NCBI GenBank assembly: GCA_001784175.1
Contig: MFPR01000001.1
Span: 62,001 to 126,000 of the forward strand
Length of the DNA: 64,000 nt
Reading direction: 5' to 3'
DNA from: Candidatus Lindowbacteria bacterium RIFCSPLOWO2_12_FULL_62_27
GTDB taxonomy: Bacteria; Lindowbacteria; 2-12-FULL-62-27
Shown: positions 1 through 64,000 of the stretch, piece by piece
Layout: the number at the start of each line of letters is the position of its first letter
How positions within the stretch are numbered: position 1 is the stretch's first letter
Made by a program: the position numbers and the translations under genes
Notes under the pieces: model-generated
Databases searched by the model: none
Told to the model about the DNA's origin: nothing
What the model saw: only the letters and a program-made list of their open reading frames with translations

Positions 1-28
1 GCGCGCGCTCGAACGGGCCGCGCCGCCG

Positions 29-2260
29 ATGCGGGAAACGCTATTTTGGCCGGCCCTCGATACCTTTTCCGACCTCTGCCGGCTCGCGCTCCAGTCCGAC
101 ATCCAGTACCTGCCGGGCATCGGGCCGGCCCGGGCGGAGCACTTCAGGAAAAAAAATATCGACACCGTGCTCGACCTCCTGCTGACCCCGCCCAGAAATT
201 ATCAGGACCGCCGGTCGGTCTCGTGGGTCTCCGAGTCCCAGGTGGGAGAGCAGGTCACGCTGTTCGCGCTGGTGCGGCGGTTCAACGTCATCCGGTCGAG
301 ATACCGCCGGGGCGCAGCCCGGCTCGAAATGTCGGTCCAGAAATGCGCGGCGGAAGTCCGCCCGCAGGATTCCCTGCTCAACGATTCGCTCCTGCCGCCG
401 GACGACCGCGGGCCGGAGCCGCCGGCACAGGAAAGTTTGACGGTGATTTTTTTCGGCCAGCCGTATCTCGAAAAGGTTTTCAAGGCCGGCGACCGGGTCT
501 TTTTCAGTGGCCGCCTGGAGCTGTATCGGGGTCGGCTGCAGCTCATCAATCCGGAATTTGAAGTTGAGCGGGACGAGGAGGCCGCCGAGGCCGGGGAGGC
601 CGGGCCGCCACGATTGGGTGTCATTCCTATATATTCTCTCACGGAGGGCATCACGCAGCGGACGTACCGGCGCCTTGTGTTCCGCGCGGTTCACAACTAC
701 GCGGACCTGTTCGTCGAACACATCCCGCAAAAAATCCGGGACGCGCAGGCGCTGCCGGCGGTGTCCGACGCGATTCACGGCCTGCATTTTCCGGCGGAGC
801 CCGAGGACATCGGCCGCGCGAGGCGCCGGCTCCGCTTTGACGAGCTTTTCCTGTACCAGCTCGTCGTCCTCCACTTGCGGTCGGAGCTTGAGACCCTCTC
901 GAAAAACCGCGCGTACAGCTCCCGCGACCTGGAGGAGCGGTACTTGAAGGCGTTTCGAGGCGATCTGACGCGGGCGCAGAGCCGGGCCTGGGAGGAAATC
1001 CGCGCCGATCTGGACCGCCCGGCCGTGATGAACCGCCTGCTGTTCGGAGACGTCGGGTCGGGCAAGACGCTCGTGGCGGAGCTGGCATGCCTCCATGTGA
1101 TCGGTTCCGGCCATCAGGCGCTGATTCTGGCGCCGACCGAGGTCCTGGCCGAGCAGCATTTCTCGACGCTGCAGCGGGACCTCGAGCCGCTGGGCGTGCG
1201 GGCGGGGCTTTTGAAGGGCGGCATGAGCGCGGCCAAAAAACGGGAATTGAAATCCGGACTCGCCGATGGAACCATCCAGATCATGGTCGGGACGCATGCC
1301 CTGATTCAGGAGGACGTCGCCTTGCATTCGCCTGCCCTCTTCGTCATCGACGAGCAGCACCGCTTCGGCGTGCTCCAGCGCGCGGCGCTGCACGAAAAAG
1401 GATTGAACGCCGACCTTCTCATCATGAGCGCCACCCCGATCCCGCGGACGCTCCAGATGACGCTCTTCGGCGACCTCAATGTCTCCTTCCTCGACGAACG
1501 GCCGCCCGGCGCGCCGCCGCCGCCGAACACGGAGCTGATGCCGGATATCCCGGAGTCGCGCGCGGCCGCCAAAAAAATCATCCTGGCCGCGCTCGAGGCC
1601 GGCGACCGGGTCTACGTCATTTATCCGCTGATTGAGGAATCAGAGGTCATGGATGTCCGGGCCGCGACGGTGCAGAAGGACAGGATTGAAAAAGCGTTCC
1701 CAAAGGCCCGCGTGGGCCTTCTGCACGGCCGGATGGCAAGCGAGGAGAAGGAGTCGGCGTTCCGCAAATTCCGCGACGGCGACATGGACATCCTCGTGTC
1801 GACGACGGTCATCGAGGTCGGCATCGACGTTCCGAAGGCGAACCTGATCGTCATCGAAAACGCCGAGCGATTTGGCCTCTCCCAGCTCCATCAATTGCGC
1901 GGCCGCGTGGGCCGGCACACCCGGCAGGGGCTCTGTGTGGCGTTACACTCATCGAACGCGGGCGCTGAAACCATCGAACGGCTCAGGATTTTCGCCCGGA
2001 CGACCGACGGCGCCAAACTGGCGGAGGAAGACCTGCGCCTGCGCGGCGGCGGCGAATTGTTCGGCACGCGCCAGTGGGGCCTGCCCGATTTCCGTTTCGC
2101 GGACGTCCTCCGGGACACGGAACCGCTCATGGCGGCGCGCGCGGCGGCCGAATCGCTTCTGAAAGACGACCCGCACCTGTTGAAGCCCGAACACCAAATC
2201 CTGCGCAAGACGCTCCTCGACCGCTACCAGGGCCGCTTGCCGCTGGCGAAGGTTTCCTGA
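29..2260 (+). CDS. recG: ATP-dependent DNA helicase RecG
   Basis: Wedge/OB N-terminus, Walker A GDVGSGKT, DEQHRFG, MSATPIPRTL, QLRGRVGR, TRG motif; start codon uncertain. Confidence 0.97.
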   Translation: MRETLFWPALDTFSDLCRLALQSDIQYLPGIGPARAEHFRKKNIDTVLDLLLTPPRNYQDRRSVSWVSESQVGEQVTLFALVRRFNVIRSRYRRGAARLEMSVQKCAAEVRPQDSLLNDSLLPPDDRGPEPPAQESLTVIFFGQPYLEKVFKAGDRVFFSGRLELYRGRLQLINPEFEVERDEEAAEAGEAGPPRLGVIPIYSLTEGITQRTYRRLVFRAVHNYADLFVEHIPQKIRDAQALPAVSDAIHGLHFPAEPEDIGRARRRLRFDELFLYQLVVLHLRSELETLSKNRAYSSRDLEERYLKAFRGDLTRAQSRAWEEIRADLDRPAVMNRLLFGDVGSGKTLVAELACLHVIGSGHQALILAPTEVLAEQHFSTLQRDLEPLGVRAGLLKGGMSAAKKRELKSGLADGTIQIMVGTHALIQEDVALHSPALFVIDEQHRFGVLQRAALHEKGLNADLLIMSATPIPRTLQMTLFGDLNVSFLDERPPGAPPPPNTELMPDIPESRAAAKKIILAALEAGDRVYVIYPLIEESEVMDVRAATVQKDRIEKAFPKARVGLLHGRMASEEKESAFRKFRDGDMDILVSTTVIEVGIDVPKANLIVIENAERFGLSQLHQLRGRVGRHTRQGLCVALHSSNAGAETIERLRIFARTTDGAKLAEEDLRLRGGGELFGTRQWGLPDFRFADVLRDTEPLMAARAAAESLLKDDPHLLKPEHQILRKTLLDRYQGRLPLAKVS

Positions 2261-2261
2261 G

Positions 2262-2804
2262 ATGCGGGTACTGGCCGGCCAGTGGCAGGGGCGCGCGCTC
2301 GGCGCGCCCGAGGGGATCCGGCCGATGACGGAGATGGTCAAACAGGCCATCTTCAACGCGCTCGGCGACGTCTCCGGCGACGCCGTCCTCGATCTATTCG
2401 CCGGGTCCGGCCAGCTCGGGATCGAGGCCCTGAGCCGCGGCGCGACCTTTGTCGCCTTCGTCGAAAAAGAGCGCCGGAACGCCGACCACATCCGCGCGGC
2501 GATCAAGTCCCTCGGCGCGTCGGCCGTTTCCACCCGCGCGCTGGCCATCGACGCCCTCGCGTATATCCCGCAGACCGACTCCGCCTTTGACCTCATTTTC
2601 GCCGATCCACCCTACGAAGAGGGTCTGGTGAGTCCGTGCGTGACCGCGATCGTCCAAAGCCCCGCGATTCTGGCGCCGGGCGGCCGGCTGGTTCTCCGGC
2701 ACACCAAGCACGAGCCGCTCGACGAATCCCTCGTTGCCTCTCTTGAGGCCGGGTTTTCCAGAAGCTATGGTGACGACCGGGTCAGGATCTGGAGAAAAAA
2801 GTAG
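2262..2804 (+). CDS. rsmD: 16S rRNA m2G966 methyltransferase RsmD
   Basis: VLDLFAGSGQLGIEALSRGA, DPPY; recG-rsmD-coaD synteny. Confidence 0.93.
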   Translation: MRVLAGQWQGRALGAPEGIRPMTEMVKQAIFNALGDVSGDAVLDLFAGSGQLGIEALSRGATFVAFVEKERRNADHIRAAIKSLGASAVSTRALAIDALAYIPQTDSAFDLIFADPPYEEGLVSPCVTAIVQSPAILAPGGRLVLRHTKHEPLDESLVASLEAGFSRSYGDDRVRIWRKK

Positions 2805-2818
2805 AAGAGGCGCGAGAG

Positions 2819-3310
2819 ATGAAAGTACTTTACCCCGGCAGTTTTGATCCCATCACGTACGGCCACATCGACGTCATCCGCCGCCTGACCTGCCGGTTTC
2901 CGTTCGTTCACGTCGCGGTCCTCGCCAATCCCGGCAAACAGGAATGGTTCTCCGTGCGCGAGCGCATCGACATGATCCGCCGGTCTCTCAAGGGACTCCG
3001 CAAGGTTCGGATCGATTCCTACGAGGGCCTTCTGGTCGATTATGCCCGGCGGCTCGGCGTGTCGATCATCGTGCGCGGGCTGCGCGCCGTATCGGACTTC
3101 GACGCGGAATTCAAAATGTCCCTCGCCAACAAGGACATGGCGCCCCGCTTGGAAACGCTGTTCATGCTGACCGACAAGCGCTATGCGTTTCTATCGTCGA
3201 GCCTGGTGAAGGAAATCGCGCTCTACGGCGGCCGGCTCGGCAGTTTCGTGCCGCCGCCGGTCGAACGCGCGCTGCGCGCCAAAGTTGACAGCCTGAAACG
3301 CATCGGTTGA
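2819..3310 (+). CDS. coaD: Phosphopantetheine adenylyltransferase
   Basis: YPGSFDPITYGH, RGLRAVSDF, SSSLVKE. Confidence 0.97.
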   Translation: MKVLYPGSFDPITYGHIDVIRRLTCRFPFVHVAVLANPGKQEWFSVRERIDMIRRSLKGLRKVRIDSYEGLLVDYARRLGVSIIVRGLRAVSDFDAEFKMSLANKDMAPRLETLFMLTDKRYAFLSSSLVKEIALYGGRLGSFVPPPVERALRAKVDSLKRIG

Positions 3311-4317
3311 CTGAGCGCATGTTTCTCGAAACCGTCCGATGGCGCGCATCGACGCTGAAAAAGACGATCGTGATGCCGGAGGGAAGCGACGCCCGCGTCC
3401 TGAAAGCCGCCGCGATGGCGCGGGAACGCGGCACGGTGGCGCGGGTTCTGCTCGTGGGCGATCCCGACGCCGTCCGCGTGGCGGCACGGGACACGGGGGT
3501 GCGGATGGCGGACATGGAGGTCGCGGACCCCTTGAAAGACCCCCGGGCGGCCGGCCTCTCCTCCATATTATATATGCGCCGCCGGTCGAAGGGGATGACC
3601 GAGGCGGACGCGATTCAGGCCACGCGGGACCCGTTCATGTTTGGGGCGCTCCTGGTCGCGAGCGGCGCCGCGGACGGGATGGTCGGCGGCTGTTCCGTGC
3701 CGACCGCACATATGATCCGGGCCGGCCTGTGGTGCATCGGCTGTTCGGACGGCGTCCAGACGGTTTCGTCGTTTTTCGTCATGATTCATCCCGACCCGTC
3801 TTTGGGCCACAAGGGTATTTTTCTCTTTGCCGATTGCGCGGTGGTGGTCGATCCGACGCCGGACCAGCTCTGCGACATTGCCGTCTCGACGGTCCGGTCG
3901 GCGGCGTCCCTGATTTCCGATTTTCCTCCGCGCGTCGCGTTTCTGTCCTTCTCGACCAAAGGCTCGGCCGTTCACGACCGCGTGACCAAAGTCCAAAGCG
4001 CCTGCGACAAATTCAAATCCGCCCGGCCGGAGGTCCCGGCCGACGGCGAACTGCAACTGGATGCGGCGATCATCCCCGCCGTGGGCGCGTCGAAAGCGCC
4101 CGGCAGCGCAGTCGCGGGCCGCGCCACCGTCCTTGTGTTTCCCGATCTCGACAGCGGCAACATCGGCTACAAACTCACCCAGCGGCTGGCCGGCGCGCAG
4201 GCCTTCGGCCCGATCCTTCAGGGACTCGCCAAGCCCGTCAACGACCTCTCCCGCGGCGCCTCCGCCGAGGACATCGAAGCCGTCATCGCGCTCACGGCCT
4301 GCCAAGCACAAGGATGA
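3307..4317 (+). CDS. pta: Phosphate acetyltransferase
   Basis: FADCAV, LSFSTKGS, DGELQLDAA, GNIGYKL, NDLSRG; TTG start overlaps the coaD stop. Confidence 0.93.
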   Translation: MTERMFLETVRWRASTLKKTIVMPEGSDARVLKAAAMARERGTVARVLLVGDPDAVRVAARDTGVRMADMEVADPLKDPRAAGLSSILYMRRRSKGMTEADAIQATRDPFMFGALLVASGAADGMVGGCSVPTAHMIRAGLWCIGCSDGVQTVSSFFVMIHPDPSLGHKGIFLFADCAVVVDPTPDQLCDIAVSTVRSAASLISDFPPRVAFLSFSTKGSAVHDRVTKVQSACDKFKSARPEVPADGELQLDAAIIPAVGASKAPGSAVAGRATVLVFPDLDSGNIGYKLTQRLAGAQAFGPILQGLAKPVNDLSRGASAEDIEAVIALTACQAQG

Positions 4318-4790
4318 CCGTCCACCGCTGCGAGTGGTGCGGGGTCGCCCGCGCGGAAATGTCCGACTGCCCGGTCGAGACCGCGCGTGGGTGGCTGACG
4401 GATCCCTTCCAGAAACGGGAGGCGAAATTTTCCGCGTGTTCGGACGGATGCAGGGCGGCGGCGGAGAATTTTTACAAGGAATATCAGACCGGGGTTCGAA
4501 CGTGGGTCGCAGGATTCGCCGTCCTCTTTGGCGCCGCCTTCCTCACGCTGATCCCCTTCGGATATCCCGTCTTCCGGTGGGCCTTGCCCGCGGCGATCGG
4601 CCTTGGCGGGCTGTGGATGGCGCGGACGCCGTGCGCCAACAGTTTCCGGCGCGACGCCTCCGGCAGCCTCAAAACGCCGCTCCGGCGGTCGATCCGCGAC
4701 GTCCGGCTCGCAGGCCTCGTCTTTTTCGCCGTCGGCCTGGTCCTCTGCTGGCTCAACACGCTGCTCCCGCCGTTTCTTACGGCGCCCTGA
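4314..4790 (+). CDS. Hypothetical membrane protein with N-terminal CxxC...CSxxC metal-binding motif
   Basis: ATG overlaps the pta stop (ATGA); CEWC and CSDGC motifs followed by about 3 hydrophobic segments. Confidence 0.65.
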   Translation: MTVHRCEWCGVARAEMSDCPVETARGWLTDPFQKREAKFSACSDGCRAAAENFYKEYQTGVRTWVAGFAVLFGAAFLTLIPFGYPVFRWALPAAIGLGGLWMARTPCANSFRRDASGSLKTPLRRSIRDVRLAGLVFFAVGLVLCWLNTLLPPFLTAP

Positions 4791-4797
4791 GCGGGGG

Positions 4798-7263
4798 CTA
4801 ACCGCGCTTGAGGCCGATCGCGTTCTGAATGAGTTCGTCGGCCGCGCGGATGGCGCGGCTGCTGAATTGGAAGGCGCGCTGGAAAAAGATCAGGTCGGTC
4901 AGTTCATCATCCAGCTTTGAATTCGAATACTCCAGTTTGAAGGGTGAGAGGCGCGAAAGCCCCGCCGGCATCTGATCGATCGATTGGACCACCGGCGCGG
5001 CGGACGCTGCCGTTTCGATGAAGGCCGTGTCGCCCACGCGGCTCAGGCCGCCGGGATTGCGAAACGTGGCGAGGACGAATTGGGCCATGTTTTTCTGCCG
5101 CAGGTTGCTGAACCGGCCGATGACCAGCCCGTTCTCGGCGATCTCGAGCTGGAGGAGGTCCCCCTGGATGTTGCCGTCCACCGCTTCCACGATCGGCTCG
5201 GGCTGTCCCGCGACCTGTGCGAGGTTCGTCAGCGTCGGCGTGATGGTCAGCGCGTTCAACGAGGAATTGGGCGTGAACGTCACGTTCGGCACGCTCGAGT
5301 TGGTGGTGTCGAATTGCCGGTTTGCATCAAAGGCCGCCTTTCCCGAATAGAGATTGGTGGTGCCGGACGTTGCGGAGGCGTCGGTGAACCGGTCGGACGC
5401 GAATTTATAATCGACCAGAAACTTCGTGGTCGATGTGTTGATCTTGTTCGAAAACGACGGCGAAAACGTGATGAGGTTGTCCGACACGTTGTAATGGCCG
5501 ATGGTCGTCTCAAACGTCGCGATGCCCGCGGCGATCGACGAACCCGTCTTGAAGATCATTCCCGGAATGACCTCGTTGCCCGTGTGAATCCCGTACGTCG
5601 TGTCGGCCTTCAGTGTCCCCGCCGCGATCGTGCCGTTCGCGGTCGCCTGGACCTGCCCGACCGGCGTGAAGCTCCAGCTCCCGCTGCCGTCGGCGTTCAC
5701 CGTCAGCGACACGTTGCCGCTCTGGTCGATCGTCGACGTCCAGAACCCGCCGCGCACCGATTCCTTCCGGATGTTCCCGCCGGAGTCGGCGATCACCTGG
5801 GACGAGGCCATCCCCATCGTGGCGTTGTCCGAGGCGCGCTTCATGGTGATCTGATTGGGATCGATGTTCGCATAGGCCTTGATTTGTTTCTGGCCGCTCG
5901 TGATCGTGGCGATGCCGGAATCGGAAAAGGTCTCCTGCGTGAATCCGCTGACCATGTACCCGTAGTCATTCTGCCCGATGTGTTTGAACGTGGTGATCAT
6001 GGTGTGCTGGGTCGTGGGGCTGCTGTCGTCGAAGAGCCCGCCGATCGCCGCAGCCGCGTCGGACTCGTGGTCCGTTTTGAGGATCACCGTCCCGCCGGTG
6101 AGCGCGGTCCCGGCCGTTTTGCGGATCGTGATGCCCGGGATGATGGACGCGGTCGCGCTGTCGGCCGCCGCGAACGTTCCGCTCCCCGACTCGCTGATGA
6201 AACTCTTCCCGTCCGGCACGAACGACCAGGTCACGGCGCCGCTGGCGGCGGTGTTGATCGTCAGCGTGCCGTCCTCCCGGTTCCCGAGATACGCGCCTTC
6301 CACGCTGCTGACGGAACTCGAGTTCGACTGGATGCTGAACGGCCCGACAAGCCCTGTGAAGGACCCGGCCCGCAGGGTGGACACGTCCTGGGTTCGAAAG
6401 GCGACGCCCGGGATGAAATCATGAACTTTGTTCTTCTGGACCATGTTCGCGTCGAAATTGACGAAGTTCTGCGCGTCCGGGATCGTCTGGCCGACTTTCA
6501 AAAACGTCCACGTGCCCGATCCGTCCGCGTTCCATGCAACCTTCAGAATCCCACGGTCCTGATTCTCGTTGAATTTTCCGATCAGGGACTCAAGCTGCGT
6601 GCTGCTGCCGTCTTTCATGACCGTCAGATTGTAGTCCGGGACGTTGGCGTTCAGGCTGCCGCCGATCGAATAGGCTTTCGTCTCGTTGGCCTTGTCGACC
6701 GCCCTCGGGTCGATGGTCAGGTCCGTCACGCTCGTCTGGATGGTCCCATCGCTTTCGTCGGCCAGATATCCGCGCACCACCCATCCCGTGGAGGGGTCGA
6801 CCAGCCGCGGTTTGGTCGTGTACGTCGGGAAGTCGCGCAAAAAGAGCACGCGACCGCCGTCGGTGAACGGGTCGCCGGAGGTGCTGTCGGCCACGCCCGC
6901 GTCGAACACGAAGTGGCCGGCGCGCGTGTAAAAGGTATTGAGGGGCTCGGCCAGGCGCGGATCGCGCAGGACGAAAAATCCCTCGCCGACAATCGCAACG
7001 TCCGAAAACGCGGTCGACGCCTTCACTTCGCCCTGCCGGTGCATCGTATCGATGCTGCTGATGTCAACCCCGTGCCCGGTCTGGACGGGGTTGGCGATCT
7101 CCGTCGCGATGCGATCGGTTCGATTGAAGAGATCGGCAAACGTCGGGCGCTGGGCACGGTATCCCACCGTATTGATGTTCGCGATGTTGTGCCCCAGCAC
7201 GTCAATGCCCGTCTGCTGGGACACCGCCCCATTGTAGCCGATGTAAATGGCTCGATCCACCAT
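4798..7263 (-). CDS. Long flagellar hook/basal-body (FlgE/FlgG family) paralog, about 820 aa
   Basis: N-terminal HNIANINTVGY, DVAIVGEGFF, YTRAGHF; C-terminal FRNPGGL, LEYSN, QRAFQ; start taken at MVDRAIY. Confidence 0.85.
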   Translation of the reverse strand: MVDRAIYIGYNGAVSQQTGIDVLGHNIANINTVGYRAQRPTFADLFNRTDRIATEIANPVQTGHGVDISSIDTMHRQGEVKASTAFSDVAIVGEGFFVLRDPRLAEPLNTFYTRAGHFVFDAGVADSTSGDPFTDGGRVLFLRDFPTYTTKPRLVDPSTGWVVRGYLADESDGTIQTSVTDLTIDPRAVDKANETKAYSIGGSLNANVPDYNLTVMKDGSSTQLESLIGKFNENQDRGILKVAWNADGSGTWTFLKVGQTIPDAQNFVNFDANMVQKNKVHDFIPGVAFRTQDVSTLRAGSFTGLVGPFSIQSNSSSVSSVEGAYLGNREDGTLTINTAASGAVTWSFVPDGKSFISESGSGTFAAADSATASIIPGITIRKTAGTALTGGTVILKTDHESDAAAAIGGLFDDSSPTTQHTMITTFKHIGQNDYGYMVSGFTQETFSDSGIATITSGQKQIKAYANIDPNQITMKRASDNATMGMASSQVIADSGGNIRKESVRGGFWTSTIDQSGNVSLTVNADGSGSWSFTPVGQVQATANGTIAAGTLKADTTYGIHTGNEVIPGMIFKTGSSIAAGIATFETTIGHYNVSDNLITFSPSFSNKINTSTTKFLVDYKFASDRFTDASATSGTTNLYSGKAAFDANRQFDTTNSSVPNVTFTPNSSLNALTITPTLTNLAQVAGQPEPIVEAVDGNIQGDLLQLEIAENGLVIGRFSNLRQKNMAQFVLATFRNPGGLSRVGDTAFIETAASAAPVVQSIDQMPAGLSRLSPFKLEYSNSKLDDELTDLIFFQRAFQFSSRAIRAADELIQNAIGLKRG

Positions 7264-7271
7264 ATCCATCC

Positions 7272-7299
7272 TTATCGGCGCCGGACAGATAAAACTTTT
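7272..7299 (-). promoter_or_regulatory. Putative sigma28 promoter of the hook paralog
   Basis: AAAAGTTT-N12-GCCGATAA versus consensus TAAAGTTT-N11-GCCGATAA. Confidence 0.55.
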
Positions 7300-7312
7300 G
7301 CTCAAGAAATCT

Positions 7313-7340
7313 TAAACCTGCCGGATGGGTCTGCCGAAAG
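7313..7340 (+). promoter_or_regulatory. Putative sigma28-like promoter of the 7351 gene
   Basis: TAAA-N16-GCCGAAAG. Confidence 0.35.
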
Positions 7341-7350
7341 GATGTGAAGC

Positions 7351-7656
7351 ATGGAAAAGCGCTGGATGAACAAAGGCATCATCGCAATCTTGATTCTGAC
7401 GGGCATCTTCGCGTTCAACTATTTCGTGAAAGTGGATTTTGCGTGGCGCATCGGCAGCGCCGAAGCCCACGCCGACCGGCAGGCGCCCCAGACGACCATC
7501 CAGTTGGAGGAAACACGGCCGGTCGTCAACATGCAGGAGGAAACCTACATTCTCTACTCGGACCTGGACGGGGACGGCGACCTGGACATCGCGTACACCA
7601 CGAGCAGCCCCATCCGGTTCATCGAGAACAAGACGATCGAACGGCAGAAGCAGTAG
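7351..7656 (+). CDS. Small exported/membrane-anchored protein with one DxDxDG (FG-GAP/VCBS-like) Ca-binding loop
   Basis: N-terminal hydrophobic helix; SDLDGDGDLDIAY...IRFIEN. Confidence 0.7.
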   Translation: MEKRWMNKGIIAILILTGIFAFNYFVKVDFAWRIGSAEAHADRQAPQTTIQLEETRPVVNMQEETYILYSDLDGDGDLDIAYTTSSPIRFIENKTIERQKQ

Positions 7657-7712
7657 AGCAGCAGGACAGTCAGGGGCCGGCGGCCCCGACCAGAACAGAT
7701 ACCCCATCGTGT

Positions 7713-7771
7713 GGGTGGGCTACCGTACCGTCAGGCGATTCTGCCTCGTGGGGTGGCCCACCCTATTTTTT
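7713..7771 (+). terminator. Stem-loop with T-tract (intrinsic terminator or REP-like palindrome)
   Basis: GGGTGGGCTACC...GGTGGCCCACCC followed by TATTTTTT. Confidence 0.45.
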
Positions 7772-7787
7772 GGGCGTTGCAGGCGCG

Positions 7788-7816
7788 TTGACTTGCCCCG
7801 CCTTTCCGGGTAGATT
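7788..7816 (+). promoter_or_regulatory. sigma70 promoter (leaderless)
   Basis: TTGACT-N17-TAGATT, 6 nt before ATG 7823, no SD. Confidence 0.6.
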
Positions 7817-7822
7817 CACTGC

Positions 7823-8854
7823 ATGAAGGCACTCGCGTTGTTGTCCGGGGGGCTCGATTCGGCGCTCGCGGTTCGCGTCCTGATGGATCAGGGGATCGAG
7901 GTCCAGGCCCTCCATTTTTATACCGGCTTTTGCATCACCGAGCGGAAGCGCCGGATGGGCGTGCTCGATGAGCAGGACCCCCGGCGGTACAAGAGCGATG
8001 CGCTGTCGACCGCGCGGTCGATCGGCGTGCCCGTGGAGGTGCTGGACATTTCGGAGGAGTACATCCGGATGGTAACGCAGCCGAAGCACGGCTACGGCGC
8101 GAACGCCAATCCCTGCATCGACTGCCGCGTCTTCATGCTTCGCGCGGCCGCCGAACATCTGGAGGAATTCGGCGCGTCGTTTGTGATCACGGGCGAGGTC
8201 CTCAACCAGCGGCCGATGAGCCAGCGCCGGCCGACGTTGGGGACGGTCGAGACCGAGGCCGGCCTGCAGGGGCTCCTGCTCCGGCCGCTGTCCGCGAAAC
8301 TTCTGCCTCCCACGATCCCGGAGGAGCGCGGCTGGGTCGACCGCGAGCGTCTCCTGGCGTTCGAGGGCAGAAGCCGCAAACCGCAACTGGAGCTGGCCGC
8401 CCGGTACGGGATCACGGGATTCGCCCAGCCCGCCGGCGGCTGCTGTTTTCTCGCCGACGAAACCTATGCGGAGCGATTCCACGAACTGCTGACGCACAAG
8501 CCCGACCGGACGCTCACGCAGGACGAGGTCATGCTCCTCGGCGCCGGGCGGCATTTCCGCCTGGGCGACGCCACCAAACTGATCGTCGGGCGCGACCGGC
8601 TCGAAAACAATCTGCTGGCCCGATACCGGGCCGGCCGGATTTATCTGACCTGCACCGCCGTCGGCGCCCCCTCGGCGCTCCTCGACGGCCCAGCGGACGA
8701 CGGCGCCGTCCGGCTGGCCGCCGCGGTGATCGCCCGGTACAGCGACGCGCCGCACGGCGAGAACATCCCGGTCGTGGTCGAAAAGGATTCCGTCTCCAGC
8801 GCGCTGTACGTCACGGCCGACAAGAACATGGATCTCGTTCCGCTCAGAATATAA
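7823..8854 (+). CDS. PP-loop tRNA-thiolation-family enzyme (MnmA/ThiI-like) with C-terminal NFACT-R/DUF814-like region
   Basis: SGGLDS, NPCIDCR, TGEVLNQRPMSQ, PAGGCC, GRHFRL...IVGRD. Confidence 0.8.
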   Translation: MKALALLSGGLDSALAVRVLMDQGIEVQALHFYTGFCITERKRRMGVLDEQDPRRYKSDALSTARSIGVPVEVLDISEEYIRMVTQPKHGYGANANPCIDCRVFMLRAAAEHLEEFGASFVITGEVLNQRPMSQRRPTLGTVETEAGLQGLLLRPLSAKLLPPTIPEERGWVDRERLLAFEGRSRKPQLELAARYGITGFAQPAGGCCFLADETYAERFHELLTHKPDRTLTQDEVMLLGAGRHFRLGDATKLIVGRDRLENNLLARYRAGRIYLTCTAVGAPSALLDGPADDGAVRLAAAVIARYSDAPHGENIPVVVEKDSVSSALYVTADKNMDLVPLRI

Positions 8855-8876
8855 TCCCTTCGCCGTTTTTTTGCCG

Positions 8877-9620
8877 ATGAAAATTGTCGCGATCATCCAG
8901 TCCCGGATGACTTCCACGCGCCTGCCCGGAAAAGCCCTCGTGGACATTGCGGGCAAACCGCTGACCGGATGGATCGTGGACCGCGCCCGGCAGTGCCGGC
9001 GGCTGGATGAGGTGGTGCTCGCCATCCCCGCCGAGCCGGAGGACGATCCGCTGGCGCGGCGGTTTTCGTCGAGTTGCCGGATCCATCGGGGATCCCTGCA
9101 CGACGTCCTCGACCGGTACTGGAGCGCGGCCAAAGACAGCGGCGCCGACGCGGTGGTGCGTGTCTGTGGCGACAATCCCCTCTTCGAGGCGCCCATCATG
9201 GACGCCGCCGTCGAACGGTTTCTCGCCGCCGGCGTCGACTACGCCAACACGCTCGGCTGTCCAATTGGAATCGGCGCGGAAGTCTTCCGGTACGACGCGC
9301 TGGACCGCGCGCATCGGGAGGCGACCGAGGCTTATCAACACGAGCACGTGACGCCCTACTTGTACGAATCTCCGGGCCGGTTTCGCACCACCGGATTCGA
9401 CATGAGCGATCTCACGCACGGCGTCGGCAAGTCCGGCGTCCGGCTCACGGTCGACACGCCGGAGGACCTGGAGGTCATCCGCGAGATTTTCAAACGGCTC
9501 CTGCCTCTGAATCTGCAGTTTGGGCTGAAGGAAATCGCGGACCTGATCCGGGCCGACGGCGCGCTCTTTAAAAAAAATCTGCACGTGCGCCAGAAATCGT
9601 TCAAGGAGTCCGAAACATGA
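8877..9620 (+). CDS. SpsF-family cytidylyltransferase-like protein
   Basis: IIQSRMTSTRLPGK, GSLHDVLDRY, VRVCGDNP, EHVTPY, RLTVDTPED. Confidence 0.85.
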   Translation: MKIVAIIQSRMTSTRLPGKALVDIAGKPLTGWIVDRARQCRRLDEVVLAIPAEPEDDPLARRFSSSCRIHRGSLHDVLDRYWSAAKDSGADAVVRVCGDNPLFEAPIMDAAVERFLAAGVDYANTLGCPIGIGAEVFRYDALDRAHREATEAYQHEHVTPYLYESPGRFRTTGFDMSDLTHGVGKSGVRLTVDTPEDLEVIREIFKRLLPLNLQFGLKEIADLIRADGALFKKNLHVRQKSFKESET

Positions 9621-10597
9621 GCAGAACGGCCGTCCTCCTTCGCGCGGACGGCGGGCCCGGCATCGGCGGCGGGCATGTGATGCGCGCGCGGACCCTGAGC
9701 GACGCGCTCCTGGACGAGGGCTTCGATGTCCATCTCTTCTCGAAAGACAATGCGTGGATCCGCTCCGTACAGCCGATGTTCCGGTGCCGCGTCCGGTTGC
9801 TCAAGGCCGCTGACAACGAATCTCTGATTCTGTTTCAATCCGCCCGCCGCCTCGGCGCGCGGCTCATCGTCCTCGACGTTCAGAGCACGTCCCCCGAATA
9901 CGTGAAATACCTCCAGGGGTCCGGCGCCACCGTGATCACCATCGACGACCCGGGCCTCGGCGCCGATGCCGCTGACGCGACGTTCCGGGCCGGACACAAA
10001 CTGCGCAGGGAAAATAATTATTATTACGGCTTTCCGTACGCGATTCTCCCGCCCGCGCTCCTGAAACTCAGGGACGGGTCACGCGAACCGGAGGCGGTCC
10101 GGTCCGCCGTCATTTTCCTGGGAACGTTTGACGCGCGCGGGTACGGCCGCTGGATCCCGGACATCGCCGGCCGGTTTCCGCAGATCGCATTTTCCTGGTT
10201 CACGGACTCGGCCGCCGCGCCACACGCCAACCTGCAAATTCTGGGCCTCTCGCAAAACCTCTTCTGGGAAAAACTCGCCGCGGCGGACCTCGCGATCATT
10301 TCCGGCGGCGTGACCTTGTATGAGACAACCACCCTCGGCCGGCCGGCGGTCGTTCTGCCCCAGGCGCCTCACGAAACCGAGCAGGCGAAGTTCTTCGCCG
10401 ACGCCGGCGCTGTCTGTCTTGTGGACCCGCCGTCTTTCGAACAGCTCGCCGGCGTCCTTTCGGCGCTGGCCGGCGCGAAGGACCGGCTGGCCGCCATGCA
10501 TGACCGATCGATGGAGCTGGCGGACGGCCGGGGATTGGAGAGATTTCTCGAAGCCGTCCGGCGGCTGCTCAGCCGGTCCACGATCGCGGCCGGTTGA
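9617..10597 (+). CDS. PseG/SpsG-family UDP-sugar hydrolase (GT-B fold)
   Basis: RADGGPGIGGGHVMR, ADLAIISGGVTLYE, DGRG; coupled to the SpsF-like gene. Confidence 0.8.
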   Translation: MSRTAVLLRADGGPGIGGGHVMRARTLSDALLDEGFDVHLFSKDNAWIRSVQPMFRCRVRLLKAADNESLILFQSARRLGARLIVLDVQSTSPEYVKYLQGSGATVITIDDPGLGADAADATFRAGHKLRRENNYYYGFPYAILPPALLKLRDGSREPEAVRSAVIFLGTFDARGYGRWIPDIAGRFPQIAFSWFTDSAAAPHANLQILGLSQNLFWEKLAAADLAIISGGVTLYETTTLGRPAVVLPQAPHETEQAKFFADAGAVCLVDPPSFEQLAGVLSALAGAKDRLAAMHDRSMELADGRGLERFLEAVRRLLSRSTIAAG

Positions 10598-11919
10598 AGA
10601 CGATTCAGAGCGCCCTCGCCGGATTTCACCGGCACTGCCTTCGAGAGCCCGATCTGACGCGCCGGTCGTGCCGGGCCGCGCGCCAGGGGCTGCCGGGGTT
10701 GCACGCGCTGTTTGGCCGGCATCCCACGCCGTTTTCGCCGACGCCGTGGCTGCGGTCTCCGGAATTTTTCCGGGAAATGTCCGCGCTCTGCCGGAATCTG
10801 TCAGACATTCTCGAACAGGCCGGACGGATGGCGCTCGAAGACGAAGATCTATTGGACGCCTACCAATTCCCCGCAGTTTTCCAGGAAATTCTGCGCATCG
10901 ATCCCGGTTACCGGCGTCTTGCGCCCGTGCTGCGGCTCGACGGCCATTTCGTTCGCGGCGTCTTCCGGATCGTCGAAACCAACGCGGACGGATCGGCGGG
11001 GATGAACGACTCGAACGCCATCGAACGCGCGCTCCTCGCGACGCCCCTTTACTCGTACTTCGCCGATCGTGGACCTATCGAGTCTCTCGAGATGGTCGAC
11101 TCGCTGGCCCGGATGCTGGCCCGCTACTCGCGCGTATCCGGCGATCGCGGCGCAACATGCGTCGGGATTCTGGACCGGAGGGGAATCTCCACGGCCTCCG
11201 AATTTGTCGCCGTCCAACAGGCCCTTCGGCGCCTCGGCCAGAACGCCGTCCTCGTCACGCCGGAGGACCTGGCGGTTCGGGACGGACTGCGCGCGCGCGG
11301 GACACGCATCACGCTTGTTTACCGCCGGCTCGTCACGGCCGACGCGTTTCAGATGTGGAGCAGCCTCGGCCCGCTGCTCGAAGCCTATCGCGCCGGCGCC
11401 ATCCGAATGGTCGGATCATTCCGGTCGGAGCTTCTGCACAGCAAGGCCGTTCTCGCGATCATGCGTGATTCGCATGTCCGCGCCCGGATCGGCCCCGCCG
11501 GCCGGCGCCTCATCGATCGGCATGTGCCGCCGGCGTTTCTTCTGACGCCGGCATCCGCCGAACGGACGGTTTCGGCGCGGCGCCGATGGATTCTGAAGCC
11601 TTTGGACTCTTATGGCAGCCGTGGCGTGTTTGTCGGAAACACCCTGACGCGCAAAAGCTGGAAGAAAGCGCTGGCCCACGCGCTGGCCGCCGGCCGATAT
11701 CTTCTTCAGGAATATGTCCCCGCGCCGCGCGAGCCGGTTCTCAGGATCGTGGACAACCGGCCGAAAATTTCCATGGAAATGACGTCGGTCGGCTTTTTCA
11801 TCTACGACGGCGTGATGGCCGGCCCTTACGTCCGGTCCGGCCCGGCGCATCCGCTGTCCATTTCCTACGGCGCCGTGACCCGGCCGGGCTTCCGGTTCCG
11901 GGCCTGGAAGCGGGCTTGA
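10594..11919 (+). CDS. Circularly permuted ATP-grasp amide ligase (glutathionylspermidine-synthase-like)
   Basis: RLDGHF, VETNADGSAG, LKPLDSYGSRGVFVG, LLQEYV; TTG start overlaps the previous stop. Confidence 0.7.
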   Translation: MKTIQSALAGFHRHCLREPDLTRRSCRAARQGLPGLHALFGRHPTPFSPTPWLRSPEFFREMSALCRNLSDILEQAGRMALEDEDLLDAYQFPAVFQEILRIDPGYRRLAPVLRLDGHFVRGVFRIVETNADGSAGMNDSNAIERALLATPLYSYFADRGPIESLEMVDSLARMLARYSRVSGDRGATCVGILDRRGISTASEFVAVQQALRRLGQNAVLVTPEDLAVRDGLRARGTRITLVYRRLVTADAFQMWSSLGPLLEAYRAGAIRMVGSFRSELLHSKAVLAIMRDSHVRARIGPAGRRLIDRHVPPAFLLTPASAERTVSARRRWILKPLDSYGSRGVFVGNTLTRKSWKKALAHALAAGRYLLQEYVPAPREPVLRIVDNRPKISMEMTSVGFFIYDGVMAGPYVRSGPAHPLSISYGAVTRPGFRFRAWKRA

Positions 11920-11944
11920 ATTGACCCACAAAGCGGGATAGCGT
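11916..11944 (+). promoter_or_regulatory. sigma70 promoter (leaderless rsmE)
   Basis: TTGAAT-N17-TAGCGT, 6 nt before GTG 11951. Confidence 0.45.
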
Positions 11945-11950
11945 GCCGCC

Positions 11951-12661
11951 GTGAAACTGATTTTCGCGCCTGCTCATCTTCAGTGCGGCGATCGTTTTTC
12001 TCCCTCGAAGACCGACCAGCGGCACCTTCTAAAGGTGCTGCGTCTGCAGAGGGGCGACGAAGTGGAAGGGAGCGACGGCGCCGTGCGATACCGCTGCAAG
12101 GTCGTGCGGGCCAATTCGAAAGTGGAGCTTGAAGTCGCCACGGCTGAGACGATGGAGGACTCCCGCAGGATCGCGCTCGCGCTTGCGCGAATCGAACCTG
12201 CCCGATTCGAGTTCGCCGTCTCGGCGGCCGCCCAGTTGTCGGTCAAAGAAATCATCGCCTTCGGCTGCGCACGCCAGGATCCGGGAAAGCTCCGGATGGA
12301 CCGCCTCCGGCGCGTGGCGGTCGAATCGGCCAAGCAGACCGGCTGTCCCTTCCTGCCGAGCCTGTCCGAACTGCCCGATGTGCCGTCCCTCGCCGCCTGC
12401 GTTCAGGACACATACGCGCTTCTGTTGGACCACGGCGCTCGTCTGTCTCTCATGGACGCCCTGACCGAGCGGGTGGACCCGTCCGCGGTTTTCCTGATCG
12501 TCGGTCCTCCGGGAGATTTGACTGAAGAGGAGAAGCAGTCGCTTCGGAACGCCGGCGCCGTCCCGGCGCGGCTGGGTGCGGAGCTTTTGCGCAGCGAAAC
12601 CGCAGCCGTTGTCGCCATGGGCGTCGCCGCCGTGACGCTTGCCCGGACCGCGCGGACATGA
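11951..12661 (+). CDS. rsmE: 16S rRNA m3U1498 methyltransferase RsmE
   Basis: HLLKVLRL, ESAKQ, IVGPPGDL, LGAELLRSETAA. Confidence 0.88.
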   Translation: MKLIFAPAHLQCGDRFSPSKTDQRHLLKVLRLQRGDEVEGSDGAVRYRCKVVRANSKVELEVATAETMEDSRRIALALARIEPARFEFAVSAAAQLSVKEIIAFGCARQDPGKLRMDRLRRVAVESAKQTGCPFLPSLSELPDVPSLAACVQDTYALLLDHGARLSLMDALTERVDPSAVFLIVGPPGDLTEEEKQSLRNAGAVPARLGAELLRSETAAVVAMGVAAVTLARTART

Positions 12662-13896
12662 GCGCCGAATTCAAACCCTCGAACCGGCCCATTAAAGTCC
12701 TTCGCGTGATCACCCGCCTCAATGTCGGCGGGCCCGCACAGCACGTCGCGTATCTCACGGCGGGTCTGGCGTCTCACGGGTTCGAAAGCGCGCTGGTCAG
12801 CGGCCGGATCGATCCGGCGGAGGGCGACATGGCGTACTTTTGCGAAAAACTCGGCGCGCAAGTCCGGTACGTTGACGCGCTCATCCGGCCGGTGAGTCCC
12901 CTTCAAGACCTGGCGGCATTTTTTCAGATTCTTCGTATCCTCCGCCGCGAAAAGCCGGATGTCCTGCACACGCATCTGGCCAAGGCCGGATTCCTCTCGC
13001 GCATGGCGGCGTTACTCCTCAAGCCATTCGGCGTGAACCCGGTCGTGATCCACACCTTTCACGGGCACGTGCTCCACAGCTATTTCTCGAACCGGCAAAA
13101 CTCGCTCCACCTTTTTCTTGAACGCTTCTCCGCGCGGTGGACGGATCGGATCGTCACCGTATCGGAGCGGCTCCGCCAGGAGTTGATCCATGTCTACGGC
13201 ATCGCTCCGGCGGAAAAGTTCCGCGTCGTGCCGCTCGGATTCGACCTCGCGCCGTTTCTTCAGATGCCCCGCCATCGCGGCGAATTCCGGAAAAAAATCG
13301 GCGTGGATGAAGTCACCCCGCTCATCGGCATCGTCGGCCGGCTCACGGCGGTGAAGGACCACGCGCTGTTTCTCGACAGCTTTCTGGAAACGTTGAAGGA
13401 AGTTCCGGCCGCCGTCGCGGTCATCATCGGCGACGGCGAGGAACAGGAACGCATCCGCGCGCACGCCGAGCGGCTCGGCATCCCGGGCCGGATCCGATGG
13501 ACGGGCTTTCTGAAAAATCTCCCGGAAGTCTACAGCGATCTCACCGCCCTTGCCCTGACGTCCAAAAACGAGGGCACGCCGGTGGCCGTCATCGAAGCGC
13601 AGGCGTCGGGATGCCCGGTGGTCGCGGCCGATGTCGGCGGCACCTCCGACGCGATGCCGCCGCGGCCCGGCGAACTCGTCCAGGACGGCCGCATCGAACG
13701 GGCCGGCGGCTTCCTGATCCGGCGCCGCACGCCCGTCGAATTCGCGAATGCGTATCTGGAAATCTTAAAAGGAAGGTTCTCCCCTCACCCGGACGCCCGG
13801 TCCCTGATGGCCGAAACGTTCGGCGTCGCGCGGCTCTGCGAGGACATCGCGCACCTCTACAAAAACACGCTCGCCGCCTGCCGACCGGCCGACTGA
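12658..13896 (+). CDS. Glycosyltransferase family 4
   Basis: ITRLNVGGPA, HTFHGH, GRLTAVKDH, SKNEGTPVAVIEA. Confidence 0.9.
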   Translation: MSAEFKPSNRPIKVLRVITRLNVGGPAQHVAYLTAGLASHGFESALVSGRIDPAEGDMAYFCEKLGAQVRYVDALIRPVSPLQDLAAFFQILRILRREKPDVLHTHLAKAGFLSRMAALLLKPFGVNPVVIHTFHGHVLHSYFSNRQNSLHLFLERFSARWTDRIVTVSERLRQELIHVYGIAPAEKFRVVPLGFDLAPFLQMPRHRGEFRKKIGVDEVTPLIGIVGRLTAVKDHALFLDSFLETLKEVPAAVAVIIGDGEEQERIRAHAERLGIPGRIRWTGFLKNLPEVYSDLTALALTSKNEGTPVAVIEAQASGCPVVAADVGGTSDAMPPRPGELVQDGRIERAGGFLIRRRTPVEFANAYLEILKGRFSPHPDARSLMAETFGVARLCEDIAHLYKNTLAACRPAD

Positions 13897-13901
13897 CGCG
13901 C

Positions 13902-14516
13902 TCACGTCATCTTGACGATGATGTCGCTGATGATGTCCGCCGAATGGTCTCCCCGGTCCGCCGCGTTCGACAGGTGGCGGTAGACCTCGCGGTGTTTGAG
14001 GACATAGGTGAAATCGTTTGAATTGAAGAGTTCCGCGAGCGCCTCGCGGTACCGGTGCTCGACGTAGTTTTCGGATTTTTTGGCGCGGATGATGTGTTCG
14101 TTGGCGTCGGCCATGTTGTTCCGGAGGGACTTGATCGCGAGCGTGATCTCCTTCGACATGGTGTAGAGGCCCTCGGAGATTTTCCTCAAATGCTCGTTGG
14201 ACCCGACCTTGAACAGCAGCATCTCCTCGACCGAGGTCTTCGCGTAGTCGACCATGTCGTCGACCGACCGCGACAGCGCAAAAATGTCCTCGCGGTCCAT
14301 CGGCGTCACGAAGGAATCGTTCAGTTCCAGAACGAGCCGGCGGCGGGCCTCGTCGGCCTCATTCTCCGCGTCCTCCACCCGCTTCCCCCGCTCCGCGGTG
14401 GGATCGGTGACGAACTCATGGAGGAGCCGCATGCCCTCCTCCGTCCGCTCCGCGTGATCGCTGAGCATCTTGTAGAAATCGCGTTTCTTCGGAAAAAACA
14501 GTTGCCTCAGTCCCAT
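13902..14516 (-). CDS. DUF47/PhoU-like phosphate transport regulator
   Basis: ENEAD, FVTPMDREDI; adjacent to Pit. Confidence 0.9.
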   Translation of the reverse strand: MGLRQLFFPKKRDFYKMLSDHAERTEEGMRLLHEFVTDPTAERGKRVEDAENEADEARRRLVLELNDSFVTPMDREDIFALSRSVDDMVDYAKTSVEEMLLFKVGSNEHLRKISEGLYTMSKEITLAIKSLRNNMADANEHIIRAKKSENYVEHRYREALAELFNSNDFTYVLKHREVYRHLSNAADRGDHSADIISDIIVKMT

Positions 14517-14535
14517 CCGTTGCCTCCTTGGCTCA

Positions 14536-15546
14536 TTAGAGCATTTTACCCAGCAGATTCAATCCCAGATAGGTCAGCGCCGACACCAGCGCCGCCGCCG
14601 GGATGGTGACAAACCACGTCGTGACGATCTCGCCCGCGCGGTGCCACCGCACCGCCTTGATCCGCTCCGCCGAGCCCACGCCCATGATGCTCGACGACAC
14701 CACATGGGTCGTCGACACCGGCCCGCCGAGGAGCGCGGCGGTCAGGATGACCGATCCCGACGCGCTCTGCGCGCTGAAGGCGTGGATCGGCCGGAGGCGG
14801 TAGATGCCGCTGCCCACCGTCTTGATGATCGACCATCCGCCGAAGGCCGTGCCGAGGCCGATGGCCGACGCGCAGGCGAAAATCGCCCACACGGGCACCG
14901 TGAATTCCGGATAGTGTTCCGGAAACGCGGCGACGAGGACCATCGTGATGATCCCCATTGATTTTTGGGCGTCGTTCCCGCCATGCGACAGCGCCAGCGC
15001 GATGGAGGAAACGATCTGGGATCGTTTGAAAAAATGGTTCACGTGCGGCGTTGCGCCGCGGGTCAGAAAAACCGACAGCGACTGGAACGCGTATCCGATC
15101 AGAAATCCGACGATGGGCGACGTGATCAGCACCAGCACGATTTTGACGAAACCCGCGACTTTGAAATGCGCCACGCCCGTCGCCGCCAGGACGCTTCCGG
15201 CGATCCCTCCGACCAGCGCGTGGCTCGACGACGACGGCAGGCCGAACCACCACGTCAAAAGGTTCCAGAAGATCGCCCCGCTCAGGGCGCCCATGATCAC
15301 CCACGCATTGATCACGGTCGGATCGACAATGTCCTTCCCGATCGTCTTCGCGACCGCCGTGCCCAAAATAAAAGGCCCGAGGAACTCGCAGCTCGCCGCG
15401 ATGATCAGGGCCGCGGACGGCGACATCGACCGGGAGGCGATCATCGTCGCGACGACGTTCGAGGCGTCGTGGAATCCGTTCACGAAATCGAAGACGATGG
15501 CCATCCCGATCACGAGGACCACCAGATAAAGGGGGGACTCCATCAC
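14536..15546 (-). CDS. pit: Inorganic phosphate transporter (Pit family)
   Basis: NGFHDASN, LPSSSSHALVG, HGGNDAQK, PVSTTH. Confidence 0.93.
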   Translation of the reverse strand: MMESPLYLVVLVIGMAIVFDFVNGFHDASNVVATMIASRSMSPSAALIIAASCEFLGPFILGTAVAKTIGKDIVDPTVINAWVIMGALSGAIFWNLLTWWFGLPSSSSHALVGGIAGSVLAATGVAHFKVAGFVKIVLVLITSPIVGFLIGYAFQSLSVFLTRGATPHVNHFFKRSQIVSSIALALSHGGNDAQKSMGIITMVLVAAFPEHYPEFTVPVWAIFACASAIGLGTAFGGWSIIKTVGSGIYRLRPIHAFSAQSASGSVILTAALLGGPVSTTHVVSSSIMGVGSAERIKAVRWHRAGEIVTTWFVTIPAAALVSALTYLGLNLLGKML

Positions 15547-15582
15547 GCGGTCAGTTCGTCACGCCGGGGCGGGGGGACAGGG

Positions 15583-16371
15583 CTAATTTTTTTTGGTGAA
15601 GGCGCTCAGCATGTCCAGCGGGATCGGAAAGACAATCGTGGTTTTTCCCTCCGTGGACATTTCCAGGAGCGTCTGCAGATACCGAAGCTGCAGGGCCTCG
15701 GGGTGGGCCGAGATGACCTTGGCCGCGTCCGTCAGCTTTTGCGACGCCTGAAACTCGCCCTCGGCCGCAATGATCTTCGCCCGGCGCTCGCGTTCGGCCT
15801 CGGCCTGCCGCGCCATCGCGCGCTGCATCCCCTGCGGAATCTCCACGTCCTTCACCTCGACCGCCTTGACCTTGATGCCCCACGAGTCGGTCTGCTCATC
15901 GATGATGACCTGAAGCTGCTGATTGATCTTGTCGCGGTTCGACAGAAGATCGTCCAGCTCGTGCTGGCCGAGGGTGCTGCGGAGCGTCGTCTGGGCGATC
16001 TGCGACGTCGCCATGTAGTAGTCGGCGATCTTCACGGTGGCGTCCTCCGGGTTGAGCACCCGGAAATAGACCACCGCGTTGACTTTGACCGGCACGTTGT
16101 CTTTCGTGATCACGTCCTGGGTCGGCACGTCCATGGTGACGATTCGAAGGTCCACCGTGACCATCTTGTCGACGAACGGGATGAGCAGAATCAGCCCGGG
16201 ACCGTTGCCCTGCCCGCCCGGGTTCCACAGCGCGCGCGCCAGCCGGCCGAACCGGAACACGATGGCGCGCTCATATTCGCGAAGCACATGGAACGAATTC
16301 CAGAAGGCGACGACCACGAAGAGTACGGCGGCGAGAAGAATCGGGTTCAACAGAAAAAAGTTCACTTTCAT
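15583..16371 (-). CDS. Stomatin/slipin (SPFH) protein
   Basis: [39 protein letters not shown]. Confidence 0.95.
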
Positions 16372-16453
16372 TCACGTCCTTTCATATCGATCATCTATAC
16401 GGTATGGATTATCAGCGAACGCCAACGGTGTAAAGAGGAAGCGCCCAAATCGC

Positions 16454-17758
16454 TCAGAGCAGACGCCGCACGATCAGTTGAACGCCGTCCTTCCGGATCA
16501 CGCTGACCGCCGTGCCCGCATCCAGCGCGGCGCCGTCTTCCGTGTGGGCGCTCCAGAGTTCCCCGTCGACCAGAACGTGCCCCACGGGATTGAGCGGCGT
16601 GCGCACTTCGCCCCGCATGCCCGACAGGACTTCCTCCCCCACGCGGACTTTCGTGTGGAACGCGCGGACGGCGGCGCCGACCGCAAAAACGACGAAGGCG
16701 GCCGTCATCGCCGTGAAGAGCAGGATCACTTGAAAGGACACGCGAAACGCCTTGTCTTCAAACAGCATCAGCCCGCCGATGGCCATCGAGACGATGCCGC
16801 CCGCCGTGAGAATCCCGTGGCTGGCGACCTTGATGTCCAGGAGCATCAGGCCAATTCCGACGACCATGAGAATGAGGCCCACCGTGTTGACGGGGAGGAT
16901 CGACAGGCCGTACGCCGCGAGGATCAGCGACAGAACGCCCACCACGCCCGGCACGCCGACGCCCGGCGTCGAAAATTCAAAATAGATGCCGGCCATCGCC
17001 AGCAAGATCAGAACGTAGACGACATTCGGATCCGTCAAAAACGCCAGGACCTTCTCCTTGAGTTTCGGCTCCACCGTTCGGAGTTCGACGGACTTGATTT
17101 GAAGCGCAATCTGTTTTCGGCCCGGCCCGGCCACCGACGTGGTCTCGCCGGCGATCATCGCAAGGAACGAATCGATGCTGTCCGCGCGCAGGTCGATCGC
17201 GCCGCTGTCCAGCGCAACCTTGTCGGTCAGCGACGTGCTCTCGCGCACGGCGGACTCCGCAAAGACGACATTGCGGCGGCGCGTTTCGGCGATCGTCCGC
17301 GCCCACGCGGCCGCGTCGTTCTCCGCCTTCTGCTTCATCACCGCTTCCATCTTGTCGCCTCCGAGCATCACCGGGTGCGCCGCGCCGAGGTGCGTGCCGC
17401 CGGCCATGGCGGAGATGTGGGACGCATAGGTGATGAACACGCCCGCCGACGCCGCGCGCGCCCCGCTCGGCCCGATCCACACGAGAATCGGAATTTCCGA
17501 ATTCAAAAATTCCCGCACGATGTGCCGCGTCGATTCCATCAGGCCCCCCGGCGTGTCCAGCCGGAACAGGACCGCCTTCGCGTTCACCGCGCGCGCCTCG
17601 CGGATCACCCGCTCCACGTACGTCGCCGTCACCGGCGTGATCGCCTTGTCCAGGTCCGCAATGAGGACGACATCCGCGCCGGCGGGGATCAACCCCGGCG
17701 GGAGCAGGACCAGCGAAACCAAGGCGAGAACCAACGTGAGAAAGACACTCTGTCGCAT
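16454..17758 (-). CDS. nfeD: NfeD-family membrane-bound serine protease
   Basis: LDTPGG, AASAG, GAAHP, TM region, C-terminal OB-fold GELWSA; start taken at MRQSV. Confidence 0.92.
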   Translation of the reverse strand: MRQSVFLTLVLALVSLVLLPPGLIPAGADVVLIADLDKAITPVTATYVERVIREARAVNAKAVLFRLDTPGGLMESTRHIVREFLNSEIPILVWIGPSGARAASAGVFITYASHISAMAGGTHLGAAHPVMLGGDKMEAVMKQKAENDAAAWARTIAETRRRNVVFAESAVRESTSLTDKVALDSGAIDLRADSIDSFLAMIAGETTSVAGPGRKQIALQIKSVELRTVEPKLKEKVLAFLTDPNVVYVLILLAMAGIYFEFSTPGVGVPGVVGVLSLILAAYGLSILPVNTVGLILMVVGIGLMLLDIKVASHGILTAGGIVSMAIGGLMLFEDKAFRVSFQVILLFTAMTAAFVVFAVGAAVRAFHTKVRVGEEVLSGMRGEVRTPLNPVGHVLVDGELWSAHTEDGAALDAGTAVSVIRKDGVQLIVRRLL

Positions 17759-17765
17759 AACACCG

Positions 17766-17794
17766 ATCATAGTCGCCGCCCCGCAAAAAATCAA
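17766..17794 (-). promoter_or_regulatory. sigma70 promoter (leaderless nfeD)
   Basis: TTGATT-N17-TATGAT, 7 nt before ATG 17758. Confidence 0.6.
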
Positions 17795-17843
17795 GCCGTG
17801 TCATTGCAAGGCGGCCGGGGAATGAGATTAAATTGGGAGACCA

Positions 17844-19661
17844 ATGGCGACATTGCCCAAACAGCGGCTGAGTTCCAGGGTCCTGCAGATTTCCCTGACC
17901 GTGGCGCTCGCCAGCGTGATTTTCTACGGTCTTTCTGTATTCGCGATCGAGTTCCAGTCCGGTCTCAAGGACGCGCGGATGGAGATGATCAACCGCCTGA
18001 AGGAACTGACGGCGGCGTTCAACCGCGAAGTCCAGCGGCGCCAGACCCGGGTCCGGCTCCTCACGGAAAATCCCCAGGCCTTCGACGCCGCCGTCCAGTC
18101 GATCCGCCGCAGCAAAAAGCCGGAGGCCTTTTTCGGCGACGGCGTCCGCTTCTATCAGATTCTGCATCAAACGGAACTCGAAGCCGGCGGCGCCACGTCC
18201 CTCGAGTTCGAGTCGCTGCTGACCGGGTCGCGCCACGGCGTCCTCAAATTGGTGGAGGGCGTCGACACCGACGCGCGGGCGGGACTGCTCTTTGAGGCCC
18301 ACGCCATGGCGGCCAACCGGGTCCAATCGATCCGGGTCCTCTGGAACGTCGACGCGCTCCTGCCGGCCGTCGATTGGATGTCGAGTCAGCGGGTGGAGGG
18401 GCTGGCGCTGGTCAGGGAAAATGGAAAACCCCTGTGGCTTGCCGGCCAATGGCCCCGGGGCGAGGCGGGGCTTGCGGTTTCAGCGGCGCCTTCGGAATTT
18501 TCCTGGGACGGAAAAACCTGGATCCTGGTAACCGAGGAAATTTCGATCTTCTCCGACCCGGTCCACCTTCGGGCGATCGCGCCCAAATCCCTCCTCTACG
18601 CCCAGGCTTGGCGAATGAGCCGGCGCTTCCTCAACCGCGTCTTCGTCCTCCTCGCCATCGGCCTCGCCCTCGCGGGCCTCCTCGTCGTCGCCACGCGGCA
18701 GGTCATGAAACCGCTCGATGAGGTCACCCGGGGCGTCAACCGCATCGCGGACGGCGATCTCGATACCGTGCTCGAAACATCCGGCGATGACGAGATCGCC
18801 TTTCTCTCGGGACAACTGAACGACCTCGTCCACCGGCTCAAGGTGAAGGAGCAGAGCGTCCAGGCGCATATCCAGCTTCTCAAGGAAAAAAACGACGAGC
18901 TTCAGGCGCTGAGCGACAAATTGAAGGAGGCCGACCGGCTTAAGGATCAGTTCCTGGCGATCCTCAGCCACGAGCTGCGCACCCCTCTGACCGCGATCCT
19001 CGGATACGCCGAGCTTTCCCTCGAAGGCATCTACGGCCCGTTGACGCAGAAACAGACGGAGATCGTCACCTTCATCCACTCCAACGGCCAAAAACTCCTG
19101 ACCCTCATGGAGGACCTCCTCGACATCGCCAAGATCCGCGCGGGAACCATCGAAATCAACATCGAGCCCCTCGATCCTTACGACCTCATGGCCGACATCC
19201 GCAAGTACGCCGAAAATTCGGTCCGGGCCAAATCGGACGTCCGGTTCGTCGAGGACATTCACGCCGGCCTGCCCGGGATTCGGACCGACCGCGTCAAACT
19301 CGAACAAATCCTGACCAACCTCCTGTCGAACGCGATCAAGTTCACCGAGCGCGGCCACGTGGCCCTGTCGGTGACGCGCGAGGGAGACAGCCGCGTGAAG
19401 TTTACGGTGGAGGACACCGGCATCGGAATCGCCCCGGCTCACCTGCCGAAAATTTTTGATCCCTTTGTCCAGCTCGACGCCGGCGTCCGCCGCCGGTACG
19501 GTGGAACCGGCCTGGGATTGACCATTTGCAAGAGTCTGGTCGATAAGTTGGGTGGGCGGATCGAAGTCGAAAGCATCCCGGGCAGCGGAAGCCGGTTTTC
19601 CGTGTGGATGCCCGTGGACAGCCGGCCGGCGCATGATTCTTCGGGAGGACAGGCTGCATGA
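17844..19661 (+). CDS. Membrane sensor histidine kinase (2 TM, HAMP, HisKA, HATPase)
   Basis: SHELRTPL, NLLSNAIKFT, DTGIG, GGTGLGL. Confidence 0.95.
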   Translation: MATLPKQRLSSRVLQISLTVALASVIFYGLSVFAIEFQSGLKDARMEMINRLKELTAAFNREVQRRQTRVRLLTENPQAFDAAVQSIRRSKKPEAFFGDGVRFYQILHQTELEAGGATSLEFESLLTGSRHGVLKLVEGVDTDARAGLLFEAHAMAANRVQSIRVLWNVDALLPAVDWMSSQRVEGLALVRENGKPLWLAGQWPRGEAGLAVSAAPSEFSWDGKTWILVTEEISIFSDPVHLRAIAPKSLLYAQAWRMSRRFLNRVFVLLAIGLALAGLLVVATRQVMKPLDEVTRGVNRIADGDLDTVLETSGDDEIAFLSGQLNDLVHRLKVKEQSVQAHIQLLKEKNDELQALSDKLKEADRLKDQFLAILSHELRTPLTAILGYAELSLEGIYGPLTQKQTEIVTFIHSNGQKLLTLMEDLLDIAKIRAGTIEINIEPLDPYDLMADIRKYAENSVRAKSDVRFVEDIHAGLPGIRTDRVKLEQILTNLLSNAIKFTERGHVALSVTREGDSRVKFTVEDTGIGIAPAHLPKIFDPFVQLDAGVRRRYGGTGLGLTICKSLVDKLGGRIEVESIPGSGSRFSVWMPVDSRPAHDSSGGQAA

Positions 19662-20503
19662 GAGTGCTGGTGATCGACGACGATCTGCACATTCAGCGGA
19701 TCGTGGAGGACCGGTTGAAGGCGGAGAATTTTGAAATCCTGAAAGCCTCGGATGGAATCGAGGGCCTGCGGATGGTCTATGATTTCCATCCCGACGTCGT
19801 CCTCCTCGACATCATGATGCCCACCATCGACGGCACGGCCGTCCTTCACTGCATCAAGAAAGACGACAAGATCAAGAACATCCCCATCATCATGATGACC
19901 GCCAAACGCGAACGCGCCGACGTCATGCAGGCCGCCGCCGCCGGCGCCGCCGAATACATCGTCAAGCCGATCGATTTCAGGCAAATGGTCAAGAAAATCT
20001 ATGAGGTGACGCACGCCGCGCCGCCCAAACCCAGGGAAAAGGCCGGACCGCTCAACATCAAGGCCATGGCAACCGACCTCGCCAATCTCTCTTTCGAAAT
20101 GGAGGCCATCGCCGCATCCGCCGGCATCAAGGTCGAGCGACCCCTGCCGGAGACGAAGGGCAGCGGACTGAACATCAAGGTCGACACCGCCCCCGGCGGC
20201 GTGGCGTGCCTGCAATTCGGCGGCGCGCTTCACACAGAGGACGCGGATTCGATCCGCAGCGAGTTGACACGGCTCATTGCCGCCAACGTCTCCAAATTCG
20301 TGGTCGACATCAGCGACATCCAGAGCCTGGACCTCACCGAGGTCATGATCCTCAAGGACGTGATGAACCTCATCTCCCGCAACCAGTACGCCGCCCGGCT
20401 GGTCGAAACCGACGGCAAGCGCCGCCGGTTCCTCCGCCAGTGCAACCTGCATCTCGAGTATACCCTCTTTGACAGCCGCGACGAGGCCCTCCGCTCCTTT
20501 TAG
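19658..20503 (+). CDS. Response regulator with C-terminal STAS-like domain
   Basis: VIDDD, LLDIMMP, KP; C-terminal FGGAL...FVVDISDIQSLD...FDSRDEAL. Confidence 0.8.
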   Translation: MRVLVIDDDLHIQRIVEDRLKAENFEILKASDGIEGLRMVYDFHPDVVLLDIMMPTIDGTAVLHCIKKDDKIKNIPIIMMTAKRERADVMQAAAAGAAEYIVKPIDFRQMVKKIYEVTHAAPPKPREKAGPLNIKAMATDLANLSFEMEAIAASAGIKVERPLPETKGSGLNIKVDTAPGGVACLQFGGALHTEDADSIRSELTRLIAANVSKFVVDISDIQSLDLTEVMILKDVMNLISRNQYAARLVETDGKRRRFLRQCNLHLEYTLFDSRDEALRSF

Positions 20504-20596
20504 ACCGCCGGCGCCTCTCCATATTATATATATGGACTTTTCCGGCCCCCTGTGGTATGGAAAATGGCTTAATTTCCAGAACAAGGAGGAACGCGA

Positions 20597-21475
20597 ATGG
20601 CCCGAATCGTAAGAGGCGGCTTGATCCAGGCCCGGGTGCCCATCCAGGCCGATGAGGGGTCGCCGGAAAAAATCAAGAAAGCCATGATTGAAAAGCACGT
20701 CAAGTTGATCGAACAGGCCGCCAAGCGGCGGGTCCAGATCCTGTGCCTGCAGGAATTGTTTTACGGCCCCTATTTTTGCGCCGAGCAGGACATCAAGTGG
20801 TACAACATCACCGAACCGGTTCCGAACGGCCCCACCACCCAGCTCATGCAGAAGCTCGCCAAGAAACATTCGATGGTCATCGTCGCCCCGCTCTACGAGG
20901 AGGCCATGACCGGCGTCTACTACAACACCGCCGTCGTCATCGACGCGGACGGCAAGTATCTCGGCAAGTTCCGGAAGATCCATATTCCGCACTGTCATCC
21001 GGGGTTCTGGGAGAAATTTTATTTCAAACCCGGCAACGCCGGCTGGCCGGTCTTCGAAACGGCCTACGCCAAAGTCGGCATTTTCATCTGTTACGACCGG
21101 CACTTTCCGGAATGCGCGCGCATTCTGGGCGTGAACGGCGCCGAGATCCTGTTTAACCCGTCGGCGACCGTCGCGGGCCTTTCGGAATATCTGTGGAAAC
21201 TCGAGCAGCCGGCGCAGGCGGTGGCCAACGCCGTCTTCATCGGCGCCATCAATCGCGTGGGCCGGGAGCGGCCCTGGAACATCGGCGAATTTTACGGCCA
21301 GAGCTATTTCGTGGACCCCCGCGGAAGTTTCGTGGCGAACGCCAGCCGCGACAAGGACGAGGTGCTGGTGGCGGACATGGACCTCGACAAGATCCGGGAG
21401 GTCCGCAACGTCTGGCAGTTCTACCGGGACCGCCGGCCGGAAACGTACGACGACTTTGTCAAACTGAAGCCTTAA
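20597..21475 (+). CDS. Carbon-nitrogen hydrolase, beta-ureidopropionase-like
   Basis: CLQE, RKIHIP, ICYDRHFPE triad, EKFYFKPGN, WQFYRDRRP. Confidence 0.88.
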   Translation: MARIVRGGLIQARVPIQADEGSPEKIKKAMIEKHVKLIEQAAKRRVQILCLQELFYGPYFCAEQDIKWYNITEPVPNGPTTQLMQKLAKKHSMVIVAPLYEEAMTGVYYNTAVVIDADGKYLGKFRKIHIPHCHPGFWEKFYFKPGNAGWPVFETAYAKVGIFICYDRHFPECARILGVNGAEILFNPSATVAGLSEYLWKLEQPAQAVANAVFIGAINRVGRERPWNIGEFYGQSYFVDPRGSFVANASRDKDEVLVADMDLDKIREVRNVWQFYRDRRPETYDDFVKLKP

Positions 21476-21495
21476 CCCGCAGGAGGAGAATTCAT

Positions 21496-22839
21496 ATGGC
21501 GGCGCCAACCGTTGATCAGATCAAGAAAATGCGGGAGGAGTATCTCCTCCCGTCGACCATGACCTACTTTGAGCGGCCGGTCAACATCGTCCGCGGGCAG
21601 ATGCAGTACGTGTACGACGACCAGGGCAGGAAGTACATGGACGCCTTCAGCGCCGTCGTGACCATCAGCGTCGGCCACTGCCATCCCGATGTTGTATCCA
21701 AAATCCAGAGGCAGGTCGGCCAGCTCCAGCATATGACCACGCTTTACTATCATCCCAACATTGTGCAGTACGCGAAGAAAATGCACGAGATGGCCGGCGG
21801 CGGCGACCTCAAGGTCAGCTTCTTCACCAATTCCGGCTGCGAGGCCAATGAACTGGCGGCCATACTCGCCAAGAACCACACCAAGCAGCAGGAATTCATC
21901 GCCCTCCGCCATTCCTTTCACGGCCGCACCCTCATGGCCATGACCCTGACCGGCCAGTCCTCCTGGCGCCACTCCATGCCCTACGTCTTCGGCGTGACCC
22001 ACGCGCCCAACGCCTACTGCTATCGCTGTCCGCTCAAGCTCAAGTACCCGTCGTGCGGCGTCGCCTGCGCCACGCAGGTCGAGGACATCATCAAGTACAA
22101 CACGTCCGGCCGCATCGCCGGATTCATCGCTGAGCCCATCGCCGGATTCGGCGGCGTCATCCATCCGCCCAAGGAATATTTTCCCATCATCGCCGACATC
22201 GTCAAAAAACACGGCGGCGTATACATCTCCGACGAGGTCCAGACCGGATTCGGCAGAACCGGGAAACACTTTTTCGGCATCAGCCACTGGGGCGTCAAGC
22301 CCGACATCGTGACGATGGCCAAAGGCATCGGCAACGGCGTGCCCCTCGGCGGCATCATCACCACGCGGGCCATCGCCGAGTCGATGCGCGGCAAGGTCCA
22401 TTTCAACACGTATGGCGGCAACCCCGTTTCGATGGCCGCCGGACTGGCCGTCCTCGAGGTCATCGAGCGGTACAACATGGTCCGCAACGCCGACTCGGTC
22501 GGGACCTACCTCAAGTCCCGGCTGCTCTCGATTTCAAACCGCCACCCTGTGATCGGCGATGTGCGCGGGCTGGGACTCATGCTGGGCGTGGAACTCGTGA
22601 AAAACCGGAAGACCAAGGAAGTCGCCCCGAAGGAAACTTTGCGGCTCATGGAGCTGTGCAAGGACCGGGGTCTTTTGATCGGCAAGGGCGGGATGGCCGG
22701 CAACGTCGTCCGGATCAAACCTCCGATGTGCGTCACGCGGAGAGACGCCGACTTCATCGTCGGCGTCCTGGACGAGTCTCTCGGCGTCATGGAAAAGGAA
22801 TTTCGGATCCGACGCCCCGCCGCTTCGCGAAAACGATAA
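21496..22839 (+). CDS. Class III PLP aminotransferase (AGXT2/beta-alanine aminotransferase-like)
   Basis: NSGCEANE, SDEVQTGFGRTG, MAKGIGNG, HFNTYGGNP; SD AGGAGG. Confidence 0.9.
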   Translation: MAAPTVDQIKKMREEYLLPSTMTYFERPVNIVRGQMQYVYDDQGRKYMDAFSAVVTISVGHCHPDVVSKIQRQVGQLQHMTTLYYHPNIVQYAKKMHEMAGGGDLKVSFFTNSGCEANELAAILAKNHTKQQEFIALRHSFHGRTLMAMTLTGQSSWRHSMPYVFGVTHAPNAYCYRCPLKLKYPSCGVACATQVEDIIKYNTSGRIAGFIAEPIAGFGGVIHPPKEYFPIIADIVKKHGGVYISDEVQTGFGRTGKHFFGISHWGVKPDIVTMAKGIGNGVPLGGIITTRAIAESMRGKVHFNTYGGNPVSMAAGLAVLEVIERYNMVRNADSVGTYLKSRLLSISNRHPVIGDVRGLGLMLGVELVKNRKTKEVAPKETLRLMELCKDRGLLIGKGGMAGNVVRIKPPMCVTRRDADFIVGVLDESLGVMEKEFRIRRPAASRKR

Positions 22840-23351
22840 ACCGGAGTCTCCCCCTGGCCTTCTGCCTCGCCCTCGCGGCTGCCGGGTGCGAGGCCGAGCC
22901 TCCATCGGGCGGTGTCGGCGCTGGCGCCCCCGCGCCGGCCACGGCCCGTGGCGCCGCATCCTCGACCGGCCACGAGCCCGCGCTTTCGGTCCGCGCGGAC
23001 GGGGCGGCCAGAAAAATGTTCCTCCAAGGTCTGCGCGCCATCCAGCGGCGTGATTACCCGGCGGCCACCGCATTCTTTCAGCAGGCGGAAGAACGCCACA
23101 GCCGGCGCTCAGGCGCGCCGGACGAATTCATCTACGGATGCCTCTATTACATCGGCCGGTGCCGTGAAGGCACACTCAGTTTCGAGGAAGCTCGCGACAT
23201 CTACGCGCATGTCCCGGCCGAAAGCGCCTACCGGCCGTGGGTGGAACTCCGCATGTCCGCCATGTCCCAGGATTCCGACGGCGACGGCTACATCGACGCA
23301 TGGGAAGACGCCGAGGGAACCAATCCGATGAACCCACTGGCGCACCCCTAG
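22836..23351 (+). CDS. Putative lipoprotein with TPR-like repeat and C-terminal DxDxDG Ca-binding motif
   Basis: Lipobox LAAAG-C; YYIGRC...EEARDIY; DSDGDGYIDAWE..GTNP; start codon unclear. Confidence 0.65.
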   Translation: MNRSLPLAFCLALAAAGCEAEPPSGGVGAGAPAPATARGAASSTGHEPALSVRADGAARKMFLQGLRAIQRRDYPAATAFFQQAEERHSRRSGAPDEFIYGCLYYIGRCREGTLSFEEARDIYAHVPAESAYRPWVELRMSAMSQDSDGDGYIDAWEDAEGTNPMNPLAHP

Positions 23352-26300
23352 ATGGCCCGGCGCCCCGCGCTCCCGGGACAGCGCGCCGCACAGATCGCGG
23401 CCCTTAAAAAGCATCTTCGCACCCTCCTCATCGGACTTGCCATCGGCGTGGTCAGTGGTGTGATGGTGATGGTCCTGGGATCCTTCGAGGAGGGATTTGT
23501 TGCGCGCACGGAACTCTTGCTCCTGGATGTCCGCTATCGAACGCGGCCCCACATTCCCGTCCATCCGGACGTCGCCCTGATCAACTACGACGACGCCTCC
23601 CTCGCGCTCTTCGGAGGCTGGCCATGGCCGCGGCACCGGCAGGTCGCGCTCGTGACCGTGCTCGATCTCTACGACGCCCGGGCTGCCGGCTACGACGTGT
23701 TTTTCTCGGAACGAAATGACATCATCGTCATGGATGAGCGGCTCCGCCAGTTTGTCCGCAGCGACGAGGTCGCCAAGGGTCGGCCGGCGCCCGAACGCGT
23801 GTCCCGTGTGCTCCGGACCGCCATCCGCGACTACGACCGCGAGTTCGAACGGGCCATCGCGAAGTCCGGGAACATCTATCTCGGATATTTTGTCCAGGAG
23901 CCCGACAAGACCGTCGCCGTCGGGGGACTTCCGGCGATCCAGAAATATGTCGAGGAAGACAAGAAATCGCCCACCTATCCCCACGAGGCCCTGGAATCGC
24001 TCGCGCCCCACACCATCGCGGCCACACCCGACTTGGAAAAACATATTTTCAAAATGAGCCGCGTCGTCCCGCCGCTGTCCTTCCATACGCGCGCGGCCCG
24101 CAGCGCGGGATTCGCGCAGATCGTCAAGGACCTCGACCACACGGTGCGGCTCTACCCCATGTTCATGTACTACGACGGCAAAATCCATCCGTCGATCGGG
24201 TGCGTCATGGTGGCCAGCGTCACCGGCGTTCCGCTCGACCGCTGGGTCATCAAGCCCGGCGAATACGTGGAACTGCCCGACGCCAAAGTCCCGGGCGAGA
24301 CCAACCCCGTCACCATCCGCATTCCCGTCAACGAAAACGGGCAGATGCTCATGAACTGGGCCGCCAAATTCGACGACGTCTTCCTCCACGTGTCCTTCCG
24401 GCTCATCTCCGAATACTATGCCTATCACACCGCCAAGGGCCTGGCGCGAAATTATCCGGCGGACCCCGCGGCCTTCGGGGCGATCTACGCGGACATCGTC
24501 AGTTCCATCGATGAGGAGCAGATGGTGACCGAAGAGGAATCCCGGCGCATCGCGGGCGAAATTGCCCTCGCGCACATCGCAACGCCCATGTTGAAAGCCG
24601 GCGCGACGCACGCCGACATCCTCTCCCGGCTCAAACTTCCCGACGGGGTCGCGGCGCCGGAGCAGGTCCTCCAGGCCGTCGACATCGCGTTGCAAAAATC
24701 CGGCGGCGCGGCCTTCGACGCCGCGTGGCAGGCCGAGATCGAGCGGAATGTGAGCTGGTTTGTGGCCAAAAATCGGTTGAACGAAGTCGAGCCTCTCTTT
24801 TTTCCGCCCGCACGCACCGCGCTCTGGCAGGGCAAACAGACGGCATTCTCTCCACTCGACCTCGAGAACAAGATTTTCATGATCGGACTCACCGGCGTCG
24901 GGACCATCGACCTCAACCCCATGCCGTTCGAAAGCGTTTCGCCCATGGTCGGCATGCACTCCAATGCGCTCAACACCATGCTGGCCCACACCTTTCTCAA
25001 GTTCCCCAAGGACTCATGGCGCTATCCGCTCGACATGGTCTTCGCGATCGTGACCGCCGTCGTCGGAGCCCTCACGTCGCCCTTCATCGGGTTTCTCGTC
25101 GTGACCCTCATCGTCGCCGGATACAGCTACGCCGTCTGGTGGGCCTTTGCCGCGCACGGCCAGTGGATCCAGTGGCTGGAGCCCGTCATGGCGATCTCGC
25201 TGACCTACATCGGCGTCGTCGTCTACCATTTCATCCAGGCCCGGCGCGAAAAGGGCAAGGTCCGGGCCATCTTCGCCGCCATGGTCTCGCCCGACGTCCT
25301 GAAATACATGGAGGAACATCCGGAAAGCTTTTCGCTCACGGGTGTCCGGAAGGCCGGCACGACCTTTTTCTCGTCCGTCGAGCGTTTCGGAAAGGTCACC
25401 GCGGGCGTCGCGCCGGACGAACTCGGGGGAATTCTCAGTTATTATCTGACGCCGACCAGCGAGATCATCATGGACTATCAGGGGTACATCGACAAGTATG
25501 AAGGCCACGTCATCATGGCCGATTTCGGCGTCCCCATCGACGACCCCGGGCACGCCTGGAAGTGCTGCTACGCCGCGATCGAGCAGCAGCAGGACATCCT
25601 GCCGTTCCAGTTTTTCGTCAAGGCGCGCTACGGCGTCGACGTCTTCGTCGCCATGGGCATCAATTCCGGTTACGTCTCGGCCGGAAACATGGGATCGGAA
25701 AAGAAAATGCAGTACACCGTCATGGGTGACGCCGTCAATATGTCGGCCCGGTTCAGGCCCGCCAACAACATCTACGACACGCGCATCATCGCCGGCGAAC
25801 CGACGCTCCCCTTCGCCGGTGACTGCCTGGAACTCCGGCTCCTCGACAAACTGCTGGCCAAGGGCAAAACCAAGCCGGCCACCATCTACGAAATCCAGGG
25901 ATGGAATCCCAAGTCCTACCTCGAACTCAAAAAGGACGCGCCCGTTCCGCCGTCCCTCTTGTCACGATGGTCCAAGTGCCCGGCGGAAAAGATATTCGGC
26001 TATCACCGGTTCTGGCAGCAGAAGGAAAAGGATTTCGCGCATCCGCTGATTCCGAAAATCCGCGAGTTCTTCGAGTCCCAGCTTGCGGTCGCCGAGGAAA
26101 TGATCAAGGTGGAGGGGCGGTCGGAAGTGCGGAAATACTGCACGGAACTCTACGGCGTCCGCGACGAGGCCGCCATCGTGCTCGGCAAGAAGGTGGACGG
26201 GATGGCGGCGCCCGGAAAACCCTGGGATGTGATTCTGGACAAATGGATTTCGACCGCGTCGGAGATCCACCGCGCGCTCGAGGAAAGCCGGCAACTGGCC

Positions 26301-26831
26301 GGGCAGAGCCCCGAGATTTACAAGGCCTACGTGTCCTCGTTTTCCCGCGCCGCGACCTTGACCAACAAGCTCGAGACCCTGAAGGCCCGGCTGGCGTTTC
26401 ATGCCGAAACGGAATCGGTGATGGAACGATTCATCGTCGACATGCACGAATCCATTGAGAAAACCGCCGAAGCCGGCGAATCAGCGCCCGCCCCGGACGG
26501 GACCGAACTCGAAACCAAACGCGCCGCCTACCGCTCCGCCGTCCAGGGCATCTACGACAGCCTGGCGGCCAAACCCGCCGAGTACCATGAGATGATGTCG
26601 CAGGTGGGCTCGGTCACCGAATCCCAGAAAAAGGCCCGTGAGATTTTCGTTGAGGGCGTGAACCTCCACTGGGAGCGAAAATGGGACGAATCGATCGAGA
26701 AGTTCCGCGCCGTGCTGGACATCATGCCGGCGGATGGCCCGTCCAAATCCTACATCGAACGCGTCCACGGATACAAAACCGACCCGCCCGGCGACAAGTG
26801 GCAGGGCGAATTCGTGCAGAAGAAGAAATAG
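23352..26831 (+). CDS. CHASE2-domain class III adenylyl cyclase subunit A (C2-like: lacks metal Asp, keeps K/T/N/R)
   Basis: CHASE2 (GGWPWPR, DVFFSE, DLDHTVR), 3 TM, cyclase core FSSVERF / DKYEGH / YTVMGDAVNMSAR, C-terminal DGPS...PP...W.G tail. Confidence 0.9.
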   Translation: MARRPALPGQRAAQIAALKKHLRTLLIGLAIGVVSGVMVMVLGSFEEGFVARTELLLLDVRYRTRPHIPVHPDVALINYDDASLALFGGWPWPRHRQVALVTVLDLYDARAAGYDVFFSERNDIIVMDERLRQFVRSDEVAKGRPAPERVSRVLRTAIRDYDREFERAIAKSGNIYLGYFVQEPDKTVAVGGLPAIQKYVEEDKKSPTYPHEALESLAPHTIAATPDLEKHIFKMSRVVPPLSFHTRAARSAGFAQIVKDLDHTVRLYPMFMYYDGKIHPSIGCVMVASVTGVPLDRWVIKPGEYVELPDAKVPGETNPVTIRIPVNENGQMLMNWAAKFDDVFLHVSFRLISEYYAYHTAKGLARNYPADPAAFGAIYADIVSSIDEEQMVTEEESRRIAGEIALAHIATPMLKAGATHADILSRLKLPDGVAAPEQVLQAVDIALQKSGGAAFDAAWQAEIERNVSWFVAKNRLNEVEPLFFPPARTALWQGKQTAFSPLDLENKIFMIGLTGVGTIDLNPMPFESVSPMVGMHSNALNTMLAHTFLKFPKDSWRYPLDMVFAIVTAVVGALTSPFIGFLVVTLIVAGYSYAVWWAFAAHGQWIQWLEPVMAISLTYIGVVVYHFIQARREKGKVRAIFAAMVSPDVLKYMEEHPESFSLTGVRKAGTTFFSSVERFGKVTAGVAPDELGGILSYYLTPTSEIIMDYQGYIDKYEGHVIMADFGVPIDDPGHAWKCCYAAIEQQQDILPFQFFVKARYGVDVFVAMGINSGYVSAGNMGSEKKMQYTVMGDAVNMSARFRPANNIYDTRIIAGEPTLPFAGDCLELRLLDKLLAKGKTKPATIYEIQGWNPKSYLELKKDAPVPPSLLSRWSKCPAEKIFGYHRFWQQKEKDFAHPLIPKIREFFESQLAVAEEMIKVEGRSEVRKYCTELYGVRDEAAIVLGKKVDGMAAPGKPWDVILDKWISTASEIHRALEESRQLAGQSPEIYKAYVSSFSRAATLTNKLETLKARLAFHAETESVMERFIVDMHESIEKTAEAGESAPAPDGTELETKRAAYRSAVQGIYDSLAAKPAEYHEMMSQVGSVTESQKKAREIFVEGVNLHWERKWDESIEKFRAVLDIMPADGPSKSYIERVHGYKTDPPGDKWQGEFVQKKK

Positions 26832-26833
26832 AG

Positions 26834-29800
26834 ATGGCCGAAAAAGAGAAGGCGCGGAAAGTTCCGCCGGTCAAGGTCGCGATCATTGGTCTTACCTGCG
26901 CCGCCGCCGTCGGCGTCCTCACTTGGCTCGGCGTCTTTCAGAAGGTCGAACTTGAGCTGAACAAGCAGCGGTACGTTCACCGGCCGGCCATCGACATCGA
27001 CACGACCATCTTCACGATCGACATCGACGATCCCTCCATCGACCAGATCGGACGCTGGCCCTGGACTTGGGACCGGCACGCCGTCATCCTCGACCTCGCG
27101 TGGCTCTACGACTCCCGCCGCGTCGCATTCGTCGAACCCTATTTCAGCGAGCCCGGCCCCATCACTGTCCAGACCCCGCAGGCCCGGCAGATCGCGCTCA
27201 GCCTCTCGCAGTTGGCCCAGGGCAAGACCGACGTGGACTACCGGACGGAGCTGGAAGGGCAGATCCCCGACTTCAACCGCCGGTTCCTCAAGGCGGTCGA
27301 GCGGTTTCCCGCCACCTTCATCGGAAACAGCTTTGCCATTCCTGAAGGCCCGGCCGCGGAGGATGTGCGGAAGATCCGGCAGATGTCCGAGTCCTACAAG
27401 GCGCATTACTCGCTCGCGAAAAAACAGGCCATCGCCTCACTCGACTCCTGTTCCATTCTCCGGCCCGATCCCGCCTCCCTCCTCGTCGCGGCGGACATCG
27501 TGCCCGTCACGGCCGACCTCTCTCGCCGCATCGCCGGCGCGGGATTCATGCGCATCATCCAGGACGTCGACGGCGTCGTCCGCCGCACGCCCCTCCTCGT
27601 CTGGTACGACGGCCGCGCGCATCCGAGCATCGCGCTCTCCATGGCCGCCGATTATTTTGGATGCCCTCTGGACAGGATTCGCATCCATCCCGGAAAATAC
27701 GTCGAGATCCCCGGCCGGGACCGCACCGTCCGCGTGCCCATCGACCGCAAGGGCAACCTGCTGATCAACTGGGCCGGAAAATATCAGGACACCTTCTTCC
27801 ATCTCCCCTACATCGTCATCGCCCACCATTACGCGCATCGGCTGGCCAAGAGATTCGTCCGGCAGTTCACCCTGGGGCTCGACAACCCGCAGGACGTCAT
27901 GCAAAAAATGGCCGAGTTCCTCACGCGCCAGCGCCTCGTCCCGGCCGAGGACGTGGAGCGTACCACGCAGGAGATCATTCTCGTGTGGCTGATGGATTTC
28001 TTCATCGACCGAAACGCCCCCTACGAGGCCTTTCTGGCCAACACCGGGATTGAGCACAGTGACGGCCTGAGGTTCTGGTGGGACCAGTTGTCCGTCAACA
28101 AGCGCACCGAGGACATGCTGCGGTCCGGCCAGGACCCCAACTACTCCGCCATTCTGGTCAGCCTCGGCCTCAAGGACACGGACATCTACCGGGACGGCGT
28201 CCGGCAGACGGCGTTTTTCTTCCGCAACGGCAAGATCAACGACGTGCGGCCCCTGATGTTCATGGAGCCGAGCACGATCGACGTGAGCGGCGTCGAGATG
28301 AAATTCAGCCCGATGGACCTCACCGGCAAAACCGTCTTTGTCGGGCTCACCGCCACCGGCCTGAACGCCTTCAACCCGATCCCCTACCAGCAGCGATACC
28401 AGATGTTCGGCATGATCCCCAACGTGTACAACACCATCGTCACAGAGCAATTCTTGCGCGCCCAGTCGCCCTGGATGCAGTACCTCTACATCATCCTCTA
28501 CGCGCTCGCCGTGACCTGGATCGTCCTCCATGTGCGGCCCCTCATGGGATTCGGCGTGACGGTCCTGACCTCGGCCGTCCACATCGGCGCGGCGTGGCTT
28601 CTCTTCATCTTCGCCGGCGTCGCCATCCCGGTCTTCGCGCCAGTCCTGACCGTCGTGATCTGTTACGTGTCGGCCATGCTGTACCGCTACGTGCAGGAGC
28701 AGCGGGAGCGGCAGAAGGTGCGGAACATGTTCGGCGCGATGGTGTCGCCAGAGGTATTGAAGATGATGGAGACGAAGGGCGTGGCGCTGACGGGCGAGAA
28801 GCACGAGGCGACGATGTTTTCCTCGGACGTGTCCGGATTCACGACCATCTCCGAGGGCGTCACCGCGCAGGAGCTGGCCGACATCCTGAACATCTACCTC
28901 ACGCCGATGAGCAACATCATCATGAACTTCGACGGCTTCGTCGACAAGTACGAGGGCGACGCCATCAAGGCCGATTACGGCATCCCCATCATCGACCCCA
29001 ACCACGCCTGGAAAGGGTGCCTCTCCGCGCTCCTTCAGCAGGAGGACCTCCGCGTCATCCAGCGGCTGCTCCTCCTCAAGTACGGCGTCAAGATCACCGC
29101 GCGGATGGGCGTCAACACCGGCGTCGTCGCCGCCGGCAACATGGGCTCCGAGAAAAAAATGCAGTACACCGTCATGGGCGAAGCCGTCACCCTCGCCGAG
29201 GAACTCGAGCCGATCAACAAACTCTACGAAAGCTGGATCGCCATCGGCCCGCTCACCTACGAGAAGGCGAGGGACTACGTCGAGGTCCGGTACTTGGACC
29301 GCGCCCTCATGGGTCCCTCCGCGCACCCGACCGAAGTGTATGAGCTCATGGGCTGGAGGCGGGAAAAGTTTCTCGAGCACTGGAACGGCAGGCCGGTCCC
29401 GCCGCTGTTCATCGAGGCCTGGCGGAAACTGACGCCGGAAAAAATTCTCGGATACATCTATTACTGGGACGAAAAAAAATTCAATGACACGCCCTTTTAC
29501 CGCGACCTCCGCGGGCTCTTTGACAAACTCGCGCCTTTGTCGATCGAAACCGTCAAGATGAACGACATCGCCGGGGTCCACTCCCTGCGGGTGGAACTCG
29601 CCGAGCTCGACAAGGCGATCCAGGCCTACGACAATCTTCTCTCCGGTATGACGCTCGACCGCATCTCGCAGTCGGAACTGGACGACTTCAAGGCCCAGGA
29701 GGCGAAGGCGGCCGAGGACTGGCTGAAAACGCTGTGGGGGTGGAAAGTCAAACTCAAACAGAACCAGTTCGCCGTTCAGTACCTGCAGGGCAAAATCCCG

Positions 29801-30301
29801 CACGAGAATTACGAGGAACTCCTCCGGTTCGTCGATACGCACCAGAAGCGTGTCGAGTGCTGCATCAAGCGCAGCTCGTTTCCCAAGCCCGAAGACACCG
29901 TCGGATGGGAGTTTGCCGTTCACCTCAAGTCCCTCGTGGTCGACGGGAAATCCGGCGTGGACCCCGCAGCCGCCAAGGCCAAATCCGAGGAGCTGCTCGG
30001 GAAAAGCCGGGAACTGGTCGCGGCCTTTCTCGAAAAACTCCCGAAACGCGCCGCCGAATTCCACGAGTTCATCGCCGACCACTGCATCGTTCCCGCCTAC
30101 AAGTTCAAGGTCCGGGACCGGTTCGACGAGGCGCGCAAGCTCTATCTGAAAATGGACTGGGACGCCGCCGAAAAGGCCTTCCAGGCGGTCCTCGAGATCG
30201 ATCCCAAGGACGGCCCGGCGACCAAATTCATCGAACGCATCGGCCACCTGCGCAAACACCCGCCGGCGCCCGATTGGAACGGAGACTGGGCGGAGGAATA
30301 G
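26834..30301 (+). CDS. CHASE2-domain class III adenylyl cyclase subunit B (C1-like: keeps both Asp, lacks N/R)
   Basis: CHASE2 (GRWPW, DVDGVVRR), 3 TM, core FSSDVSGFT / DKYEGDA / YTVMGEAVTLAEE; ATG 2 nt after the subunit A stop. Confidence 0.9.
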   Translation: MAEKEKARKVPPVKVAIIGLTCAAAVGVLTWLGVFQKVELELNKQRYVHRPAIDIDTTIFTIDIDDPSIDQIGRWPWTWDRHAVILDLAWLYDSRRVAFVEPYFSEPGPITVQTPQARQIALSLSQLAQGKTDVDYRTELEGQIPDFNRRFLKAVERFPATFIGNSFAIPEGPAAEDVRKIRQMSESYKAHYSLAKKQAIASLDSCSILRPDPASLLVAADIVPVTADLSRRIAGAGFMRIIQDVDGVVRRTPLLVWYDGRAHPSIALSMAADYFGCPLDRIRIHPGKYVEIPGRDRTVRVPIDRKGNLLINWAGKYQDTFFHLPYIVIAHHYAHRLAKRFVRQFTLGLDNPQDVMQKMAEFLTRQRLVPAEDVERTTQEIILVWLMDFFIDRNAPYEAFLANTGIEHSDGLRFWWDQLSVNKRTEDMLRSGQDPNYSAILVSLGLKDTDIYRDGVRQTAFFFRNGKINDVRPLMFMEPSTIDVSGVEMKFSPMDLTGKTVFVGLTATGLNAFNPIPYQQRYQMFGMIPNVYNTIVTEQFLRAQSPWMQYLYIILYALAVTWIVLHVRPLMGFGVTVLTSAVHIGAAWLLFIFAGVAIPVFAPVLTVVICYVSAMLYRYVQEQRERQKVRNMFGAMVSPEVLKMMETKGVALTGEKHEATMFSSDVSGFTTISEGVTAQELADILNIYLTPMSNIIMNFDGFVDKYEGDAIKADYGIPIIDPNHAWKGCLSALLQQEDLRVIQRLLLLKYGVKITARMGVNTGVVAAGNMGSEKKMQYTVMGEAVTLAEELEPINKLYESWIAIGPLTYEKARDYVEVRYLDRALMGPSAHPTEVYELMGWRREKFLEHWNGRPVPPLFIEAWRKLTPEKILGYIYYWDEKKFNDTPFYRDLRGLFDKLAPLSIETVKMNDIAGVHSLRVELAELDKAIQAYDNLLSGMTLDRISQSELDDFKAQEAKAAEDWLKTLWGWKVKLKQNQFAVQYLQGKIPHENYEELLRFVDTHQKRVECCIKRSSFPKPEDTVGWEFAVHLKSLVVDGKSGVDPAAAKAKSEELLGKSRELVAAFLEKLPKRAAEFHEFIADHCIVPAYKFKVRDRFDEARKLYLKMDWDAAEKAFQAVLEIDPKDGPATKFIERIGHLRKHPPAPDWNGDWAEE

Positions 30302-30328
30302 GAAGGAGGGAGAAAAGGAGGAGAAAGT

Positions 30329-30352
30329 GCCGCTCTTGACTTTTTGACTTTT
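30329..30352. repeat. Solo copy of the RAYT-flanking repeat
   Basis: GCCGCTCTTGACTTTTTGACTTTT, identical to 36297-36320, between convergent genes. Confidence 0.85.
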
Positions 30353-30918
30353 TACAGGATTTCCCGGTAAACTTCCTCCCGTGGATTCGGAATCACAACC
30401 TTGTTGACCAGCAGGCCCTTCTCGGCGATGATCTCCGCGCCCGCGTCGATCGCCGCGTTGACGTCGTCCAGCGAGCCGCACATCGTGACGAAGGCCTTTC
30501 CGCCCAAGGCCATCGCAAGGCGGATTTCAATGAGGTCGACGTCCGCCGCCTTCACGCTCGCGTCCGCTGCCTCGATCAGGGACGCGACGCTGAAACTCTC
30601 CAATATCCCCAGCGCCTCCGTGTCCCGAACGCTCGACATGCCCCGGATCGCCGGCACGACCTTGTCGTGGACGTTCGGAATGATGAAATCGTCGATCAGC
30701 GTGTAGTCGGCCGTTTCCCGGCCCGCACCCACCGCGCGCTCCACCGCGCCGGTCGAGCCCGTCACCAGGACCATGTACTTGCCGGAACAGATGGTCCGCG
30801 ACAGCAGAAGCTCCACGTTCCCGCTCTTGAGCATCGTGTCCGCCGTCTTGAAGCCGGACGCGATGCTCGATAGTTCAATGATGCCGATCGCCTCCCGCAT
30901 GGGAGATGTCTCAGCCAT
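30352..30918 (-). CDS. pduT: Tandem BMC shell protein, PduT-like (BMC-T)
   Basis: AIGIIELSSIASG, TICSGKY (Fe-S Cys), second domain ALGILE...LGGKAF. Confidence 0.88.
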   Translation of the reverse strand: MAETSPMREAIGIIELSSIASGFKTADTMLKSGNVELLLSRTICSGKYMVLVTGSTGAVERAVGAGRETADYTLIDDFIIPNVHDKVVPAIRGMSSVRDTEALGILESFSVASLIEAADASVKAADVDLIEIRLAMALGGKAFVTMCGSLDDVNAAIDAGAEIIAEKGLLVNKVVIPNPREEVYREIL

Positions 30919-30920
30919 GG

Positions 30921-32249
30921 CTACTCCCTCTCAATCACAATATCGCCGTTCACGGATGTGACCCGGCCCGAAATCGACGCGTGGATCGGCGCGCCCATCT
31001 GCCCTTCCGGCATCACCGCCACCGCCTGCCCCCGCTTCACGCGGTCGCCCGGCCGCACCGCCGGCGCCGCGGCTTGGCCGACATGCTGCTTGAGCGGCAA
31101 CGTCACGCGGTCCGGCTGATAGTTCGTCTCGACGTACGGCGCGGGCACGTCCCATTCCGTAAGGCCGAGCCGCCGCGTCAGGCGATCCAGCGGCAGCCGG
31201 CGAAACTGGAACATCGGATGCGGCTTGTATCCTTTGCGTGGGTTGAAGTCCTGCGGTTTCGCGCCTTCCTTGATTTTTTCGGCCCTCGTTGACCAACTGA
31301 TGATGTGCGGGTCCAGATCCTCGGGGCACGCAAAAAGCCCGCAGACGCCGCAGTGCACGCAGGCCAGCGCAAAATCGCTCTCGAGCTTCCAGCCGCTGCC
31401 GGTCAGCCCGAGCGTCCGCATCACGCGGTGCGGCTCGATCGGGTGGCCGATCAGATATCGCGGACAGAACTCCGTGCAGTAGGAACACTGGTCGCACGCC
31501 GATTTGCCGATGCGATTAAAGGCCTGCGGCTTTCTCGATTTTTTTTGTTCAAGGTAATGCCCGATGGGCACCGCGATATACCCCCCGCAGGATTTGGTCA
31601 CAATGTCTTCAAGATCGTACGTGAGCTTGCCCATCATCGCGCCGCCGTTCAAAAACGCGCATTCCGGAAACGTCAGCCCCCCCGCAAGATCCACGATCTC
31701 GCGCAGCCGCACCCCCACGGGCACTTTCACCGTCATCGGCCGCCGCACCGCGCCGGCAATCGTCAGATATTTTTCCGTGACCGGCTCGCCGCTCGCGTCG
31801 GCCCGATAGACGTTGAGCAGTGTCTCCACGTTCGAAACGACGCAGCCGACCTGGAGCGGAATTCCGCCGGGCGGAATCACGCGGCCGGTGACCTCATACA
31901 CGAGCACAAACTCGTCCCCGGCGGGATAGTAGGAGCCCATGAGAAACAGCTCCACGCCCGGACGCCCGCGCAGAACCTTCTCGAACGCCTCGACCGCGTC
32001 GTGCGCCTTCTTCTTGAGCGCAATCACGCCCTTGTCCGCCCCGACCTGCCGCATCACCAGCTCCACGCCCTTGACGATCTCCTCCGCCTTCAGGCGCATG
32101 ACCTCCTTGTCCTTGTACAGAAGCGGCTCGCACTCGGCTCCGTTGGCGATCACATATTCGGCCTTCGCGTTGTATTTCACGTAAGCCGGAAACCCGGCCC
32201 CGCCGGCCCCGACCACCCCGGCGGTCTTCACTTGATCAACGAGCGCCAT
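30921..32249 (-). CDS. pduS: PduS-like flavin/Fe-S oxidoreductase
   Basis: GVVGAGGAGFP, NGAECEP, YPAGDE, SLBB, CDQCSYCTEFCP and CVHCGVC...CP, C-terminal LKQHVG...IHASISG barrel. Confidence 0.87.
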   Translation of the reverse strand: MALVDQVKTAGVVGAGGAGFPAYVKYNAKAEYVIANGAECEPLLYKDKEVMRLKAEEIVKGVELVMRQVGADKGVIALKKKAHDAVEAFEKVLRGRPGVELFLMGSYYPAGDEFVLVYEVTGRVIPPGGIPLQVGCVVSNVETLLNVYRADASGEPVTEKYLTIAGAVRRPMTVKVPVGVRLREIVDLAGGLTFPECAFLNGGAMMGKLTYDLEDIVTKSCGGYIAVPIGHYLEQKKSRKPQAFNRIGKSACDQCSYCTEFCPRYLIGHPIEPHRVMRTLGLTGSGWKLESDFALACVHCGVCGLFACPEDLDPHIISWSTRAEKIKEGAKPQDFNPRKGYKPHPMFQFRRLPLDRLTRRLGLTEWDVPAPYVETNYQPDRVTLPLKQHVGQAAAPAVRPGDRVKRGQAVAVMPEGQMGAPIHASISGRVTSVNGDIVIERE

Positions 32250-32303
32250 ATCCCGAGCCTACCCGAAATCTATTGGTTTGACAAGGAACAGAACAAGGAG
32301 CAT

Positions 32304-33587
32304 TCACGTCATCGCCAGATTGATCAGGAACAGCGCGCAGATCGCGTACATCATTGGATGGATGTCGCGCGCGCGGCCCATGCAAAGATGGAGAAGCAGG
32401 TGCGACATGAAGCCGAATCCGATGCCGATGGAGATGGAGTAGGTCAGCGGCATGAGCAGCATCGTCACGAACACCGGCAGGCCCTCCGCGATGTCCGAGA
32501 AATTGATTCGGGTGATCTCGGCCATCATCAATAATCCGACCAGCACCAGGACCGGCGCCGTGGCGAATCCCGGCACGGCCGTGACCAGCGGCGCGATGAA
32601 CAGGCCGAGGAGAAAGAGCCCGCCGCACACGACCGCCGTAAGACCCGTCCGGCCCCCGCTCTCCACGCCCGCCGCGGACTCGATGTAGCTGGTCGTGTTG
32701 CTCGTCCCCAGAATCGAGCCGATCGGCGTGGCCAGCGAGTCGGCCTGGAGCGCCTCGCGAATCCTCGGGAATTCGCCGTCCTCCCTCACCAGCTTTGCGG
32801 CGTACCCGACCGCGAGAAGCGTTCCCAGGGTGTCGAAGAGGTCGACGAACATCGACGCGACGATCACCCCCCACAGCCGGGGTTCACGGAGGGGCGCGAG
32901 AATGTCGAGCTGCAGAAACGTCGGCGCGAGCGACGGAGGCGGGCCGACGAGCGCGGCCGGTTTGGGCGCCAGGCCCGTCACGAAGGCCACGGCGGATACG
33001 GACAGGATTCCGATGAGAAACGCCGCGCGGATTTTCTGCGCCATCAACACCGCCATGACCACCAGACCCGCCAGGGACATGAGCACGGCGGGTTTCGAGA
33101 GATCTCCGACCGTCACCAGCGTCACCGGATGCGCGGCGACGAGTCCCATGTTCTGAAATCCGATGAACGCCAAAAAGAGCCCTATGCCGATCGCGATCGC
33201 CCGCTTGAGCGCCGTCGGAATCGCTCGCACGATCATCTCGCGCACGTTCGTCCACGTGAGCGCCACATTGAGCGCCCCGGACCAGAACACCACGCCGAGC
33301 GCCTGCGGCCACGGGACCTTCATCGAGAGACATATCGTGTAGGTGAAAAACGCGTTCAGCCCCATCCCCGGCGCCAGGGCCACCGGAAGGTTCGCCCACA
33401 GGCCCATCGACAGCGACGCGAGCGCCGCCGCCAGACACGTCGCCGCCGTCACCGCGCCCTTGTCCATGCCGGACGCGGCCAGAATCTGGGGGTTGACGAA
33501 GATGATGTACGACATCGTGAGAAACGTCGTCACGCCGGCAAGACTCTCGGTCCGCGCGTCCGTTCCGTGCTCCTCAAGCTTGAACAT
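32304..33587 (-). CDS. NCS2 (AzgA-like) purine permease
   Basis: TTFLTMSYIIFVNP, APGMGLNAFF, YIESAAGVESGGRTG. Confidence 0.92.
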   Translation of the reverse strand: MFKLEEHGTDARTESLAGVTTFLTMSYIIFVNPQILAASGMDKGAVTAATCLAAALASLSMGLWANLPVALAPGMGLNAFFTYTICLSMKVPWPQALGVVFWSGALNVALTWTNVREMIVRAIPTALKRAIAIGIGLFLAFIGFQNMGLVAAHPVTLVTVGDLSKPAVLMSLAGLVVMAVLMAQKIRAAFLIGILSVSAVAFVTGLAPKPAALVGPPPSLAPTFLQLDILAPLREPRLWGVIVASMFVDLFDTLGTLLAVGYAAKLVREDGEFPRIREALQADSLATPIGSILGTSNTTSYIESAAGVESGGRTGLTAVVCGGLFLLGLFIAPLVTAVPGFATAPVLVLVGLLMMAEITRINFSDIAEGLPVFVTMLLMPLTYSISIGIGFGFMSHLLLHLCMGRARDIHPMMYAICALFLINLAMT

Positions 33588-33595
33588 GGCGGTGG

Positions 33596-33646
33596 ATGGT
33601 AAGTGCAACCGCGCAATTTGACAAGCGGCGGTCCCGCCGATACAGT
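33596..33646. promoter_or_regulatory. Divergent sigma70 promoters with overlapping -35 boxes
   Basis: + strand TTGACA(33618)-N17-TACAGT; - strand TTGTCA(33624)-N17-TACCAT. Confidence 0.65.
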
Positions 33647-33655
33647 GGTAACGCC

Positions 33656-34372
33656 ATGAGCCGATCAACGAATCCCTCCCGGCGCGGCCGGGACGACGCG
33701 ATTACGCCGCTTTCGGGCGACGCTGCCCAGTATTATCTGTGCCAAGCGGGCCGAATCTTCGGCCCGATCGAACTCACCGCCATTGCGACTTGGATCGGCG
33801 AAAATCGGGTGACGCCGAGGGATTGGGTCTTCGTGCCGTCCCTCTGCGACTGGGCGCCGATTCTGGAAGTCCCGGAAATGGCCGGATGCTTTTACAACCC
33901 GTCCGACAAGCCGATCGGCCCGCCGCCGGGAATGCCGGTGGAGGCGTATCTCAAGTATTATCGCGCCCAGCAGGAGGCCGCACCGGAGGCGGAGGCGCCG
34001 CAACGGGTCGAAAAGCGCCAGTGGGTCCGTATCCCGCTCCACACCACGATGACGTTCCGGGAAATCAGGGACGGCGCGGCCAAACCCGCCGAGCGGCATC
34101 AGGCCTATACGGTAAACATTTCAGAAGGAGGACTCGCGTTTGAGTGGTCGGCTGCGATTGCGACAAAAACAGCCATCGAAGTGAGAGTCGACTTCTATCC
34201 AACGACACTCCGCGCCGATGCCGCGGTGGCGCACTGTGACCCCAAGGAGGCCGGCACGTATCAGATCGGCGCCGCGTTCAAGAATCTGCCGCAGACCGAA
34301 CGCGACAAGATCCGCCACTTCGTCCGGGCCTGCATCCGCACCGCCTCGAACGCCACACCGCCGCCTGTGTAA
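33656..34372 (+). CDS. GYF_2-like + PilZ domain protein
   Basis: IFGP...W..I.EVPE; PilZ RQWVR and NISEGG. Confidence 0.78.
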   Translation: MSRSTNPSRRGRDDAITPLSGDAAQYYLCQAGRIFGPIELTAIATWIGENRVTPRDWVFVPSLCDWAPILEVPEMAGCFYNPSDKPIGPPPGMPVEAYLKYYRAQQEAAPEAEAPQRVEKRQWVRIPLHTTMTFREIRDGAAKPAERHQAYTVNISEGGLAFEWSAAIATKTAIEVRVDFYPTTLRADAAVAHCDPKEAGTYQIGAAFKNLPQTERDKIRHFVRACIRTASNATPPPV

Positions 34373-34383
34373 TCTTCCGGCGG

Positions 34384-35385
34384 CTATTTTTCGACGATTG
34401 TTTCCTTGACCTTCATCCCAAAGTGCCGGCCCGCCTCCTCGGTCAGCCCGAGGACCCGGTCGCCTTCCTTGACATCGACCACTGACTTTGGCCGGCCGCC
34501 TTCGAGCGTGAGCTTGATGGTTTCGGCGTTTTGCAGAACGAGGGCCACCGTCTCGCCTGCTTCCGTCCGGCCCTCGATCAGGAGCATCGGGCGGCGTTCG
34601 ATCTTGGCGCGGCCGACCACGGCGCGCTGGGTGCGGCCGTCGTGCCGGACGATCAGGACCTCGACGCCGGATTCGATTTCGGAAAGATATTTTGTTTTGC
34701 CGTCCGGGACCTTGCAGTAGGCGTGGAGGGCGCCGGCGTTGACGCGGAACGGCCGCGAGGCGACATACTCGCTCTCCTCGACCTCGGCATGCACGAGGAA
34801 AAATCCGGACGAGCTGTTGCCCACCAGCAGCCCCTCGCCCATCGACATCTTCGTGCAGGTGTCGACGCAGACCCGGTCGCCCATCCCGAGCTGCCGGACC
34901 TTGGTCAGGGTCACCGGCACGAGCCGGACCGGCTCCTCCATGGCCCGGAGCGCCTCGGCGACGGCGCGCACGTTTTTCGCGTCGCCGTTACGCAGCACGA
35001 CGCCGCGAACGCCCTTTTCGAGTATGCCCGCCGCCAGGCGCGCCTCCTCGGCGTTCGATACGTAGGTGTACAATGCGTCGGACTGAGCCACGAGATTTTC
35101 GAGCGGGATGATCGTCCAGTCCTTTGTGTCGACGATGACGTTGCGGTGGGCGGCCAGCCCCGCGGCCCGGACCTCGTCGCCCTTGCTCCGGATCTCGACG
35201 ATCACGGCCTGCTCGCCGAGCTTGACGTCGCCGTCCGGCGCCACGATCTTGATCTTGCCGAGCTTGCGAATCGTTTCGGCCTGGCCGGCCTGCAGGAGCA
35301 GGAGCGCGTCAACGCCGGCCTCCAAGCAGGCGGCCACCAGCGGCTTGTCCGGCCGGTCAATCTGGACCCACAGCTCTTTTTTCAT
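34384..35385 (-). CDS. aroB': 3-dehydroquinate synthase II
   Basis: WTIIPLENL, GDRVCVDT, RPFRVNAG, LQNAETI, GRHFG. Confidence 0.95.
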   Translation of the reverse strand: MKKELWVQIDRPDKPLVAACLEAGVDALLLLQAGQAETIRKLGKIKIVAPDGDVKLGEQAVIVEIRSKGDEVRAAGLAAHRNVIVDTKDWTIIPLENLVAQSDALYTYVSNAEEARLAAGILEKGVRGVVLRNGDAKNVRAVAEALRAMEEPVRLVPVTLTKVRQLGMGDRVCVDTCTKMSMGEGLLVGNSSSGFFLVHAEVEESEYVASRPFRVNAGALHAYCKVPDGKTKYLSEIESGVEVLIVRHDGRTQRAVVGRAKIERRPMLLIEGRTEAGETVALVLQNAETIKLTLEGGRPKSVVDVKEGDRVLGLTEEAGRHFGMKVKETIVEK

Positions 35386-35386
35386 T

Positions 35387-36190
35387 CTACTTGCCGCGCA
35401 GACTCTTCTCGGCCTCTTTCACCGACTTTTTGTCATGGACGATCGCGGAAATCGCACGGATCATCTTGACCGGGTCCTTGTGCTGGAACACGTTCCGCCC
35501 GATCGAGGCCCCGCGCGCGCCGGCCTGCATCGCGCCGTGCATCATTTCCAGAACCTCCGTGTCCGTCTCCATCTTCTCGCCGCCCGCAATCAGCACCGGA
35601 ATCGGACAGCCCTGGACCACCTTGCGGAACGTCTCGACACTGCCGGTGTACTGCACCTTCACGATGTCCGCGCCCATCTCGGCGGCCACCCGCGCCGCGT
35701 GCGACACGATCAGCGGGTCGTACGCGTCCTTCACTTTCTCTCCGCGCGTGTACATCATCGCCAGAAGCGGCATGCCCCAGGCTCGGGCCTGGGCCGACAC
35801 CTGGCCGAGTTGCTCCAGCATCTGCGGCTCTTCGTCGGCCGCCAGATTGATGTGGACCGACACGCCGTCCGCCCCGCGCCGGATGGCCTCCTCGACAGTG
35901 CAGACCATGACTTTGTAGTTGGGGGTGGGCGACAACGACGTCGAGGCCGACATGTGAATGATGAGCCCCACGTCCCGCCCGCCGCCACGGTAGCCGGATT
36001 CGACGATGCCCTTGTGCAACAGAACCGCGTCCGCGCCTCCTTCGACGCATTTCGACACGGTGTCCTTCATGTTCTCGAGACCCTTGATCGGACCGAGGGT
36101 CAGCCCATGGTCCATCGGAATGACCACGCAGTTGCCGGTCCGCCGATTCATGATCCGCTCCATCCGGATGGCCTTGCCGATCAGCAGCAT
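35387..36190 (-). CDS. aroA': 2-amino-3,7-dideoxy-D-threo-hept-6-ulosonate synthase (class I aldolase)
   Basis: PMDHG, HKG, AMMYTRG, GADIVK, GRNVFQ; adjacent to DHQ synthase II. Confidence 0.9.
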
Positions 36191-36293
36191 GTTCTTGTCC
36201 TCCTGACGCCAATGTGACCCAACGCCACGCGCAAACCCTGATTTTTCAACATCGGCATGGGAAAGTCAACAAACGAGGATGGGACCAAAGGAT

Positions 36294-37315
36294 GGGGCCG
36301 CTCTTGACTTTTTGACTTTTGGGCTTTTCATGACTCCAGAAGCGCCAAAACCTCTTGTTCCATTGCCGGATATTTCCGACTCAGAAGGTGGAACCGGCGG
36401 TAACAACGGGTGACGCCGGATGGACTGATCTTCAGAAAAGATGCGATCTTGGAAGGTTTGATTTCGCAAAAATGCATCGCGGCGTATACGATTTTACTCC
36501 GAATATCCGATATCTCACGTGGCCGGTGCATGGCTGTAATCTGCGCAACGAAAATTCCACTGGCCTTGCAAATTCGCCGGCAGATTTCATCCAACGATCT
36601 TCTCACGATACCCTTGTGAATCACCCTTCGGCGTGGTTCATGTTCATGCTTGATGGCACGCATAAAATCCGGCTCTCCCAATACGGGGTATCGTTCCGAC
36701 GGATACATCCCGCGCTCGAACCGCCTGGCATCTTTTGAGCCATCATGCTCCAAATGAAACCGGATGAAACTCCGCGTGTCACGAAACTGGGCCTTGATCA
36801 GACCCGTCGTCAAAAAGGCATGCCTCCGACCGTGTACATAATCTCGATAACTGCTCCACCTCCATTTTTCAGGCCTGCTGACAAGGCCCGCACGCACCGG
36901 ATTCATGTGGATGTAGCGCATCAGTTCCAATAGATAAGCTTCCTTTTGGCATAATATGGCCCGGTATCGGCCCTGAAACACATGCCCGACTTTGTGATAC
37001 TTCCGGTTAAAGTACTGCGCGTACCTCGTCAAAAGCGATCTCATGATCGTCGACAAAGGGACATGCCCGACCTCGATGATCAGATGGAAGTGGTTCGGCA
37101 TCAGGCAAAATGCATATACGCGAAAGGCGTATCGTTTCTGCACGAGGACGATCGATTCGAGGAAGTACTGATAGTCCCGGGACTCAAGAAATAGTGGTTC
37201 CCGTCGGTTCCCGCGATTGAGAGCATGGTAACACGCTCCGGGGAAATGGATCCGGTGTTTTCTGGGCATAGAAAGAGAATAGTTGCAACAAAGTCAAAAA
37301 GTCAAGAGCGGCCCC
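36294..37315. mobile_element. RAYT element bounded by 26-bp perfect inverted repeats
   Basis: GGGGCCGCTCTTGACTTTTTGACTTT at 36294-36319 and its reverse complement at 37290-37315; lower GC inside. Confidence 0.85.
36328..37269 (-). CDS. REP-associated tyrosine transposase (Y1/HUH) with C-terminal HTH
   Basis: YHALNRGNRR, CLMPNHFHL, GHVFQGRY, YIHMNPVRAG, WSSY. Confidence 0.92.
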   Translation of the reverse strand: MPRKHRIHFPGACYHALNRGNRREPLFLESRDYQYFLESIVLVQKRYAFRVYAFCLMPNHFHLIIEVGHVPLSTIMRSLLTRYAQYFNRKYHKVGHVFQGRYRAILCQKEAYLLELMRYIHMNPVRAGLVSRPEKWRWSSYRDYVHGRRHAFLTTGLIKAQFRDTRSFIRFHLEHDGSKDARRFERGMYPSERYPVLGEPDFMRAIKHEHEPRRRVIHKGIVRRSLDEICRRICKASGIFVAQITAMHRPREISDIRSKIVYAAMHFCEIKPSKIASFLKISPSGVTRCYRRFHLLSRKYPAMEQEVLALLES

Positions 37316-37331
37316 TTTTTCCTTTTTTTCT

Positions 37332-39447
37332 TTACTGCCACCGCTTGGCGGGGCGCGTGAGGGGGCTGTTCTTCGCGATGTACCGGGTCACCGCCTCTCG
37401 GATGGAAACGCCGGTTGAATGTCTGGATGCGGCCATGGACAACGCCGTGTAGTTTGCCCGATCCGCCACATAATCGCTTGCCGCGAGTGTATAGGTTCGG
37501 TCCATCGGAATGACCTCGTCGCGTTCGCCGGTGAGCGTTACGGCCGGCGAATCGGAAGCTGTGGTGGACGCGTGGACCTTGATCTGCAGTCCCGAAACGT
37601 AGAGTGAACCGGTTCGGCTGGGCGGCTTCCTGAAAGAGGGCGGCGAGATCAGCGTCGGTCATTCGGAGAAGGACGAGTTCGTCGTCGTAGGGCAGCGCGT
37701 ATTCGATCATCCCAGCCGAAATGCCGCCCTTCGGAAAATTTCCGCACAGGCCGCTTGGGTTATAGATCCCGATGTCAGCGCCGGTGGCGGCGCGCGCCGC
37801 GTCGGCGACGACGTTGCCGACGCCGCCCTCATCCCACGGCGCCACCCATAGAAGGTTGTCACGGGTTTTTCCAACGTTTTTCCTCTCGTTGGATTCACGA
37901 AGGGCGTCGTATTGGACGAAAAGAGGCGATGGTCCGCCCTCATGCAACTGCAATTTCAGAACACCTTCGGGGTCGAACGCCAAAAACGTGTAGCTCCGAC
38001 GGCCGGGCGTGGGAACGTAGGTCCACGTCCCTCCGTAGGGCGAGAGTGGGAGCCGCGTCAGGTTCAATTTCCGGAGAAGCTCCGGCAACGGGGGCGGCTG
38101 GTCGGGTTCGACATGCTCGCGAACGTTCCTCAACCACTTGACAGACTCACGTGCCCGCGGGTCTTGAATTCGGTCATCTCGTATATCCCCGTGCATCTCA
38201 ACCCGCCCTTCGGCAAAATCTCCGACAACGCCATTCGCCACTCGCGCGATCCGCACGATGTCCGGACACGTCGAGCCGGACGGAAGCTCCGTGAACCAGA
38301 CGTCCTTGTCAGACGCATGCGTTTCAAATTTGAGCTCGGCGCGGGATTCCCATCGGACGATGACAACGCAGCGTTCACCGGCGGCAATTCCTTCGCCGGC
38401 AATGAGGAGTGACCCTCGTTTGAGTTCGACGGTATCACTCAGTCGATACGGCCTTGAGATGAATCTGGCGTCCCGAATGACCGGCGCCGGAGGCTTGCTC
38501 AGAATCTCAAAAGACTCCCCACGATCCACCTCCAGATGCCAGACATCCCCCTGCAGGTGGGCGCATGGGAGTGTGACGTAGCCGATCGGCCAGTTTGACG
38601 GGATTCGCCAAAGGCCGGGTGTATTCTGGTCAGCAGCAGAAGGTCCGCGTTCGGCAACCCAAGGAATGATCGTCCCGTCCGGGAATTCGGCCAGCAGCCG
38701 GTAGGCGTCGGCCGGAGCGCCCGCCGTGATCTCCTTCAGCTCGCCATGCAGACCCTTACGCTCCCGTACGTGTACTGAAGCGTACGGGTCGGGAAGGTAG
38801 TATCCGTCGACGATGCAGAGATCAGCGGGTTCCGAGGCCAGACCGCGTTGAACCACCTTCAGCGTCGCCCGGCCCTCCTGCGCATCCTTCGGGACGCACA
38901 CGGCCAGGCCTGCTTCGTAGTCCCGGCTCTTGGCGGGCGCCAGAAACCACTCGAGCTGCCAGCTTCTTCCACCCTGCTCCAGAATCAGTTTAATATCGGG
39001 ATCATACTGATTTTTACCATACCGGATGAGTTGCCGGGCCTGCACGATCATCCACCAGCCATGTGCCGTCAGGCGCGGCAGGTCAGTGATGAGAGGCGGA
39101 ACCTCGCGCGAAACGATGCGGATCGGAATGACGCCGGTGTCCACATGAAGTTTCGCAGGACCATATTCCAGATCATGTGGAAGGAAGACATAATGTCTCA
39201 CCCATGTCATGTTCTGTTTGAAATCGCCAATCGCGTGATCGCTGCCGATCTCAACATCGTCGAATTTCTTCGCGCCTTGTTCAATCCACACGTATTCCCA
39301 CGAAAACGACCGTTTCAACTTCATCCCTGGTCGGCGGACGACCAGCGTCTGTCCCGGCATTCCCTCGGCCGCGTCGATGCTCCATGCGGTCACGCGCGGT
39401 TCGAGATCGTACCGGTACCAGTATAACTGCTTGCCCGCATCCTTCAT
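37332..39447 (-). pseudogene. Mosaic protein with C-terminal 5'-nucleotidase substrate-binding domain, interrupted by a +1 frameshift
   Basis: EGGVGNVVADA..ADIGIYN...LPYDDELV in the annotated frame; the domain continues in the +1 frame (SLYVSGL...TYTLAASDYVA...IREAVTRYIAKNSP) to TAA 37332. Confidence 0.6.
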
Positions 39448-39624
39448 TCTGCGCCATAAATCCTCAAGTACCGGGTCGGCAGAGGTTGGAGACGCCGGAT
39501 CACGGGGTGTATCCCGGAGAGGTGCGGTCCTGCCGACGTAGGCTAGTGGAAACGCGCACAGACGATAAAAATCCGGGTATGCATGGAAGACCGCATCCGG
39601 ATTTCTGTTGAATTGCTGAATCAG

Positions 39625-40116
39625 TCAGCGGGCGGGATCGGCCAGTGGCCGTTCGAGCGCCTCGTCAATAATGAACTGTATCATTAGCCGCCGCGTCTCA
39701 TTCAAGGCGACCTCACCACGATGCAGCGACTGGTCAGCCAGTTCGAACTCTCCGAGGCTCATCAGCAGGTACGTCAGATCGATCCAACCATCGAGCGAGG
39801 GCGGCATGCCTGCCAGACGCGAGAGGTCGACGGTTGAATCGCCCGGCTCAATGGTGGCCGCCGTCTGATAGGCCCAGACACGGCTGGACATTCGGGTGAC
39901 CATCGCGGCGCCGGTTGCAGTGTCCTTTTCCACCGATTCCAAAAGAACGTCGTACCTCACGGCCGCTTCTTTCAGACGCCGCCGGGCCTCCTCTCTCTGG
40001 CGACTGGCGCGGTCCGCATAAGAAGTCATGTGTGCTGGTTCCTTCCATGCGGCGACTTCGAGCGCGTTCAGAGCGACACAAATCGCCGCCACCAGCACGA
40101 ACGCCCGACAGCACAT
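39625..40116 (-). CDS. Hypothetical secreted helical protein
   Basis: Signal-like MCCRAFVLVAAICVALNA; no recognisable motif. Confidence 0.5.
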   Translation of the reverse strand: MCCRAFVLVAAICVALNALEVAAWKEPAHMTSYADRASRQREEARRRLKEAAVRYDVLLESVEKDTATGAAMVTRMSSRVWAYQTAATIEPGDSTVDLSRLAGMPPSLDGWIDLTYLLMSLGEFELADQSLHRGEVALNETRRLMIQFIIDEALERPLADPAR

Positions 40117-40127
40117 GGACGCGCGAA

Positions 40128-41666
40128 TCAGTGCTCCTGAAGCGATCGCGGCGGGCACGGCGTGAGGCCGAGCGCGTCCCGGACCTGGCACACGATCCCG
40201 CGCCACTTCGCGCTCAGCACACGCCAGTCGGACGGGTCCATGACGCTCTCGCGGGTCTGCAGGCAGAACACCGGCACGTTCTCGTCGCCGTACCGCGGGT
40301 GCCCCAGCACGAGGTCCTCCCACGGCACGCCACTCGTCACCACAAACTCGGCGCTCGATTTCGACTCCGACAGCGATAGCGCAGGCCCGCGCCATTCGAG
40401 GCGGCCGTCCGCCAGCGTGTACCGGCCGGCCCGCAGCGTGCCCGGACTTCGGAAAATTCCCTTGCGGTTGTTGCACACGATGATGTTCGATCCCTCGATG
40501 TCGGTAAGCGATTCGTTGTATCGCCGGATATCCTCCGGCGGAAGGTCCAAGCCCATGAATTCGGCGACATGAAAAAACGGCAGCGGCACGATGCCCTGCA
40601 TCGCCTCGAAATCCGCCATGTACTGCGACTCGCCCACCAGGCGCGCGTTGATCTCGCTCACGTACACCGCGTCCGGCCGGCCCTGGCGGTCGACCGTGGT
40701 GAGGAAATCGATCCCGAAGTTCCCGCGATAGCAGTTGTGGCCCATCCAGCGCCCGACCCGGACCATGATCTCAAGGACCTGCCGGCGAAGCTCCGGCGGC
40801 ATGCCTCGGAGCGAGAAATCGGAGCCGCTGTACTGCGTGGCGCTCGTGGTCACGGCCGGATCGCCCACGATCTGGATGCAGGGCGGCGACAGCACAATCT
40901 CGCCGTTGCACACGGCCGCCGTGCAGTTGAAACTCGGGCCGGACAAGAATCTCGTGATCTTGACCTGCGTATGCGCGAAGGCCGCGCCGAGACTGCGCCG
41001 CTTGCCCTCCATCATCCGCATAAAATCCTCGTCGGTCCGGATGATGTGCGTGCCCTGGCCCGCAGCCGACAGCGGCACCTGCACCACAAACGCGCCGCCG
41101 TACTTGTCGGCCAGCTCCCGGTACTCGATCTGGCCGAAAAATCCTAGCGAGCTTTCCGGCGGGATCGGAATGCCGAGCTGTTCGGCCCGCCAGGCCAGCC
41201 GTGCCTTGTAATCGAAATAATTCTGCACAATGACGGGATTTTGAAGCAGATGGACCTTGCGACCCTTCCGGAACAGAAACTCCTGCAAATCGAGCGTTGT
41301 GCTGAACGCCACGAAATGGATTTCGCCCGCCGCCGCGCGCTCCGCCAGCGCTTTCGATATCTCATCGCCGTGGTCCTTGCAGAAGTAGTGGTCGAAGGAG
41401 TCGCTCGAGCCTGGCCGGACCCGCTTGTATTTCTCGTACGAAAACACCTGCGCGCCCCAGCCCTTCTCAATTCCCTCCCGGATGTCGTCGCCGTAATCGT
41501 CGCAGAGGACCATCGACACCTTCAGAAAATGCGAGAGCATGTGCGCGTCCGCGCCCGACCCGCCGTAATAGACGAAGCGTTTGTCCCGAAACCATCCCCG
41601 CCGCGCGGCCTCCTCCTGCAATGCGCTCAGGCTCTCCAGCGGCGAGCGGCGGATCGCGGGCGACAT
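40128..41666 (-). CDS. ATP-grasp fold ligase (peptide/amide ligase-like)
   Basis: FVVQVPLSAAGQGT, YRGNFGIDFL, SEINAR. Confidence 0.72.
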   Translation of the reverse strand: MSPAIRRSPLESLSALQEEAARRGWFRDKRFVYYGGSGADAHMLSHFLKVSMVLCDDYGDDIREGIEKGWGAQVFSYEKYKRVRPGSSDSFDHYFCKDHGDEISKALAERAAAGEIHFVAFSTTLDLQEFLFRKGRKVHLLQNPVIVQNYFDYKARLAWRAEQLGIPIPPESSLGFFGQIEYRELADKYGGAFVVQVPLSAAGQGTHIIRTDEDFMRMMEGKRRSLGAAFAHTQVKITRFLSGPSFNCTAAVCNGEIVLSPPCIQIVGDPAVTTSATQYSGSDFSLRGMPPELRRQVLEIMVRVGRWMGHNCYRGNFGIDFLTTVDRQGRPDAVYVSEINARLVGESQYMADFEAMQGIVPLPFFHVAEFMGLDLPPEDIRRYNESLTDIEGSNIIVCNNRKGIFRSPGTLRAGRYTLADGRLEWRGPALSLSESKSSAEFVVTSGVPWEDLVLGHPRYGDENVPVFCLQTRESVMDPSDWRVLSAKWRGIVCQVRDALGLTPCPPRSLQEH

Positions 41667-41667
41667 C

Positions 41668-42711
41668 TCAGCCCCTCAGCCGGTAGGTCCGGCCGCGGCT
41701 GCGCGCGGGATTGCCCCGGATGACCCGAAGCGCGAGCCGGCGCGTGTCGAAGATCGCCGTGGCGAGCGTCGCGTGTTCGTTGCGGGGTTCGGGGATGCAG
41801 AAGAAGCAGAAAGGCGCGCCGTCCCGTGACCCCAGCAGGCGGCGAATGTCGCGCGCGCCAAATCTCGGATGCCGCGCGATGTAGTCCCGGCCCATCCCGT
41901 ACCGCGTCAGCGTCCACTGCATGTGGCCCGGACTTTCCATGTCGATCAGGTCCGGATGCAAATAGTGGTTGGTGTGCAGGAAAACCCCCCGGGGCCGGCT
42001 GAACGCCACGCGCTTCGCCGACGTCTCGATGTTCACAAACTGCCCGTACCGGAAGAGATTGATGCTCTGCCCGAACGACCGGTAATGCGCCCGCGCGATG
42101 TGGATGGCCGTCTTGAAGTCCGGCGCGTCCAGGATGGCCCGCGTGATGAACGTCCGCGGGATGCCCACCCGCCGGTCGCGCGGCGAGAGATAGTTGATCG
42201 CGTGAAAAATCCCATGCGAATTCAGCCCGACGCTCATCCCCGGCAGATACCCGAAATACGCCAGCGCCAGAAACCCGCCGCCGGTCGGATACCGCGCCCG
42301 CAGCACATACACGTCGTTCTGCCCCGACGTCCAGTCCTCGTTGTGCCCCACGACGTAGTGAGAATTGCACGGAACCGCCACGGTCGAACAATTGTCCGAC
42401 CCGCGCGTGTACGGCGCGTCGATCTCAAGCAGTTCAATGTAGTTCAGCGCATAGATGTCGCGGAACGGCACGCCCGCCCCCTGCGCCACGCCGTCCAGCT
42501 CCTCCACATACCTCGGAAACGCCCGCGCGCTCCTTGCCAGCGACTCGTCCAGCGCCTCCTGCACCGTCCCGATCCGGCCGGTCCAGTGCGTCGCGAGCTG
42601 CGCGTTGTTGTGCCGGACATAATGGCGGATCTCCCGCCGGAACGCGCGGCCGATCGCAAGGCCGATGTCATAATTGAATCCGGAAACTTCAAATTCGATC
42701 AAAGATCCCAT
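41668..42711 (-). CDS. C45-family Ntn hydrolase/acyltransferase
   Basis: EELDGVAQGAG, autocleavage DN-CST, GHNEDW, GLNSHG, HTNHY. Confidence 0.88.
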   Translation of the reverse strand: MGSLIEFEVSGFNYDIGLAIGRAFRREIRHYVRHNNAQLATHWTGRIGTVQEALDESLARSARAFPRYVEELDGVAQGAGVPFRDIYALNYIELLEIDAPYTRGSDNCSTVAVPCNSHYVVGHNEDWTSGQNDVYVLRARYPTGGGFLALAYFGYLPGMSVGLNSHGIFHAINYLSPRDRRVGIPRTFITRAILDAPDFKTAIHIARAHYRSFGQSINLFRYGQFVNIETSAKRVAFSRPRGVFLHTNHYLHPDLIDMESPGHMQWTLTRYGMGRDYIARHPRFGARDIRRLLGSRDGAPFCFFCIPEPRNEHATLATAIFDTRRLALRVIRGNPARSRGRTYRLRG

Positions 42712-42720
42712 GAGCGCGAA

Positions 42721-42749
42721 ACACTACCCTGCGTCCGCCGCTTTGTCCA
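42721..42749 (-). promoter_or_regulatory. sigma70 promoter (near-leaderless)
   Basis: TGGACA-N17-TAGTGT, 9 nt before ATG 42711. Confidence 0.45.
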
Positions 42750-42804
42750 GTTTTCCCGCATCCAATTGATACTGCCTCCGGAACCTGATACCTGTTGTCT
42801 GTCA

Positions 42805-43491
42805 ATGAACCAAGACAGGGCCGTGCTGGAGGGCATGAATCTGCAAAAGCGTTTCCAAACCGGCGGCGAAGTCCGCGCCGTGCTGGACGGCGTATCGATC
42901 CGGCTGGCCACCGGCGAATGGCTGGCGGTCCTCGGACCGTCCGGCGTCGGCAAAACGACGCTGCTCCACATCCTCGCCGGCCTCCTCCCGCCGGACGCCG
43001 GGCAGGTCCTCTGGGATCAAACGGATCTCTACGCGATGGATGAGACCGCAAGGGACCACCAGCGGGCGGCCCAGGCCGGCCTCGTGTTCCAGTTTCATCA
43101 CCTGCTCCCCGACCTGACCGTCGAAGAGAATGTCCGGCTCGCGCTGCAGTTGGCGCGCCGCAATCACAGGGACACGGACGCCCGGAAGTCCGTGACCGAT
43201 CTACTCGACCGCCTCCATCTTCGTAACCTCGCCGGCGCGCGGATCGACAAGCTCTCAGGCGGCGAGCGCCAGCGCGTCGCCGTCGCCCGCGCGCTCGTCC
43301 ACCACCCCAGATTCATCTTCGCCGACGAGCCGACCGGCAACTTGGACGAATCGGCGGCCGGCGCGGTCCTCGACCTCCTCGACACCGCCCGCCGCACCGA
43401 GGGCGTCGCGATCCTCCTCTCGACCCACAACCCCGCCGCCGCCGCCCGCGCCGACCGACGCCTCACGCTGCACGCGGGGAAAATCATGTGA
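42805..43491 (+). CDS. ABC transporter ATP-binding protein (LolD-like)
   Basis: GPSGVGKTT, VFQFHHLL, LSGGERQR, ADEPTGNLD. Confidence 0.9.
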   Translation: MNQDRAVLEGMNLQKRFQTGGEVRAVLDGVSIRLATGEWLAVLGPSGVGKTTLLHILAGLLPPDAGQVLWDQTDLYAMDETARDHQRAAQAGLVFQFHHLLPDLTVEENVRLALQLARRNHRDTDARKSVTDLLDRLHLRNLAGARIDKLSGGERQRVAVARALVHHPRFIFADEPTGNLDESAAGAVLDLLDTARRTEGVAILLSTHNPAAAARADRRLTLHAGKIM

Positions 43492-44624
43492 GCATGCCGC
43501 GCTCGTCCATGGCCCGCCGGATCGCATGGCTTCCGGGCGACGGCATCGGACCCGAGGTGCTGTCGGCGGCGCGGCTCGTTCTCGACCGGCTCGGGTTCGA
43601 CGCCGAATACATTCACGGCGACATCGGCTGGGAGTGCTGGCGAAGGGAGGGAGATCCTCTTCCGCCGCGGACGATCGATCTGTTGAAAACCGTCGACGCG
43701 GCCATGTTCGGCGCCATCACCTCCAAACCGGCCGGGCAGGCGGAAAGGGAACTCGACGCACCTCTGCGCGGCAAAGGATTGGCATACCGTTCGCCCATTG
43801 TGCGGCTGCGACAGATGTTCGATCTCTACATCTGCCTGAGACCCTGCACGGCGTATCCGGGCAATCCGATGAATTACAAAGAAGGGATCGATCTGGTGAT
43901 ATTTCGGGAAAACACCGAGGACCTTTACGCGGGCGTGGAATTTCATCCGGCGCCGACCGCCCTGTCTGCCGTGCTGTCCGATCTCTCGCTGTCGTTCTCT
44001 CCATACAAACATCTGCGCCCCGATCAGTATGCCGTGTCCTGCAAGATCAACACGCGCGCCGGATCGGAACGGATCGCCCGCGCGGCCTTCGATTTCGCCC
44101 GCGCGCGCGGCCGGAAGAAAGTCACGATCGTGCACAAAGCCAATGTGGTGCGGGCCTCCGACGGCCTGTTCCTGGAAACGGCGCGGGAGGTGGCCGCAGC
44201 CTATCCCGAAATTCTTGTGGAAGACGCCAACGTGGACGCCGCCGCAATGTGGCTGCTCAAAAATCCCCTCAATTACGACGTCCTCCTCGCCCCCAACCTC
44301 TACGGCGACATTCTCTCCGATATTTGCGCGCAGATGGTGGGCGGGTTGGGATTCGGCTGTTCGGGAAATATCGGCGACCGATTGGCGGTCTTTGAGCCGA
44401 CGCACGGTTCCGCCCCCAAATACGCCGGCCAGAACAAGGTCAATCCGATCGCGGCCATACTTGCGGCGAAAATGATGCTGGATCATCTGGGCGAACCCGA
44501 AATGGCAAAACGGCTTGAGTCGGCCGTCGCGAGGGTGATCCGCGAGGGGAAAGTTCGGACGTACGACATGGGCGGATCGCACACGACAACGGAAATGGCC
44601 CGGGCCATCGCCGGGAAGGTATAG
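43488..44624 (+). CDS. Beta-decarboxylating dehydrogenase (isocitrate/homoisocitrate/isopropylmalate family)
   Basis: GDGIGPEV, RENTEDLY, HKANV, NLYGDILSD, EPTHGSAP. Confidence 0.9.
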   Translation: MSMPRSSMARRIAWLPGDGIGPEVLSAARLVLDRLGFDAEYIHGDIGWECWRREGDPLPPRTIDLLKTVDAAMFGAITSKPAGQAERELDAPLRGKGLAYRSPIVRLRQMFDLYICLRPCTAYPGNPMNYKEGIDLVIFRENTEDLYAGVEFHPAPTALSAVLSDLSLSFSPYKHLRPDQYAVSCKINTRAGSERIARAAFDFARARGRKKVTIVHKANVVRASDGLFLETAREVAAAYPEILVEDANVDAAAMWLLKNPLNYDVLLAPNLYGDILSDICAQMVGGLGFGCSGNIGDRLAVFEPTHGSAPKYAGQNKVNPIAAILAAKMMLDHLGEPEMAKRLESAVARVIREGKVRTYDMGGSHTTTEMARAIAGKV

Positions 44625-44628
44625 GGAA

Positions 44629-45540
44629 ATGAAAAAAAGCGAAACGCTCCGCGCCGCCATCCTCGCCCGCCGCGCCATGGTGGTTCCCGGCTGTCACGAC
44701 GCGCTGAGCGCGAAGGTGATCGAATCGTGCGGGTTCGAAGCCGTTCAGATTTCCGGGTTCGGCCTCGCGGCAGCGCTTCTCGGAAAACCCGATGTGGGGC
44801 TTGTTCAGATGAAGGACGTGCTCGACCTCACTTGGAACATCGCGCAAGCGGTGTCGATCCCCGTGATGGCGGACATCGACACCGGCGGCGGCAACGCCGT
44901 CAACGCGGCCGCCGTCACCGACCGGCTGATCGCCATGGGCGTGGCCGGGATGAACATCGAGGACCAGGTCTTCCCCAAACGATGCGGCCACATGGCGGGC
45001 AAGGAAGTGATCCCGGCGGAGGAGATGGGGGGAAAAATCCGGGCGTGCGTTCAGGCGCGGGACCGGCTGGACCGGGACTTCGTCATCAACGCCCGCACCG
45101 ACGTCTATTCGGTCCGCGGCCTGGATGAAGCGATCCGCCGGTGCAACCTCTATTTCGACGCCGGCGCCGATCTCGCCTTCATCGACGGCATCGGAACGAA
45201 AAAGGAAATCGCGCAGGCGGTCCGGACGCTCAAGGGTCCGCTGTCGGTCAATCTCATGGACGCCGTCACCGGCGTCAAGACGGAACTGGTACCGATTCCG
45301 GAACTGGCGGCGATGGGCGTCGGCCGCGTGTCGATCCCCGTGGCGTCGATTCTCGCCGAGCACAAATCGCTGACTGATTTTTTCCGCGACCTGAAAGCGT
45401 CGCCGTCCGGACTTCTGGAAGGGCAGACACGCCGGGTCACGCCATTCGCCGAATTTCTCGAATTCGTCGGCCTGAAGGAATACCGCCAAATGGAACAGGA
45501 ATTCCTCCCGAAAGAAAACGTGGACCGGAAATACAAATGA
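44629..45540 (+). CDS. Isocitrate lyase/PEP mutase superfamily C-C lyase (methylisocitrate/dimethylmalate lyase-like)
   Basis: DIDTGGG, IEDQVFPKRCGH, NARTD. Confidence 0.88.
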   Translation: MKKSETLRAAILARRAMVVPGCHDALSAKVIESCGFEAVQISGFGLAAALLGKPDVGLVQMKDVLDLTWNIAQAVSIPVMADIDTGGGNAVNAAAVTDRLIAMGVAGMNIEDQVFPKRCGHMAGKEVIPAEEMGGKIRACVQARDRLDRDFVINARTDVYSVRGLDEAIRRCNLYFDAGADLAFIDGIGTKKEIAQAVRTLKGPLSVNLMDAVTGVKTELVPIPELAAMGVGRVSIPVASILAEHKSLTDFFRDLKASPSGLLEGQTRRVTPFAEFLEFVGLKEYRQMEQEFLPKENVDRKYK

Positions 45541-46826
45541 TCCGGACGGTGGTCGAAAAAATTCTGGCCCGCGCGTCGGGCCGCTCCGGCGTGACGGCGG
45601 GAGACGTGGTGGAGCCCAGGGTGGATCTGGCGATGTCCCACGAAAACGCCGCGCTGGTCATCCACCAGTTTTCGGAAATTTACAGGGGAACGGGATTGGA
45701 CATGCGCGTGTGGGATCCTTCCCGGATCACCATTATCTTCGACCATCGCACGCCCGCCGAAAGCGCCAAAACGGCGACCAACCAGAAAAAGGTTCGGGCG
45801 TTTGTGGGGGAACAGCGCATCGACAAATTTCACGACATCCGGGGCGACCGTGGTGGAATCTGCCACCAGATCCTGCCGGAATACGGCTATGTCCGCCCGG
45901 GTCAGGTGGTGGTCGGCACCGACAGCCACACGACGACCCATGGCGCGCTGGGGGCGTTCGCGTTCGGCATCGGCGCGACGGAAATGGCGGCCGTCTGGGC
46001 GCTGGGGACGGCGTTGAACGTGGAAGTTCCCGGCACGATCAAGGTGATCTTGCGCGGGCGATTTGCCGCGCGAGTTTGCGCCAAAGATGCGATCCTTCAT
46101 CTGATCGGCCAAATTTCAGCCGAGGGTGCCAACTTCAGGGTCATCGAGTTTCACGGCGACGCGGTGGACCGGATGCCGACTTCCGGCCGGCTCGTGCTCT
46201 GCAACATGGCGATGGAAGCCGGAGCGACGTCGGGGATTGTTCCGGCGGACGAAGAAACGCGCCGGTACTTGCGGGAGGAGGCGGGAGTGTCCGACGACAT
46301 CGAATGCGTTCGGCCGGACGAGGACGCAAGCTACGAGCGCTCGATCGAGATCGACGTCTCGGACCTTTCGCCGCAGATCGCCTGTCCGCACCGGGTGGAC
46401 AACGTGAAAAGCGTGGATGCCGTGGAAGGCGTCAAGGTCGATCAGATCGTCATCGGGTCCTGCACCAACGGCCGGCTTGACGACCTCGCCATCGCAGCCG
46501 GCATTTTGCGGGGCCGGAAAGTTGCGGCGAGCACGAGGCTCCTGGTATTCCCGGCGTCATGGAGAGTTTACCAGGCGGCGTTAAAGGAGGGGTATCTGTC
46601 CGATCTTGCGGAGTCGGGCGCGACGATCCTGAACGCCGGCTGCGGCTGTTGTCTGGGCGTGCATCAGGGCGCGCTGGGCGACGGCGAAGTTGCGCTGTCG
46701 ACCACGAACCGAAATTTTCAGGGACGGATGGGCAATCCCGACTCTGAAGTGTATCTCTGTTCGCCGGCCGTCGCCGCGGCCAGCGCGATCGCCGGCGCCA
46801 TCGCCGATCCGAGAAAGGCGGGCTGA
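45537..46826 (+). CDS. LeuC/HacA/DmdA-type hydro-lyase large subunit
   Basis: DHR, GICHQ, DSHT, IGSCTNGR, GCGCCLG, TNRNF. Confidence 0.9.
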   Translation: MIRTVVEKILARASGRSGVTAGDVVEPRVDLAMSHENAALVIHQFSEIYRGTGLDMRVWDPSRITIIFDHRTPAESAKTATNQKKVRAFVGEQRIDKFHDIRGDRGGICHQILPEYGYVRPGQVVVGTDSHTTTHGALGAFAFGIGATEMAAVWALGTALNVEVPGTIKVILRGRFAARVCAKDAILHLIGQISAEGANFRVIEFHGDAVDRMPTSGRLVLCNMAMEAGATSGIVPADEETRRYLREEAGVSDDIECVRPDEDASYERSIEIDVSDLSPQIACPHRVDNVKSVDAVEGVKVDQIVIGSCTNGRLDDLAIAAGILRGRKVAASTRLLVFPASWRVYQAALKEGYLSDLAESGATILNAGCGCCLGVHQGALGDGEVALSTTNRNFQGRMGNPDSEVYLCSPAVAAASAIAGAIADPRKAG

Positions 46827-46831
46827 GGCCG

Positions 46832-47410
46832 GTGTCGAAGGTCGTGTTGAAACTCGGCGACGACGTTTCGACCGACATCATTTACCCCGGCCGGTTCATG
46901 GCCACCGTCCTGCCGGCCGAAACTCCCCGGCATGCCTTCGCCGACATCCCCCAATTCAACTCGCGCCTGCTGAAAAAAGAAATCGCCCCGGGCAGTGTGA
47001 TCGTGGCCGGCAAAAACTTCGGCTGCGGCTCATCCCGCGAACAGGCGGTGTCGGCCCTGAAAGGACATGAGCTCGTGGTGGCGGCCAAAAGTTTCGCGAG
47101 AATCTTTCTTCAAAATGCCGTCAACCTGGGGTTGAAAACAGTTGCCTGTCCCGGCATCGAAGCGTCGGAAGGAGACGAAGTGGAGTTGACCGTCGGACAG
47201 GGATGTCCTGTCCCAAACGCTTCAGACTCGGAAAATTCCAGGAGGGAATTTTCCCCAGTACGCGTTGGGGGCGGGCATGTCATCAATCATTCGACCGGCG
47301 GGAGGTTCGACCTCATACCGCTTCCCCGACCCCGGCAGGAAATCATGGACGCCGGCGGGTTGATCCCGTATGCGCGGGTCAGGCTGCTGAAACGTCCTAA
47401 AATTATTTAA
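46832..47410 (+). CDS. LeuD/HacB/DmdB-type small subunit with about 25-aa insertion
   Basis: [32 protein letters not shown]. Confidence 0.88.
47195..47281. repeat. Nested palindromic insertion within the LeuD-like CDS
   Basis: GGACAGG-N5-CCTGTCC and GGAAAATTCC-N5-GGAATTTTCC plus imperfect outer arms. Confidence 0.6.
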
Positions 47411-47434
47411 ATTTCCCTTGCTTTTGGCCGACAA
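47408..47434 (+). promoter_or_regulatory. Putative sigma28 promoter of the flgB operon
   Basis: TAAA-N15-GCCGACAA. Confidence 0.55.
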
Positions 47435-47490
47435 GTGTAATAGAAGGCCTTTTAGTGGTGAGGGGTGGCCTTCTGGAGAGGGGGAGGCCG

Positions 47491-47910
47491 GTGGAATTAT
47501 TCGGCAGCAGTTACAGCTTTCAGACACGGAATATTCTGGCTACCTCTATGTCTGCCCATTCGATCCGCCATTCCGCGATTTCCCAAAACATCGCCAACGC
47601 TGACACGCCGTATTACAAGCGCAAGGAAGTACTATTTGAGGGCTACCTCCGGCGCGTCCTGTACGACGGGCCGAAGGTCCGCTCGTCCCGGCCGGACGGG
47701 CGGCACATTCCATTTTCGACCGAGATCCTCAAGATCCGGCCGACCATCCACGCTGAAACCGACTCGCGGTACCGGAACGACTACAACAACGTCGACATCG
47801 ACCGCGAGATGTCCATCCTAGCCAAGAATCAGCTATCGTACAATGCCATCGTCAGTTTCGCGCAGAGCCTCAACCAGACCGTCCAGTCGGTCTTGCAGGC
47901 CGCCCGGTAA
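47491..47910 (+). CDS. flgB: Flagellar basal-body rod protein FlgB
   Basis: NIANADTP, RNDYNNVDIDREM; GTG start after GGAGG. Confidence 0.93.
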   Translation: MELFGSSYSFQTRNILATSMSAHSIRHSAISQNIANADTPYYKRKEVLFEGYLRRVLYDGPKVRSSRPDGRHIPFSTEILKIRPTIHAETDSRYRNDYNNVDIDREMSILAKNQLSYNAIVSFAQSLNQTVQSVLQAAR

Positions 47911-48347
47911 TGTCTCTCTTCTCCTCCATCAACGCCTCCTCGACGGGGCTCACCGCACAGCGCACGCGCATGGACGTCATCGCCAACAACATTGCCAACG
48001 TCGACACGCCGAACTACAAACGCCAGCTTGTCATTTTCCGGCCCAAGGGCGAAGAGGGATTCATTTTCAACATTCCGCTGCCCAAGGCCAGCATCGGGAT
48101 CGGCAACACGATCGGCGAGGGCGTCATCATCGACCGCATCAAGGACGACCTGAAAACGCCGAAACGCCTGGCCTACATGCCCGGCCATCCCGACGCCGAC
48201 GAAAAAGGATACGTGCATCTGCCCAACGTCAACGTCGTGACCGAGATGGTCGACCTCATCGACGCCTCGCGCGCCTACGAGGCGAACGTCTCCGCCATTC
48301 GCGCCGCCAAGGGCATGCACTCAAAAGCGCTGGACCTTCTGCGGTGA
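47910..48347 (+). CDS. flgC: Flagellar basal-body rod protein FlgC
   Basis: ANNIANVDTP, PGHPDAD..GYV.LPNVN, ASRAYEAN. Confidence 0.96.
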   Translation: MSLFSSINASSTGLTAQRTRMDVIANNIANVDTPNYKRQLVIFRPKGEEGFIFNIPLPKASIGIGNTIGEGVIIDRIKDDLKTPKRLAYMPGHPDADEKGYVHLPNVNVVTEMVDLIDASRAYEANVSAIRAAKGMHSKALDLLR

Positions 48348-48661
48348 GCAGCATCTTTGCTCTTTTGCCGAAGCCCAGGCTCCTGACGGACGAATTTTTC
48401 GCCCAGTCAGCGCCCAAGGCGGAGGGCGGAGCCGGCGCGCTCGCGGATTCAATGCTCTCGACCTTCAAGGAGGTCATGGGCGAAGTCAACCGGCAGCAGT
48501 TTCACGCGGAGGACATGACGCGCGCCTTCGCCGCCGGCGACGTCCAGGACGTCCACGACGTGGCCCTGGCGATCAACAAGGCCAAATTCGCGCTCGATTT
48601 CACCGTCCGGGTGCGCGACAGAATGCTGGAGGCATACAGGGAACTTTCGATGATGAGATAG
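48344..48661 (+). CDS. fliE: Flagellar hook-basal body protein FliE
   Basis: DVHDV..A..KA...VRDRMLEAYRELSMM; GTG overlaps the flgC stop. Confidence 0.9.
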   Translation: MSSIFALLPKPRLLTDEFFAQSAPKAEGGAGALADSMLSTFKEVMGEVNRQQFHAEDMTRAFAAGDVQDVHDVALAINKAKFALDFTVRVRDRMLEAYRELSMMR

Positions 48662-48724
48662 CGGCCCACCGGGGGGTGAGGCCGATCTCTTGCGTGCAGG
48701 CAAGTGGAGTGGGGGGAAAGTAGA

Positions 48725-50317
48725 ATGCCGGAATTTCTGCGCCGGATCGGCAGGCAGGTCGGCGATGTGTGGAAGGGCCTGGATCCGACCAAGAAGATCA
48801 TGTTCGCCGCCGCGCTGCTCATGGTGGTCGCGGGGGTCAGTGTCTCCCTCTTCTGGGCGTCCCGCCCTCACTATGTCCCCCTCTACGCGAAAATATCAGA
48901 AAAAGACGCCGCGACCGTCATCGCAAGGCTCAAGGAATGGCGCATCGAGCACCAGTTCGACGCCGGCCAGATCCTGGTGCCGAGCAAGGTCCGGGACGAG
49001 GTCAAGATCCGGCTCGCCGGCGAGGACATCACGCCCCAGGACGTGCTCGGGTTCAAAGCCTTCGCCGAGGCCAAATTCGGCGGCACTGACTTTGACCGCA
49101 AAGTCCAGTTTCGCACAGCCATGGAGGAGGAGATCAAGCGGATGCTCCGGACCATCAAGGGCGTCGAGGACGTGGACGTCAACATCGCATGGCCGGAGAA
49201 GACCATTTACATCGAGGAGCAGCTTCCCGTCACCGCCTCCATCACCCTCACCCTCGCGCCGGGCACCAACCTCGAGGAAAAGCAGGTCCGGGCCATCGTC
49301 AATCTCGTGTCGCATTCCGTCGAGGGTCTCAAGTCCGACAACGTCTTCATCACCGACAACTACGGCCAGCCCCTGACCCTGCCCGACGGCGAGGACCGGG
49401 ACGAGGAGATGAAGATGGCGCACCAGATGTGGGTCCGCAACAAAATCATCCGCCAGTTCGAAAACAAGGTCCTCGTCAATCTCGGCAGCATCCTCGCCTT
49501 CGACCGCGTCCGCGTCATGGCCGACGTCGCGATGGATTTTGACTTGCTCGAAAGAACGATGGAGAATTACCGTAAGCCGGGATTCGAGCAGCTCAAAGTC
49601 TCGGACGAGGAAAAAGAAATTCACATGGAAGGCTTGGGCATCCGGCCCGGCGGACAACCCGGCGTCGCGTCCAACGTCGCCTCCTACCAGGAGGTCCTGC
49701 AGCATCCGATCAAGTATGACGAAAAGGAGCGGCGGACGAACTGGATCACCGACAAGGAAATCACCCGGATGGTGAAATCCCCGGCCATCAAGCGACTCAC
49801 CACCTCGGTCGTCGTCGACGGCATGTGGGAGATCGAGAAAGAGAAGACCGGCAAAGTCGGCAAGCGAAAGTACAGTCCGGTCTCGAAGGAGGAGCTGGAG
49901 ACCATCCAGAGCATCGTCCAGAGCGCCATCGGATTTGACGTCGCCCGCAACGACGCCGTGACCGTGCGCAACATCCAGTTCAACCGGGAGGCGCAGTTCA
50001 AGGCCGAGGACGAGGCGTGGGAGCGCGCCCGGAACAAGCGCAACGCGGTCATGATCATTGCGCTCCTGGTTCTGTTTTCGATCTTCTTCATCGCCGTGAT
50101 CTACTACATCCGCGAGTACCGCCGCCGCAAGGCGGAGGAGCTGGCGCGGCGGCGCGAGGAGGCGATGGCGAAGGCGGCCCCGGCCCTCATCGAGGCGGAG
50201 CTGGCGGCCGAGGAGCGGCAGCGCCGCGAGATGATCGAGCGGATCCGCCGCACGGCGCTCGAAAAGCCCGAGCTGGTTGCATCCGTCATGCGAACGTGGT
50301 TATTTGAGGGTGAGTAA
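48725..50317 (+). CDS. fliF: Flagellar MS-ring protein FliF
   Basis: Two TM, FGGTDF, TASITL, AIGFD..RND.VTV, C-terminal P..VA..MRTWL. Confidence 0.93.
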   Translation: MPEFLRRIGRQVGDVWKGLDPTKKIMFAAALLMVVAGVSVSLFWASRPHYVPLYAKISEKDAATVIARLKEWRIEHQFDAGQILVPSKVRDEVKIRLAGEDITPQDVLGFKAFAEAKFGGTDFDRKVQFRTAMEEEIKRMLRTIKGVEDVDVNIAWPEKTIYIEEQLPVTASITLTLAPGTNLEEKQVRAIVNLVSHSVEGLKSDNVFITDNYGQPLTLPDGEDRDEEMKMAHQMWVRNKIIRQFENKVLVNLGSILAFDRVRVMADVAMDFDLLERTMENYRKPGFEQLKVSDEEKEIHMEGLGIRPGGQPGVASNVASYQEVLQHPIKYDEKERRTNWITDKEITRMVKSPAIKRLTTSVVVDGMWEIEKEKTGKVGKRKYSPVSKEELETIQSIVQSAIGFDVARNDAVTVRNIQFNREAQFKAEDEAWERARNKRNAVMIIALLVLFSIFFIAVIYYIREYRRRKAEELARRREEAMAKAAPALIEAELAAEERQRREMIERIRRTALEKPELVASVMRTWLFEGE

Positions 50318-50338
50318 CCGGGGAATGGGGGAACCGTA

Positions 50339-51346
50339 ATGGCCGAAGAAAAAATGGCCGGCCGCACCAAGGCGGCTGTGCTGCTCATCACGCTGGGCGA
50401 CGAGCCAAGTTCAAAAATATTGAAGTATCTCAACGAAAAGGAAATCGAAGGCGTGACCTTCGAGATCGCGCGGCACCCGCGCATCGATCCGGGCGAGCGC
50501 GACAAGGTCGTCAGCGAGTTTTCCGAGATGCTGATGGCCCAGGAGGTCATCCAGCAGGGCGGCATCGACTACGCCCGGGCGATGCTCGAAAAATCCCTCG
50601 GCAGCCAGCGCGCCATGCAGATCATTGAAAAACTCACCGCCTCCATCCAGGTCAAGCCCTTTGACTTCATCAAAAAAGCCGAGCCCAGCCACATCATGAA
50701 CTTCATCCAGGGCGAGCACCCGCAGACCATCGCCCTCATCCTCTCCTACCTGGACCCCAAGATGGCCTCCGCGATCGTCTCGCAGCTTCCGCTCGAAACC
50801 CAGGCCGACGTCGCCAAACGCATCGCCACCATGGACCGCACCAGCCCCGACGTCCTCCGGGAGGTCGAGCGCGTCCTGGAGCGCAAGCTCTCCTCGCTCG
50901 TCAACGAGGAATACGCCTTCGCCGGCGGCATCCAGACCGTGGTCGACATCCTGAACAACGTCGACCGCGCGACGGAGAAGGGCATCATGGAGACCCTCGA
51001 AGAGGAGGACCCGGAACTGGCGGAGGAGATCAAGAAGCGCCTCTTCGTGTTCGAGGACGTCGTCATGCTCGACGACCGCGCCATCCAGCAGGTCCTCCGC
51101 GAGGTCGACACCAAGGAGCTGGCGCTGGCGCTCAAGTCCGTCGATGAAAACGTCAAGACAAAAATATTCGCCAACATGTCCAAACGCGCCGCTTCCATGC
51201 TCGCCGAGGACATGGAATACATGGGCCCGGTGCGCTTGAGGGACGTTGAGGAGGCCCAGCAGCGGGTGGTCGGGATCATCCGCCGGCTGGAGGAGGAGGG
51301 CGAGATCGTGGTCGCGCGCGGAGGCGAAGAGGAACTCGTTGTCTAA
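50339..51346 (+). CDS. fliG: Flagellar motor switch protein FliG
   Basis: KAAVLL, GGIDYA, EHPQTIA, LFVFED, NMSKRA. Confidence 0.97.
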   Translation: MAEEKMAGRTKAAVLLITLGDEPSSKILKYLNEKEIEGVTFEIARHPRIDPGERDKVVSEFSEMLMAQEVIQQGGIDYARAMLEKSLGSQRAMQIIEKLTASIQVKPFDFIKKAEPSHIMNFIQGEHPQTIALILSYLDPKMASAIVSQLPLETQADVAKRIATMDRTSPDVLREVERVLERKLSSLVNEEYAFAGGIQTVVDILNNVDRATEKGIMETLEEEDPELAEEIKKRLFVFEDVVMLDDRAIQQVLREVDTKELALALKSVDENVKTKIFANMSKRAASMLAEDMEYMGPVRLRDVEEAQQRVVGIIRRLEEEGEIVVARGGEEELVV

Positions 51347-52139
51347 AAACATCTATCGGGCGGGGGAGCTCCGCTACGGCGGCAGTGACGTGCTTCTCGG
51401 CGAGCGCCCCGGCATCACCAGCCTCCGCTCGCGGTATCTGCGCGACATCGAGGACGAGATCAGCCGGGTCAAGACGGAACTCGCCGAGCTTCGGGCCACC
51501 TACGAGCGGGAGGCCAAGGAGATGGCCGACGCCTACGGGCAGAAGAAGACGGCGCTCGAGGCGGACCTGGCGCAGGTCCGCGCCGGGTCCGAGGAGGAGG
51601 CGCGACGCATCCGCGACTCGGCGCAGGCGCAGCTCGACGGCGAAAAAAAACGCGGCTATGACGAGGGCCTGGCCTCTGGGCGCCAGGAAGGGTTGGAAAC
51701 CGCCGCGAAGTCCATCGCCGACGAGCTGGCACGGATGCGCCAGAAAATTCATGAGGCCCGCGAGGCCTTTCTCGACCACATCGCCGCCTCCGAGTCCAAG
51801 CTCATCGAGACGGCCCTCGCCGTCGCCGAACGCGTCGTCCGGCAGAAAATCCGGATCGACCCCGCCGTTGTCCGCGAGGCGGTCCGGGAGGCGCTCGCGC
51901 AGGTCCGGGATGCCCACCCGCTCCGCATCCGCGTCCATCCCGATGACGTCGCGCATCTCGAGGAATTTCGAAAACTTTCCCCGGACGCCTTCCGCGACAT
52001 GCCCGCGACCTTTCTGGCCGACGAAACGCTTCAGCCCGGCGACGCGGTCGTCGAAACGGGTCTGGAATTCATCGATGCGACTGTCGCCAAAAAACTGGAG
52101 ACCCTCCGCGACCGGCTGATCCCTCGATCCGTTCTTTGA
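51339..52139 (+). CDS. fliH: Flagellar assembly protein FliH
   Basis: GxxxG repeats (GYDEGLASGRQEG), IRVHPDD; TTG start. Confidence 0.87.
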   Translation: MSKNIYRAGELRYGGSDVLLGERPGITSLRSRYLRDIEDEISRVKTELAELRATYEREAKEMADAYGQKKTALEADLAQVRAGSEEEARRIRDSAQAQLDGEKKRGYDEGLASGRQEGLETAAKSIADELARMRQKIHEAREAFLDHIAASESKLIETALAVAERVVRQKIRIDPAVVREAVREALAQVRDAHPLRIRVHPDDVAHLEEFRKLSPDAFRDMPATFLADETLQPGDAVVETGLEFIDATVAKKLETLRDRLIPRSVL

Positions 52140-52142
52140 TCC

Positions 52143-53453
52143 ATGCCTGACCTCCTCGACCGGGCGCTGGAGCAGTCCCGGGAGCCAATGACGCGGCCCT
52201 TCGGCCGGGTCAGCCGCGTCGTGGGCCTCTTGATCGAATCGACTGGGCCGCCGGCCAAAGTCGGCGAGTTGTGCGAAATCGTCCTCGAGGACAGGACCCG
52301 CCGGCCGGCCGAGGTCGTCGGCTTTCGCGACGGGAAACTGATGCTCATGCCCATCGGCGAAATCCACGGGATCTCGGCCGGATGCACCGTCTACGCCTCG
52401 GGATCGAGCCTGTCGGTCCCCGTCGGCCCCGAGCTTCTCGGCAGGATCGTCGACGGATTCGGCCGCCCGCTCGACGGCGCAGGCCCGATTCCGCCAACGG
52501 CCGACCGATGCGCCGTCCATCGCCTCCCGCCCAACGCCCTCGACCGCCCGGTCATCCGCCGCACCCTCGAAACCGGCATCCGCGCCATCGACGGCCTTCT
52601 GACGATCGGCCGCGGCCAGCGGATCGGAATCTTTTCCGGCAGCGGCGTCGGCAAGAGCACCCTGCTCGGCATGCTCGCGCGATACGCCCGGGCCGACGTG
52701 AACGTCATCGCGCTGATCGGCGAACGCGGCCGCGAGGTGCGCGAGTTTCTGGAGAGAGACCTCGGGCAGGAGGGGCGGAAACGGTCGGTGGTGGTGATCG
52801 CCACCAGCGATCAGGCGCCGCTCATCCGCATGCGGTCGGCCTTCACAGCCACCGCCTTCGCCGAGTATTTCCGCGACCAGGGCAAGGACGTCCTCCTCCT
52901 CATGGACTCGGTCACGCGGTTCGCGCGGGCCCAGCGCGAGGTGGGCCTCGCGGTCGGCGAGCCGGCGGCCACGCGCGGATTTCCGCCGAGCGTCTTTGAA
53001 ATGCTCCCCAAATTCCTCGAGCGCACCGGCACCTCCGTGACCGGCAGCATCACCGGCCTCTACACCATCCTCGTCGAGGCCGACGACATGAACGAGCCCA
53101 TCGCCGACACCGTCCGCGCCATCCTCGACGGCCACATCGTCCTCTCCCGCGACATCGCCGCGCGCAACCACTATCCCGCCATCGACGTCTTGAACAGCAT
53201 CAGCCGCGTCATGACGCACCTCGTGGCCCAGGAACAGAAGGACCTCGCGGGCCGGATGCGCCAGACGCTTGCCGTCTATCGCGACGCGGAGGACATGGTC
53301 AACATCGGCGCCTACGTCGCCGGGCAGAACGCCGACATCGACGCGGCCCTCCGGCACATCGGACCCGCCCGGGCCTTCCTCCAGCAGGCGGTGGAGGAAA
53401 ACGAGCCTTACGGCGCGATGCTCGAAAAAATGCGCGCGGTCTTTCAAGGCTGA
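52143..53453 (+). CDS. fliI: Flagellar export ATPase FliI
   Basis: GSGVGKS, LIGERGREV, DSVTRFA, LDGHIVL. Confidence 0.96.
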   Translation: MPDLLDRALEQSREPMTRPFGRVSRVVGLLIESTGPPAKVGELCEIVLEDRTRRPAEVVGFRDGKLMLMPIGEIHGISAGCTVYASGSSLSVPVGPELLGRIVDGFGRPLDGAGPIPPTADRCAVHRLPPNALDRPVIRRTLETGIRAIDGLLTIGRGQRIGIFSGSGVGKSTLLGMLARYARADVNVIALIGERGREVREFLERDLGQEGRKRSVVVIATSDQAPLIRMRSAFTATAFAEYFRDQGKDVLLLMDSVTRFARAQREVGLAVGEPAATRGFPPSVFEMLPKFLERTGTSVTGSITGLYTILVEADDMNEPIADTVRAILDGHIVLSRDIAARNHYPAIDVLNSISRVMTHLVAQEQKDLAGRMRQTLAVYRDAEDMVNIGAYVAGQNADIDAALRHIGPARAFLQQAVEENEPYGAMLEKMRAVFQG

Positions 53454-53917
53454 TGGCCGGCTTCAAATTCAAGCTTCAGCGCATCCTTGACATCCGAGCC
53501 ACGCAGGAGCGAATGAAGCAGAACGAGCTGGCCGTCGAGCGCAAGAAAGAGTGGAACATCCTTCAAAAAATTTCCAATCTCGAAAAGGCCCAGTCCGATG
53601 AGTATCTCCGCGGCCGCTCGATCCTCTCCGAGCCCGTGGCCGACATCCGCATCTTCGTCGCGCATCAGCGGTATTTCGAGGCGCTCGAAATGGAACTCGT
53701 GCGCGCCGCGGTGGATCTCGACCGCCAGCGAGAGGCCGTCGAAGCCGCCCGGCAGGCGCTCATCGAGGCCGCGCGGAAACGCAAGCTGCTGGAAAAATTG
53801 AAGGATAAACGATATCACGCATTCAAGAAAGAGGAGGAGACGGCCGAACAGAAGACCATTGATGAAGTCGGCGGGGCCGTCCGCGAAGCGGCCCGGCGCG
53901 GGTCTCTGGACAGATGA
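53453..53917 (+). CDS. fliJ: Flagellar export chaperone FliJ
   Basis: FKFKLQRIL, LEKLKDK, EQKTIDE. Confidence 0.9.
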   Translation: MAGFKFKLQRILDIRATQERMKQNELAVERKKEWNILQKISNLEKAQSDEYLRGRSILSEPVADIRIFVAHQRYFEALEMELVRAAVDLDRQREAVEAARQALIEAARKRKLLEKLKDKRYHAFKKEEETAEQKTIDEVGGAVREAARRGSLDR

Positions 53918-54609
53918 TCGGTCCCGTCGGCTACACGGGCTTTTCAGGGCTCGAGCGAGTCCTGAAAAAGATGATGGAGATCTCGGAACGATTCGAGTCG
54001 ATTCAGCAGCACGTCTCGGAAATGCAGCCGGATCCGGCCATCGAGAAAAATCCCCGGCAGGACGCCGGCTCCTTCCGTTCCGCGCTCAACCGCGCACAGG
54101 AACGGCAACCCACGGATGGAAAAAAAACAGAGTCGTTGGCCGAAACTGATTCGGCCCCGGACGCGCGCCGCCGCGCGGTGCCTTCCGCGACTACGACGGA
54201 GAAAGAGTTGATGGACGTCTTGCGACAGGAATTGCCCAAATACAATGTGCCCCCGGACCTGGCCCTGTCGGTCATGCAGGTCGAATCCAATTTCAACCCG
54301 GGCGCGCGGTCGCCCAAAGGGGCGCTCGGGCTCATGCAGCTTATGCCCCACACCGCCGCGTCTCTGGGGGTGGAGGACGAAAACGACCTCTTCGAGCCGC
54401 AGGTCAATCTCCAGGCCGGGCTCACCCATCTGTCGAACCTGCTCTCGAAATACAACGGCAATGAACAGCTCGCGCTCGCCGCCTACAACGCGGGCGCCGG
54501 CGCGGTGACCCGGTACGGCGGCGTTCCGCCGTTCGCGGAAACGCAGGAATACATCCGCAAGGTGTTTGACATCCGGCGGCGGCTGAATGAAGGGGCGCCG
54601 CAATCTTGA
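53914..54609 (+). CDS. Lytic transglycosylase (SLT domain)
   Basis: ESNFNP.A.S.KGALGLMQLMP, LAAYNAG, ETQEY. Confidence 0.92.
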   Translation: MIGPVGYTGFSGLERVLKKMMEISERFESIQQHVSEMQPDPAIEKNPRQDAGSFRSALNRAQERQPTDGKKTESLAETDSAPDARRRAVPSATTTEKELMDVLRQELPKYNVPPDLALSVMQVESNFNPGARSPKGALGLMQLMPHTAASLGVEDENDLFEPQVNLQAGLTHLSNLLSKYNGNEQLALAAYNAGAGAVTRYGGVPPFAETQEYIRKVFDIRRRLNEGAPQS

Positions 54610-55190
54610 GGAAGATGGCCTTTCTCGGATATCTCGGCGTCTTTCTGTCCAGCGTCTTTCTCCTGCTTTGGTCCGTGCAGTATGCGGGAATCTATGACGT
54701 CAAAGGCGCGGTGCAGCCGCTCCTGGCCCGGCTGCCCTTTGTCGGCTACACGGTGGCGGAGGAGCGGCTGACGCCGGCGGAACTGCAGAAACGGGAACTC
54801 GAGCGGATTCAGGAGGCGATCGCGGAGAAGGAACAGGTCCTGGCGAACAAGGAGCTGGAGCTGTCGGAACGCGAGAAATCGCTGATGCACGAAAGCGAGA
54901 TGCTCGAGCAGCGGCGGCGGCAGATCCGCGAGATTGAAAACAAGCTCGCCGAGCAGGCCCGGCTCGAGGAGAGCCGCGACCGGCGGCTCAACCGGCTCGT
55001 CGAAATTTACACGGCCATGCCGCCCGACGCCGCCGCCAAACAACTGGAGGGCCAGGAGGACGGACTCGTCGTGGACCTCCTCCAGCGCATGAGGGCCGAC
55101 ATCGTCGCCATCATCCTGGCGCAGATGCCGAGGGAGCGCGCCACGGCGCTCACGCTCAAAATGGGAAGGCCGGAAACGGTGACGCAATAA
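54606..55190 (+). CDS. MotE/FlbB/YlxF-like flagellar protein
   Basis: N-terminal TM, coiled coil, YTAMPPDAAA...ILAQMP..RA. Confidence 0.75.
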   Translation: MRKMAFLGYLGVFLSSVFLLLWSVQYAGIYDVKGAVQPLLARLPFVGYTVAEERLTPAELQKRELERIQEAIAEKEQVLANKELELSEREKSLMHESEMLEQRRRQIREIENKLAEQARLEESRDRRLNRLVEIYTAMPPDAAAKQLEGQEDGLVVDLLQRMRADIVAIILAQMPRERATALTLKMGRPETVTQ

Positions 55191-55280
55191 ATATTTGATA
55201 TGCCGTAAGGAGGTGAGAGGGAACCCGAAAACCGCGGCCCCGCGTGGCGGGGACGCACACAACTGAGAGGACAGGACACG

Positions 55281-56918
55281 ATGCAGGACTTGCAGAACGT
55301 CCACCTCGAATCGAGAGAATCGGCCGAACGGAATTCGGAACTCAAGCGCGCCGCGCTGGAGAACGACCTGCGTCGAAGAAAAAATCACGCGGGCAGCGGC
55401 GACGGCGTGCGGTTCTCCTCGATCTTCGCCATGGTCGACAACAGCCTGGAACTCGGCTCGGATTCGCTGAAACGAATCCCGAAACGCGCCGACCCCAGGG
55501 ACTCGGACGCCGGAAAAAACGCGGACTTCGCGGGACCGGCGGCGGTGGATCCCAAGTCCCAGGCGGCTGAATCGGCGAAGGAAACGGCGAAATCGAGGGT
55601 CGAACCTGAGCAAAAACCGAAGCCTCCGAAGGAGACGGCCCGGAAGGCGGATGCGCACGAAAATCTCATCGTGCACGCAGCCGCCCTCCAGGTCAAGGCT
55701 GATCCCCAGGCCAGGCCAACGGTCCGGCCGGCGGAACGGGCGGAAATCAAGATCGAGCGGCGCGAGGGAACGCTCGCGGAGAAATCCAGAGCGCCGCAAA
55801 GAGAGATCCGCCGATCCGACGACAAGGATCGACCGACCGAATCGGCGGCCGGCCGGCGCGAGACGCAGGCGCCGGAGCGCGGCCCCGCGGTTCAACAGGA
55901 ACGCGGGCCGGAGCGCAAGGCGCGGAAGAAAGAGAAAGACGACGCGCCTGTTGCGGCAAAGGAAGCGCCGAAAGCCCCCGAATCCCAGAAGGGACCCCGC
56001 CCGGAAGACGCCGAGGCAAGGACGCCGAAAGTTCGCGAAAGGGCCGAGGAAAGACCCAACGGCCCTGAGCGGACGGACGGCAGGGAACAGCGGCCGACGT
56101 TTCGTCGCTCGGATGAGAACGACATCTCGATTCTGAAGGACAGTCATGAGGCGTATGACGCCGGCAGGAAGAAACGGAGCATCGGAGATCTTGAGAAGCT
56201 GACAGGCCTCCAGGCCAGGAGCGCGGTGGAACTCGCGCCGCCGCTCGTCCCGATCCTTCCCGCGCCCGAGATCGCCTTGAAGGCGATGCAGGACACGGGC
56301 GGACGGGGAGGGGCCGTCGATGCGGTTCGAGCGCCGGCCCGGATGACAGCGGCGGCCGGCAACGCCGGCGCGCAGCAGCACGCGGGCGGCGGCCACGCCG
56401 AATCGCAGTCGGCCCGGGCGCAGGACAAACTGGCGCAGTCGGCCCGCAGGCTCGCGAGCTATCTGAGCGGGCGGCCGGAAACGGTGGTCAAACCCGAAGC
56501 GACGTTTTCGGACATGGTCGCGAAGGCCAAACTCTTCGTGGATCAGGGCCGGTCGGAAATGACCCTTCAGCTCAAGCCCGAACAGCTCGGCAGCCTGAAC
56601 ATCAAGATCGTGGTCGAAGACGGCAAGATGCAGGCGCAGTTCGTGACGGACCGGCCCGAAGTCAGGGATATGATCGAGCGGAACGAGGGCCTGCTGAAGG
56701 ACAAGATGGCGGAGGTCGGCATTGAAATCAGCTCGCTCTCCGTTGAAGTTCGCAGCGACGCCGGCCGGCCGCAGCCCCGGGACGGACAGTCCGGGGGACT
56801 AAGGCGGGTCGTGGAGTTTGGAAGCGGCGACGAACCGGAGCTTCCGATGGATTCAAGCGGCGCGCAGGTCGCCTATGCGCTCGCAGGTATGGGACTGCAC
56901 TTATCTTTGGTTGCATGA
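55281..56918 (+). CDS. fliK: Flagellar hook-length control protein FliK
   Basis: Low-complexity N-terminus; LQLKPEQLG domain; upstream of flgD. Confidence 0.88.
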   Translation: MQDLQNVHLESRESAERNSELKRAALENDLRRRKNHAGSGDGVRFSSIFAMVDNSLELGSDSLKRIPKRADPRDSDAGKNADFAGPAAVDPKSQAAESAKETAKSRVEPEQKPKPPKETARKADAHENLIVHAAALQVKADPQARPTVRPAERAEIKIERREGTLAEKSRAPQREIRRSDDKDRPTESAAGRRETQAPERGPAVQQERGPERKARKKEKDDAPVAAKEAPKAPESQKGPRPEDAEARTPKVRERAEERPNGPERTDGREQRPTFRRSDENDISILKDSHEAYDAGRKKRSIGDLEKLTGLQARSAVELAPPLVPILPAPEIALKAMQDTGGRGGAVDAVRAPARMTAAAGNAGAQQHAGGGHAESQSARAQDKLAQSARRLASYLSGRPETVVKPEATFSDMVAKAKLFVDQGRSEMTLQLKPEQLGSLNIKIVVEDGKMQAQFVTDRPEVRDMIERNEGLLKDKMAEVGIEISSLSVEVRSDAGRPQPRDGQSGGLRRVVEFGSGDEPELPMDSSGAQVAYALAGMGLHLSLVA

Positions 56919-56925
56919 TCGCTTG

Positions 56926-56992
56926 TCTCTGTTCGCTATTCTCTGTTCGCTCTGTTGGGCGAACGGCGAATGGCGAACGGCGAAAAGCGAAA
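56926..56992. repeat. Inverted array of degenerate 7-nt repeats
   Basis: (TCTCTGT/TCGCTAT)x4 facing (GGCGAAN)x5. Confidence 0.6.
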
Positions 56993-57006
56993 ACAGGAGG
57001 AAGGAC

Positions 57007-57462
57007 ATGCCGATAACGTCAGGCATTGCAGCGCAGACGGATATTTTCAGAAAGGAATCGCCGAAGGCCCTCGAGGGAACCGGGGGGAACGCCTTCGGGC
57101 AGGACGCCTTTTTGAAATTGCTGGTCACCCAGCTCCGGTTTCAGGACCCGAGCGAGCCGGTCAACAACGAGGAGTTCCTCGGCCAGATGGCCCAGTTCAC
57201 CGGACTGGAGCAGATGGTCAAGCTCAACACGACGATGGAGAAACTCCTCGGATCGTCTTCCAAGACCGACGCCGTGGCGATCCTCGGCGCCGAAGTCACG
57301 GTCCGGCCGACCGACCAGCTTCTCGATGAGGGCCAGGCGCCGCTCGAAGTGACCGGTACGGTGGGCCAGATCCGGTTCGAGGGCGATGTGGCGATGCTGC
57401 AAGTCAACGGAATAGAATATACGATGGACGAGGTGGTCAAGGTGAGGATGCCGGAACGCTGA
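57007..57462 (+). CDS. flgD: Flagellar hook cap protein FlgD
   Basis: FLKLLVTQLRFQDP, QMAQF..LEQ. Confidence 0.93.
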   Translation: MPITSGIAAQTDIFRKESPKALEGTGGNAFGQDAFLKLLVTQLRFQDPSEPVNNEEFLGQMAQFTGLEQMVKLNTTMEKLLGSSSKTDAVAILGAEVTVRPTDQLLDEGQAPLEVTGTVGQIRFEGDVAMLQVNGIEYTMDEVVKVRMPER

Positions 57463-57548
57463 TTGTTCGAGGGAACCATTCAGCCGCACAAATAGTCGCA
57501 GCCGTCCCGCAGCGCGGGATAAACGTAGAAGAAGAGGTGGTCCATTAA

Positions 57549-60500
57549 ATGGTTCGATCGTTCTTTTCAGGCGTGTCGGGTCTCCAGGCTCATCTGGAGC
57601 GGATGGACGTCATTGGCGACAACCTCGCCAATACCAACACCATCGGCTTCAAAAAGAGCAACATGACCTTCAAGGACTTTCTGTCCCAGACCCTGTTCAT
57701 TTCGCAGGCCCCCACCGCCACGCTCGGCGGCGTCAATCCCAAACAAATTGGCCTGGGCGTCAAGGTCGGCGCCATCACCGTCGATTTCTCCCAGGGACAG
57801 CTTCAGCGCACGGGGAGAACCACCGACGTCGCCGTCGAAGGCACGGGGTTTTTCGTCATGAAGGGCCAGGGCGGCGTGTCCGACCTCCACTACACGCGGG
57901 CGGGCGCGTTTGATTTCGACAGCGGCGGCAATCTGGTCGATCCCGGGACCGGGAATTTTGTCCAGGGCTGGAATGCGGCGGTCGACGCCACCACCGGCCA
58001 GCTCGTCATCAGCCCCAACGTCAATCCCATCGAAAACGTCAAGGTCAAAATCGGCCAGACCGCCGCCGCCAAGGCCAGCGCCTCCGTTACCTTCAACGGC
58101 AACCTCGACGCCACCAACGCGATCGCCATCGACCCCATCGAACTGTCGTACGTCCAGAACGGAGTGACGCGGTCTTTCCAGATGTCCTTCCGGCACACGC
58201 ATCCTACCAAGCGAACCTATTTTTATTCGGCCGAGTGGCTGACCAATCCGCCGGCGGGCTTCGAGGTCGGCGATACCGTCATCGACTCCAACACAGGCAA
58301 GGCGGTCGCCGGCATCCTCGAACTTAATTCCGACGGCACCGTCAAACAGAATTTCATCAACACCGACGACAGCGAGATCGCCAATGTCACCCGCACCTCG
58401 TACCTCGATGATCTGAAAACCGGCAGCACCGTCAAGCTCAACGCCATTCGCACCGTTGAGCACGGCACCACCGACCCCGACACTTCCCTCAACAGCATCT
58501 TCCCGGGCGACATGGCCGGCTACTGGCGGGTCACGTTCAACAATGCCAACAACCTGAACCGCTACAAGCTTGAATTCTCCCAGGATTTCGATCCCGGCAC
58601 GTCCTCCACCGCCACTTGGAACACCATCGCCGCCAGCGCCGACCGCAGCTCCGATTTCCAGATCAAGGACGACACCAAGCAGAGTTTCGCCGGACAGCTC
58701 GTCATCCGGTCGACCGACTGGGCCGGGACGGCGGTCACCGGCGACACACTCTATTTCCGGACCAAGCGCGGCAACGGCAATTTGATATTTGATTTCCCGA
58801 TGGAACAGCCCAAGACCACCGAAGACGACTGGCCGTCTCTTCGGCCCTCCGATCCGCTCAACAAAAATTCCAGCGGCGCGGGAACGCTCAGCAACGTCTA
58901 CGTCAATCAGGTCCGCGACGTCGACGGCCCCTCCGTCGCCGGCGGAACCGCCGACAGCGCGACCTCCAGGCCCAATCTTTCCCAGGGCCTTTCTCAGACC
59001 GTCTGGCGCGCCGTCTTCGGCAGCAGCACCTCCGACGCGGAATTCGCGCTCTTCTATTCAAAATCTTTCCCGTCCGGACTCAACAGCATCAGCAAGGTCA
59101 CATGGCTGGACGAAACCAGCACCCGGTACTTCACGACCGACACCGACTCCATCGCGAGTTTCTACACAGCCCTGAGAACCGCCACGGTGCGCGTCGTCTC
59201 CTCTGGCGCCTCCACGGGAACCGCGGGCGGATATGCCAACAAAGTCATCACGCGCAAAACCTCCTGGGACAGCATCAGCGGCAAGCTGGACGCCAACAAC
59301 GACGGCGATTTCGTGGACGCGGCCGCGGGAGATGTCAACACCGCCAACACCGGCGAACTCTTCATCCAGTCCGAAAACTGGAACTCCACCAAGGGCGGCG
59401 ACCTGAATTCCTCCACCAGCGGATACGACGGCGACATCTACGAATGGAAAACGTCCTACTCCCGGTCGTCGACCCTGAACCGCGACTTCTTCACGGTTGA
59501 GGAAACCAGCACGCGCCTCGCGGCCAGCCCCACGTTTCCACAGAGCACCACGAGCGGATCCAACACCCTCACCCTCTCGACGGTGACCGTCGAAGGCACC
59601 GCGCCGGTCGACAGTTGGACCATCACCTTCAACACCGGGACCACCTTCACCATCAAGGGCTCCGCATTCGGCACGCTCGGCAACGGCAACACCGGGGCGA
59701 CCTTCAGCTCCAACGGCATCAAAATCGATCCGAGCTTCTGGGCCGGCACCGGGTTCGCCGGCGCCTCCTTTACCTTCAACACGGCCGCCACCAAAATCCT
59801 CAGCGACTTCGTCATCCCCAGCGGCAACTCCGGCAGCGAGGCGCTCACCTTCGCGCCCAACACCAACGACACGACCTTCAACGAGGTCTCCTCCGGCCAG
59901 CCGGTCAAGGCCAAGCTGAAAACGGCGAATGAATTCCAGTTCGCCGCCAGCGCCAACGTCTTCGACTCCCTCGGCACGCCGCACGTCCTCAAAACCGTCT
60001 TCGAACGCGTCGATCAGAACACCTGGCTCTGGTCCGTCGACGACCCGACGCCCAACAACAAAAACAACGTGGGCCTCGCGGGATTCGGCAAGCTCGTCTT
60101 CGACAAGGACGGCAAGTTCGACGCATCCAATTCGGAAATTTTCGAGTCCGAAGTCGGACAGCAGATGAAGGACACCAACCGGCCCTCCAGCCTGCTCCAG
60201 ATCATCTTTGACCCCGCCGACGACGGCGGCGCGCCGCCGCCCGCCGAAGGCGCCGCGCGCGTCGATATCGCACCCGATTTCACCTCCGTCGTTCAATTCG
60301 CAGCGCCCAACGACAGCCAGATCTCCGGGCAGGACGGGTTCGGCAAGGGCACCCTCAAGGAACTCAACGTCAACCTGGCCGGCATCATCGTCGGTCTCTT
60401 TGACAACGGCCAGGCCCAGGACCTCGCGCAGGTCGCCCTTGCGCAATTCGTCAACCCGGCGGGACTTTTGAAGGAAGGCAACAGCTATTACCGCACCACC

Positions 60501-60704
60501 GGCAACTCCGGCACGGCCATCGTCGGCGTCGCCCAGCGGGCCGGCCGAGGCAACGTCATCGGCGGCGCCCTCGAAGGCTCCAATGTCGACTTGACCGTCG
60601 AGTTCACCGAAATGATCATCACCCAGCGCGGATTTCAGGCCAGCTCCCGAACCATCCGGACCGCCGACCAGATGATTCAGGAAGTGCTGGCGCTGAAGCA
60701 GTGA
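57549..60704 (+). CDS. flgE: Flagellar hook protein FlgE (unusually long, 1051 aa)
   Basis: IGDNLANTNTIGFK, YTRAGAF, FDSLG, LEGSNVDL, QRGFQA. Confidence 0.92.
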   Translation: MVRSFFSGVSGLQAHLERMDVIGDNLANTNTIGFKKSNMTFKDFLSQTLFISQAPTATLGGVNPKQIGLGVKVGAITVDFSQGQLQRTGRTTDVAVEGTGFFVMKGQGGVSDLHYTRAGAFDFDSGGNLVDPGTGNFVQGWNAAVDATTGQLVISPNVNPIENVKVKIGQTAAAKASASVTFNGNLDATNAIAIDPIELSYVQNGVTRSFQMSFRHTHPTKRTYFYSAEWLTNPPAGFEVGDTVIDSNTGKAVAGILELNSDGTVKQNFINTDDSEIANVTRTSYLDDLKTGSTVKLNAIRTVEHGTTDPDTSLNSIFPGDMAGYWRVTFNNANNLNRYKLEFSQDFDPGTSSTATWNTIAASADRSSDFQIKDDTKQSFAGQLVIRSTDWAGTAVTGDTLYFRTKRGNGNLIFDFPMEQPKTTEDDWPSLRPSDPLNKNSSGAGTLSNVYVNQVRDVDGPSVAGGTADSATSRPNLSQGLSQTVWRAVFGSSTSDAEFALFYSKSFPSGLNSISKVTWLDETSTRYFTTDTDSIASFYTALRTATVRVVSSGASTGTAGGYANKVITRKTSWDSISGKLDANNDGDFVDAAAGDVNTANTGELFIQSENWNSTKGGDLNSSTSGYDGDIYEWKTSYSRSSTLNRDFFTVEETSTRLAASPTFPQSTTSGSNTLTLSTVTVEGTAPVDSWTITFNTGTTFTIKGSAFGTLGNGNTGATFSSNGIKIDPSFWAGTGFAGASFTFNTAATKILSDFVIPSGNSGSEALTFAPNTNDTTFNEVSSGQPVKAKLKTANEFQFAASANVFDSLGTPHVLKTVFERVDQNTWLWSVDDPTPNNKNNVGLAGFGKLVFDKDGKFDASNSEIFESEVGQQMKDTNRPSSLLQIIFDPADDGGAPPPAEGAARVDIAPDFTSVVQFAAPNDSQISGQDGFGKGTLKELNVNLAGIIVGLFDNGQAQDLAQVALAQFVNPAGLLKEGNSYYRTTGNSGTAIVGVAQRAGRGNVIGGALEGSNVDLTVEFTEMIITQRGFQASSRTIRTADQMIQEVLALKQ

Positions 60705-60898
60705 TCGAGGTGATGCGATTGAACGGCGAAAAATTCTTCGTGAATCCGCACCAGATCGAGTTCATCGAGAAGACGCCGGATACCATCATCAGTCTTGCGT
60801 CCGGGCGGAAGATCGTCGTCAAGGATACGGTCGAAACCGTCATGGACCGCATTCTGCGCTATCGCCGGCAACTCGGGTCCATCGCCCAGGAGCTTTGA
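60701..60898 (+). CDS. flbD: Flagellar protein FlbD
   Basis: MIEVMRLNG...NPHQIEFIE.TPDT. Confidence 0.92.
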   Translation: MIEVMRLNGEKFFVNPHQIEFIEKTPDTIISLASGRKIVVKDTVETVMDRILRYRRQLGSIAQEL

Positions 60899-60923
60899 CA
60901 CCCCGGCCCATGCGCGATAGAAT
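60895..60923 (+). promoter_or_regulatory. Internal sigma70 promoter upstream of fliL
   Basis: TTGACA-N17-TAGAAT. Confidence 0.7.
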
Positions 60924-60952
60924 GTCCTTAACGCTGAAGGAGTGATCGAAAA

Positions 60953-61546
60953 ATGGCTGAAGAGAAAGGGAAGAAAGAGGAGAAGAAGGACGACAAGGGG
61001 AAAGGAGCGCCGCCGGCGGAGGGCGCCGAGGGGGAAGAAGGCGAGAAGAAGAAAAAACCGATGGTCTTCAAGATCATCATCATTTCTTCGATCGCGCTCG
61101 TCCTTCTCGCCATCGTCGTCTTCGTGTCCTGGAAAGTCGCGCAGATGACCCAGGACCCCTATTCCGGCGGCAAACCCGAAAAGAAGGACGAGGAGCGCAA
61201 ATCGACGCTCAAGGCCCTCAAGCCCTTCCGGCTGGGCAGCAAGGAGATGCCGGACTTCAAGATGGTCGTCACCGACCGCGGGGAGCAGCACAATCTGAAG
61301 TGCGTCATCTGGCTGGGATACTCCAAGGACTATGACAAAAAGGGCCAGGACTTCTTCAACGAGCTGACCGACCGGATCCCGATGCTGCGGGAGATCGTCT
61401 ATCGCGTCATCGGCAGCAAGGACCTGGAGGCGCTGCAGATCAAAAACCTCGACCATGTCGAGGAGGAACTCCTCTCGCGCATGAACGAGGTCCTCGAAAA
61501 CGGCTCCATCGTCGACATCATGTTCGAGGAGTACATCATCCAGTAA
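60953..61546 (+). CDS. fliL: Flagellar basal body protein FliL
   Basis: Charged N-terminus, single TM, C-terminal N.VL..G.I.D.MF.EYIIQ; precedes fliM. Confidence 0.85.
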   Translation: MAEEKGKKEEKKDDKGKGAPPAEGAEGEEGEKKKKPMVFKIIIISSIALVLLAIVVFVSWKVAQMTQDPYSGGKPEKKDEERKSTLKALKPFRLGSKEMPDFKMVVTDRGEQHNLKCVIWLGYSKDYDKKGQDFFNELTDRIPMLREIVYRVIGSKDLEALQIKNLDHVEEELLSRMNEVLENGSIVDIMFEEYIIQ

Positions 61547-62715
61547 TGGCTGAAGTACTGTCGCAGGACGAGATCGACCAGCTTCTGGCCGCGATCTCCG
61601 CGCCGGCCGAGGCCGCGCCCGCCGGCGCCGCGGCCGCCGCGCCCGCCGCACCTGCCGCCGCGACGCTCGTCGAGCCCGCCCTCGGCGGATTCGCGCCCGC
61701 GCCATCCCTCGCGCCGTCGCGGGCGGAGCACGCCCCCTCGCAGATCACCGGCGTGCCCGGCGAACCCAGAATCTATTCGCAGCAGAAGCGCAAGAAACCC
61801 AAAATCAAGCCGTACGATTTCAAGCGGCCGGACAAGTTTTCCAAGGACCAGATCCGGACCCTCCAGATGATCCACGAGACCTTCGCGCGTTTCGTCACCA
61901 CCTCCCTCTCCGCACAGCTTCGCGCGCTCGTCCACGTCCACGTCGCCAGCGTCGACCAGCTCACCTACGAGGAGTTCGTGAAATCCCTTCCGAATCCCTC
62001 GACCCTCGCCATCGTCGAGATGCAGCCGCTCGAAGGATCGAGCGTGTTCGAGATCGACCCCAGCATCGTCTTTACCATCATCGACCGCATCCTCGGCGGC
62101 AAGGGCTATTCGACAAACCTGTCCCGGGAGCTGACCGACATCGAGATTTCGGTGATGGAGCGGATCGTCCAAAAAATACTCGCGTCCCTGCGCGAATCCT
62201 GGGCCAACGTCGTCGATCTGAAACCCAAGCTCGACAAGATCGAGGCCAATCCCCAGTTCGTCCAGATCGTGCCGCCCAACGACATGGTCGTGCTCGTGAC
62301 CCTGGAAACCAAGGTCTCCGAGGTCGAGGGCATGATCAACCTCTGCATCCCCTACATCGTTCTGGAGCCGATCGTCAACAAGCTCTCGGCCCAGTTCTGG
62401 TATTCGTCCATCCGCAAGCGCTCGACCGAGGAGCAGATCGAAAACCTCAAGCAGCGCATCGGTGAAATCTATGTGCCGCTCAAGGTCGAAATCGGCAAGA
62501 CGCGCCTCACGGTCGGCGATATTCTCCGGCTCCAGCGCGGCGACGTCGTCAAGCTGGACCTGCACGCGGACGAGCAGTTCATGCTGAAGGTCCGCGACAA
62601 TCCGAAATTCTTCTGCATCCCGGGGGTCCACAAAATGAAGCTGGCGGCGAAGATCACCAAGGCGGTCGGGGAGATGGACAAGATTCGGGAGCGCGGGGAA
62701 CAAGCGGATCAATGA
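61546..62715 (+). CDS. fliM: Flagellar motor switch protein FliM
   Basis: LSQDEIDQLL, YDFKRPDKFSK, GGKG, SpoA-like C-terminus. Confidence 0.96.
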   Translation: MAEVLSQDEIDQLLAAISAPAEAAPAGAAAAAPAAPAAATLVEPALGGFAPAPSLAPSRAEHAPSQITGVPGEPRIYSQQKRKKPKIKPYDFKRPDKFSKDQIRTLQMIHETFARFVTTSLSAQLRALVHVHVASVDQLTYEEFVKSLPNPSTLAIVEMQPLEGSSVFEIDPSIVFTIIDRILGGKGYSTNLSRELTDIEISVMERIVQKILASLRESWANVVDLKPKLDKIEANPQFVQIVPPNDMVVLVTLETKVSEVEGMINLCIPYIVLEPIVNKLSAQFWYSSIRKRSTEEQIENLKQRIGEIYVPLKVEIGKTRLTVGDILRLQRGDVVKLDLHADEQFMLKVRDNPKFFCIPGVHKMKLAAKITKAVGEMDKIRERGEQADQ

Positions 62716-62733
62716 CACTTAGAAGGAGGAACC

Positions 62734-63741
62734 ATGGGAGAAGATCTCTTATCACAGGGTGACATCGACGCCCTTCTCCAAGGGCTGGAGGCCAGCGCGC
62801 CCCCCGCGGCAGCCGCGCCGCCTCCGCCGCCGGCCGCGGCCGCGCCCGCGCCCGGACCGGCCGCGCCTCCGCCCGGCGCAGCGGCCCACGTGCTTCGCGC
62901 CGCCGCCGCCATCGCTGATACCGCCACCGCGGATCTTGGCCGGAAAGTCGAACTCAGCCAGGTCGCGGTATCGTCCCGGCCGGGTTCCACGGCCACGGCC
63001 GCGGTCAAGGTCCCGGCCGTCATTTTTTACGGCGGGTCGCCCGGCGGCGGGTTTCTCCTGGCGATCCCGAAGGACATGGGCGGGCGGATCAGCGACATCA
63101 AGATGGGCGGAGACGGATCGAAACCGCCGGAAACTTTCAGTGACCTTTATATATCGGCCGTTACAGAATTCGCCAATTTGATTACCGGCAGTTTCTTCAC
63201 CGCCCTTGGGACCGGAGGGGTCACCAACCCGCAGACGCTTATCGCCGAAACAGCGGCCGACCTGGCCAATCTTCCGCTGGCGCGGCTTCCGGGCTGTTCG
63301 GTCATCACCGGCACAGCCTCAATTCAGAATCTGATGGAGGGAGAATGGATCATGATCATGGGTGAGCAACCCGCGGCGCCCGCTCACGCGGCGCAGCCCG
63401 CTCCCGTTTCGCCGGCCGAGACGCGGCCCGTGCAAAAGGTGGAATTCGGATCCTTTGAAACGGCGCCCGCGCCTGAGATGCCGGCCAATCTGAATCTGCT
63501 CCTCGATGTTCCGATGAACATCACCGTGGAGCTTGGCCGAACCAAAATGACGGTGCATGACGTCTTGAACCTCGGCTCCGGATCGATCGTCGAACTCGAC
63601 AAACTCGCCGGCGAGCCCGTTGATTTCATGGTCAACGGCAAACTCATCGCCAAGGGCGAAGTCGTGGTCATCGACGAGAATTTCGGCCTCCGCATCACGG
63701 ACATCGTTTCGCCCATGGAGCGATTCCGGGGCGTCATTTAG
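62734..63741 (+). CDS. fliY: Flagellar motor switch protein FliY/FliN
   Basis: [10 protein letters not shown], degenerate CheC-like middle with EFAN, C-terminal FliN domain VELGRT...[11 protein letters not shown]. Confidence 0.8.
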
Positions 63742-63772
63742 ACCGGAACGGCGCGAGGGGGGAGCAAGGCCG

Positions 63773-64000
63773 CTGAGCGCCTTTCTGGTCACCGATACGC
63801 CCCGGGCGGTGGGTCCCCACCACCGGGTCGTGGTCTGGTTTGGCCGCGACCACGGCCCGCTGCCGGGCAAAGTGGTCATCCACGCCTCCAGCCCTGCCGA
63901 GTTCCTCCATGTCGCCGTCGAGCACGTCCAGCCGGGACTGCTCGAAAATTTCGAATGCGTCCTCGCAGGCGACCGCGCCCGCGTCCAGGCCCTCGCGACC
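63773..64000 (+). CDS. Partial hypothetical protein running off the window end
   Basis: Open frame with GC-rich third positions (LSAFLVTDTPR...), GGAG 8 nt before a CTG; no ATG/GTG/TTG near the apparent 5' end. Confidence 0.4.
   Translation, partial: MSAFLVTDTPRAVGPHHRVVVWFGRDHGPLPGKVVIHASSPAEFLHVAVEHVQPGLLENFECVLAGDRARVQALAT

What the first reader, a model, noticed from the sequence alone, without database searches (positions are those of the whole stretch)
23352..30301. Tandem CHASE2 cyclases with complementary catalytic lesions: a predicted bacterial obligate C1/C2 heterodimeric adenylyl cyclase
Established: class III cyclase active sites form at a dimer interface. One protomer gives two metal-binding Asp (44 residues apart, D396/D440 in mammalian C1). 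The other gives the base-specifying Lys and Asp/Thr plus the transition-state Asn/Arg (K938, D1018, N1025, R1029 in C2). Bacterial enzymes are generally homodimers carrying all six residues. Seen: gene A has S675 (25374) and H719 (25506) at the Asp positions but keeps K715, T789, N796 and R800 (GDAVNMSAR). Gene B keeps D665 (28826) and D709 (28958) but has T786 and E790 in place of N and R (GEAVTLAEE). The paralogs are full length, have the same architecture and lie 2 nt apart. Inference: neither homodimer is active, and A+B forms one complete site. That would be an independent origin of the mammalian AC/soluble GC heterodimer logic, and possibly an AND-gate over two different CHASE2 sensors.
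Basis: partly seen in the sequence, partly recalled or inferred. Interest (0 to 1): 0.93.

Follow-up and report, generated by a model that had tools for sequence, protein, structure and literature searches.

The report
Two-gene split-active-site bacterial adenylyl cyclase
Two neighbouring membrane-sensor cyclase genes have each lost the opposite half of the catalytic site, a split kept across several bacterial phyla, so they most likely make cAMP only as a mixed pair, as animal adenylyl cyclases do.

Summary
Gene A (23352-26831) has S675/H719 in place of the metal Asps and keeps K715, T789, N796 and R800. Gene B (26834-30301, 2 nt downstream) keeps D665/D709 and has T786/E790.

A also lost the Arg484-type phosphate Arg and the beta1-alpha1 loop. 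B also lost the Lys1065-type KGK motif.

It is not private decay:
- Of 232 relatives classified, 74 are A-type, 80 B-type, 78 complete and 0 mixed.
- 35 of 39 genomic loci with an A gene have a B gene directly downstream; 0 of 39 loci with a complete enzyme have a second cyclase.
- A and B are sister clades nested among complete CHASE2 cyclases and are co-inherited (r = 0.90).
- The cyclase domains are the most constrained parts of both proteins.
- A complex model scores 0.86 against 0.00 for the best control, possibly from likeness to solved dimers.

Best reading: an obligate A/B heterodimer with one active and one remodelled site. Activity is untested.

I found no paper describing this. The scan has flagged similar pairs on other DNA before.

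The parts
22656..23351 (+). Small upstream ORF: a predicted lipoprotein (lipobox-like LAAAGC) with a C-terminal bacterial TSP3 calcium-binding repeat. The true start is uncertain and probably lies later than 22656. Its stop codon abuts A's ATG.
   Evidence: Pfam TSP3_bac, E 3e-07. Translation. Junction sequence. A like ORF precedes gene A in the same-family locus L049 at 5297-5992; by my own count from that listing it overlaps A's likely ATG. It was not conserved outside this family.
23352..26831 (+). Gene A, 1159 aa, the C2-like subunit. Layout: TM helix, periplasmic CHASE2, three TM helices, class III cyclase domain, helical C-terminal extension.
   Evidence: Full-length model with pLDDT 88.2.
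25344..25904 (+). Cyclase domain of A (residues 665-851). Lost: metal Asp 1 (S675, 25374), metal Asp 2 (H719, 25506), phosphate Arg (A767, 25650) and the beta1-alpha1 loop motif. Kept: K715 (25494), T789 (25716), N796 (25737), R800 (25749) and K837-G838-K839 (25860-25868).
   Evidence: K, T, N and R are invariant in 74 of 74 A-type proteins; K837, G838 and K839 are invariant in 56 of 56.
25908..26828 (+). C-terminal extension of A (residues 853-1159). It is all-helical. A roughly 200-aa insert is specific to the A/B family, and the TPR-like tail is shared with shorter complete CHASE2 cyclases.
   Evidence: Model pLDDT 94.6. No Foldseek PDB match at E <= 0.001. Only model residues 229-291 match TPR units, Z about 9..
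26834..30301 (+). Gene B, 1155 aa, the C1-like subunit, with the same architecture as A. It starts 2 nt after A's stop.
28796..29356 (+). Cyclase domain of B (about residues 655-841). Kept: D665 (28826), K705 (28946), D709 (28958), R757 (29102) and the full beta1-alpha1 loop (FSSDVSGFTTISE). Lost: Asn (T786, 29189), Arg (E790, 29201) and the KGK motif (G827-P828-S829). T779 (29168) is only 70% conserved among B-types.
   Evidence: D, K, D and the Arg-to-Glu change are present in 80 of 80 B-type proteins. E789 and E790 are invariant in 60 of 60.

Best explanation
A and B are the two subunits of one membrane receptor adenylyl cyclase. B acts like mammalian C1: it supplies the two metal-binding Asp, the beta1-alpha1 phosphate loop and the Arg484-type Arg. 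A acts like C2: it supplies the adenine-specifying Lys and Thr, the ribose Asn, the transition-state Arg and the Lys1065-type Lys.

Only a head-to-tail A/B dimer has one complete site. The pseudo-symmetric second site (A's S675/H719/A767 facing B's K705/T779/T786/E790) cannot catalyse. It has been rebuilt with new conserved residues. The Lys-Thr pair points to ATP as substrate and cAMP as product.

The pair arose by one duplication of a complete CHASE2 cyclase, followed by reciprocal loss, and has since been inherited as an A-then-B gene pair.

Shown: the residues, their conservation, the adjacency, the co-inheritance and the purifying selection. Inferred: physical heterodimerisation (model only), inactivity of the homodimers, the product, and any sensor logic.
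For: 1. Residues and coordinates are exact.
2. The split is complete. Columns at least 85% conserved in 78 complete relatives and lost only in A include D675, the loop positions 676-684, H719 and A767 (Arg in 100% of B-types and complete enzymes). Those lost only in B include N796, R800, D793 and K837-G838-K839. These match the eight key residues listed for AC-V C1 and AC-II C2 in Table 1 of PMC6005667.
3. A's mammalian PDB matches fall in C2 regions (AC5 1175-1251, AC8 1089-1124, sAC 324-418). B's fall in C1 regions (AC5 464-613, AC8 416-543, AC9 392-524, VC1, sGC alpha).
4. Of 232 relatives, 74 are A-type (K, T, N, R 74/74; the first Asp position is variable), 80 are B-type (D, K, D 80/80; Arg to Glu 80/80) and 0 are mixed.
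5. 35 of 39 A loci have B directly downstream on the same strand. 0 of 39 loci with a complete enzyme have a second cyclase.
6. In the tree, 39 long A-types form one clade (support 100), 35 long B-types form one clade (99), and the two are sisters (97) nested among complete CHASE2 cyclases.
7. A-A and B-B distances correlate across 34 pairs: r = 0.90, with 0 of 2000 permutations as high.
8. dN/dS of the cyclase domains is 0.13-0.16 (A) and 0.10-0.22 (B), against 0.22-0.47 for the other regions.
9. The complex model of the two cyclase domains with ATP and 2 Mg has ipSAE 0.86, 0.86 and 0.84, against 0.00 for the best of 3 controls. That mark was reached by 58 of 80 solved complexes and 2 of 110 mismatched pairs. 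The runs agree in at least 84% of contacts and the partner's pLDDT is at least 86. A:N796 touches B:669/670/673, A:T789 touches B:706 and A:K715 touches B:707.
Against: - There is no biochemical or expression evidence.
- The complex prediction resembles many solved class III dimers, so the pass may come from memory. It cannot tell A/B from A/A or B/B, which I could not model (one job only).
- In two genomes A and B lie on different contigs with other genes downstream of A (G041, G042). In one genome no B was found, although A sits at a contig end there (G044).
- One locus has a frameshifted A (L075). In another (L068) the B open frame is only 645 aa and begins about 1.5 kb after A's end.
- dS is near 1, so the dN/dS values are rough.
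- Only the best 120 of 161 hits (A query) and 120 of 1131 hits (B query) were classified.
- The mapping of R757 to Arg484 and of KGK to Lys1065 rests on motif position and the CyaB alignment, not on a direct alignment to the mammalian chains.
Confidence: 0.8

Rival explanations
1. B is a weakly active homodimeric cyclase. A is a non-catalytic regulatory pseudo-enzyme that modulates B, or titrates it, rather than completing its active site.
For: B keeps both metal Asp, the phosphate Arg, and the Lys and Thr. Pseudo-enzyme regulators are common in signalling (general knowledge).
Against: A's K, T, N and R are invariant in 74 of 74 proteins and its KGK in 56 of 56. These are exactly the residues B lacks. 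A mere regulator would not need them. B has lost the Asn, the Arg (to Glu in 80 of 80) and the KGK motif, all of which act in catalysis in other class III enzymes (Table 1 of PMC6005667).
Confidence: 0.07
2. A and B each pair promiscuously with the other, complete cyclases of the cell, forming several mixed dimers, instead of being dedicated partners.
For: The genome holds nine other single-domain class III cyclases with complete sites. In two genomes A and B are unlinked.
Against: 35 of 39 loci are adjacent A-B pairs in a fixed order. The two trees are congruent, with r = 0.90. Both subunits share a C-terminal helical insert found only in this family. Pairing with a complete enzyme would not explain why the losses are strictly reciprocal.
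Confidence: 0.07
3. Neither protein makes a cyclic nucleotide. Both are decayed receptors kept for a non-enzymatic role such as scaffolding or ligand binding.
For: Each lacks residues needed for catalysis on its own.
Against: The cyclase domains are the most conserved parts of both proteins (77-87% identity within the family, lowest dN/dS). The catalytic residues that are retained are invariant across phyla. Together they add up to exactly one full site.
Confidence: 0.04

Closest known systems
Mammalian membrane adenylyl cyclases, C1/C2 pseudo-heterodimer (for example VC1:IIC2, PDB 1AZS and 1CJK; AC5 8SL3)
   Same: There is one catalytic and one degenerate site at a head-to-tail interface. B carries the C1 set (Asp, Asp, Arg484-type) and A carries the C2 set (Lys, Asp/Thr, Asn, Arg, Lys1065-type). 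As in C1, the Lys and Thr of the metal-binding subunit are still present. B's PDB matches fall in C1 regions and A's in C2 regions.
   Different: Here there are two separate genes and polypeptides, not one chain. The sensor is a CHASE2 domain with 1+3 TM helices instead of 2 x 6 TM. The base pair is the Lys-Thr type; the class IIIb label is my recollection. The origin is independent, inside bacterial CHASE2 cyclases. There is no G-protein or forskolin biology.
Soluble guanylyl cyclase alpha/beta heterodimer
   Same: Two homologous subunits come from two genes, each with its own sensor-type N-terminal domains. The catalytic residues are split between the subunits, giving one active and one pseudo-symmetric site (Table 1 of PMC6005667; abstract of PMC3591389 in the listing).
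   Different: That enzyme is eukaryotic, soluble, GTP-specific (Glu/Cys) and has H-NOX/PAS/coiled-coil domains. This one is membrane-bound, has CHASE2 sensors and a Lys/Thr pair.
Homodimeric bacterial class III cyclases: P. aeruginosa CyaB (3R5G), Synechocystis Cya2 (CHASE2 guanylyl cyclase), M. tuberculosis Rv1625c
   Same: CyaB is the closest solved sequence (E 1.2e-19 for A, 1.6e-25 for B). Cya2 shares the CHASE2-TM-cyclase layout (PMC6005667 passages). From recall only, not seen here: Guo et al. 2001 showed that mixing Rv1625c mutants with complementary lesions restores activity. That is the engineered version of what these genes do naturally.
   Different: Those enzymes carry all catalytic residues in each protomer and form two equivalent sites. 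A 2022 review describes bacterial class III cyclases as homodimerising (PMC9552081 passages).
Heterodimeric rhodopsin-guanylyl cyclases (RGC/NeoR) of chytrid fungi
   Same: They are receptor cyclases that function as heterodimers of two paralogous sensor-cyclase subunits with different sensor properties (abstracts of PMC8815786 and PMC10622942 in the listings).
   Different: They are eukaryotic, have rhodopsin sensors and produce cGMP. I did not examine their catalytic residues.
Short CHASE2 cyclase pair in genome G030 and relatives
   Same: An adjacent A-type (S, K, E, T, N, R; 689 aa) then B-type (D, D kept; Asn to Ile, Arg to Glu; 662 aa) pair lies in the same order, 12 nt apart. Adjacent pairs of matches were also seen in G060, G087, G075 and G099.
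   Different: These proteins lack the C-terminal extension. The two G030 genes are sisters to each other elsewhere in the tree (support 95, long branches). Forcing all 40 A-types into one clade is rejected (delta lnL 87.7, p-AU 0.00012). This is therefore a separate, convergent origin.

Membership tests
Class III nucleotidyl cyclase (Pfam PF00211) | Sequence match to the cyclase homology domain above the curated cut-off | tested here: met
   A scores 31.1 bits and B 39.2 bits against a cut-off of 21.9. PDB matches to CyaB have E 1.2e-19 and 1.6e-25.
Class III nucleotidyl cyclase (Pfam PF00211) | A complete catalytic residue set in each protomer (two Asp, Lys, Asp/Thr, Asn, Arg) | tested here: not met
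   A lacks both Asp and B lacks Asn and Arg. The full set exists only across the two proteins.
CHASE2 receptor cyclases | An N-terminal TM helix, a periplasmic CHASE2 domain, further TM helices, then a cytoplasmic output domain | tested here: met
   CHASE2 matches with E 7.9e-32 (A) and 1.4e-27 (B). The model shows helix 8-44, a periplasmic domain 49-545 and three TM helices at 554-642. Hydropathy peaks agree.
Adenylyl (rather than guanylyl) cyclase | A Lys plus Asp/Thr base-specifying pair on the subunit that supplies Asn and Arg | tested here: met
   A's K715 and T789 are invariant in 74 of 74 proteins. The Lys-Asp/Thr rule is taken from PMC6005667. The product itself was not measured.
C1/C2-type heterodimeric cyclase (works like mammalian AC or sGC) | Reciprocal partition of the catalytic residues between two homologous domains | tested here: met
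   The partition is conserved in 74 A-type and 80 B-type proteins, with 0 mixed.
C1/C2-type heterodimeric cyclase (works like mammalian AC or sGC) | The two domains physically form a head-to-tail dimer | tested here: inconclusive
   The model has ipSAE 0.86 against 0.00 for the best control. Like complexes have been solved, and the homodimers were not modelled.
C1/C2-type heterodimeric cyclase (works like mammalian AC or sGC) | Activity requires both subunits and neither alone is active | not testable with these tools
   This needs an enzyme assay or cya complementation.
Mammalian membrane AC family (class IIIa, descent) | Common descent of the split with the eukaryotic C1 and C2 domains | tested here: not met
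   A and B are each other's closest relatives and nest within complete bacterial CHASE2 cyclases. The resemblance to C1/C2 is convergent.

The most novel reading that the evidence does not exclude
The split is not just loss. The dead site has been rebuilt into a conserved second pocket: His719 from A (88% of A-types), facing invariant Glu789-Glu790 and Lys712 and the retained Lys705 from B. This pocket could act as an allosteric nucleotide or ligand site or as a heterodimer lock.

The two diverged CHASE2 sensors, together with a family-specific helical domain of roughly 200 aa with no clear structural match, could make the enzyme compute on two periplasmic inputs.

The same asymmetric design evolved at least twice within bacterial CHASE2 cyclases, which would make one-active-site asymmetry a recurrent, selectable solution and not a eukaryotic peculiarity.
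Probability: 0.3. Interest if true: 0.85.

Novelty: new variant of a known kind. Interest (0 to 1): 0.7.

Why it matters
The reviews I could read describe bacterial class III cyclases as homodimers with two equivalent sites. The one-active-site heterodimer is described there for animal adenylyl and soluble guanylyl cyclases.

A natural, widespread, two-gene bacterial version that arose independently gives three things:
- a simple system in which to ask why asymmetry with one catalytic and one regulatory site is selected;
- a test of how two different periplasmic sensors are integrated by one catalytic centre;
- a warning for genome annotation, because each gene alone looks like a dead cyclase and simple counts of cyclases per genome misjudge signalling capacity.

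The cytosolic domains are small, and the prediction is directly testable in E. coli.

Tried and rejected
- **Conserved third partner.** All-against-all comparison of ORFs within 4 kb of the pair in 40 loci found no neighbour shared by more than 7 loci. The upstream lipoprotein is shared only within the organism's own family.
- **Expression.** No RNA holder is listed for window 25300-28900. The 10 DNA runs listed are groundwater or soil metagenomes.
- **Fold of the C-terminal extension.** Foldseek against the PDB gave no match at E <= 0.001 (best 0.076, TM 0.18). VIA-align wide matched only model residues 229-291 to TPR units (Z about 9, within the range the tool calls common for helical repeats). 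The first roughly 220 residues were not folded and searched alone.
- **Fused A-B forms.** None appeared among candidates up to about 2020 aa. The 'longer' length class, where a fusion of about 2300 aa would fall, was not searched.
- **Apparent fusion in G003.** A 2042-aa open frame was reported. The sequence shows a TAG between the two genes.
- **Literature.** Eight searches found no paper describing a natural bacterial heterodimeric class III cyclase. The body text of the 2004 actinobacterial survey PMC2447327 is not held. It and non-open reviews, for example those by Linder and Schultz, may discuss possible heterodimers of incomplete bacterial cyclases, so this absence is limited to the held library. 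The R. centenum gcyB/gcyC products are called 'putative guanylyl cyclase subunits' and 'non-catalytic subunits' (PMC4681086 passages). They are annotated there as hypothetical proteins, and I did not examine them.
- **Homodimer models.** A/A and B/B could not be run because the cap is one complex job.
Full report
**Observation**

The window holds two same-strand ORFs. Gene A is 23352-26831 (1159 aa). Gene B is 1155 aa and starts at the ATG at 26834, 2 nt after A's stop. Both match Pfam CHASE2 and Guanylate_cyc and are 30% identical over their whole length.

- A: S675 (25374), K715, H719 (25506), T789, N796, R800.
- B: D665 (28826), K705, D709 (28958), T779, T786, E790.

The closest solved sequence is P. 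aeruginosa CyaB (3r5g). Its two Asp align with A's Ser and His, and its Asn and Arg align with B's Thr and Glu.

**The split is wider than six residues**

I compared 74 A-type, 80 B-type and 78 complete relatives column by column.

Positions conserved in complete enzymes and in B, but lost in A:
- the whole beta1-alpha1 loop (A 675-684; B has FSSDVSGFTTISE);
- the second Asp;
- an Arg that is 100% conserved in B and in complete enzymes (B R757, A A767).

Positions lost only in B:
- Asn;
- Arg, which is Glu in 80 of 80 B-types;
- the neighbouring Asp793;
- the K-G-K motif (A 837-839, invariant in 56 of 56).

Table 1 of a review of cyclase catalytic domains lists eight key residues (PMC6005667, passages and table read). 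Asp396, Asp440 and Arg484 come from C1. Lys938, Asp1018, Asn1025, Arg1029 and Lys1065 come from C2. By motif position, B holds the C1 set and A holds the C2 set.

The PDB matches agree with this. A's mammalian matches fall in C2 regions and B's in C1 regions or sGC alpha. The equation of R757 with Arg484 and of KGK with Lys1065 is my inference from motif position and the CyaB alignment.

**Conservation**

The window lies in a 4.39-Mb, 44-contig genome that has 13 cyclase-domain matches. Only three other genomes held share its family. All three have the A-then-B tandem, with A = A/K/H/T/N/R and B = D/K/D/T/T/E. 26 other cyclase domains fetched from this genome and from genomes outside the family, most of them CHASE2 cyclases, are complete.

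One of the three same-family contigs is titled Candidatus Lindowbacteria by its depositor (L055).

Protein searches with the C-terminal 600 residues gave 161 hits for A and 1131 for B at E <= 1e-20. Only the best 120 of each were listed and classified. Pooled, the 232 proteins split into 74 A-type, 80 B-type, 78 complete and 0 mixed.
- In A-types, K, T, N and R are invariant. The first Asp position is free (S, M, A, L, K, G, W). The second is His in 64 of 74.
- In B-types, D, K and D are invariant. The Asn position is free (T, A, H, S, K, R). The Arg position is always Glu.

This is what selection on one shared site predicts, and it is not what decay would give.

**Genomic linkage**

A scan of one genome per species returned 78 loci.
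- 39 loci carry an A-type gene, and 35 of these have a B-type gene directly downstream on the same strand.
- Of the other four, two end right after A (L050, L070) and two have about 6 kb downstream without B (L064, L072).
- Whole-genome follow-up found a B-type gene at the start of another contig (G043) and B-type genes on other contigs (G042 partial; G041 with an odd D/K/D/S/E/K pattern). No B was found in G044.
- One A is split by a frameshift (L075). In L068 the B open frame is 645 aa and begins about 1.5 kb after A's end.
- None of the 39 loci with a complete enzyme has a second cyclase.

Depositors' titles name Lindowbacteria, Hydrogenedentota, Nitrospirota (including magnetotactic lineages), Syntrophales, Planctomycetota and Dependentiae.

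**History**

I built a quick IQ-TREE tree of 111 cyclase domains. Rows left out were:
- the frameshifted L075;
- most of the near-identical complete loci L088-L125 (only numbers divisible by 4 were kept);
- duplicates of the three same-family loci;
- four distant cyclases of this genome.

All 39 long A-types form one clade (SH-aLRT 100). All 35 long B-types form one clade (99). The two are sisters (97) and are nested among complete CHASE2 cyclases. The nearest complete relatives are a 1064-aa Planctomycetota enzyme and the 750-aa Marinimicrobia group. The root is at the midpoint only.

Distances among A's and among their partner B's correlate (r = 0.90 over 34 pairs; 0 of 2000 permutations as high). 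This fits one duplication, reciprocal loss and co-inheritance.

A shorter pair in genome G030 has the same reciprocal pattern and gene order. Its two genes are sisters to each other elsewhere in the tree (support 95, long branches). Forcing all 40 A-types together is rejected (delta lnL 87.7, p-AU 0.00012). I named that group after seeing the tree. So the split probably arose at least twice.

**Selection**

Within the family, the cyclase domains are the best conserved parts: 78-81% identity for A and 77-87% for B. They also have the lowest dN/dS: 0.13-0.16 for A and 0.10-0.22 for B, against 0.22-0.47 for the CHASE2, TM and C-terminal regions. dS is about 1, so the ratios are rough.

**Structure**

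A complex model of A 636-862 and B 626-852 with ATP and two Mg gave ipSAE 0.86, 0.86 and 0.84, against 0.00 for the best of three controls. That mark was reached by 58 of 80 solved complexes and 2 of 110 mismatched pairs. The runs agree in at least 84% of contacts and the partner's pLDDT is at least 86. A's N796, T789 and K715 touch B's 669-673 and 706-707, next to the two Asp.

Class III dimers have been solved, so the pass may be from memory. It also does not separate A/B from the homodimers.

The full-length model of A has pLDDT 88.2 and pTM 0.58. It shows:
- a TM helix at 8-44;
- a periplasmic CHASE2 domain at 49-545 with a helical insert;
- three TM helices at 554-642;
- the cyclase domain at 665-851;
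- a helical extension at 853-1143.

Folded alone, the extension has pLDDT 94.6. It has no clear PDB match apart from a terminal TPR-like unit. Its last 90-125 residues are shared with the short complete enzymes. The preceding insert occurs only at the C-termini of A/B-family proteins of about 1100-1290 aa, or in fragments.

**Mechanism**

The best reading is an obligate heterodimer with one catalytic site, built from B's metals and phosphate loop and A's base, ribose and transition-state residues. Because of the Lys-Thr pair, the product is most likely cAMP (rule from PMC6005667).

The second site is dead but not random: A His719 and B Glu789-Glu790, Lys712 and Ser663 are new conserved residues. 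In the one clade where A lacks the His (4 of 4 pairs), B has His or Arg at the former Asn position. No other pair does this (0 of 30). This is a single evolutionary event, so it is only a hint that these residues face each other.

**Context**

The conserved unit is the pair itself. In this family a small lipoprotein gene with a TSP3 repeat abuts gene A.

**Known or new**

A 2022 review states that bacterial class III cyclases homodimerise (PMC9552081, passages read). Eight searches of the held library found no natural bacterial heterodimer. Non-open reviews, and the unheld body of PMC2447327, could mention the possibility.

This scan has flagged reciprocal cyclase pairs on other DNA several times. 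One of those reports later lost part of its claims. I therefore quote the review only for what it says.

I class this as a new variant of a known kind: class III chemistry and C1/C2 logic, here as a widespread two-gene CHASE2 receptor.

Noticed in passing
window 22656-23351 (+); L049 5297-5992: A small predicted lipoprotein with a C-terminal bacterial TSP3 calcium-binding repeat. Its stop abuts gene A's ATG here. A like ORF stands directly before gene A in a same-family genome and, by my count, overlaps its likely ATG. It could be a periplasmic accessory of the CHASE2 sensors.
   Followed up: partly
G000:C30:106812-107876 (outside the window; loci L012, L013): A 1300-aa ORF with two cyclase domains in tandem, whose catalytic residues also look split between the domains. 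This is the layout of soluble adenylyl cyclase. The alignment is rough.
   Followed up: partly
window 30352-32249 (-): A tandem-BMC-domain shell protein and an RnfC/Nuo51-like Fe-S flavoprotein lie directly downstream on the opposite strand. This may be the edge of a bacterial microcompartment locus.
   Followed up: no
window 19658-20503 (+) and 33596-34372 (+): A response regulator fused to a STAS domain lies upstream, and a PilZ protein with a GYF-like domain lies downstream. These are other second-messenger or partner-switch parts near the cyclase pair, but they are not conserved with it.
   Followed up: no
L044 4921-8991 (G030) and loci L139-L142: A shorter CHASE2 cyclase pair (689 + 662 aa, without the C-terminal extension) has the same reciprocal lesions and gene order. 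Adjacent pairs of matches are also present in four other genomes of that phylum. By tree and AU test this is an independent origin.
   Followed up: partly
L079, L080, L084, L085 (Thermodesulfovibrionales-type loci): In the one clade where the A subunit lacks His at the second Asp position (it has A, V or T), the partner B has His or Arg at the former Asn position. This may be compensation within the dead site.
   Followed up: partly
L069 1785-4601: A third cyclase gene of 939 aa, with the pattern D, K, D, D, N, R and on a very long branch, lies just upstream of the A-B pair in one Nitrospirota genome.
   Followed up: no
L064/L128 (G041) and L072/L127 (G042): In these two genomes the A and B genes are on different contigs. 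In G041 both are atypical (A: S, K, N, T, N, R; B: D, K, D, S, E, K).
   Followed up: partly
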